A stretch of DNA of 64,000 nt from Saccostrea echinata (Eukaryota). Positions 1 through 64,000 of the stretch are shown piece after piece. Under the pieces are notes generated by a model. That model made no database searches, was not told where the DNA came from, and saw only the letters and a list, made by a program, of their open reading frames with translations. Both the position numbers and the translations under genes were made by a program. The stretch spans positions 4,092,001-4,156,000 of the forward strand of contig NW_026889764.1 of the NCBI RefSeq assembly GCF_033153115.1, in the 5' to 3' direction. How positions within the stretch are numbered: the stretch's first letter is position 1; the number at the start of each line of letters is the position of its first letter.

Positions 1-12441: not shown

Positions 12442-15400
12442 TTATGATATCGTCGGGGGGACATTTTCCATTGAGATTTCCTCAAAGGATGACCCTGAAT
12501 CATTGCCATCTGAAGCCTTGCCCCCGTCTTCTTGTTTGAGCGGACTCAGCTGAGGGGTGGTCATTTGTTCAGAGCTAAAGCCCGAGTCCTGAAGAGTGGG
12601 GGGCTCACTAGTGTCTGGTGTGCACTGATCACGACCTTCATCCTCTAACAGTTTACGTGGAGTTTCCTCCCCTATGAGGATCTCTTCACTATGACAAATT
12701 ACCTCCCCTTCTTCCTCAGCCTCACTTTCACTGTCAGAAATTGGCATACCATCATCCATTGCTGTGCGGCTGTAACTGGTCTCCCTTGAAACTTTGAAAG
12801 ACAAAAAAGATGATTGATAAATAAATAACAATTCACAAAGAAAATTAGAAACAAAAAAATGTTCCTAGAAGAAGTGGGATAGGTCAGCAGAAGCAAACTG
12901 CATAAAACTATTACACTTGTTTTGCCATAGGAGATACAATTATGGGTACTTCCCTTAAGACACCTTATGGTTTACTAGAAATTTTGGATGAGACTTTACC
13001 TTTTGGTTTGAACTTTTTTTTGAATCACAAATGCACCTGGACCAGTAATATTTTTATCATGGGTTTTACATTTAAAATGCTCATTTAAAAAAAAAATCTA
13101 TGAATAAAATTAATGTGTACAAATACAGTAAACACCAACCAGGCTTTTTACTGATTGGACAGAAATTTGAAGATCTGCATAGATGATAAATAGAAAAATT
13201 ATTTTTAATATTTTTTTTTATGTAACCTTCTGTCTTTTGTAAAAATGTAAAAATCATTGACATTAGAAACTTAAAGTAGTGCACACATATTTGTTCATTG
13301 AAAGAGTCTATATTTGTTCTTGGTTTTATTCAAATCCAGTGAAAATTATAAGTAGGATAGCATTTTGAATGACTTGAATGGATCCTTATATATTTTGAAA
13401 CCATGACTACAATGTTCATCAAAAACATATATATCTGAAATTAGGTATCTTGATGTAGTCTACCTGTGTACAAAGTTTTACCGATATTTGACCAAAAATG
13501 TGAGAGGGGTAGTACATGTATTTTGAAAAACTGTTTAAAGACAGAAGTTCAGCTAGAATGATAGACAAATAGAAAACACTTTACTCATGCAGGTGCTCTT
13601 CTGGTATTTGATTGGTAGACTCAAAAATTAAGTTTAATTTCTATCATTTTTAGGGATTACCGGTACTTTATCGAATTTGTTAGATCTTGCATTTATTTCA
13701 GAGGTGCAATGAAAACTGTGTCAATATTATAGATAGTATACATTCTATGGAGTAGTCTGCTTAAAGGGGGATAACTCCTACACTGTACAAAATCATATAT
13801 GAAAAGCAAGTTCATGGCAGTACAATGCCCCTTCTCCCTTGTCAAAATAAACTTTATTATTTGTACAGCTCTTTTATCTGTTCTAGATCAATCCCCTTAG
13901 TTGTCTAATACTTAGTACAATAACACTTTATAGTGTCATAAATGATGAACCTTTTGTACCTAAATCTAAGGAATCCATTCTTGATCAAATATTGTTCCCA
14001 ATAAATATTTTTTCAAAGTTTCTATCTGTTTTTTCTCCCAATTCTGAGAATGTATTGACAAAATGGAGAAAATTGGATATTTCTTGATATAGAAAAGATT
14101 GAAAAGAATCTTTGAACTTTGTCACTTACTATGCAGTTTATTTGGAGTACTTGTGTCAGAGGGTTTGTTAATTGTAAAATACATACATGTATGTATACCC
14201 TCAAAGTAAGAAAAAGATACTCTAGGGGGTTTCAGAAATTTTTTTAAAACATGGCTAGAGGTTAAATTCAATAACTAAAAAAAATATATATATATATTTG
14301 AAGCATATCCCAACAATATTTCCTCTGATTTCACCTCAGTCTGGAGAAGGACAACACTCTGTATGTAGGGGTATATTACAATATTGGCTGCAGTGCCCTT
14401 ACCTGACACACTCTCATCTACAGAGCTGTCATCTTCATCATCTCCGTCCTCGGCCCTGTCCTCATCCTCCTGAACCTCAGGGACGTAGAATTCATTCTGC
14501 CGAGCCAGAGGGGCAATGAAATAGATGAAGCCTCCATCATACACCTCTAAATAGGGATGAGCACATAACTTACGCTCCTGAAAATTAGAAAATTTACAAT
14601 TTCGTTTAGAAAGAAGATGGGCGAACAAGGCAAGTGAAATGCCTATGGTGCGACAAATATGAAAGTGAAAATTAAATCTCATTATAACAAAAATTTTCTT
14701 TGAAATTTCATCTAACATGAAAGTATACTTTATGTAAAATCTCCAGAAAGTACAAAAATCTCACAAAGATTAAAATATGTTGATGGTGCAACATTGGGGC
14801 GAGCGCATTGTTCACTTAATTTTAAGATCCGCCTCTTCAAACCGCATGAGACATTTGCAACGTCTAAACTGTGACATCACATGACGTTGTATGTTAGCTG
14901 CATTTCCATAAACGAAGTTTGAAAAGTGCAAAAATTTTAACAAAGAAGTTTAATCTACTATCTGTTTGTAATATCCATTAAATTAAGGTGAGTTTATTTT
15001 TTGTGAATTTTTAGTTGTTGTTAGCGCGCAAACGAAGTTAGCAGTGAGAACAAGAAGCAATGCATTGTGGGTCCAGAATTACTGAGGAAAAAATTCTGTT
15101 GAATGAATGTGCAGTAGTCTGATATTTTCTCTTCGCCCAGGTGTTGTCGTTAGAGCTCGCAGTGACAAGCGGCACTTTGCGCCGCTCGCTGTGCTCACTA
15201 TTATTTGTCTGTGAAATAGCATACACACACACGACGGGCCAAACTAGCTGCAGAACTGTAGCTCTCTGCTTGAGAAAATTCGGACAGACACAGCAGAGAG
15301 CTACAGATCCAAGTGTTGTAAAAACCTTCGATTTACCTTTCAACGGTTCCAGACGGCCGTAATATCAGTTTAAAAAATGCATTCCGACGTCAACGTTGGT

Positions 15401-17746
15401 GTCATCCTGAAACAACACGCCCGAGTTTTATTTATCTCATTTCTTTTTTACATACATGTTGTTTTGTAATCTTTATAGACAATATACATGATATTTAAAC
15501 CTCCTGAAATTTTTATTTACATTTTCTTGACAAGTGTATGTTCTTTGAATTACTTCTTTTCGCACAACCCCCAATAACATGGACGTCAGAATGGGAATTT
15601 TTTAACCCTACATTTCAAAAGCATAAAGGGCTGTTTGAGACCGTTGAAAGGTAAATAAAGTGTCAGGAATAGGAGTAAAATATATGGATAATTATTGGAT
15701 ACCACTTTTAAAGCAGGGGAAAGCATTAAATACAAGAAATAATAGCCGAAGCGAGCGACAAAAAAGCGGCGGCGTAAATCAAAGGTTTTTACAACGCTTA
15801 CTCTCTGCTTTGTCTGTCCGAATTTTCTCAAGCAGAGAGCTACAGTTCTGCAGCTAACACACACCAAAAAGGGCAAAAAATATCATTTTCTCATAACACA
15901 ATTTTTCCATATGAGTGGGTCTCCTTCCATTTTTTTTTTGGAAAATTTATCCTCAAAGAATGCAAAAAATATACATTTTTTGGTTAACAAAAACATGGAA
16001 CAAAGACCCACTATATCTTATAAATACACTTTTATGACACAGCATTCACATATTTCTGAGAAATACTTGAAGTCCATTTAGTCAAGGGTCATATCACAAA
16101 CATGATTTAAATGTCATGCTATGTCAGGAGTTGTGTAGCATAGTGGTTAGCATGATAGTCTCAGAGGAAAAATGATACTCTGGATTTTTATTGCTATGGT
16201 TCGAACCCCAAGAATAGCATATTATTTTTTTAAATAATACAGAATAGTTTTTGCCAGGAAAATTTTTTGCAAAGTTTTGTTTGTCATAATTTCATAAATT
16301 CCAGTAATAAGAACTTATCTCTAAATACAAAATTCACAAACTGAATGTGACTTTTAAACATCTGAAGCTATAGGCATACTGCAAGCCTTGTTCACCCATC
16401 TTCTTATAATATTCAAGATAGATACATGTAAAAAGTAAAAATCTTGTCAATGAAATGTTCCTCCACAATACCAAATAAACAAGCCAATTTCAAAATATCT
16501 TATACTCTTTTTCTTCTTTGACAATTTATTCACTGAAAAATTTTTAAGGATATGTATCTTTGAGATGTATTAAATGTTGAATGTACTACACTGTATAAAT
16601 AGCATTTGCAGAGACATGTCATGCAAATCATTGATAAAATTAATAAAGTTTTACAGAGAATTAATCCTGACCTGTACATAATCATTCATTCTTGGGTATA
16701 CCCTCCACACTGCAATAAGAATGGATAGAGCGCTTCTGTATGGAAAGGAGGTATTGACAGCATATGATACAGATGGAAGCTTGGCAATTTTATAACCAAA
16801 CTTTAGCAGTTGTTCCTGAACAGCTTCATCAATTTCAGTTCCATCCTCAGAGAGAACAGAGCCAACAACATAACGCAATTTCTCTGCTTCTACCTATAAC
16901 AGAAAAATTATTTCTTCAAAGATTTCAACTGACTGAAATTCTTTATATCAGAAAAGGGCTACAAATACATATATTCTAGAGTAGACTCACACTAGAGTCC
17001 TCATCTTAATGAATAAAGAAGATACAAGGCATTACTTTGGCAAGTATGAAATCAAGTCATATTTAACATGTTTGAACTGAAAAAAAAATATTTTTAGTGC
17101 TAAATGGAATAGAGTTTTTGATTGAGACTGTCTGGAAATTCAGAATTTCACATAGTGGGTCAACTTTCGTAAAGTGGATGATAAATTAATGTGCTGTTCT
17201 TTGAGATTTGTTCTTAATTCAGAGGTTTGGTTAAATTTATACAGTTGTTTCATCCAGCTTTTTTGTTTTTTTCATTAAAATATTTACTAGTCAACCCTTA
17301 CAAATAAATTAACATTTCATCATGACATCTGCACTTTCATTTTCATATATTCAGTAAGATTCTGATTTAATCCATCTGGCAAGACAATGACGTCACACAC
17401 GGATCTACAATATTAATCTTATGATAATCCACTCTTATGCATGTAGTTATGACTACATGTGAAACCTTAATATGCGTAGCCTCACCACTCTGGGGTCATC
17501 ATAATAGATGCCTATGGTTTTGTAGCCCTGAGGGGTCAGTCCGCAGACTTCAGTAAACACGGGGCCACATTCCTTGTATGGACCGCGACAGAATTTGTAA
17601 GCAATGACAGCCTCTCCGAGCGGGGGTTTCCCCGTCTTAACATCAATCGTCTCAAACAAGCCCGACAATAGCAACAATGCCAGAAACGTCAATATCAGAC
17701 ATAAACCCAAAACTCCAATGCCAGCGATCAGCAGCATTTCAGCCAT
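12442..17746 (-). CDS. TEX264: Testis-expressed protein 264 homolog (ER-phagy receptor), 4 coding exons, ~335 aa
   Basis: Exons 17746-17486, 16893-16672, 14577-14403 and 12791-12442, all GT-AG with consistent phases (0,0,1). N-terminal TM helix (LLIAGIGVLGLCLILTFLALLLL), GyrI-like domain motifs (YKFCRGPY, IGIYYDDP, FPYRS, RVYP, CAHPYLEVY, FYVPE), acidic disordered tail and LIR SSFEEI. Confidence 0.93.
15245..15856. mobile_element. Foldback MITE in TEX264 intron 2
   Basis: TAGCTGCAGAACTGTAGCTCTCTGCTTGAGAAAATTCGGACAGACA at 15245 is the reverse complement of the sequence ending at 15856; further inverted match between ~15330-15360 and ~15630-15658. Confidence 0.65.
16111..16353. mobile_element. 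Small TTAA-flanked (Kolobok-like) element containing tRNA-like A/B boxes
   Basis: TTAA on both sides, weak TIR (ATGTCATGC vs GAATGTGACTT), internal TAGCATAGTGG (A-box-like) and GGTTCGAACC (B-box-like). Confidence 0.35.
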
Positions 17747-20700
17747 TGTTTTGGTTTTTCGATGTCCCTCTAGACTGATCATAGATTATATAATAAAATA
17801 CCAGTAGATCCCGAGAATTATAAACTGGTTCTCATCAGTCGATTCCATACGGAACGGAACGAGTGTTGCCGAATACTCGTTCATCAGGGAGGATAACTCC
17901 AACTTTCTTATAAAATAGATCATGTACAGTGTATATGGAATTTATTTCAATAGTTGGAAACATAAATTTCATATCCAATTTTTCCGACTTCAAGTTAAAT
18001 ATAATTCTGGATACTATTTTCATACTGCGATAACAACACTTGTTATTTTCACAGTTTGAATTGAGATAAAAAATCTGTGAACATTGCAATTTTATTCAAT
18101 GGAGAAATTAAATTATTGAATTGAATAAATAAATTTATTTATTTTTTTTACTTTCGGATACTGAATCATAAGAAAGAAATATATTTCATAATATAAAAGC
18201 AACACTTTCACAACAAAAACAATATTACATTTTTGATTTAAAAGTTTTCTCTGGTAACCAAGACTATTAAAAAATTTAATTTATGATTAAGTCCCACCTT
18301 CACCCTGTTGATAACTTACATTAGCCCACACTCTCTCTCCCTCTTAATTTTAAATTGGACACAGTTCGATATCAATTGTTTTTCTTTTTTATTTGTCTGT
18401 AACGATGATTTTCTTTTCGTGATCAACAACGTAATATTATACATAAAGATTAAAAAAAAAAAAGCAGAACGTGTTTTCTTTGCTTCAGAGTCCTTGAGTA
18501 AGTGTGACTGATGAGTTATTTACAGTTTTGGATGCTCTGTACATGCCTCCCAGCTGTTACACATTCCTGCAGTCCATAATGTGGGGGAGTGACACAAGAA
18601 GGCAGAATTTGTTTATGATGACAGATGAAAGAAACTCCTGAATATCAGGCAGGTGTGGGGGAAAATATACACGTGAGATGGTCGATCTTCTTTTACCAAG
18701 CGCTGATTAAATTTATAGGACAATCCTGTTCAAATTTCTGGTGTGTAATATTGAGAAATATTTTTCTTTATATCTACAATAAGTATGTCAACTTAACTAC
18801 ACGTACACTGTTTGTAAATCTTAGATCTTTAATTTACTATTCTAAGACTTTTCATAAGTAGAAATTTTGATTAGAAATGGTGATATATAGGGAAATTTAT
18901 AATGGAATAATTGTGAGCTATTTTAAAGATTGATCAATATGGACCGTTTCCTAAAAGGAGAGAAGTCCAATTAATATCTTTGAGAACGGCGAACTGATAC
19001 AAAGCAAAGACATTAACATACAGTTTGCCTATATTCATGATATTATGCGAATGATTAATTACCAATTACATGTATACAATATGAAATTAATTTGTTACTG
19101 AAAGCCCAGATTGTACTCATTCTATTATCTTTACATTTAGAACACAGAATATAAATTTGTATAAAATTTATATATTGATAAATTCTATAAACAATGCCGA
19201 AGATCAATGTAGTTATGCATAAATACTGAACATTCCGTCACTGAAAAAATGTTAGGCATGCATGTATTTCAAAATCACACATAAAAATACAATCACACAT
19301 TTTAGTATATGCTTTGAATGTTATCACTTTCACTGGAATCATATCGACACATGTCATGTTTTAATGGCATTTTGCATAATCGAAGCGTGATGGTTGGTAG
19401 AGTTGCAATGGAAATGCATATTGTTGTCATTATTTTCAGAATTGACTTGAAACGGACCTAAAACGAAATGATAAGAATGCATTTACATTGCACGCAAAGC
19501 TTTTAGATGGACTGGGGATAATCGTCGGTAATTCGCGTGTTTACATTCAAAATTAGAAAAGGAATTTTATGAAAAAGTCTTTATACAATTTATGAGAAAG
19601 TTCTTTAAAGATTTTCACAATGATCTCGATAATTGTTTAAATGCTAAAAGCAAAATAAACATGATAAAGAAGTAATGGGACGATTAACTTAACATGCCAT
19701 GAATGTTTTTATTTTCAAAATTTTCTCTGAGTTTGACTTTCAGTGTTTTAGTATGAATTAAATGGACTCTTATCAAAGAACTAGTGATATTCATCTTTAG
19801 CGACCTGAAAAAAAGAAAAAAAAAACTCTTGTGTTAATGCTGTTTGCATGTGCTAAGTTCATATAAAAGGCACTAGATGTATAAAATAATACGAAGCCGA
19901 TATGATAAGCCAAAATAGGACGAATCAGTGTTGCTAAAGGGAAGATTGGGAGAAAATATATATCTGTCATTTGTTGATAAATTTTCATCATTTACTTCAT
20001 TTGTAGAGGCACACTTTCCAAGTTTCCTCTGAACTTTTACCCCCTGTTCCAATTATCACATGCCCCTGGGGCTACATTAACCTAACGACTTGAGACGGTC
20101 CAACTAAGGACAAATGTTATAATGGGAAAACATATACATTAATTCTGTGTATGCACTCAAATTCACACCTGTACACTTATGAGGAAAATTAATTTATAAT
20201 ATACATGTATATTTATCATTTTGATTTTTCCTAAAATCTGAACCCGCACCCAGCATGGAGTTCTTGTAATTTAAATATGACTAAAATATTAAAATATTGA
20301 TAAAATTTAATGACCCCCCCCCCCAAAAAAACAACAAAAACGCCAACCCCCCCCCCTAAAAAATAACTTATTTTACCATCCACGCATTTACATGTACCTT
20401 GTCAACATAAGGTTACGTTATGTACATGTATATTGTTGTACACTCTGTGCTTTAATTTTATGCAAATGTAAAGTTTAAAATTTAAATTTTAAAATTAAAA
20501 TGAATAAATAACATTAAAATTCTAGTAATAAGAAATAGAAGAAAAAAAAAAGTTCAGTTAATGTATTTCACTTCATTCCTACCGAACTCCTTTAAAGGGA
20601 GAGGCAATTTAAAAGTATTATTAACAAACAGGTTTTCCATACATTTTATTTATATGTAAACAATACCATGCAAGAAATGTGAGAAATTTTTATTGCCACC

Positions 20701-21204
20701 GATTTAGAAATGATAATGTTATATTCTTTTGACCATACGATACATGAATATCGTTTTCTAATGGAGTTCCATTCCACATAATTATATTGCGTAGGACGAT
20801 GTCATAATATTGCATATTAAGATTACTAGTCGTTGTGGAATTTTTAACGAGCGAAAATCTGTAAACACCCTGATTACCTGTAGTTTTAAGATATTTGTAG
20901 ATATGTTTCATTATACATGTACCTATAAAAGTCTACATGTACAAGGTAATTATACAGCTTCGTCCTTCAAGGACATTACAAAACAGCAGCTTTAAACGGA
21001 TAAAACAGTTTTTATCTGAGAAGCATTAAAAAAATTCCCTTCAACTTCAGTGGCGCCATGCTAAATTGGAGGTATATAACAAGACATGTACATTATTATA
21101 GGGATTATTATCATTTTACACGCACATGTAAACTTGGTTGTGACTTTAACATAAGTTATAAGAGTCAATAGTCTTTCGGTAAAGATCTGAAAAATCAAAT
21201 GTTA

Positions 21205-21340
21205 ATTCTATGTAGCGGAACCTGCTGACACTTGCAGGTGACCTCCTGATATGGGCGAAAAATTCTCTCATGGATTTAAACTCTAATTAATTAATTAATT
21301 AATTAATTAATTAATTAATTAATTAATTAAATAATTAATC
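21205..21340 (+). mobile_element. 3' fragment of a SINE with an expanded (TTAA)n tail
   Basis: ...gcaggtgacctcctgatatgggcgaaaaattctc... resembles the reverse complement of the SINE tail region at 47729-47790 and 53486-53550; followed by about 12 TTAA units. Confidence 0.45.
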
Positions 21341-21422
21341 AACCAAAAGTAAATGGTCACATACAGATGAGACACGTACAGTAAACCCAAATTATATATT
21401 TCTATGTATATTGTACGTATAA

Positions 21423-22120
21423 GGTCTCGATCAAATATTACCGGATATAACGCTAACGGGCGTCAAACATATCGCAAATCGTCTCTGTTTGCATAAGTTT
21501 TTGGTGCGTCTCTTTTTCGGTGAATAAGTTCAATTTCCAGAGAAGGTCCAGAGAAGTACAGTTTAATCAGCAGAAAGTTTTGAGCATTTTCAAACGTTGG
21601 AACAGTTACCATCAGACTCAGGTGCCCGCTAAAAGTACGGTACAATGTAGGTCTGTTTAAAGTACGGTACGTATGCGTTTTGTACGGAATTCATGCGCTT
21701 TTTTCCTGTACTTTAATTAAAGACCGTTCTGGTTACGTGGATCCCCGTTGGACCTGAGTCACACCTGGACAATTAAGTCGTGAAATGGATAAACCGGACG
21801 TGCTTGGACACCGACCGCATGTCCGTTAGTCTAATGTTTGAAAACTGTTTTATCGGTTTCTCATGCGTTAACTGCACGTTCGTTTTACACAGTACTTACT
21901 ACTTCGTTACTGAAACGGTGACGTCATTTAGTTGACCTTATTATGCCAGGTCTTCTAATCGTCCAGTTCAGTCTGTTTTATATGCATCATACGTTGATTG
22001 CATGCAAGAGTGAAAGAGCTTGCCATATGCAAAGCAGCTTTCAGATTACCAACAAATTGCGTTCTGCCTCCCTTATAGTTTTTCATCCGTTTGATGTCTT
22101 ATATGGCGCTGACTGAGCCC
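21423..22120. mobile_element. Old PIF/Harbinger-like non-autonomous element
   Basis: TAA flanks on both sides; weak TIRs GGTCTCGATCA and TGACTGAGCCC; interior rich in ACGG/CCGT motifs. Confidence 0.4.
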
Positions 22121-24282
22121 TAAGATCAGGGACATTTTAAACCGTTAACTTCGATCGCCCAATTACTAGTCATAGATGTGACCTGATCACCACCTCAAAA
22201 TTACATCTATTTTACCCAATTCATCCAAAGGAATTCGCAAACTTTTAGATAACACCAAGAAACCGAACGCACCCTTAAGGAAGAGGGAATCCGGAGACCA
22301 GGTACGGCTATATGTTAGTACCAAGACTTAAGGCACATTGTTTTTCTTTAAGTACATTGACTTGGTAAACCAAATGTTATTTACTATTTGGCCATCGAGA
22401 CACACTGTGTCAACTAACTACCCACAAAAGAAAACATTACGCCATTCATGGCTGGATGGTAAAGAACAATCCGAGCGTTTCTCTAGTTTTGTAAAATTTA
22501 ATCTTGAATCCGGGCACGGATAGAGCACACGGAGAGAAAAGATGACCTGATTGTTTTCAGTTTTATTACTTTTCTGAATAAGCCGATTACTCACTTGAAT
22601 CCATATGGTCCAGAATGAAATACACTGTAACTGAAAAATAAAACCCAAGGGTAGACATACTTTTATACAAAATAAAATGAACGACCACACAGTGATGATT
22701 TTTTTCCTTCTTGTACACTTTAAAATGGCAGAATTGTTTTTTTAAAATACAATTTTAAGTGCTGATTGAGCAGAGTTGTCCAATTTATTCTTTTTTGGCA
22801 AAAACGTTTTATTAGATTTTGAAGAAGGCTTGTAATGTTGAATAGAAACTTCTTCAGTAGGTTTTTAATACACAGAGTTTTATTCTACAAAACCTAATAA
22901 AATGACCAATATCATGAATATTTAATGGCCAAATATATTTATTGGTACATGTATGAATTTCAACTTAAGGTACACAGTAGCGGCAACAGTATAAGTTCTT
23001 ACCCAGGATCGTAGCAGTGGAGTCATTTGTAACTGTAGGATGTCAAGTCTGTTAAATAAATAACATAATGTTTACCATTAATGTTGCAGTGAGTGGACTC
23101 GTACTGTACAGTTTATCATTTTAGAATAAACATATGCATACTGTTACCAAAGAAACCAAACAAACAAGACCAAAACAAAAATAAAAGAATGAAAGACTGC
23201 GATAGATATGTTAAAGACTTTAACAGTTTTGCCTGAAAATTTTTAAGATTTTTGATAGGTGTATATCGTACATTAGAAAAGGTATACGTGCGTAAAAGTT
23301 GAATTCAAGCCAGCTAGGACATGAGCATGTTTAGTATTTTAAATGATACAGGCCAAATACAAAACAACGTTTAATTTAAAAGCAATTTTTTTTGTCCAAA
23401 AATGCAAAGAATTGGTATGTATCTTTGTGACGCCAAATCTATTTCACCAAAGTATTCCTTTGATTTTTTCCTCCTGGATTATTATATGATGTGCAAAAAT
23501 TACTCAACATATATTCTCTACGCAGAATATTTTATAGTTTTAACAACACTTTTTTCAACATCTTTTACAGGGACAAAAAATGCTAAGTTCTTTGAAGTAT
23601 TTTTCTAAAATTTCCAACTTTTCTTATGTGCGCAGGCAAGAATTGAAGGAGTACAATTCTTCGCATCATTCAATAAATCAGAGAATCTTAATGATACATG
23701 AAGAGAAATCACTTTTTCAATCATTGAGGACAGATTTATAAATGGTGTTTTATCTTCCCGTGTGTTTGTTCGGTTGTGACTTCTTTTGACATATTATCCG
23801 TGACCAGTGTACAACCACATAAACAAGGCCGTCCCGAGATTCCTTCAGATCAGCCATGTGACGAGACATTTCATTGAATAAGACAAGATTTTTTTGATAA
23901 GTAAGTGAAAAATTATTGCCGAATTTGTACAATAAATAATTTCATTGTCCGCATGACCTCACGGCGGACGCGACTTAGGTTCAGGGAGATGAAATATGTT
24001 TTGTTCCTGTCACACGAGTCACTGACTGGAAAAGGACATCACGATTTATGCCCCCTCTTTCGCTTGTGTTGCTCTCGGTCATGTTTTATTAAAAATTATG
24101 TCGTTGACGCAAACTTACCAAAACACTCTTATAATAGGAAGGACCTTTTAATCAAAGTTCACTTTCAAAAAACAAACAAACAAACAAACGAAACCAGGAA
24201 AAAAAGATGGAACGCCTTCATACTGGGAATATTACAGAGATTTTGCTGGATGAAGGAAAACACACGGTTTACTTGCTAAATT

Positions 24283-24724
24283 AACAAGCATTCTAAGAGT
24301 ATTGCATTAGCAATACTAGTCCCTACCGGCAAATGTAATCTGGTTCCCATTAAAATTTAATAATTCCATCAAAACATCATTGAAGCGGAACAAAATGAAA
24401 ACTTCATCTTTAACTCGTCAAGATAAACTCACATACCAAAAATCAACTCTACACAATATCTGCAAGCGTTTAGAAAAAAATTGTGGAAAACCCTTTAAAA
24501 TTAAAAAGACCGTATTTCCGTCAAAAATCAATGAAGCAGAACGAAAAGTAAACTTGATCTGTAACTCATCAAGATACACTCACAGACCAAAAATCAGCTC
24601 AAAATCTGCAAGCGTTTAGAAGAAAAGTGCAGAAAACCAAGAAGGACAGACTGACAAACAGACAGAGGGACAGACTCAGAGGAAACCTATAGTCCCCTCC
24701 GGTTTCACTGGTAGGGACTAATAA
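24283..24724 (-). mobile_element. Helentron/HINE-like element, family B
   Basis: aacaagcattct...GTATTGC-GCAATAC hairpin...AGTCCCTACCGG at one end; GACA microsatellite and AGTCCCCTCCGGTTTCACTGGTAGGGACTAATAA at the other; ~125-bp internal repeats. Same family as the copies at 42895, 55020 and 63778. Confidence 0.75.
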
Positions 24725-27700
24725 ATGGCGTAAGGAAATTTATTGATGACAGTCACAGATCCACTTTTCATGACATTTGCACTGAAGTTGCACGGTAATG
24801 ATGCATTCAGCATACTTTCAAAACCGTTTATCTGTTAGTCCCTAAAAATATCTCATTCCTACAAATTTTTAGAAATTGTTGTGGAATGCTTGGCCTTGAG
24901 CTTATTTAAGATTTTTTTTTTTGAAATAAAGAAACGGATCTTGGTTTCCAGGTTATCGAATGCAGCGCTTCAAAATTATATACGTCGCAGATTTCCATAT
25001 AAGTTCCTTTTATACTTTGCTCTGGTTTAAGTGGAAACTAGCTGGAGATCTAGAGCCAGACTTCATTCACATTATCGCAGTGAAATACAAATAAGTAAGT
25101 GTCAGATCCTAATCCCTTCCCCCACGAAATATTATTTTGTAGCCGGCCTGAACAATTCAGGTTTTTTTCTATGTGTAAAAAACATTTTTGTGGCTGCCCG
25201 CCCTTCTTTGAAAACAGTTGCTACTGGCCTGAGTTGCATTTAACACACTACCATAAAGGGAATTCTCTTTGCACCATAACCAAACGCGTATAGAGTTTTG
25301 TGTTTTATATAGGACTGCCTTTTTACCGAGATTTCATCACTTTGCATTTAAATTAACTGTCACTCAAACGGTATAACCCGGATCTCACTCTCTTTGTCAT
25401 GTAATACATAGCATCAGATCTATATTCATGTTGTACCCAGCAGGGTAAATGTTCTGGCGGACGACAAATGGATAACCTTTGAAACGACCTTGAGTGTCCT
25501 AGACATGATAAAGAGCAGCCGAGTAGAGGACAGGGTAACGAGTGCATCACAGACTTATATTAACTGATATACATTCATGTAAAATATTACAAATAACCTG
25601 GAAAAATAGACAGAGTTCCACCATGCAATGTCAACTTTTGGGAAAATTACTACGGACACTTCAAACTGGTCGTATATATCGTAAAATTGCCATTTTTTTC
25701 TTAATCAAAGAAATATTATTTATTTATTACTTAGGTTTTGGTTAACGTTAAATAAAATTTATATTCGCTAAAACCTCTTAATGTCATGTTAAAAGGACAA
25801 TAAAATTACAATATTTGACAATATTTGAATAGATCTAGATATGCAGATGGATTTCATGGATAAAACCTTCTTAGTTAATCTAAAGTTGGTCATAAACATA
25901 TGGTTGATAGAGTATATGAAAAGTATATATAAAAAGCTTGAAATGTACAAAATCAGGGCCTTTGCCAGGTTTCTGAAAAGGGAAGGGTCTTGGTAGGGGT
26001 ATTCCCTTTTCAGAGCCAGATTTTTTAATGAATGGTTATGAATGGGTACCATTTGGGTGGGTTCTGGTGCATTCTTGAAGTAATTATTTCACACATCAAA
26101 TAAACAAAATAAAGCTGCATTGTTTTAAAACAGATAAACAATGAATTTATTTTGTTTTAAACATTATACATGTACTTTCAAGTGATTTTTTTTAAAGGGG
26201 GGGGGGGTTACTATCGCACCCAACACACCCACGTTCTGACAGTGTTTGAATTGATCAGACTGAGTTAAAAAAAAGGTGCAGCCACCATTTTCGAATTACT
26301 TCCCATGCAAGAACTCTCCTGCAAAAGAGAGCAGGAGACGTGTAGACATGAGGAGTTCCTCGGGTGGCTCATGCCTCGCACACTGTATGGAGCGTAGCGG
26401 AGTCAGCCGAGGAATTGGTTAGAGCAGACATCGTCAGAACAACCGAAAAACCTTTGATGAATATTTTAAATATTTTAATAGACAGAATTGCTGAAAAAAA
26501 TGTATTTCGAAGCAAGAAAAGAAGCATCAACGAGTTCCAATTCAAGGTAATAATGAAGTAATAAATAAACTATGTTCGTAATGTTTCTGACAGAACTTAC
26601 AGTAGAAAGATAACATGTTTCAATTTAAACTATTGATAATAAAAATATTTCTGTATTTGCATTTACAGTTTTCTGTGTTATTTACCTTCTAGGCGCTAAA
26701 ATTTGTTCTAGAAAGTGGTCATTCTCATTTTTAGCAAAAGAGAGAGAGAGAGGGAGAACAATAAATTTTTATGTAGATGATTACCGAAAAATTATGTTAT
26801 TATATAATACAGTATGAAATGTTCTTTCAAGATACAGTAATGATTGGTATATATATGACATTAATTTATGTATTTTTGATATGTAACTTAGACATATTAA
26901 GTAATAGTATAGCGGCTCGTATGTGCATAACAAAATGGCTACACTTAACAAAGCCTTACTAATATTTACGTATTAGCAGTAATATGAAATGTATCAACAT
27001 AACTAATTTTAGAAACATATGTACTTAAGGATTATTCATCAAAATTTATCTTTGTTTGGCATTTATGTCTAGTACACATCGCTATGTGGGCTAACGTCAA
27101 CTTTAGGAAACGATATTTTTCTGTTGGACATTTTACTTACGCACTTTAGATTCAGTCCAAACTCATGAAATTGAGAAAATGATGTTAAAAATTCCACAAT
27201 ATCACAAAGAATGCATATAAATTACTGTATTTCCTAAATTTCATTTAATTTAGAGAATTGGAAGTGGATCTTTTTATATATTGTAGTTGCGCGAACAATA
27301 ATTTATGTAACGTTGGACACGGGAATTTCGCCGTAATAACCAATAATGAATAGAGTTGTATCATAACTAAAATAATTTCAAATTATTAAAAAGAAAATTT
27401 TTAGAATAATTTATTACCTTGGATAAAATAATTAATTTCATTTTTAATTTCTAGTAACTTTAACATCTTGAAAACGCCAGTTTCTTTACGACATCTAAAG
27501 AGTCAGATTTAAAAGTACCAACACCGTGCCCAGCTTTAGCGCATCGCTATCTGCACTAAAGCCGCTAAAATATGAAGCCCGCTTTTTTAAGGACACATAC
27601 AGTATCTTACCAAACATCACACACATATATATAGATACACATCACCTTATTATGAAAAATGTACTTTAAACTGCATGAGAACAAACAACTTTGTATAACA

Positions 27701-28769
27701 AAATTTGACACCGCACCCTTGAGCAACCCTAGCTCATCATTGCCTTTGTATTAGAAACATAAGCAGAAGAGAAAAAAGCACTTCGTCTTTAATAGGTAGT
27801 CGCTGACATATCAGTGCTTATGGGAAAACTCTAACGATGACCTGCATAGATCGTAATCAAGATGAAAAAATAAGACCGAGAACACATCGTAATAGTATTT
27901 TTGAGGTATATAAACAATTGCAAACAATAAATAACAAAGGTACATTATAAATACTTATATACACTGTATGTCATGTTTAAATGGATGATAAGTAGTTTTT
28001 TTTTCTGGCCTCTCAGTTATAAGTAAAATAATACCACATTCATAATTAACATGTGCTTAATTTTGATTGATGCCCGTTACAAATATTAGGCTGTACATAA
28101 AATATCTTGTATATTTGTAAATATAATAATATCAATCATATGCCTGTTACTCATGCATGTCAAATGTTAACACAAGAGTAGATACTGATTTACACCAAAA
28201 TTATTAGTGCGTTAATTGAGAATTTCTGAGGATATTACTCGACTGGTGTCCTCATTCTAAATGGGTCTCTTCAGGTGTGAAACTTTCCATAAGTACTGAC
28301 GAATTCGGCGACTATTTAACAACCAATAGACGTTATAACCACCATCAGTGGACAATTCGGCGAAATAAGGAGCTATTAATTATTGTTTGGTGTCCTGATA
28401 TTCATGTGTTGGCGACTAGGGTCAGCTTTATTAAATCTCTGCCCGACACCTCAGGTTCCTATTGTTAACTACACGCACCATTGCCAACCTATTTTCTCCA
28501 GTGAAATCAAAACTGTATAAAACGCAATGGGTCAAATAAATCCTCTGTTTAAAACCTTTGGATTGTTTTCCATTATACAATTTAAATCAAGCTTAAATCT
28601 CACACAACGTTTAAACTGTAAGTATAGCGATTTAAATCATATAATGGCCAAAGTAGATGGTCCAAGATACAATGTATGATGATTTCCCGTAATCTGACAT
28701 AAATTTTGAGGTCCGTTTTAGAAAATCCTGTGTTTGTTACCCAAAGTAAGGTATAAAAAAATCCAAAAA

Positions 28770-30158
28770 CTAGTAGTCTGGGTTGTTTTCTACCACGTAT
28801 CTTTCATAACTTTCCTGATCATATTCCGGAACCGGATCCTTATATCGGACCACGTTCGGCGGAGGAACACTTTCCGGCTTCCTCTGATCCTTAGTCCATG
28901 ATTTCTCCTTGACCTTGTTGGCCATTTGAAGGTCGGGTGCTGGTACACTGCGTGCATGGGCTATTTCTACTGCATTGGCATCCAGATGATAATTTTTGTC
29001 TCCTCTGATTTGTTCATTTACCTTGCCCAGTTTTGGAACATTCATTAAACCTTTAATTAAAACAGCGTCCGCATCTGTCCCTTTCCCCGTGCCCACGGGC
29101 TGATGCGACTTGCAGTAAACGTCATGGTCGAATGTGTCATTTTTGTTTAGGTAATAATTCTTCATATTTAGAAGAGTTTTACACACTTTGCAAACAAAGC
29201 ACCCTTTATGATACATTGCGTCTTTTACTGGGCCCGTTTTGTCCATTGGGTAGATCTTCTTCATACATTTATAACACTTATCCTTAGGATATTTCACTTG
29301 ATATTTAAGAGAATGTGAACGAATGGGAACATTTCCGGATTTCCATTCACCATTTAAGAAAACATTTTCAGAATCCGGAGAAAGAGGACAGGAAGTTGAT
29401 GTCTCCGGAAGAGAGTGTCCTGATATGCTTGAAGGCGATCCAGGCATGGAACTGGACGAAGTACTTCCGGTTTCATTCAGCTGCACGTGCAAAGGTCTTC
29501 CAATTCCTGGTGTCCCTTCGGAAACATGCCCTGTCCCTGGGGTAGTCGGTGTTTGGGGAGCGGAATTAGAACTGAGGGAGGTGGTCGGCGAGACGGCTTC
29601 TTGAGATGCCTGAGGTAAAATACTGGCAACGGTTATCGGCACTGACACAGAACCCTTTGGAATGGATTGAAGATTGTTAACTAAAGCTTCCTGTGATATA
29701 TTTCCAAGAGCTATGTTTGTTTGAAGCGTCCACAAGGCAAATTGCTCCGGTGTCATCACACCTGAAACTTGGTTTGCCTGGGGTGGTACTGGAAATTGTC
29801 CATTTGGAAAGCCCGTAACATTAGTTGGTAAGTTGGCTTGTAAAGTTTGCATGTTCAGTCCGGGCGTTCCTTGAGTAATTGTCACCGGAGATGGCTGTAC
29901 AGACGCGATAATGTATGGTCCATTGTTAGGTGCAGCTGATGCGTCATTTCTTGCCATGGACATGTAAGCATCCAAATAATTTGTTCCAGAATTGTTCAAA
30001 TTCATTGCACCGAGCTGTGCGTTGAGTTGCTGCATTTGCGGAAAGTTGGGATAATTCCCAGTCCATATATTAGTCCCTTGCATGTTCTGTGTGGAGGGCA
30101 CTGCGTTATAAGATTCAGGAGGATTAACTCCTTGATTAAAATTATAATTAGGGTCCAT
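28770..30158 (-). CDS. Hillarin-type LIM-domain protein with Q/N/P/S-rich N-terminus, uninterrupted ORF (~462 aa)
   Basis: The 520-aa ORF in the track starts at GTG; the first in-frame ATG is 30158 (MDPNYNFNQ). LIM at ~29103-29277 (CYKC...HKGCFVCKVC...VYCKSHQP) followed by VPKLGKVNEQIRG; stop at 28770. No transglutaminase-like domain. Confidence 0.88.
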   Translation of the reverse strand: MDPNYNFNQGVNPPESYNAVPSTQNMQGTNIWTGNYPNFPQMQQLNAQLGAMNLNNSGTNYLDAYMSMARNDASAAPNNGPYIIASVQPSPVTITQGTPGLNMQTLQANLPTNVTGFPNGQFPVPPQANQVSGVMTPEQFALWTLQTNIALGNISQEALVNNLQSIPKGSVSVPITVASILPQASQEAVSPTTSLSSNSAPQTPTTPGTGHVSEGTPGIGRPLHVQLNETGSTSSSSMPGSPSSISGHSLPETSTSCPLSPDSENVFLNGEWKSGNVPIRSHSLKYQVKYPKDKCYKCMKKIYPMDKTGPVKDAMYHKGCFVCKVCKTLLNMKNYYLNKNDTFDHDVYCKSHQPVGTGKGTDADAVLIKGLMNVPKLGKVNEQIRGDKNYHLDANAVEIAHARSVPAPDLQMANKVKEKSWTKDQRKPESVPPPNVVRYKDPVPEYDQESYERYVVENNPDY

Positions 30159-31613
30159 ACCAAACAGCTGTCTTTTAAATTTCGTGGGTCCTCCACTTCG
30201 ATTGAGTTTTAATAATGACAGGTGTGCTATTAAACATTCGTAAAATTGCCCGCACACATGAATACACTTGAGTTCTGAATTCCATTTAACACAACACTGT
30301 AGGTAAAATAACAAGGCCTGTGATTTCGTCACACCCCCATGACTTCAACCAATGGGGAAGGGCGTAACAATGCCCACCGTAAGCCTCTTTATAAAGTCTG
30401 ACTAGATTTACCAAGTAGATTGTGTACGCACTTTTTACTCCGTTGATTGATAGCCAAATAGGTATCTAATTCATAATTTTTAGTGAGCCACAAAAATGTG
30501 GAGTGATTTGAACAATGACTGCCTATTTAGGTCACAGAAGACCGGCAAAATCTGTTTTGAATTTTAATAAATACAAAGACAATTGGAGACCAAGTCAAAG
30601 AAAGTTCAGACAGATAGAATAAAGAGGCTTAAAACTTTGTTGTGAAAGTTATTTTTATACATCGAATAAGCGGGTCAATGCATTTTGAGAGACTCAGTTG
30701 TCTAATGATATATACTTTACTGCATGGGTACATTTTTCTTCTAACAATCTCAGTGGAATGCAATTTGTGCAGAAAAAGCAGAAGCAGACCGTTTTTGTTT
30801 TGTTTTTTTTAATTTATTACTTTTTAAAAACACATTTTGATGTCAGTCTTCCCTGTTTTGTCAGAAAGTGTACGTGTTTATGTTGAACGAGTGGGTTCAT
30901 TTTTATGATGTTATTTTGGACAAAATTGTCTGACAAAAACTATCCTTGAATAATATTAATTTGACTTTTTGGGGGTGGGGTAGGGAGTAGGAGGGCGTTT
31001 TCGATTTATGTATCAAGCACAAAGTTTGAATTCGATTATAAATGAGGTTACTAGTAGGTGTCAAATCCTAGTCCAAACTTAAGATTTGAGAACTTCGACG
31101 TTTCATGAATTATTAATCATATAATGTTGTATATTCTATTCACTTTTTACAATATTGAAAACCAGGAACAAAATTGCCAATCACGTAAAAAGTTAAACTT
31201 AATTTACTGCAACAGAAGTGTTAGTGAATTATCACGTAGATGTCATCTGGACAGAGAAATTCTCGGGTTTTTTTATTTGTTTGAATTCATATAAAAGTCA
31301 TAATCGTTAATCAGAGCGCATCTACAAAGTATTAGTTTTGAAAATAGAATATTCAAAGATACATAGTTATCAGAATTTTTGTTCGTTGTGTAAGAATAAT
31401 ACCGTATTTTTTTTCTTAAATTGTCCAGTGTATAAAGGTTTGCTTAGGAAAAAAAAATCATGACCTTCTTTAAGGTTCATTGATAACCTGATAAGAGAGA
31501 TAACTCCAACTGGCATACATTACTATTATTCCTGTATGAAATTGTCAAGTTTACATGTCATTTCTGTCAGATTTCGCCGCACAAGGTATGCTAGAAAACA
31601 CAACAATCAAGGT

Positions 31614-31800
31614 NNNNNNNNNNNNNNNNNNNNNNNNNNNNNNNNNNNNNNNNNNNNNNNNNNNNNNNNNNNNNNNNNNNNNNNNNNNNNNNNNNNNNNN
31701 NNNNNNNNNNNNNNNNNNNNNNNNNNNNNNNNNNNNNNNNNNNNNNNNNNNNNNNNNNNNNNNNNNNNNNNNNNNNNNNNNNNNNNNNNNNNNNNNNNNN
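31614..31800. other. Assembly gap (N run)
   Basis: Run of n characters. Confidence 0.99.
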
Positions 31801-33702
31801 TGCCTTTGGAAGAGTTTGCTCTCAAAGATTGCCTTTTTACCCCTCAGTTTCCTACTTGATTAGTGCCATAATTAACTTATATTTTGAACATTTTATAGAT
31901 TTGTTATTCATTTAAATTGTTCCTGGACAAAAATTCTGTAACTTACATGAATGATGCATTTCGTGGTGTCCAAATTTGACTACGTCTAAATTAATACTGT
32001 TGATAAATACATACTTATTTACTGGATCTTTGAAACATGTATTTTTGAAACTTGAATTCAGAATTCAAAGACCAAGATTATAATTTTATTTTTTTAATTA
32101 TGTAAAGTCATTTATGTAATCGGATTGGAAATAGACATCATACCCATACAGGTGTAAGAAGGTCAAATGTTTAGAGTTAACAATTATGTGTAATTATTGA
32201 AAATGAAGTACTACACAATCAATAATATTAATTTAAAGCTAAAGTAACTAGAAAAGAAGAAAAAGAAAACAGAAAAATGTTAAATTATACACAGGAGTAT
32301 AACTTAGCATATATCCAATATAAACTCTTAATTATTTTAGACAATGTTTTGCACTTTTTCCCGAGAAATTGTAAAAATTGTTATGATTGCAAATAAGACA
32401 CTTTAGAACTCAAGTTTTGATGTTAATTAATGCATAATATACGAAGTAAATATTAATAAAATACATCATGTAGAATGAGATAAATATTTTAATGTTTTAA
32501 ATTAAAAAAAAAAATTTGAAAAAATTGCATGCATATAGTATCGGGGGTGGGGGGTGGGGGTGGGGGTGTCTTACTTACCTTTTTCCAGACATAACCTTAC
32601 ACTGCTGGGAATGTTCATTTAAAGGGTGCCCCCCATTTTCACTCCTCCCCTTGTAGGATTTTTTTTAAAATAAACTTTTAAATTGTCAATTTTTATTCTG
32701 CCCCCCCCCCCCCGAACTTTCAAAAATGATTGTTAATATCTTTTTTTTTTAATTTATGGACAAAATCTTCAAGAAAGATGTCACGTAATATGAGATATCA
32801 GACACTCATATAATAAAAAAAGAAATTGAAATGAAATTGCGAAAAGAAAAACAGCTAATTTTCAGATTTGAACCAACTGAAATTAAACCGACCAAAATAA
32901 AAAAAAATTACAAACCAAATAATTAATAGCTTATATCGGTATTCCAATGCTGATTTCCAAAGAGATGTTTTAAGATCTATTTTAAGATCTAGAAAATAAC
33001 AAATTGGTGTAAGATACCTCTTGAAAGAAAGATAACTGTTAGATATGTTTTACTTACATGCTGGATGCTCGCCAATCGTGAATATTTTTTTTTCTTTATT
33101 GGAAATGAAAAGAAAAAAAATTGAAATGAATCAAAATGCATATCGACTAAATTTGAAAATATCTTCAATTTCCACCCTTTCTGACCTTCACAAGTGCATG
33201 CGTTTTAAAATCCTAGTTATTTAAAATTTAATATTTAGAATATATATTATTTTAAATTAGCTTTATGTAGTCGAGTAGATTGTTTCTTATTAAGAATATC
33301 GGAGTAGTTTATGGCTCTCAAGATTGTTCACAGATAGAACTGCATAGGCCTATTTCTTTATTGAGTGTACACCAAAACGTTAAAACTATTTCTGTCTGCA
33401 TTGATTCTGTACTGTATCTGTCTGTTTTGATTGTGTGCGTATTATAAGAGTAAAATTATTCTGCTCTTTTGATTACTGTAACCAAGGATTTTTTTAATTA
33501 TGAGGCCGATTTAGAATTAATCTGCGAACATAGTCATTTTATTTATTTATTTATTAAAAAAACTGATAAATAACATTTACGCGACGATAAATATTCGAGA
33601 GCATATATATGTTTTTTCGCGACCCTCGAGGTGATTTATTGAATGCGTATAAAATGCTTGTCTTACGGTATGTGCTAAAAAGTAGAACTATAACTGTGTA
33701 AT

Positions 33703-34797
33703 ATAAGAGGCCCATGGGCCACAACGCTCACCTGAGCCAAATATGACCCTGCCATTCTTCATCAGCATTTTTTCCTTATATATTACTATGTAAAACTTTG
33801 ATTCCCTGTTGTGACCGCATCCAACCCCCTGGGATCATGATTTGAACAAATTGGAATCTTCACTAGGATGCTTCATATCAATATGACTGACTATGGCTTT
33901 GTTGTTCTTGAGAAGATTCTTTCCTGGTTATTCTTATGTAAAACTTTGATCCTCCAATGAAGCACAACCTTATCCCCAGGGAGTAATGATTAGAAGACTC
34001 TTCCTGGAATGCTTCCGTATCAATATGACTAATCATGGCTTGCTGTTCTTTAGAGGAATTTTTAAAAGATTTTTTTCCTGTATATTCTCTTGTAAAACTC
34101 TTGTGCCCCATAATGTGGCCCCACCCTACCCTCTGGGATTATGATTTAAACAAACTAGAATCTACACTACCTGAGGACGCTTACATATCAATATGACTAA
34201 TCATGGCTTTACTGTTCTTGAGAAGATGATTTTTAAAGATTTTTTCTTGGTTATTCTCATGTAAAATTTTTATCTCCCATTGTAGCCTCATCCTTCCCCT
34301 GCGGGTCATGATTTGAACAAATTAGAATCTACACCAGCTTAGGATACTTCCATATCAATATGACTAATCATGGCTTTATTGATCTTGAGAACAAGATTTT
34401 AAAAGATTTTTTTTCCCTATATATTCTTATGTAAAAATTTCATCCCCCGTTGTGGTCCCATCCTTGTCTGGAGGGTCAAGATGGGAACAAATTTGAATCT
34501 ACACTGTATAATAAAGGTCTCAAGTAAGTTCCATCTTTTCTAGCCTATTGGTTCTTTAAAAGGATATTTTTAAAAGATGGAACCAAATTTTCATTGGTTT
34601 GGTATTATCTCCCCTTGAAAGAAGGTGTTGCCTTTCATTGAATCCCCCTTTACATAAGGATGTTTTGAGGCAAGTGGGTTGAGAAGAAGACAAAAATGTG
34701 AAAAGTTTACAGACGGACGGATAGACAGACTGACGGACGCTCGAGAAAATGTGATCAGGAAAGCTCACTTGAACTTTCAGATCAGGTGAGCCAAAAA
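33703..34797 (-). mobile_element. Helentron/HINE-like element, family A, with ~5 internal tandem units (mostly ~155-170 bp)
   Basis: GGCCCATGGGCC...CTCACCTGAG at one end; repeated catgatttgaacaaa...gaatct units; GACG microsatellite and GCTCACTTGAAC...CAGGTGAGC end. Confidence 0.8.
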
Positions 34798-37435
34798 CTA
34801 GTACTATTTCTATATGTATTGAATGTGTACTATATTGGTAGATCTATTTCTGTCTGTATTGATTGTGTACTATAACAGTAGAACTATTTCTGTCTGTATT
34901 GTGTACTATAACAGTAGAACTATTTCTGTCTGTATTGTGTACTTTAACAGTAGAACTATTTCTGTCTGTATTGTGAACTCTAGCAGTAGAACTATTTCCG
35001 TCTGCATTGTGTACTATAACAGTAGAACTATTTCTGTCTGTATTGTGTACTATAACAGTAGAACTATTTCTGTCTGTATTGTGTACTATAACAGTAGAAC
35101 TATTTCTCTCTGTATTGTGTACTTTAACAGTAGAACTATTTCTGTCTGTATTGTGAACTCTAGCAGTAGAACTATTTCCGTCTGTATTGATTGTGTGCTA
35201 TAACAGTAGAACTATTTCTCTCTGTATTGTGTACTATAACAGTAGAACTATTTCTCTCTGTATTGTGTACTTTAACAGTAGAACTATTTCTGTCTGTATT
35301 GATTGTGTGCTATAACAGTAGAACTATTTGTGTCTGTATTGTGTACTATAACAGTAGAACTATTTCTGTCTGTATTGTGTACTATATCAGTAGAACTATT
35401 TCTGTCTGTATTGTGTACTATATCTGTCTGTATTGTGTACTATATCTGTCTGTATTGTGTACTATAACAGTAGAACTATATCTGTCTGTATTGTGTACTA
35501 TATCTGTCTGTATTGTGTACTATATCTGTCTGTATTGTGTACTATATCTGTCTGTATTGTGTACTATATCTGTCTGTATTGTGTACTATATCTGTCTGTA
35601 TTGTGTACTATATCTGTCTGTATTGTGTACTATAACAGTAGAACTATATCTGTCTGTATTGTGTACTATATCTGTCTGTATTGTGTACTATATCTGTCTG
35701 TATTGTGTACTATAACAGTAGAACTATATCTGTCTGTATTGTGTACTATATCTGTCTGTATTGTGTACTATATCTGTCTGTATTGTGTACTATAACAGTA
35801 GAACTATATCTGTCTGTATTGTGTACTATATCTGTCTGTATTGTGTACTATATCTGTCTGTATTGTGTACTATAACAGTAGAACTATATCTGTCTGTACT
35901 GTGTACTATATCTGTCTGTATTGTGTACTATATCTGTCTGTATTGTGTACTATATCTGTCTGTATTGTGTACTATAACAGTAGAACTATATCTGTCTGTA
36001 TTGTGTACTATATCTGTCTGTATTGTGTACTATATCTGTCTGTATTGTGTACTATAACAGTAGAACTATATCTGTCTGTATTGTGTACTATATCTGTCTG
36101 TATTGTGTACTATATCTGTCTGTATTGTGTACTATAACAGTAGAACTATATCTGTCTGTATTGTGTACTATATCTGTCTGTATTGTGTACTATAACAGTA
36201 GAACTATATCTGTCTGTATTGTGTACTATATCTGTCTGTATTGTGTACTATATCTGTCTGTATTGTGTACTATAACAGTAGAACTATATCTGTCTGTATT
36301 GTGTACTATAACAGTAGAACTATTTCTATCTCTATTGATTGTGTACTATAACAGTAGAACTATTTCTGTCTAAATTGTGTACTATATCAGTAGAACTATT
36401 TCTGTCTGTACTGTGTACTATATCAGTAGAACTATTTATGTCTGTATTGTGTACTATATCTGTCTGTATTGTGTACTATATCTGTCTGTATTGTGTACTA
36501 TAACAGTAGAACTATATCTGTCTGTATTGTGTACTATATCTGTCTGTATTGTGTACTATAACAGTAGAACTATATCTGTCTGTATTGTGTACTATAACAG
36601 TAAAACTATTTCTGTCTGTATTGTGTACTATATCTGTCTGTATTGTGTACTATATCTGTCTGTATTGTGTACTATATCTGTCTGTATTGTGTACTATAAC
36701 AGTAGAACTATTTCTGTCTGTATTGTGTACTATATCTGTCTGTATTGTGTACTATATCTGTCTGTATTGTGTACTATAACAGTAGAGATATATCTGTCTG
36801 TACTGTGTACTATAACAGTAGAACTATTTCTGTCTAAATTGTGTACTATATCAGTAGAACTATTTCTGTCTGTACTGTGTACTATATCAGTAGAACTATT
36901 TCTGTCTGTATTGTGTACTATATCTGTCTGTATTGTGTACTATATCTGTCTGTATTGTGTACTATAACAGTAGAACTATTTCTGTCTGTATTGTGTACTA
37001 TATCTGTCTGTATTGTGTACTATATCTGTCTGTATTGTGTACTATATCTGTCTGTACTGTGTACTATAACAGTAGAACTATTTCTGTCTGTATTGTGTAC
37101 TATATCTGTCTGTATTGTGTACTATATCTGTCTGTATTGTGTACTATAACAGTAGAACTATTTCTGTCTGTATTGTGTACTATATCTGTCTGTATTGTGT
37201 ACTATAGCAGTAGAACTATTTCTGTCTGTATTGTGTACTATATCTGTCTGTATTGTGTACTATATCTGTCTGTATTGTGTACTATAACAGTAGAACTATT
37301 TCTGTCTGTATTGTGTACTATATCTGTCTGTATTGTGTACTATATCTGTCTGTATTGTGTACTATAACAGTAGAACTATTTCTGTCTGTATTGTGTACTA
37401 TAACAGTAGAATATTTCTGTCTGTTTTGATTGTGT
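34798..37435. repeat. 2.6-kb minisatellite of interspersed 22-bp and 36-bp units
   Basis: 22-bp core TCTGTCTGTATTGTGTACTATA with an optional 14-bp insert ACAGTAGAACTAT(T/A); frequent 36+22+22 = 80-bp higher-order period. Confidence 0.97.
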
Positions 37436-37439
37436 CATT

Positions 37440-38395
37440 AAAGATCAATATCTGGTATTCCCCCCACAGACACCAATTGTAATCTGAAACGTCATCCCAA
37501 TGGACGCAATGTGTGTATAAAAACTGTATGGGCATGCTATTGCACTCTAAATGTAAAGCTTTGGTCAGCTGTTGCAGAGTTTGGGGATACGATTGTTTTT
37601 GGCGGATATGTCTATCTATTTTTTTTTTTTCTAATTCATGTTCAATAAAGTTTGAATCTGGCGATTTAGATGGCCAAAACAGAATAGGACGCTGTGGCTT
37701 TGCAAGAATGCGCTTGTCAAACAAGCCGTATGTGGCTGTGTATTGTCAGATTGAAATACGGTTCTAGGATGCTGCATTACCGGAAGACATGTGCAGGATG
37801 GACATCGTAAAAGTACAGTTTTCCAACAAAGACTTTCGAATATGAACCAAATCAGTCTTACCTATATATATTATACCGTTTTCCACTACCACCACCAAAT
37901 CTATCAAACTCCCGGAGGCAGTTTTTTTTACGTTCATTTAGAAGCTTATGTACTCTTAATCTTATATCAGGCTTTGTAATAAATATTTAACACCAAAACA
38001 AACTGTTCAGCGATGTTGCTATGGCTATACTCTGTTGGTCTGAGACCTTTGAAGTCAATATTTGTGGTTTTGTGGGTTCAGAACAATGACATAAATAAAT
38101 CATCAGTTGATAATTCCAACGTCCGGGATCCAATCACAAATGATCTTGTTAACACCCTGTGCACTTCAGGAATAGCTAGTGCTGTAGACGACGTCATTAT
38201 GAAACATAGATGAAATTACGCAAAACCCCTGTGCTGCTGATGTCACGCGTGGTCTGCCATATTTTTGGTGATCGTTTGTTGTATCATGTTGTTGGTATGT
38301 ATTTCATAGGTTAGATATTGTGCTTTGTGCTACATTAAAACCTTTGCAAGTGTAGACTGTGGTACACCTGTTTCCAGTCGCCAAATTCCCTTCTT
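37440..38395 (-). pseudogene. Degraded Tc1-family transposase
   Basis: WPSKSPDSNFIEH (Tc1 WPxxSPDLNPIE motif), FQSDNTQPHTA (QDNARPH-like) and an N-terminal HTH remnant (...VPQSTLAKVFNVAQSTIS...GRPRVTS), interrupted by stops and frameshifts. Confidence 0.75.
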
Positions 38396-38454
38396 GCGAT
38401 ATGCAAAATATCATATGTAGCTTTTTTAAATAGCGTCAACTTTCAGGGAAAAAA

Positions 38455-39078
38455 CCACAGGCACTTGTTTCGTATGTATACGGGGCACCCCTAATTATTT
38501 TTACCACAAGGTACGTACCTCAATTTCAGGCACCCCCGCTTTAAGCTCGTATTTTGTTCAAATATTAATCAATAACCTACTTTAAAATTATTTCGTTCGC
38601 TTTGAGAGACTTTTTTCTTGTCAAATAAATCCTTTCAGACGTCTCTGGTCGACCCTCTTTATTGTAAACCACTCATTTATTCATCGAAAATTACCTCGAT
38701 ACATATTAAAACTTTAGATGGAATACAACTTCCGGTTGGGGGTACGATAAAACCAGAGACTTCCGAGTATTCCATTCCGAGGTCTCTGGTTTTATCCTTC
38801 TTTTATAACCCCAACTGGAAATTTGTATCCCATCTAAAGTCTTGTATCGAGGTAATCAATGAGTGGTTTACAATAAAAAGGCTTGACTAGAGACATGTGA
38901 AAGGATTTTTTTGACAAGAAAAAAGTCTCTCGAAGCGAATGATATAATTTTAAAGTAGGTTAATGATTGATATATGAACAAAATACGAGCTTGAAGTGGG
39001 GATGCCTGAAACTGAGCTAGGTACCTTGTGGTAAAAATAAGTAGGGGTGCCCCGTAATTACGAAACAAGTGCCTATGG
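38455..39078. mobile_element. Near-fully palindromic foldback MITE (~620 bp)
   Basis: CCACAGGCACTTGTTTCGTA pairs with TACGAAACAAGTGCCTATGG; the arms match almost to a central loop at ~38760-38780 (GATAAAACCAGAGAC / GTCTCTGGTTTTATC). Confidence 0.8.
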
Positions 39079-40600
39079 AAAACATAGGTAATCAAAGATT
39101 ACGAAGCTCACCTCGACGAATGTTATCTACATGTAAGGCAAATTTCACATATTTTTATTCTAGTTAGGGTACATCCCAAGATCAATATCCATGCAAGTTT
39201 GATTTAATTATAGACCTGCTCAAAAACTTTTGACCTGTTTAGTAATCAAGAAAATTTTGGTCACTTCCAACATCCAAAGCAAGTCTGGAAGTTTTCATCC
39301 TCAGATGCACCATCTATGCAAGTTTAATCATAACAGGCCATAATATTATATAGCTACTCCAAAAAAATTACCCTGGTCACTCATCTGGAAAATGTACGTC
39401 AGATTCAGAATCCAAGGCAAGTCTGGAAGTGTCCATCCCTAGATATATCATCCATGCTAATTTGGTTAAAATATGGCTAAAATTCACTCATGTGGAAAAT
39501 CTAGGTCAGATCCAGCATTCAAAGTAGGTTGGTTAGTGTACATCCCTAGATGCATCATCCATGAAAGTTTGGTCTGGGTAGGGCTTATAGTTACTTGGGA
39601 ACAAGACTACTCCTAAATCTAAACCTGGTCTCACATGTGGAAAATCTAGGTCAGATCCAGCATCCGAAGCAAGTGTGGTAGTGTCCATCCCTGGATGCAT
39701 CATCCATGCAAGTTTGATCCAGGTAGGGCTTATAGTTACTTAGGAATGGACCTGCTCCTAAAACTTTAACCTGGTCACTCATCCGGAAAATCTAGGTCAG
39801 ATCCAGCATCCGAAGCAAGTGTGGTAGTGTCCATCCCTAGATGCATCATCCATGAAAGTTTGGTCCAGGTAGGGCTTATAGTTACTTGGGAATGGACCTG
39901 CTCCTAAAACTTTAACCTGGCCACTCATCTGGAAAATCTAGGTCAGATCCAACATCCGAAGCAAGTGTGGTAGTGACATCCCTAGATGCATCATCCATGC
40001 AAGTTTGGTCAAGGTAGGGCTTACAGTTACTTGGGAATGGACCTGCTCCTAAAACTTTAACCTGGTCACTCATCCGGAAAATCTAGGTCAGATCCAGCAT
40101 CCGAAGCAAGTGTGGTAGTGTCCATCCCTAGATGCATCATCCATGCAAGTTTGATCCAGGTAGGGCTTATAGTTACTTAGGAATGGACCTGCTCCTAAAA
40201 CTTTAACCTGGTCACTCATCCGGAAAATCTAGGTCAGATCCAGCATCCGAAGCAAGTGTGGTAGTGTCCATCCCTAGATGCATCATCCATGCAAGTTTGA
40301 TCCAGGTAGGGCTTATAGTTACTTAGGAATGGACCTGCTCCTAAAACTTTAACCTGGTCACTCATCTGGAAAATCTAGGTCAGAACCAGCATCCGAAGCA
40401 AGTTTTGTACTGTCCATCCCTAGATGCATCATCCCTGCAAGTTTGGTCCAGGTAAGGCTTATAGTTACTTGGGAATGAGACTTGCTCCTAAAACTTTAAC
40501 CTGGGACGCCGACGCTAACGCCGACGCCGACACCGACGCCGACGCCGACGCCGGGGGTATAGCATAAGCTCATCTCGACTTCGTCGAGGTGAGCTAAAAA
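39079..40600 (-). mobile_element. Helentron/HINE-like element, family C, carrying a 146-bp tandem array
   Basis: GTAATC-aaa-GATTAC hairpin and GCTCACCTCGACGAA at the left; (GACGCC)n and GCTCATCTCGACTTCGTCGAGGTGAGCtaaaaa at the right. Units recur at ~39771, 39917, 40062, 40208 and 40354 (period 145-146), with decayed units toward 39160. Confidence 0.8.
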
Positions 40601-41650
40601 CAGAATAAAAAATATGGTGAACCCCAGCTTTTGTTAGCCCTAGGGTACCTAAAGGATGTGGATTAATTAGCAACAGAAAAAGAAAAATGTTAAAAAACCC
40701 AAATTTGTGTATTTCGCAAAATCATGTCTTTTTATCTGTGAGTTTTGTAGAATGGCTGTCAAGTTAACAACAGCATTAGAAATAATGCATTTTACTTGAA
40801 TGATCACATCCACCTAAAAAAATTGTATGACAAAACTACTTAATATTATTCAGGGTATTATTTCTATTATGCGTTTTTTTAAGAGTATACTTACGTCTAA
40901 CATGTCTAGTAGTTAACAAAAACACATCCAAACTATTTCACTGCAAATACTCAATTTTCTAAAAGCAAAGCCCTTCTTCCAGCAGTAGAATATAATCCAT
41001 TTTGCGACTTTGATAAATTTATAACATGGACAATTATAATACTAATAAACATTTAGTAAGCTTAAACGTTTCGTACAGGATAAATGGAATTTTCAGCTAT
41101 AGATTTTTAATATTTATGCAATTTTATCATTACATTGTTTACTAAGCACGCAAACAGCAGTACACTACTACTTAAAAAGATTTTTAGTAAACTTCATATT
41201 GTGTTTACTGTATTGAATTTTGACTACGAACAATCATTTAAAAATCTCATACACCAATAAAATTTTGTTGAAACTAATTACCTTTTCTTTAGGAGGTATT
41301 GAATGTGTACGACATATTGAGTTGTAAAAATGTTTGTATTCTTACATGCACCAAAGAACACGTTTAAAGATCCCCATACAGAATAAGTATGCATGGGGTA
41401 TTGTGCGCCTACCGGACCCTTTTGTTTAGGAAGTCTTCTACGAAGACAGAGCGCGTATGTTTTGACAGGAATGAGGAAGAGTTAAATTGTCAGCCATTTT
41501 TGTACGAAACCACAACTAAATCAGCATCAGTGACGTGTTTCATAGGTTGACTACCGGGTACGAAATGTCACACGGCATTCTATCAGAGACAGTGGAAAAC
41601 GAGTGAAGCAATACATTTGGAAATTTTGCTCTCTGACCTTGGGCTACATC

Positions 41651-44600
41651 ATGTCGTCCCAGAGCTTTGTAGGCAAGGAGAGCTACCGTGTAAAGTGTGA
41701 GGAGGACATCTTAAAGATTCCAGATCTCATGACAGCGCGAGAGTATATGAAAAGCTGGGGACTCCAAACTAGGGGAATTAATAATACAGAACAAGCCGTG
41801 CAGATCCTGGTGGATCACTGGAAGAAAAATGAGAAACAAACCAAAGAAATTGTTAAGACCGAGGTAAGGAATTGTGAAAACGTGATTTAAAGTTGTGAAA
41901 TGGAAAGATTTCGGAGAAAATGTAAAGGGAAAGGCATTTAGGAAAAGGGGGGATATAATTTTTTTTTTTTTTGAACAATGGAGTCAAGAAAAACCCCAGT
42001 TTTAAATTTGAGTTATTAGTACATTTATATAACGAAATTTGCATCGATACATCGTAAGTAATTGCTTTTTAAGGGTGTTTTACTTGTATTTAATCACAAA
42101 ATATGTTGAGAATAAACGTAGTTAAAAATGACACTGGATCAGAATAATTTTAAAATAGTACAGCTGAAAATATAGAGGACTGCAGACAAGAAAGAGTTCA
42201 TATTTTCCTTGGTGATAAAAATAATCCAGAATGAGAGGACACCAATACAAAGCTAAAAAAAATATGATCAATAATGCAAACACGAGGATGGATCTAGAAA
42301 TGTTGTAGAAAGTGACGGAACACAGTTGGATTAAATAATGACTATTATTTTAAGTAATTTTTGTGAAATATTCAGATGTACTGTACATTTTTGGTAAAGC
42401 GTTTTATCATGACTTTTTCTTAATTAGCTTTTATTAAAGATTGCACTTTTTCAAAAACTACCATTTTAATTCACTTCCTTGTTCAAAATGCATCCATGCA
42501 TTTAATATTGATTTTAAATACCAAGTCATCGTTGAGATTAAGGTCCTGTCAATATTATTTCTGAAGTTTGCATATCAAATCGAAGTGTTTTTAAAAATTT
42601 AATACCTAGAATATGTTTATCATTTTTGATTTTTATAGGACGAAAAGAAGGTAACGCATTAACTGTGCTTCTTTGTGTAATTAAAAAAAGAAACACCGGT
42701 TTTGGAAATGTATAGATAGAGTTGTCTGATTTCTCTGTTTTGTCAATTAACAAAAAGAAACGCTTTTAAAGACTACTAGGGCGAGGAATAATTAAGCTTT
42801 CTTATAGCAAATTTGTAAACAATTTTATTGAAGCGTTTGGATAAATAAGAATGGGAATATTGACAATCTTTCATTTCACCAAGTGCTCATGTTCTTATTA
42901 GTCCCCTACCGGTGAAACCGGAGGGGACTATAGGTTTCCTCTGAGTCTGTCCGTCCGTCTGTCCGTCCGTCTAGCTGTCCGTCTGTCCGTCTGTCTGTCT
43001 GTCTGTCCCTCTGTCTGTCTGTCAGTCTGTCCCACTTGGTTTTCCGCACTTTTTTCCTAAACGCTTGCAGATATTAAACTGATTTTTGGTATGTGAGTGT
43101 ATCTTGATGAGTTACAGATCAAGTTTGCATTTCGTTCCGCTTCATTGATTTTTGACGGAATTACGGCCTTTTCAATTTTTACGTGTTTTCCGCAATTTTC
43201 TTCTAAACGCTTGTAGATATTGAGCTGATTTTTGGTATGTGGCTTTACCTTGATTAGTTATAGATCAAGTTTGCATTTCGTCCCGCTTCATTAATTTTTG
43301 ACGGAATTATGGCATTTTCAATTCTTAACGGGAACAGAACCAGATTACACTTGCCGGTAGGGGACTAGTATTGCTCATGCAATACTCTCAGAATGCTTGT
43401 TTTATTTTAAAGTATTTATGTGTGAATAAATAATTAGTAGCATGGATGTATACATGTACATAGTAATGTGATGAACACAGCCAACTTATATTTACAATCA
43501 TGCTTATAGAATGATAATATTGTTGTCTATCAAAAGCAAATATAGAAAGTATACCTTATGCATTTAATAATAGATTTATACAATTAGTATTTGGATGTGT
43601 TCAGTACCTATCAAAACAGATCAAGGACAAACAATATACATGTACATGTATATATCTGTATGTATTCGTATTTAACAGATATTTTACTTTGTATTTTATA
43701 ATTACCTAATTTCATTATTTTTGTAACAAGGATTTTTATTATTTGGTTTTTTTTTTTTATCTGCCTCTCCAAACGCTTTAGAAATGCACTCAAACCAGAG
43801 GCTTTCATTTACGTTACATTATTCTCATGATACATAATCATCTTTCTAAATACAATTTTAAGACCTTAAATTGTGCGATTTTGTTCGTTGTGTCTCCAAG
43901 AGCTTTTATATTTCTTCTTGTTTATGTGTATTCTAGAATGAATTTTCTAGCGCTTTCAGAGAAACACGATACTTGTAATGTAAGAGCAGAATCTCGTATT
44001 ATTAGTTTTCGCCGCGATAATTCTAGATAAAAGGCTAGCTCCACACAAGCCTTATTTTCCTATTTGCTGTTTCAAAGTGATACAGTAATTTATTCAAGTG
44101 TAACCATGTATACATTGTAGAAAAAAATATGGAAACACGTAACGGCATGGATTTTGGGTTAAATATCAAATTACACTTGATACTCCCTAATCAAAATACC
44201 CTCCATTTATAACTGTACATCACGATTTAATTACTATTAAATTGGCTTTGTAGATATCCAATGGCTTCCAAGAAGCTATGTTTGATGATCATCGCAAACG
44301 CGAAAAACTTGGAATCAAAATCGATGAGACGCTTGAATTCTTCGGAAGGTTACCAAGGCAACAACAGAGCGACCTATTGCGGTTCATTCCAGACCTTGTG
44401 CATAAATGTGAGGTCCGAAAACACGAGCTCATGTCTCCGGAATGCACAATTCTTGTAGCAGGTAAGTTGAAAAATGAATACAAGTGTTACATATTAAGAA
44501 ATTCTGAGAGATAGAATGTTAAACAAAATCTTGATATCTTAAAACATAAAAACATCCATGATCTTCCTCCCTAGGGGAAACAGGCGCAGGTAAAAGTAGC

Positions 44601-47600
44601 TTCATCAACCTTCTGCTAGAGACAAACATCCTCCCCACCAAACAACTAGCCTGTACCAGCACGTTCTGTGAGCTTCACAAGAGCAGAGATAACCGTAAGA
44701 CCGCCACATTCTATTACAAGAACTTTGAAGGTAGGGGGGCGAAATCTCCGAAGAAGATCGATATCAGTTCAAAGGAAGGTTTGAAAGAACTGACCAATGG
44801 AATCACAGAAATTGACGAGTTCATGGACGAAAGTCCCTACGAAAAAATCATAATCCAGTACCCCTTCCCATTGCTAGAGGTAAAAGTCATATAACTTCTT
44901 GTCTTATTGTAAAGGCTTCCAACCTTTATATGATATTTGATTCTTTAATCATAGAGTTGACATAAACGAGTAAAATCTAACGCCTTCTCCTTTAAAATTA
45001 ATCCATCATTCATCATTTGTTTCGACATCCGTATCCAAGCTTTCTGTTTTTTCTGTGGTAATTAAAGAACTATTAAATGTGCTTTTTTACCCCATGATAC
45101 TTTTTACCATTTGAAAGAATCCTTTTTGTTGTGTAACTGCTTCAATATTGATTGAAAGGAGGGGATCGTATTGGTGGATACTCCAGGTCTTGGAGAAAGT
45201 AAAAGTCTGGTAAAACACGTCAGCAAATATCTGGAAAAATCATTTGGCTTTATTTACGTGGTCAACAGCTCCAATGCTGGCGGAGTACACGAGGGGAGGG
45301 TAAATACCTAGCAAATTTTGAATTAAAAAGGTGTAATCTAAATTGTTGAAACGTTCCCAGCAAAATATGTCGTAAATTTAAAAAAAAAAATCAGAAAGAT
45401 GTTACGTGTACACGTACTTATGATGCATTTTCTTTAACATTTCCAGCTGAAAGACTTTCTCCGGACTGTTATTAACATGAGTGATGAAGAATTGCACCAC
45501 GATAGCACCATGTTTATTTGTAATAAATGGGAAACCGTGCCCGATAAATATAAAGAAGAAGTAAGAGACGACACAATGCGGAAGTTACAAAAATTCTTCC
45601 GGAATATAACAGAGGATCAGCTGTTTTTCATGTCCGTGGACGAGGTACTCCAAATCAATTTTTCAATCAGAGGGGTCATATTCTGGCATTTAAGTTTGCC
45701 ACCAGTAATCTTTGAAATACAAATATTTCAAGCCTGTTTTATGAAAATGCATACATCGTCTCTCATTCTGTCTCTAACTATTTAGGCACAGAAACACTAC
45801 GCCACGCTTGGTAAAATGTCACCGGAACATCATACCATGTTGACTGGAATACAGAGATTACTTCCGGCTAGTCTGGAGAATAAATTGAACCTTCACTATA
45901 GGTAATTACTGCCCATTTATCTCCCTAGGAAAGATCGCAAGATTACTGTTCTTAGAGATAAAGTGAAGTATGTTGATATCATGTTAAATAATACGATATA
46001 TTTTGATATTCAATTTGCAGTGTTACTAGGATTTGAAATCTTTTAGACATAATGAATAAACAGTTTCAAATAGTAATCAAGCTTTCGGTTTATTAATATT
46101 ATGATATTATTATAAATGTTTTGCATCCTCAGGTTTATATCTCAAATCCTGAAAAGATCTATCTACTCCTTAAAAGTTGCGAAAAACATGGCGAAATGTG
46201 ACAACATTGAGAAGCAGAAACTGATTGACGACATCAGGTCACGAATGCAGACGATCCAATGTAAGGCTTTGCAATCAGTGGACGATCTTCGACGAGGAAT
46301 GGAACATGAAATTGGAAGTCTGCACAAAAGTTTGACAAGTATAATAAATTCCGAGGAATTCCGAAAAGCTTGTAAATTCTGGGATCCGAGGGAATGTCCA
46401 GGATCAAAGGATTCGAAGAAACTTATTCGAGATGCATCAGAACTTATTGAAAATCGCGTCTGTATGAACATAGACAAGTGGGAGAGGCAATATAAAGTGA
46501 TAAAGACTCTTAAAGATAGGATTATTGCCAAACTGAGAAGGGACTGTGAACTTATGGAAGACCAGATTCGTGAGATAGAAAGTAAGTATTTTTAATTTAA
46601 TCAGTTTTAATTATAAGTACAAAAATGCATATTTAAGATCCTATTTGGCGGCGCCATCTTACAATTATATTTCAATAAATCAATTAACTTTTTATTAATT
46701 TTTCCCCTTATTGTCGAAGGTACTCTTATTGCTGGCGAAAATGCTATCATCAGAGATCTACACAAAACAATAAAAGGCGATCCAAGGGGCAAGAAACCTA
46801 AAAACAAAAAGAAAGACGACAAAAAAGATGACAGGACTGCCGACCTCAAAGTTAGATCGCTAGGGGGTGCTGTTAGTATCGCCGGGAGATTCGACAATAG
46901 CAAAGGAATCAAGTCTTTTTTCAAGACTTACAAGAAAAAATCACCGGAAGTTAGCATGGCGGAAGCAACCGATCTTTACATTCAAAATATTCTTAATTCG
47001 AAAGAACTTTACAAAAATATAGAAATTTTTCTTATGCGTTATACAAAAGGAATTGATATGGTGGCTCGCAAAATTCCGGATTTTATCGCCTCTGACGAAG
47101 AAATGATAATGGAGATAGAAAAGCAGCTTCAGGAGTCTGCTGATTGTATGCACGAAGTTCCAGAACTGATTCGAAAGTGTACTGCTTTGCTGGGAAATTT
47201 AGACTTGATATATGTTAATGATATCATGCGCAAGGACTACCGGTTGAGAGATTTGGAGTGGAGTGACAAATCAAGGCTCGGAAGTGGAGCGTTTGCTGAT
47301 GTATACGCCGCCAAACTACGGCAGGGTAACAAATCCGAAAATGTAGCCCTGAAGTTGTTTAAAGATCCAGTTAAATCTAACACTGTGAGCGATATTTTGC
47401 TGGAGGATCGCACGATGAGGTAACTATTATCTTATTCTTTATCTTGAAGGGAGAAAAATCGCGTTCGCTTGGTTTAAAAATTACTACTGTTGAGTTCAAA
47501 TGCATCATAAGGAAAGTTTATATGTTTGTTTTGTGACGTAAAGTACGCAGTTTATAACAATACTGTAGAATAGTTAACTTGCTGACCCTAGATAGTTACT

Positions 47601-49565
47601 CAAAATGGTGTTGCAAGTGTGGTCCTAACTAATCTTTTACATACACATTTATTAATCTGAAAATATATTCAATTCAAAGGAATGCATTTTTTATTTATTT
47701 TGAATCCATTATCGATTTATGTATTATATTGATTGATTGATTTGTGTTGTTTTACGTTCCTTCGAGAATTTTTCACTCATACAAGGTCTCATCCGAAGGA
47801 CCCGAAACTTTCACTCCAAAGTGCCGAGTGCTTGATGAAGGAACAGTTGCTACCTATTTTTTATCGACAAAGACCTCAGTCGCGGCCGTGATTGGAACAC
47901 ACGACCTGCCGATCGCGGAGCGAGTGCTCTACCGACTGAGCTGTCGTGACGGTGTTGTTAACTACTGAAATGCATCTCGTAACAGAAGACTAAAAAAAAA
48001 ACCAAACAAACCTGCTTCCTTTTGATCTTAACACACGAGTGGCATTTCAGTATTATACAATATTGAGATACAATATTGTGTGGCATTTCAATATTGTATA
48101 ATTTTGAATGCTACTCATATGTTAATATCAAAAGGAAGCAGTTTTTTTGGTCTAATATATACCGCAAAATTTAAGGTAATAAATATATAAAATGATATTG
48201 TCAGAAATATAATGCAAATTACATCGTTTTTATGGAGAAACATGCAATTATTCACACTTGTCAGTGTTTTGAGGACGGAATTGCTGAACAGTTATGATCT
48301 CGTGTCCTTTGAAAACTGTTTTTCATCATATTCATACCTGGTCAAATTTCTGTTTGCTCAGTATGTCCTACGAAGCATTGTTTTGATTACGTATTTCACT
48401 CGGAATTACGATGTCGAAAAGAGGCATTTTGAGTTTATTTCATTCTTTTGTTAACAGTGTAAAGTGAAAACAAAAAACTTCACCTTCAATAAATTTTATT
48501 TGTTTCCTTATATGGTTAGATGTAGATGCAAGCCATATTCATTTAATAAATGAGTTTACAGTAACATAAAAATTTGAAAATGGAATTGTCATTTAGGGAG
48601 ATGGACCACCGCAATTTGATTCGTTATTATGGCTGCACTCTCCAAGTTAAGGACAGGGGTAAATTGCATTGGATAATGATCTTAGAATTTTGCCAGTGCA
48701 CACTCAAAGACAAAGTTATCAACGACGATTATCAGAACCCCGGAACAGTTGACGAGGCGTTACAGTTAAGACCAAAATTGGAAATGGCACGATATGCCTC
48801 ACAGATTTGCCATGGGCTAGAGTATCTCCATGCAAAGGACTTGGTACATAGGGACTTGAAACTGGAAAACATCCTGGTAAGTCTGTGTTTATTACTTTGT
48901 AAACCCTTTCCCAGCGACAAATTAATGGTAAAATAATAAATAAAAGAATTAAATCACTTGTACAAATACTCAATAAGTACTTCAACAAATAAATAATCAG
49001 AGTAAAAGTCTTGTAAACAGCTGAAAAGAAGTTCGTCTTATGATGCACAAACTAGGAAATGAAAAGTGCACTAAAGTTTTTGATTTTATTTTAGATTCAA
49101 TAAATATTTTTTTTTCGAAATATTGTTTTCGTTTTCCAGCTAACTAAAGACAACGATGTAAAGTTAACCGACGTCGGTCTCTCTAAGCCCCAGGGTGATA
49201 TTTCGGGAACTCTCGCGGGATCCCCGGTTTACATGGCACCGGAAATTCATCTACAGAAAGGGATCTATAACCGGAAGGCTGACATATTTAGCCTCGGTAT
49301 CATGTTATGGGAAATGTGGTATGGCATTGACGCAGCAGACCATATTTCTGAAGTTCTCTCAAAGAAAGGATTTAAAGCCTCGGAACTTGGAATCCTTTTG
49401 GAGAAAGGACTTAGGCCGGAAATGTTTGACCGTTATCGTCCGGATCAGGAGTGGAGCAATCTCATCGTCCAATGCTGGACACTGGAAGCGAGACAACGAC
49501 CAGAGGCTCGCCATGTTCGCAGATTCTTTGACGATTTCTTACATTTGAATTCGCGAGTAAAATAA
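41651..49565 (+). CDS. Dynamin-like GTPase / protein kinase fusion (DSTYK-like family), ~1015 aa
   Basis: Exons 41651-41863, (42639-42650 microexon, tentative), 44254-44461, 44575-44879, 45159-45299, 45447-45644, 45786-45901, 46133-46581, 46720-47419, 48597-48876 and 49140-49565; all GT-AG and phase-consistent. GTPase motifs: G1 GETGAGKS, G2 ILPT...CT, G3 DTPG, G4 NKWE. Helical middle region. Kinase motifs: GSGAFA, VALK, HRDLKLEN, DVG, GSPVYMAPE, DIFSLG. Confidence 0.9.
42895..43402 (+). mobile_element. Helentron/HINE-like element, family B, in an intron of the GTPase-kinase gene
   Basis: TTATTAGTCCCCTACCGGTGAAACCGGAGGGGACT hairpin start, (GTCY)n microsatellite, ~125-bp tandem units, end CCGGTAGGGGACTAGTATTGC...GCAATAC...cttgtt. 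Confidence 0.8.
47729..47953 (-). mobile_element. tRNA-derived SINE
   Basis: The minus strand begins ...CAGCTCAGTCGGTAGAGCA (A box)...GTGTTCCAATC (B box) and ends in an (AATC)n tail. Confidence 0.7.
47987..48153. repeat. Short foldback (inverted repeat)
   Basis: CTGCTTCCTTTTGAT...TATACAATATTG pairs with CAATATTGTATA...ATCAAAAGGAAGCAG. Confidence 0.6.
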
Positions 49566-49944
49566 ACAGATTAAGGAGTGCGTGGCATTACCATTCAGCC
49601 TATTTATATATTTTCAAAATGAATGAATAATGAGGACAATAGACACAAAGTTCCACATTTAATAGAAGATTTATAGTTAATGATACTAATCACTGAAATG
49701 ATACACAAAAGACACTGGATTCCAGCGTACAAAATACATTTATTGCAACCGATCATTGACAAAATGTAAAGACACAGAAATAAAAATATACACATTTCGA
49801 GAACTTAATTATTGAAATTACTAGAAAAAACAATAAAACAATGGTGTTATAATTTTACAATAGTACAGTATTGTATAAACTAAATATAGGTCAATATTAT
49901 CTTTTTTATTCCACAAATTTCTATATGAATTGTTTACAGTTTCG

Positions 49945-51700
49945 AAAAATCTTCAAACAAACAAAGTTGTGAACAGGGCATAAAACAAGGACCCCCTTAA
50001 ACTCCAGAGGTAGGATCAGGTGTCTAGGAGGAGTAAGCATCCCTTGTCTACCGGTCACACCCGCCGTGAGACATATGAATTGATTAGGTAGAAGAAGCAA
50101 TCCATAGTCAAATTTAGTGTAAAAACAATCGCTAAACACTTGGTATGAAACAAGTCGGCCAAAATATGACCAATGATAGGTTATGTTTGCTAACAAGGTC
50201 ATTATAACGACGCACAGAATGTTGACTTTAAATAAGGTTATTGAAATCCTTTTAACATCAACTTATCTGTAAGTAACCCGATTCGGTTTAAAAATGATCA
50301 GAGATGATACTCGGAGAATACTCTTAAGTATCGAATAAGTTTGAAGACGTAAACACCGCATGCAGGTGATAGCGGAATGTTACTACATTAATAGAGAAAG
50401 TTGATGGAAAAGTTTAAGTCATCTTGTTTGTCATACAATTCGGCTGTTAGTTTGCCCTTATCGTCTGCAGTCAGTTAAACAACCAAATATGAAGGAAATG
50501 TGACAGACTCTGTGATGTCTTTTAGTTCAAGTTCACTGGGATATATCGAGTCGTGTTAATTGATCAAACGTCTTCGATATATCTGAAAGTCCAGTTGAAG
50601 GTCTCAGCAAATGTTTGAATTCTTCTTCTCATGTAGAAGATTTTGTCAATGAATAAATTCTGCTTCATCGGAATATGAAAACTGGTCGGCTAATAAAGGA
50701 GCACAAATAGTTCCCATCGAAATTTCAACAGTTTTTTGGAAGATCAGATCTCAAAAAAACTACATAAATGTTGTCAGTGGGGAATCTTTTTAATGTCAAG
50801 TTCAGAGTACTCTTGTGTACAATCAGAATGATTTTTATCAATGTAATTCTGTTGATGACCAAAAAACAAGTTAAAAAAAACTTCCGAGTTCCATTTTTAC
50901 TGAAGTAGCAATTGTCTATGATATTAAAAAAACATAGTTTTTAATTTATTATCATGAGGGATGGTTGTATAAAATGAAGAAAGGTTGTACGTTTTTCCTG
51001 TTGTTCTTTGAAGTTTTTGAGAATCCACATCTGATTTACATCGCTTCTAGAATATGCTTTAACACAGTACGTCTGAAGTCTCTCATTTACAGCAGTTAAC
51101 AATTTTGTGAGGAGTAAAGATAGGTGCTTGGTAAAGCATCTGCTGGACACGGCTACATATATGTATGTATCTCTGTTTATGAGAGAAGTTTAAGAATCCA
51201 GTATATAGGTAGGGTATATCGAACTCACCTTGCATGACTGGAATGTTTAAAGTATTAAACAATGAAATGTGATTTTGAAGAATTTCATCTTTAGAAAGTG
51301 AACTTTAAGTATAATTTGGAATTTGGATTTCCAGACCTAGAATTAAAACTAAATTCAATAAACAAAGTCATAGTAATGAGCTTTACAAACAAAGAAGAAA
51401 TAGTTACAAACCTTGTCTGTTGGGACCATATCATATTGTTCAATTAGTCTTTCTAATTCTTTTATCACCCCCAATTTAGTGAAAAAGGAAAAAATAAATA
51501 TAGTTCGCATATTGCCTTTTTACTCTCTAATACACTCCTTCATATATTTCTGAAACACTTAATCCACTCTGACGAAGTGTTCAGGTCTTCCTTTTCATAT
51601 ATAACCCAACATCTGACATAATCATCTCAATAATTCATAAAAGAAATGGAGTTCTATTTCCAATTGAAAGATCGAGGCTCACTATTTAGGACATTTTAAT
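49945..51700 (-). mobile_element. Degraded Penelope-like retroelement (RT remnant, possibly Naiad-type)
   Basis: Minus-strand fragments VPTDK..., HLSLLLTKLLTAV...NQMWILKN, ISMGTICAPLLAD (RT motif B) and FRYIEDV (YIDD-like), plus a conserved 3' structured motif at 50009-50067; many stops and frameshifts. Confidence 0.7.
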
Positions 51701-51762
51701 ACAATGGATTTAAGTCTTCATTTTCAGCTATATTAACATCACGAGTAATGACGTTTCCAGCG

Positions 51763-52960
51763 TATGGTGTTCCGTTGGGACCTCTCGCACCTTCGCACTC
51801 TCGCCTTTAGGGCGAAGATGCGAGAGTAAGAAGTAGCGAAGGCGAAAGAGCGAAGGCGAAGGAGCGAAAGTGCGTAGATGCGACGGCGAAGTGCGAAGAT
51901 GCGATGGCAAAGCGCGAAGATGCGAGAGCGAAAGTGCGAAGTTGCGAAGGCGAAAGTGCGATATTAATATCGCTCCTTCGCCTTCGCACCCTCGCACTCT
52001 CGCCTTTGCATTTTCACACCCTCGCACTTTCGCCTTTGCAACTTTGCACTCTCGCATTTTCCCCTAAAGGCGAGAGTGCGAAGGCGAAGTTGCGAAGGCG
52101 AAGGAGCGAAAGTGCGAAGATACGACGGCGAGGCTGCGAAGGCGAAGGAGCGATACTAATATCGCACTTTCGCCTTCGCAACTTCGCACTTTCAACTTCG
52201 CACTTTCGCCTTCGCATTTTACTTCTATGGAGCTCTTTATCGTTATGAGTTAACTTTAGTGGACTCTTGGATGTTATTGGTACGCATGCGCTAGATTAGT
52301 GTGACGGCGCAAAAATGGATGCTAAGCAATGGTTGAAATTCATTGTACAATGACGATTTTACTAATGAATATACACTTGCTTTTTTATGAATCGAGAAAT
52401 ATTGTAATTGATAACTTGACACTCTAATTTTATATACAATGGTAGATTATATACTGTAATGATGGTAAATGATTGTTGTACCTGGTGCACGAGCAAAATT
52501 ATAGATATATATGTATTCGTAGTGGTGGTGTGCATCACAATCTCAACTAAAGGACATGGAACATAAGATTTTATCATGATCGATAAACTGTAAAAAGTTT
52601 GATTTTGAGATATTGATTTATCCTTGTGTAATATAAATGTGCATATATGCAGTAGATGTGCTTCGATCTACATTGTAAGCATACGATAGAGAACGCCACC
52701 AAAAAAAAAAGGTGAAGGCGAAATTGCGAAGGTGCGAGGGCGAAAATGCGAAGTTGCAGAGGCGAAAGTGCGATACTAGTATCGCTCCTTCTCCGTCGCA
52801 CCTTCGCCCTCGTAACTTCGCGCTTCGCCGTCGCATCTTCGCATTTCGCTCCTTCGCCTTCGCAATTTCGCACTTTCGCCTTCGCAACTTCGCACTCTCG
52901 CATCTTCGCCCTAAAGGCGAGGTGCGAGTGGCCCCAACGGAACACCATAGAAACACCATA
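51763..52960. mobile_element. IS3EU-like non-autonomous DNA transposon with GCGAA-rich subterminal arrays
   Basis: Termini TATGGTGTT...AACACCATA, long imperfect TIRs, exact 6-bp TSD CCAGCG (51757-51762 and 52961-52966); 6-7-nt GCGAAG/GCGAAAG modules at 51785-52215 and 52712-52920. Confidence 0.75.
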
Positions 52961-53485
52961 CCAGCGGGACTGCAGTTGACAGGAGCAGAAAAAGAACACG
53001 TAAGAGGACTTTGTTTTCGATGTTAAATATGTAACTTATTAGATCATTGAAATGACAAATTAGATACAACATTAAAATAATGACACACACATAACATACA
53101 CAGGGTACTGTAACAGAGTACATGTATGTGCAACATGGAAAGTAATTGATAATTGAAAGGAATAAACATAGATACCAAACTATACAGAACATTTAGAGTT
53201 TAAACGAGAAACATTCGGGGAAAAGTACCAAAATACACAACAAAATACAAAACATTCTGGGTGTCTTGTTAATGAAATTACGAAAAATATAATTAACCTA
53301 AAAAAAGGTTTTTTTCATCTCAATCGGATGAGTAGTTGCTAGAATGTTCACCTCAAGGACAAAAAAGTACCGAAAGAATTATTAAATGATCGTTTGTTAT
53401 GATACAATGAAACACCCAGCATTTCGTATTTATCTAATGGTAAGTAAATATTTCTGTATTTTTTTTTAGCTTAGATAAAAGATCG

Positions 53486-53550
53486 ATTGATTGTATATTG
53501 TTTTGCGTCCGCTTCGAGAATTTTTTCATTCATATAGAGACGTCACCATA
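53486..53550 (-). mobile_element. SINE tail fragment
   Basis: gattgattg...ttcgagaattttttcattcata matches 47729-47780. Confidence 0.45.
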
Positions 53551-54109
53551 TCCTGGGAAAGTGCTTCAATTTTTGGATTAATTTTATCCGTTTTTACATC
53601 ACAAAATTAAATACCATAAGGTTAAAAAAATTAAAATTATTGATTAATTGCAATAGCATCCTTCCCACAATTTATAATATGATGCTTTATTTTATCTTGA
53701 AATCTTAGCCTCCGCTATTAAAGTAATACGCTATATAACATAAAAGAAATATCCCATTATATGCACATATGCAAATCCTATAGCTACTATAATTTTGTCC
53801 AAGTGTATTATCAACATTTTATGAATTTCTTCAAACAGTACTAAGTAATGGTTTCAATATGCCAGAAAAATGATGAAAATCTTTTATGTATGATGGAGGG
53901 AGTGCAGAAGTGTTTATGCAGATGCATAAATTGTGCACTTTCTTTATTGACTCTTAATGCAATTTACAAATTAAAAAAAACTTTCCAGGCCCTTAGGAAG
54001 CCATTTGAGTGGAAGGGGGAGGAAGGGGGGGGGGCAACCGAACATAGATAAGAAAATCTTCGATTAAAAAGACTAAGATAAAAAAAAAAATTTAAAAAGT
54101 TATAAAACA

Positions 54110-55020
54110 TCACCTGCATAGGGGGTTTATGTCTCCCAGTTGATTAGACGCAAGAGCAAGCTCTTCGTACGATCAATTTCTCAAAAGAGGCAGGTTATTG
54201 ACAAATAAGTTACTGATACAAGGATATCTAGATTCTCGTTTAATTTCAACATATTTCAAATTCTATGGTCGATACAATGACCTTGTTTGCAACAAGCCGA
54301 ATGTTGACTGACGTCTTTCATACAAACTGATATTTTCACACTGAATTGTTTACAGATTTTTCTGTTTGTCGTGACAAAAAAGACATGTCAGGCGTGACCC
54401 ATCGACTGGGGATACTAACTCCTCCATGACACCTTATCCAAAATCTGTTTACAGAGGCCCAGTTTGTATTATTTGATTGAACTTTGAGAGTGATTACTGT
54501 TCGTTATCTCAACATGAAATATGGAGATAACGAACAGTATTCAAGCTCAAACGTCCATTAAAACAATACAAATCGGGAGCAGAGCAAACACAGACCTTCA
54601 AAAACAGAGGTGGGATCAGGTGCCATGGAGGAGTGAGCATCCCCTGCCGACCGGTTACACCCGCCGTGTGCTCCTTGTCATGATCGGTAAATAACGGAAA
54701 AATCCGTTCGACAAATCAGTGTGTAAAAAAATTGGCCTAACAATTACAAACTAACAAATTCATGATCATTGTACCGACCATAGAACCTACGAAATGATGA
54801 CTTTAAACGAGACTGTTGATATTCCTGTTTCATCAACTTGTTTGTCAATAACTTACCTCGTTTTAGAAATTGTTCAAACGTAGAGTCTGTTCTTGTGTAT
54901 CGAATCAACTGAGAGATATACACCCAATATGCAGGTGATAAGGGTGTTTTGCTGCATAAGTAAGGGAAGTTGACGATTGAAAAGTTAAAGTCATCACGTT
55001 TATCATAAAGCTTTGTTGGT
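54110..55020. mobile_element. Two Penelope-like 3' fragments in tail-to-tail inverted orientation
   Basis: Minus-strand KLYDKRDDFNFSIVNFPYLCS...YISQLIRY...FYGRYND; plus-strand counterpart at 54110-54500; junction palindrome ACTGTTCGTTATCTC...GAGATAACGAACAGT at ~54497-54538. Confidence 0.7.
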
Positions 55021-55433
55021 GTAATCTGGTTCCCGCTAAAAATTGAAAATGCCATAATTCCGTGAAAAATCAGTGAAGCGGAATGAAATTCAAACTTGAT
55101 TTATAACTCATCATGGTAAAGTCACATACCAAAAATCAGCTCAATATCTGCAACGTTTAGAAAAAAATTGCGGAAAACCCTGAAAAATTGAAAAGGACGT
55201 AATTCCGCCAAAAATCATTGAAGCGGAACGAAATGCAAACTTGATCTGTAGCTCATCAAGATACACTCACATACAAAAAAAGCTCAATATCTGCAAGCAT
55301 TTAGAAAAAAGTGCGGAAAACCAAGTGGGACAGACTGACAGAGGGACAGACGGACAGCTAGACAGACAGACGGACGGACAGACTCAGAGGAAACCTATAG
55401 TCCCCTCCGGTTTCACCGGTAGGGGACTAATAA
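55020..55433 (-). mobile_element. Helentron/HINE-like element, family B (truncated)
   Basis: Closely matches the reverse complement of ~42895-43350; lacks the GTATTGC/GCAATAC end. Confidence 0.75.
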
Positions 55434-55989
55434 GGGAAATGACAAAAGAAAAGTTGAAGTCATCACAATTATCATAAAGTTAGTTGTTTGTTTATCATCA
55501 ATGTCTTTCATTTGATATGGTTGCTCAATGCGTTTACAATATTCACTTGTTATAGACGACTTTCCTGTGCCTTTAAAACCATGGATAACAATAACAATAT
55601 TATCATTTGATTTTTCTCTACTAATGTCTGCAGTTCTGTTTTTGAGTTTTGAGTAGTAATTCTGCCATTATGTAGAACTTTAAATGACAGGTATCAGACT
55701 GAGTATGTTAACATTTATTACGGAAATTAACATTGATATATACAAGTACCTATAACTAGAATTTAATGAATTGACTTTTATCCCACGTAGAAGTTTAATT
55801 TGACATTTGAAATCAAATGCATTGTACATTTGCTTTGATTATTATCTGCTGAAGAGTAAAACATGCATAGGCTTCTCTGGAAAAAAAAACTTAAATCATT
55901 TTGTATTCCTTGCTTTTAAATACTCATTACAAACAAAGAGGCATATCTTAATTAAACACAAATAGTATAACACTACATTTGACTCGAGT

Positions 55990-58900
55990 TTATCGTGTTT
56001 CACTTCCCACATCAAACGTTTTAATAATACCATCATATTCACGTTTGATTCTAATAAGACGTCCAGATGTCTCTTCGCGTTTATTGAAATCTTTTGAATT
56101 TTCAAATGCTACAATCAGTCGGTGTAATTCACCCTTTGCACGGTTTAGAGTTAATAACATTTCTTCTTTCAATCCTAGAGTGAACTGAACGTCAATCAAT
56201 AACTCAATACAATCAATAATGACAAGATTGACAGGGTTCTGTTCAATAATTAGATCACATAATCTTAATTCAATTTGTAAAATTCTTTCAGCTTTTTTAA
56301 ATTTTCCAAGAGATATAAGACACTTTGCATAATTGTAAGCGAGATCAAGTAAAGTAAGATCTGTCACTGATATTTTATATTTCAATTCAAGCGCCTGTTT
56401 GTAGGCTGGTACTGCCTTTTCAAAATTTCCTAATTTCATGTAAGCTTTCCCAAGAATCTCAAAAAGCATAGATCGAGCATCATAGTAATAATCGGATATA
56501 TTTTCAAACCGCTGAAGACTATTGGTAAGCAGAATTACGGCCTTTTCATTTTGACCCATTTCTATTAAATTTTCTGCAACATTTCTTTCAGAGACTATTA
56601 TAGCCTTTAGAGGGGCTTTTGTCTCCAACTTTATCTCTAAACTTTTTTGGAAGAAATGCGCTGCCTTTTCCCGGTCTCCTTTATTTTTATACATTATTCC
56701 CATGTTGTTCATTACAGAACCAATAATAGGGTGCTTCTCTGTTCCAATAACGTGGAGTCTTCGTCTTAACACTTCAAGTTGCAAAGGTTCACCTTTCCCG
56801 ATACGGCCTGTTAAAATTGAAAGATTTGCTTATATTTACGTATCCTTATACCTAAACTTTTACCTCATGATTCGGTTTTTACCTTACCTGATATATTGTA
56901 AAATATTGCAAGGTTCTGCATTGTTTGAAGGATAAGGTGTTCATAGTACATTTTCTGTTCCTTTTCGACTTCAAGTGCCATTTCTAAAACACTAGTAAAT
57001 GTACGAAAATCAGTGAACATAAATTACCTGCACATGAAAGAAATTTCTAAAATGAAAATACAAATATCCCCGCTGGAAAATTGTCTCAATGACAATTGTA
57101 GGTTTCTTAGTGACACCACTCAGTATTTAAAAAATAAAATTACAATCGAAGATTATATTTGTATTACCTAAAAGATTCCGTAAACTTCCCTTGACATCCA
57201 AGATTCCAACCGTAACTTTGACATAAGTGAGCAAGGTAAAAGTCTCTTCTTTCGGGATGGCGTTTTCTTAATTCAAATGCAACTCGAAACATGTCCTCTC
57301 CCTCGTCATAATTTCCCTAAAATTCATTTGACGTCATTGGATTTTAAAAATAATTGGATGGATTTATTTCTGTGAAAATATGTTAATCATAAAATAAATT
57401 GGATTGTGACAACCAATTCATTTATACCTTAATGTTCGTGAGGACCCTTCCATATCCTGTTAACACTTTAGATTCATCTATTTCCTCTTTGAACTCTCTA
57501 GTTTTTTGCAAGCATTTCTCAAAATATTCTATACCAAACTCTGTCAAAGAACACTCAAATATCAAATATATTCACTGCGTCGTTTTCTTTTCTTAGTTAA
57601 TATAAATAACATTTCCAAAGAAAATTTTGCGGAAAGAATTTCTTCTAAATCTTCTCAATAAAGATTTGCAGAGTTGTTTAGCCCATTCTCTAGTTTTCAG
57701 TAATTTAAATTGTTTCTGTCAGTAAATTGAGCTTATCATCAGTAATTTCGTGTTGGTTATACCTTGGCTCATTTGATATCTTTTAGATATGAATAATTTT
57801 ATTGCTATGTTCTTATCTGTTTTTTTTCATCATGTATCATACATTATTAATAAATGGGACTTCGTATATAAATCATTATCCCTATCATTACTTAAGTCTT
57901 AAAATTACATAGGGAAAACAACTAAAATTCGGAGCATGAGCATGACTAATACACGTAGGTCAATTAATATTCGTTATAGTAAGCAGCTCTGTATGGTTCG
58001 TACCGTATGTTGTCATGGCAGTGAATAGAATAGCTCCGTCTGCAATAGTGGTGGCTGCTAAATCTACAAACACAGGGTACGTGTCCTCTGTGCAATGAAT
58101 GACGTCAGTGAACAGTTGCTGAAAATTTTGGTGTTCCACATTCAACATACACATCGCCCCTGCGTAATCTTCTGTTTGTGATTTCTTCTCTATTTCTTTT
58201 AATATATTCGCAAATGTTTGACAAAATCTTCTTCGAACACCTATAATATGTAATAATAATTTATTCTTGAATTAGACTTTCTGTAATTGAAAATTGAAAA
58301 TCACTATCAAATGAGATTTACCTTCTAAATCTTTAATTTTTAAATATTCCCGTATACAATCTCGCAGGATTCCATGAATGTTGAGTCTTCCCGTAAGATC
58401 AGGCGATACATGATGGTGCTGAAGTAGGGTTCGTAATGAATCCTGACTTTCTTGGTCGGAAATTCCTTTCAAATATTAAAGTGTCATAATTTGTTTTATT
58501 GTGATTATTTGATGAATAAAGGAGATAAATATGTATTGGAGTAGATACCTAAAATTTCCGTGACCTCTTCTTCGTTAAATGATCCAGGTATGTAGTTAAT
58601 GACCGCCAAATGTTCTTTTAAAGTCGCTGAGAGGCGATCCAAAAATCCTTTATACATTGAATCTGAAAATGTATGAGTATACATTAAAACTTTGTTTCAA
58701 ATATTTGTAAATTATCGGCAAAGCTTTTCCCTGATGTACTTATATATGTAAACAAGAGGCCCAGGGGCCACATCGCTCACCTGAGCACTTTGGCTAGGAA
58801 AAAGCAGAATTCACTTTAGTATTGAAAAGTTTAAATATAGAAAGGGGTATGATTTAAACACTTGGATCTACACTTCCTATGGATGCTTTTTGAATTAATA

Positions 58901-59656
58901 TGACACATAATGGCTTTGCTGTTCTTGAGATGGAAATTTTTATTGATATATCCTTTATAATTCCTTTGTATAACTATGATCCCCCTGTTATGGCCGCTCT
59001 ATTCTCGTGGGGGAGGAGGGAGGGGGGTATCATGATTTGAACAAATTTAAATCTACATTACCAGAGGATGCTTTTTTATTATTATGACCAATTATGGGCT
59101 TGTTCTTGTGAAGAATTTTAAATATTTTTCCTGTGTATTCCTAGTATATAAAACTTTGATCACCCTTTGTGGCCCGACCTTAGCCCTGGGGGTTATGATC
59201 TGAACAAACTTGAATCTGCACTACCTAAGGATTCTTGCATATCACAGCTTTGGTGTTCTCTAGAAGATTTTTGAAATATTTTTCTTATGTATTCCTTTGT
59301 AAAACTTTGATCACTCATTGTGGCCCCACCCTAACCCCAGGGGTTATGATTTGAACAAACTTGAATCTGCACTACCTGGGGATGCTTCCACATAAATAAG
59401 ACCAGTCCCAGCTTTGGTGTTCTCGAGAAGAAGATTTTTTAAAAGATTTTTCTTATGTATTCCTATGTAAAACTTTGATCCCCCATTGTGGCCCCACCCT
59501 AACCCTGGGGGTCATGATTTGAACAAATTTGAATTTTTACTACCTCACAATGATTCCACATAAGTTTCATGTTTTCAAGCACAGTAGTTCTTGAGAAGAA
59601 TTTTAAATGATGCCATTAGTTTTTCACAAAATCATAATTATCTCCCGTTGAAAGAA

Positions 59657-59704
<48 letters not shown>

Positions 59705-60636
59705 ACTTTTGGCAAGTTTGGTTGAAATTGGCCCATTGGTTCTTGAGAAGAAGATGAAAATGTGAAACGCTTACGACAAAGACAACAACGAGAACGACGA
59801 CGACGACAGACAACGGACAAATTTCGATCAGAGTAGCTCACTTGAGCCTTCGGCAGATTTCTTAAATTTACCCAATAATTACTTAAATATCATATTTCAA
59901 CAAATTATTTAAAAAGATTATTCTATCTCTTACCTACTCGTTCGTCTTGAACGTAATATTCCGAGCTCAGTATCCTTAATCTGCTCCTACTAAGAAGCTC
60001 AATAATATCATCTGCATCCAGAGGGTTACTGTCATCTGCAATTTCGGCTCCAGACAGAATTAATGCCAGAGGGATGCCCTCACAAAGTTCTACGATTTTT
60101 CCAATTTTAGTTGCCTCTATCAGTGAAGGACATACATATCGAAATAATTTCACAGAGTCTTGATGACACATTGGACGTAAGTGAAAATCCTCGAAATTTT
60201 CTCTCCACATCGATAAACAAGTAATAGATGTTACCAAAATTTTGATGTATTTTGTTCGAGCAAGACTCTCAATAATGTGATTTGCAAATTCAAATTGACT
60301 TTCGTTGAATATATCTTCAGCATTATCGAAAATTATTAGATAAGATGCTTTCCTGTAGGCAATATTTTCTGTGAGAATAACCAACATTTCGTCAAGGCTC
60401 TCGTTGGTAAAGGCCTCATATAAAAAATGACGACCTAAAGCTTTAAGTAATCCTTCACAATTAACAACATTTTTTAAATCTACCCAAATAGATTTACAAT
60501 CGACCAAGTCACAAAACCGTCGTGCTATTGACGATTTTCCTATAGCTTTCAATCCGTGAATGACGATTACATCAGACTTAATGTATTTATTCATTACCTC
60601 TCCGAGTTCTTCGTCTCTTCCTATAAAGGTAGCCAT
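55990..60636 (-). CDS. NB-ARC (STAND NTPase)-TPR protein, NLR-like, ~793 aa, 8 exons
   Basis: Exons 60636-59934, 58662-58549, 58465-58322, 58240-58004, 57540-57428, 57316-57168, 56991-56888 and 56807-55990; all GT-AG and phase-consistent. Motifs: FIGR, Walker A GLKAIGKS, Walker B YLIIFDNAED, KILVTS, GxP CEGIPLAL, MHD-equivalent IHG. C-terminal TPR-like repeats (e.g. HPIIGSVMNNMGIMYKNKGDREKAAHFFQKSLEIK). Confidence 0.9.
58750..59854 (-). mobile_element. Helentron/HINE-like element, family A, filling intron 1 of the NB-ARC-TPR gene
   Basis: aaacaagaGGCCCAGGGGCC...GCTCACCTGAGC at one end; ~5 units of ~150-180 bp (atgatttgaacaaa...gaatct); (GAC)n; the other end is truncated after GCTCACTTGAGCCTTCGGC. 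Confidence 0.8.
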
Positions 60637-62424
60637 CTTGTTTATTCTCTACATATAAGAACTTGCGTCGTTTCTACTGTTCGTACTTCAGCAAAATTTA
60701 TTCAAAAAGAACAATGCTATATAAGCATGATAACAATCCATTTATTTGCCCTCTTCTGGGTTTAAAAAACCGTACCTGAATGCAAAGTGTGAATTATTTC
60801 TACAGGTATATGATACTTTCTCATAGAAGGACCATTACTCATACTTTTCAGAATTGTCTTAAACAAAGTCATTTAATTTCTTTCAAAACTAAGAAACTTA
60901 ATCTTAAACAACGCTATTTATATATATAAAAAAAAAAAAAAAATAACCGATCCAGAGATCCAGGACCAACAGTGGCTGTCAGCTATCATCCGCAACTGTA
61001 CTCGGCAATGCTGGTACCGGACATCCATGACTGTACCTGCTCACTAATATCAAAAACGGAATGTCAGAGCAAGATTTTCCGGATTGTTCAACGTATTAAA
61101 CTATATGTTGTTGATTAAGTATGGATTGTTTTTTAATGAAAAATACGAAATGTGTTAATATGGAGGAAAGAAAATTTCTGATTTTAAATAAATCTACTTT
61201 ATGGAAGGCTGTAATCGCCAAAACGGTAACAATAACTGGCTTAGTGAATATATCGCGGAAAATATATGTAAGCTTGACTATGCCTAAATCCATTGTATGA
61301 ATCGCTATTATCTCTAAAAAGTAACATTTACTACAGCGTACATTTTGTATATCTATGACTGTATCCTGTGCCTGATATACAACATCTGCGACTGTACCTG
61401 TGCCGTACATACACACTACCACTGACTCAACTCGAGCTTGATTAATAACATCCACAACAAAAAATTCTGTGGATTTTCTCCGATTTAGATTTAGACTGAA
61501 TTCAATCAAAGCGCAATTAACGCTAATCTTTATATAACCCATGACAGTGATACCGAGACAAACGATGTCAGCAGTAATTAGGGAAGGATCCAAAACTTTT
61601 ACAGATTTAAGTTTAAAGCTTTATGTTCAGAGTACAATATGAGCCAGGTCTTTAATTTTTTTTTTGGGGGGGGGGGCTGGGGGCATGATTTCAATATCCA
61701 AAGTGCTCAATAATAATGATGAATTTAAAATGAAACATGCTAGTATAATTATAGAAAATATGCGAATAAACAATAAACAAAATAAAATAAAAAAGGAAAT
61801 TAAAATAAATATTGGAATTAATTTGTAATCCTTAATTTTATGTTAGAAAGTATAAGTACGTCACAATATTATTAATTTCACCCATTTCATTGATCACGCA
61901 AGTGGTGTCAATGAAAAACACAGGTTTTTTCCCATAAATATATGTCTTACGATATATACGGGTGGAATGGGCTGATTCACCCGTTTTCAATGTGTTATAT
62001 ATAAACATCTCAAGTGCACCCCAGGAAGTAGCCTCCTATGCCCTGCATGAAAAAGAATAGATCCTGACAAAAAAAAACTTTATTTATTTACAAAGTACAT
62101 AAAATTTACTAGGCACAGGCATCAAAGTTGTAAAAATAGACTGGAAGACCCCCCCCCCCTCCCCCCCGAAAAAAAATAAATTCTCAAAAGAAATAAAAAT
62201 TAATTTTATATGCATGGAACAATTAACATCTTGACTGGTCGATAACCGTGGTGTGATACCTGAAATATGTAGGGTATGGTATTAAAATAATTGATCATAT
62301 TAAAGGAAATTAATGCTATAATTATCGATAACATCCGAAGAAAATATTTGTATAAGTAAATATTTTTATTAGATCCACCTCTCTAAGATTCTGCTGTACT
62401 ATCCAGACAACTCTAGAAATTTTA

Positions 62425-62890
62425 CACCATGACTGTACCGGTGTCTGATTGACAACATCCACGAATGTACCTGTCCAGTACACACACTCCATGACTGTAC
62501 CAGTGCTTATAAACAACATCCCTGACTGTACCTGTGCCTTATAAACAACATCCCTGACTGTACCTGTCCAGTACACACACTTTATTCTACATCCATGACT
62601 GTACCAGTGCTTATAAACAACATCCATGACTGTACCTGTACCTTATAAACAGCATCCCTGACTGTACCTGTGCCTTATAAACAACATCCATGACTGTACC
62701 TTTGCCTTATAAACAACATCCATGACTGTATCTGTGCCTTATAAACAACATCCCTGACTGTACATGTGTCTTATAAACAGCATCCATGACTGTACCTGTG
62801 CCTTATAAACAACATCCATGACTGTACTTGTCCAGTACACACACTTTATTCTACATCCATGACTGCATCTTGCTTTATTAACAACATCCA
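62425..62890. repeat. 32-bp minisatellite
   Basis: Unit TTATAAACAACATCCATGACTGTACCTGTGCC (e.g. at 62643 and 62675); decayed copies also at ~61020-61040 and ~61350-61455. Confidence 0.9.
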
Positions 62891-63777
62891 AGAAAAGTTA
62901 TTCAAGGCTCTACTTAAAGTTTGTTCTTTTTCGTTTGTGACCCGAACCCCCACCCCGTCAAAAAAATTGAATCATATGCCTGCAAGAAGGCGTGGGATTT
63001 AGACTTTCGTTTTTAAGAGGAAATACTCCTTCTTTCGATAAACTCCATTCTCGCCTTCACAACTTCTGCCAAGTTTTATTATTATTGTAGAAGAGTTTAT
63101 AAGTAATGGATTAATTATTTTAAAACCAGTGTCAAAAAGTTAACTGCTCATTTAAAACTCTTCTCATAAAGAGGGGGAAGGGTTAGACAATTTTATAAAT
63201 TGAAATCGGGCTTTAAACATAACGAGTGAACAAGATTTTCAAATACTCATGGAAATGGATAAATAACCATCAAATCTCTCCGTATGTTTAACTTATGTAA
63301 AAGTCAACTGACATATTAGATTCATTGGGAATAAAATGACTATTTTTGCTGCTTTTAGTCTGTAAACATATGTTCTACACCCTCACCCACCCCACACCCT
63401 CACCCCCACCCCCAAATAACTCACTCCCCTGAAATAAAAAACAATTGGTATAAATTTGAAGTTGTGAAATAACAATTCATAATACTTGAAAAAGGAATTG
63501 TTGTTTCAGTGAGGGGGGGGGGGGGATAAAAATATTTTCCGTTGATTTCTAAAGAGATGAGATGAAGTTTTACCAAAATTATAAACTTACCTCTCTTTGT
63601 TTTCCCAAATAAGTTAATATGTTTTCTGATAAAATTCACATAAATATTCGGTATGTAAATATGAAAAAATCATTCCAATATGTTAACTTTCTAAATTAAC
63701 TCTGCGATAGGTGGCAGAATTTTACTATCATTCTTGCTATCATATAGTTTATTCAAGCATGCGTATTAAAGTTATTG

Positions 63778-64000
63778 AGACAAGCCTTCTGCATTAGCAA
63801 TACTAGTCCCCTACCGGAAAGTGTAATCTGGTTCCCATTAAAAATTGAAAATGCTGTAATTCTGTCAAAAATCATTGAAGCGGAACATAATGCAAACTTG
63901 ATCTATAACTCATCAAGATACACTGACATACCAAATATCAACACTCAATATCTGCAAACGTTTTAAAAAAAGTGTGGAAAACCCTTAAAAATTAAAAAGG
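63778..64000 (-). mobile_element. Helentron/HINE-like element, family B (runs off the window end)
   Basis: gcattagcaatactagtcccctaccgg...gtaatctggttcccatt matches 24300-24352. Confidence 0.75.

Follow-up and report, generated by a model that had tools for sequence, protein, structure and literature searches.

The window analysed here, a 64-kb stretch of Saccostrea echinata DNA, contains a gene model in which 10 GT-AG exons encode 1011 aa in a single open frame. Its coding features are as follows.

41651..41863, + strand: coding exon 1, aa 1-71, small three-helix N-terminal module; ATG and GT donor, and contigs of runs X4 and X5 connect it with exon 2
42639..42650, + strand: optional in-frame 12-nt microexon, inserting 4 residues after the N-terminal module and ahead of the neck; AG before, GT after
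44254..44461, + strand: exon 2, aa 72-141, the opening helices of the neck and the beginning of G1; from the gene model, contig joints and structure models
44575..44879, + strand: exon 3, aa 141-242, G1 P-loop (K147) and G2 threonine (T168); Dynamin_N E 1.7e-10
45159..45299, + strand: exon 4, aa 243-289, G3 DTPG; from the gene model, Pfam and contig joints
45447..45644, + strand: exon 5, aa 290-355, G4 NKWE; from the gene model and contig joints
45786..45901, + strand: exon 6, aa 356-394, end of the G domain and a neck helix; from the gene model, contig joints and structure model
46133..46581, + strand: exon 7, aa 394-544, helical neck and trunk segments whose fold matches BDLP, IniA and MFN2
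46720..47419, + strand: exon 8, aa 544-777, trunk tip through kinase N-lobe; PK_Tyr_Ser-Thr E 2.7e-5
48597..48876, + strand: exon 9, aa 777-870, core of the kinase, including HRDLKLEN; Pkinase E 4.5e-14, joined in 4/4 runs
49140..49565, + strand: exon 10, aa 871-1011 and stop, with DVG, activation segment, APE and C-lobe; Pkinase E 8.3e-14

An earlier sequence-only reading had described an intact-looking dynamin-like GTPase and kinase gene at 44254..49565. The nine exons from 44254 to 49565 indeed join at GT-AG sites with the frame open. The start was corrected: the gene begins 2.6 kb upstream, and coding exon 1 (41651-41863) had been overlooked. In public transcript contigs, the introns were joined at the predicted places (9/9 in X4 and X5, 8/9 in X1 and 7/9 in X3), and a single contig spans exon 1 to exon 10. 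No run is recorded as RNA, and splicing was inferred from the GT-AG joints in these contigs. The microexon at 42639-42650 was included in X1 and X3, which represent one sample, and skipped in X4 and X5. The 3' UTR extends to at least 49870 in the X1 contig. Every junction between the G domain and the kinase is joined in frame, in agreement with the claim of one transcript and one protein. Separate genes for the GTPase and the kinase are excluded by these junctions and by homologs that are single proteins. A pseudogene or a chance frame is excluded by the open GT-AG frame and the pattern of coding variants: among the 31 listed, 25 were synonymous and 6 non-synonymous (pN/pS about 0.06). A tblastn search with 8 family proteins and three profiles found no tandem paralog in the 64-kb window.

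The Dynamin_N-type motifs G1-G4 are all present: G1 is GETGAGKS (K147), G2 is T168 in CT, G3 is DTPG (D249) and G4 is NKWE (N315). The split of G1 at 44461/44575 was reproduced by the exon model, in which a glycine codon is interrupted there. The statement that all four motifs appear only after splicing was too strong, as only that one G1 codon is split and the unspliced exon-3 frame already contains GETGAGKS. The kinase carries GSGAFA, VALK (K755), E772, HRDLKLEN (D863, N868) and DVG (881), after which the motif list of the 1011-aa model continues with GTLAGSPVYMAPE. Judged by these residues, the active-kinase signature is complete, with the Gly loop, VAIK Lys, alphaC Glu, HRD Asp, Asn, DxG Asp and APE. 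The HMM search proposed earlier recovered Dynamin_N from exon 3 alone and Pkinase from exons 9 and 10, at the E-values listed above. In P0001, a full-length relative with 91% identity, the Pfam matches were stronger (Dynamin_N E 3.6e-20, Pkinase E 2.2e-42). The assignment of the kinase to the DSTYK type was also supported: the activation segment has 25 residues as in human DSTYK, 12 of them identical by eye. The N-terminal module was aligned in 77/91 family rows, and its helices lie at 16-20, 25-34 and 45-59 in the P0001 model. It has no convincing Pfam match. A resemblance to a SAP/LEM-type fold was considered and not retained, being without Pfam support in 12 family proteins.

The first 700 residues are predicted to adopt a BDLP/mitofusin fold. 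In the predicted P0001 model, the G domain is followed by neck and trunk helical bundles, and a C-terminal helix comes back to the neck; this return is read from structural matches that extend to residue 644 of the model. Foldseek with the N-terminal model of P0001 (pLDDT 77) gave BDLP as the best match (2j69, E 1.9e-17, and 2j68), followed by IniA, MFN2, SynDLP and Fzo1. The VIA Z scores were 27.6 for Fzo1 (rmsd 5.5, 350 aligned), 26.5 for MFN2 (12.3, 376) and 20.5 for BDLP (9.5, 523). A profile built from 11 kinase-less family fragments matched BDLP at E 5e-27 and mitofusins at about 4e-14, and by sequence the GTPase body is nearer to Nostoc BDLP than to mitofusin. Foldseek, VIA and profile matches thus agree with the earlier suggestion of a BDLP/mitofusin-type scaffold rather than a Roco protein. 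A Roco identity is ruled out: P0001 had no Pfam match to Roc/COR at E 0.01, and what follows its G domain could be aligned with helical bundles of the dynamin-like type. The VIA alignment with LRRK1/2 was limited to about 170-180 residues (Z 13). When the whole model was submitted to VIA, kinases were the sole matches. The kinase is predicted to be suspended at the end of the final neck helix and to lie next to the G domain, in a whole model whose pTM of 0.65 makes the relative placement of the two domains uncertain.

Exon 8 encodes, in order, the Lys-rich tip loop, LGGAV, the return helices, the last neck helix, the Gly loop, K755 and E772. The trunk tip has a net charge of +11. Its best 19-residue hydropathy is 0.46, against 1.11 for the whole protein, and by this measure no transmembrane anchor was found at the tip. 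The hydrophobic paddle is absent, and a basic loop and the LGGAV motif occupy its place; the tip loop has a pLDDT under 50 in both models. All 35 rows of the window's clade have a tip of net charge +3 to +12 and no hydrophobic hairpin, which is present in 32/70 distant members.

Relatives range over sponge, cnidarian, mollusc, brachiopod, nemertean, hemichordate and amphioxus, and the family is large, old, multi-copy and apparently unstudied. The earlier reading had called it probably lineage-expanded and uncharacterised. The multi-copy and uncharacterised parts of that description stand, but the family is ancient. In quick IQ-TREE and FastTree trees, this gene has one-to-one partners among the proteins of Saccostrea, Ostrea, Magallana and Pinctada; it is therefore not a recent lineage-specific copy. 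All named rows of the window's clade are molluscs, and the clade has an intact kinase and no hairpin; elsewhere in the family, clades carry the hairpin, a dead kinase or both. Saccostrea has at least three family types. The checked G and kinase catalytic residues are kept in 33-35 of the 35 clade rows: K147, S148, T168 and N315 in all 35, D249 and G252 in 33, where both misses are gaps. The S/T at activation-segment position 894 is likewise found in 35/35. DVG had been singled out, but 33/35 clade members carry it and distant members have DVG, DLG, DFG or DMG. This ordinary use across the family rules out DVG as the sign of a dead or unusual kinase.

Among 70 distant full-length members, the GTPase residues are kept in 67 and the kinase residues in 36, and the other 34 are without at least one of four kinase catalytic residues. 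Kinase activation therefore cannot be the family-wide purpose, and the "gated kinase" proposed earlier is one part of the picture, since catalytic residues are kept family-wide in the GTPase and not in the kinase. These counts present the GTPase body as the family's constant core and the kinase as an output that many lineages have made into a pseudokinase. Pattern searches beyond animals needed near-exact short patterns, so that their blanks are weak: 0/29 matches were confirmed in viral contigs and 0/93 in prokaryote genomes. A metagenome scan with P0214, subject to the same need, gave 1 weak match of 28.

For the oyster protein, we consider the chances about even that it is a soluble GTP-switched scaffold whose basic tip binds acidic membranes and whose assembly clusters and activates the kinase domains. 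In the 1011-residue chain, a helical module at the N-terminus precedes the predicted BDLP-type GTPase-neck-trunk body, and a kinase whose motifs are intact follows at the C-terminus. The basic tip may bind acidic membranes, where GTP hydrolysis and self-assembly of the scaffold would take place. Assembly could then cluster the putatively active kinase domains and switch them on, with trans-autophosphorylation at S/T894. Nostoc BDLP has been reported to bind anionic lipid and to build a nucleotide-regulated scaffold (10.1101/2025.05.27.656310), and the trunk tip is described as the lipid-binding site in BDLP and Cj-DLP2 (PMC6104087). A protein that has lost the hairpin might just as well not bind membranes at all. 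If DSTYK is a guide, the target membrane is likely endolysosomal: DSTYK is reported on late endosomes/lysosomes, and vacuole fusion is reported to need its kinase activity (PMC6981171, PMC7012607).

It is possible, if rather doubtful, that tethering or remodelling membranes as a GTPase is the protein's main task, with the kinase or pseudokinase as a regulatory or docking module that phosphorylates or binds the GTPase or a partner paralog, possibly in hetero-pairs. The 67 versus 36 count speaks for this, as do several entirely kinase-dead clades. That count is biased, however, because forms with a live kinase and a dead GTPase would fall close to the top-150 cut or below it; the window's clade retains kinase and GTPase with equal strictness, and against most paralogs the conservation of the kinase equals that of the G domain. 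The reading is also favoured by bacterial DLPs, which are reported to work as hetero-pairs (PMC6104087), by oysters that carry both hairpin-bearing (P0158) and hairpin-less (P0001, P0037) types, and by Branchiostoma floridae BRAFLDRAFT_81321 and 81322, consecutive gene numbers with one kinase-intact and one kinase-dead member. Against it, the 64-kb window contains no paralog. We think it unlikely that the gene encodes a cell-autonomous innate-immune GTPase (GBP/IRG/Mx-like) that coats pathogen-containing or damaged membranes while the kinase signals. Adjacency to one immune-type gene is weak evidence, and the present gene evolves slowly and has one-to-one counterparts from oysters to Pinctada. 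The LeoBC profile matched P0015 at E 3.8e-14, and P0001 had no LeoBC among the 25 matches listed. Matches to LeoA and LeoBC (Eleos) are generic, as all 14 other dynamin-like proteins tested, of which 13 were prokaryote-type matches and one came from oyster, also matched these profiles; for 13 of the 14, the E-values were similar to or better than those of family members. The immune reading concerns the biological role and is compatible with a GTP-switched scaffold.

That the gene is simply the mollusc one-to-one ortholog of DSTYK seems highly improbable. The activation-segment length and the K-L-x-N catalytic loop are shared with human DSTYK, the region before the kinase is of similar length (647 vs 644 residues from the neck start), and sources call some family members "DSTYK-like" or "RIPK5". 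Against this, the Atlas holds a separate mollusc DSTYK-like cluster (972 aa, 55 members) without Dynamin_N, apart from the mollusc Dynamin_N and kinase cluster. The DSTYK activation segment was in none of 144 new top matches, and the three or more family types of Saccostrea alone do not fit a one-to-one ortholog. Full-length DSTYK was absent from the homolog-search matches and from the top 60 PDB matches. In the Atlas, DSTYK clusters rank next after the family, and Dynamin_N, found in P0001, is absent from them. The gene is probably a DSTYK paralog and not an ortholog. When the non-kinase part alone was searched with Dynamin_N clusters left out, only bacterial clusters were shown (0.83-0.91). 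DSTYK clusters were not among them, and it is therefore mainly the kinase that carries the DSTYK analogy.

Beyond the scaffold reading of this one protein, we suggest tentatively that mitofusin is not the only BDLP-derived lineage of animals: in another one, GTP-driven membrane assembly would directly switch on an attached kinase, and human DSTYK would be the GTPase-degenerate survivor of that lineage. The N-terminal region of DSTYK is termed "non-catalytic" in one account (PMC6981171) and of unknown function in another (PMC8490499). If the suggestion is true, this unexplained 647-residue region would be a dynamin-like body, which would explain the late-endosome location and vacuole-fusion role, and GTPase-kinase coupling could be studied in the oyster protein as an intact, soluble model. 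With DSTYK in the family, two thirds of the length of a disease-linked human kinase would be explained structurally. Both active sites are intact by motif and no transmembrane segment was predicted, which makes this protein a practical member to purify.

Unnamed invertebrate proteins with Dynamin_N and Pkinase in identical domain order over about 1000 residues constitute this gene's family. Sources annotate its members as "uncharacterized", "Fer-like", "DSTYK-like", "MAP3K12" or "RIPK5". In our literature search, with subscription journals and bioRxiv supplements outside its scope, neither the family nor any dynamin-like domain of DSTYK was found described; many copies in at least seven animal phyla are without a name in the literature searched. 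The parts are individually well known, and automatic annotations already show the two domains together. Nostoc punctiforme BDLP (2j68/2j69), IniA (6j72), Cj-DLP1/2 (5owv) and SynDLP share the G domain with G1-G4, the neck and the trunk. Unlike these bacterial DLPs, the oyster gene has introns, an extra N-terminal module and a C-terminal kinase, and in the window's clade a basic loop replaces the hydrophobic paddle. Mitofusins (MFN1/MFN2) and Fzo1, which gave the top VIA Z, share the G domain and a helical-bundle neck closed by a C-terminal helix, whereas the oyster protein is without a transmembrane segment, matches them more weakly in sequence than it does BDLP, and carries a kinase. DSTYK (dusty, RIPK5, SgK496) shares the C-terminal kinase, a non-DFG triplet (DLG there, DVG here), an activation segment of equal length and an N-terminal region of similar length, but the oyster protein has the full set of GTPase motifs and the DSTYK clusters have no Dynamin_N match. 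Roco proteins (LRRK1/2) likewise hold a GTPase and a kinase in one chain, and their GTPase is of the Roc-COR small-GTPase class. In Roco/LRRK, the GTPase-kinase fusions known from animals, the GTPase part is a small-GTPase module; coupling a kinase to a mechanochemical dynamin-like body is a different design.

The window is animal DNA with many introns. A gene model of ten + strand exons, with GT-AG at every intron, encodes 1011 residues in one open frame. The sequence-only reading had placed the gene at 44254-49565. Its nine exons and motifs were present, but the first coding exon, 41651-41863, had been overlooked.

Exons of the GTPase-kinase gene (GT-AG model)
41651-41863, + strand, exon 1 (coding), not in the sequence-only reading
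44254-44461, + strand, exon 2
44575-44879, + strand, exon 3
45159-45299, + strand, exon 4
45447-45644, + strand, exon 5
45786-45901, + strand, exon 6
46133-46581, + strand, exon 7
46720-47419, + strand, exon 8
48597-48876, + strand, exon 9
49140-49565, + strand, exon 10

Four public runs, from two studies and no more than three samples, supplied contigs that joined the introns at the predicted sites: 9/9 in X4 and in X5, 8/9 in X1 and 7/9 in X3. That the runs are RNA is an index guess only. A single X5 contig of 2948 letters spans exon 1 to exon 10. The contigs were put together from short reads rather than read from single molecules, with an in-frame joint at each junction; all nine introns are joined in frame in X4 and X5, which bears out the earlier proposal that one transcript carries both halves. 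At least 31 coding variants were listed (25 synonymous, 6 non-synonymous), and among these the 6 leave the catalytic motifs untouched. An in-frame microexon of 12 nt (42639-42650) was used in one sample (X1, X3) and skipped in two others. Two intronic dispersed repeats (42895-43400 and 47740-47880) have very high contig depth.

Facing this gene on the - strand is a multi-exon gene (55990-60648) with a STAND-like P-loop exon (AAA_22 E 1.8e-6, NB-ARC 7.5e-5) and a TPR exon (TPR_12 9e-20), which looks like an NB-ARC/TPR immune-type gene. Also on the - strand, a 524-codon open stretch (28770-30344) carries a long low-complexity region and then a LIM domain (E 7.7e-9), and exons at 12442-17785 encode a membrane-anchored protein that we take to resemble TEX264; the exon tested from it had no Pfam match. 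Tandem arrays lie at 34800-37400, 39500-40500 and 51700-53000, one with units of about 146 bp, and an N gap at 31614-31800.

Pfam found Dynamin_N and Pkinase on single exons of the gene and on full-length P0001 of Saccostrea cucullata, the closest full-length relative (91% identical). P0001 served as the proxy in all structure models. The whole model (pLDDT 76, pTM 0.65) matched kinases, with Nostoc BDLP at rank 3 over 725 columns. The N-terminal part modelled alone (pLDDT 77) gave the Foldseek order BDLP, IniA, MFN2, SynDLP and Fzo1. VIA comparison of this part gave Z 27.6 for Fzo1 (rmsd 5.5, 350 aligned), 26.5 for MFN2 (rmsd 12.3, 376 aligned), 23.2 for SynDLP, 21.0 for IniA and 20.5 for BDLP (rmsd 9.5, 523 aligned), whereas LRRK1/2 reached only about 13, confined to the G domain. 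With a sequence profile of 11 kinase-less family fragments, the E-value was 5e-27 for BDLP and about 4e-14 for mitofusins. Because of these matches to BDLP, Fzo1 and MFN2 and the profile scores, the body is predicted to be BDLP-type, with the kinase modelled after the last neck helix and adjoining the G domain; the BDLP/mitofusin-like scaffold first proposed thus holds in the models. A small helical module at 41690-41830 (aa 14-60), without a Pfam name, occurs in 77/91 family rows from sponge to amphioxus; presumably it resembles a helix-extension-helix (SAP/LEM-type) fold.

Three word-index searches (13, 19 and 218 matches) and a full profile search (best 150 listed) returned proteins with the same GTPase-then-kinase order. 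Among the best 150 listed, 144 profile matches were new: 86 combined the two domains, 15 had a GTPase alone, and the 43 lacking a GTPase (multi-kinase proteins, fragments) were removed from further counts. Length was 850-1200 residues in 70 of the 86. Taxonomy was looked up for 30 of the 86, 27 with a species name and 3 without; the named ones come from sponge, soft coral, bivalves, gastropods, brachiopod, nemerteans, hemichordates and amphioxus. The 218-match search added an octopus member. Vertebrates, arthropods and nematodes account for 0 of the 30, which is not proof of absence. In a G-domain tree set against 36 other dynamin-like proteins, no mitofusin among them, 34 family rows and one kinase-less oyster protein formed one group (support 0.94). 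The window protein clusters with Saccostrea, Ostrea, Magallana and Pinctada proteins (quick tree, support 100), within a clade of 23 rows (support 1.0) in which every named member is a bivalve or a gastropod. P0046 of Ostrea edulis (842 aa) has two Dynamin_N stretches and no kinase, yet by its G domain it falls within the family in the tree.

Among 70 distant members (best 150 listed), each checked GTPase residue was kept in 69-70 and all five jointly in 67, whereas the four kinase catalytic residues were jointly intact in only 36; the count is skewed against GTPase-dead forms, since these would score near the cut. At the trunk tip, 32 of the 70 have a hydrophobic hairpin. Of the same 70, 19 have the triplet DVG, 11 DLG, 4 DFG and 2 DMG. 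In kinases generally, the middle residue of DxG tolerates other hydrophobic residues. In the window's 35-row clade, both active sites are intact (33-35 rows), DVG is usual (33/35) and activation-loop S/T894 is present in 35/35. The hairpin occurs in 0/35 of these rows, and the tip has a net charge of +3 to +12 and a conserved LGGAV-type motif.

The best reading, putative and with roughly even prospects, is that a soluble BDLP-type scaffold contacts acidic membranes through its basic tip. Assembly would be GTP-dependent, on the model of Nostoc BDLP (10.1101/2025.05.27.656310), and could cluster the kinase domains for trans-activation. Conversely, a kinase or pseudokinase may regulate a membrane-remodelling GTPase, perhaps in hetero-pairs, a putative wiring that we consider rather unlikely; the GTPase residues are the better kept across distant members, and in the window's clade both sites are intact. 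In Branchiostoma floridae, BRAFLDRAFT_81321 and 81322 (P0141 and P0163 clusters), one kinase-intact and one kinase-dead, have consecutive gene numbers, which suggests an adjacent kinase/pseudokinase pair. A putative innate-immune role, compatible with GTPase-to-kinase or kinase-to-GTPase wiring, seems a little more doubtful.

No description of the family was found in the literature searched (subscription journals and bioRxiv supplements lay outside coverage), and the word 'kinase' is absent from the main text of a dynamin-superfamily survey (PMC11789081). The domain pair is already visible in databases, under misleading names. What the window contributes is a member with transcript-contig support in which both active sites are intact, a family-wide difference in how far GTPase and kinase residues are kept, and a mollusc clade without the tip hairpin.

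That the window protein is a plain DSTYK ortholog is very improbable, as in the Atlas the mollusc DSTYK-like proteins form a cluster of their own that carries no Dynamin_N. Kinship is suggested by indirect evidence: in the Atlas ranking the DSTYK clusters come next after those of the family (0.95), activation-segment length agrees, and JGI names one member RIPK5. An Atlas search with the N-terminal part alone showed no DSTYK cluster, so easy homology of the N-terminal halves is disfavoured. Human DSTYK probably carries a degenerate P-loop-like stretch in the corresponding position. DSTYK is located on late endosomes and lysosomes, which enlarge on its overexpression (PMC6981171), its kinase activity is required for notochord vacuole fusion (PMC7012607), it phosphorylates STING on late endosomes/lysosomes (PMC11933320), and it is set apart from RIP kinases (PMC9573974); its N-terminal part is depicted as non-catalytic (PMC6981171) or of unknown function (PMC8490499). 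Human DSTYK has DLG, a kinase from residue 648 and a 25-residue activation segment (PMC6930252); this segment length is found in 49/52 kinase-intact family rows.
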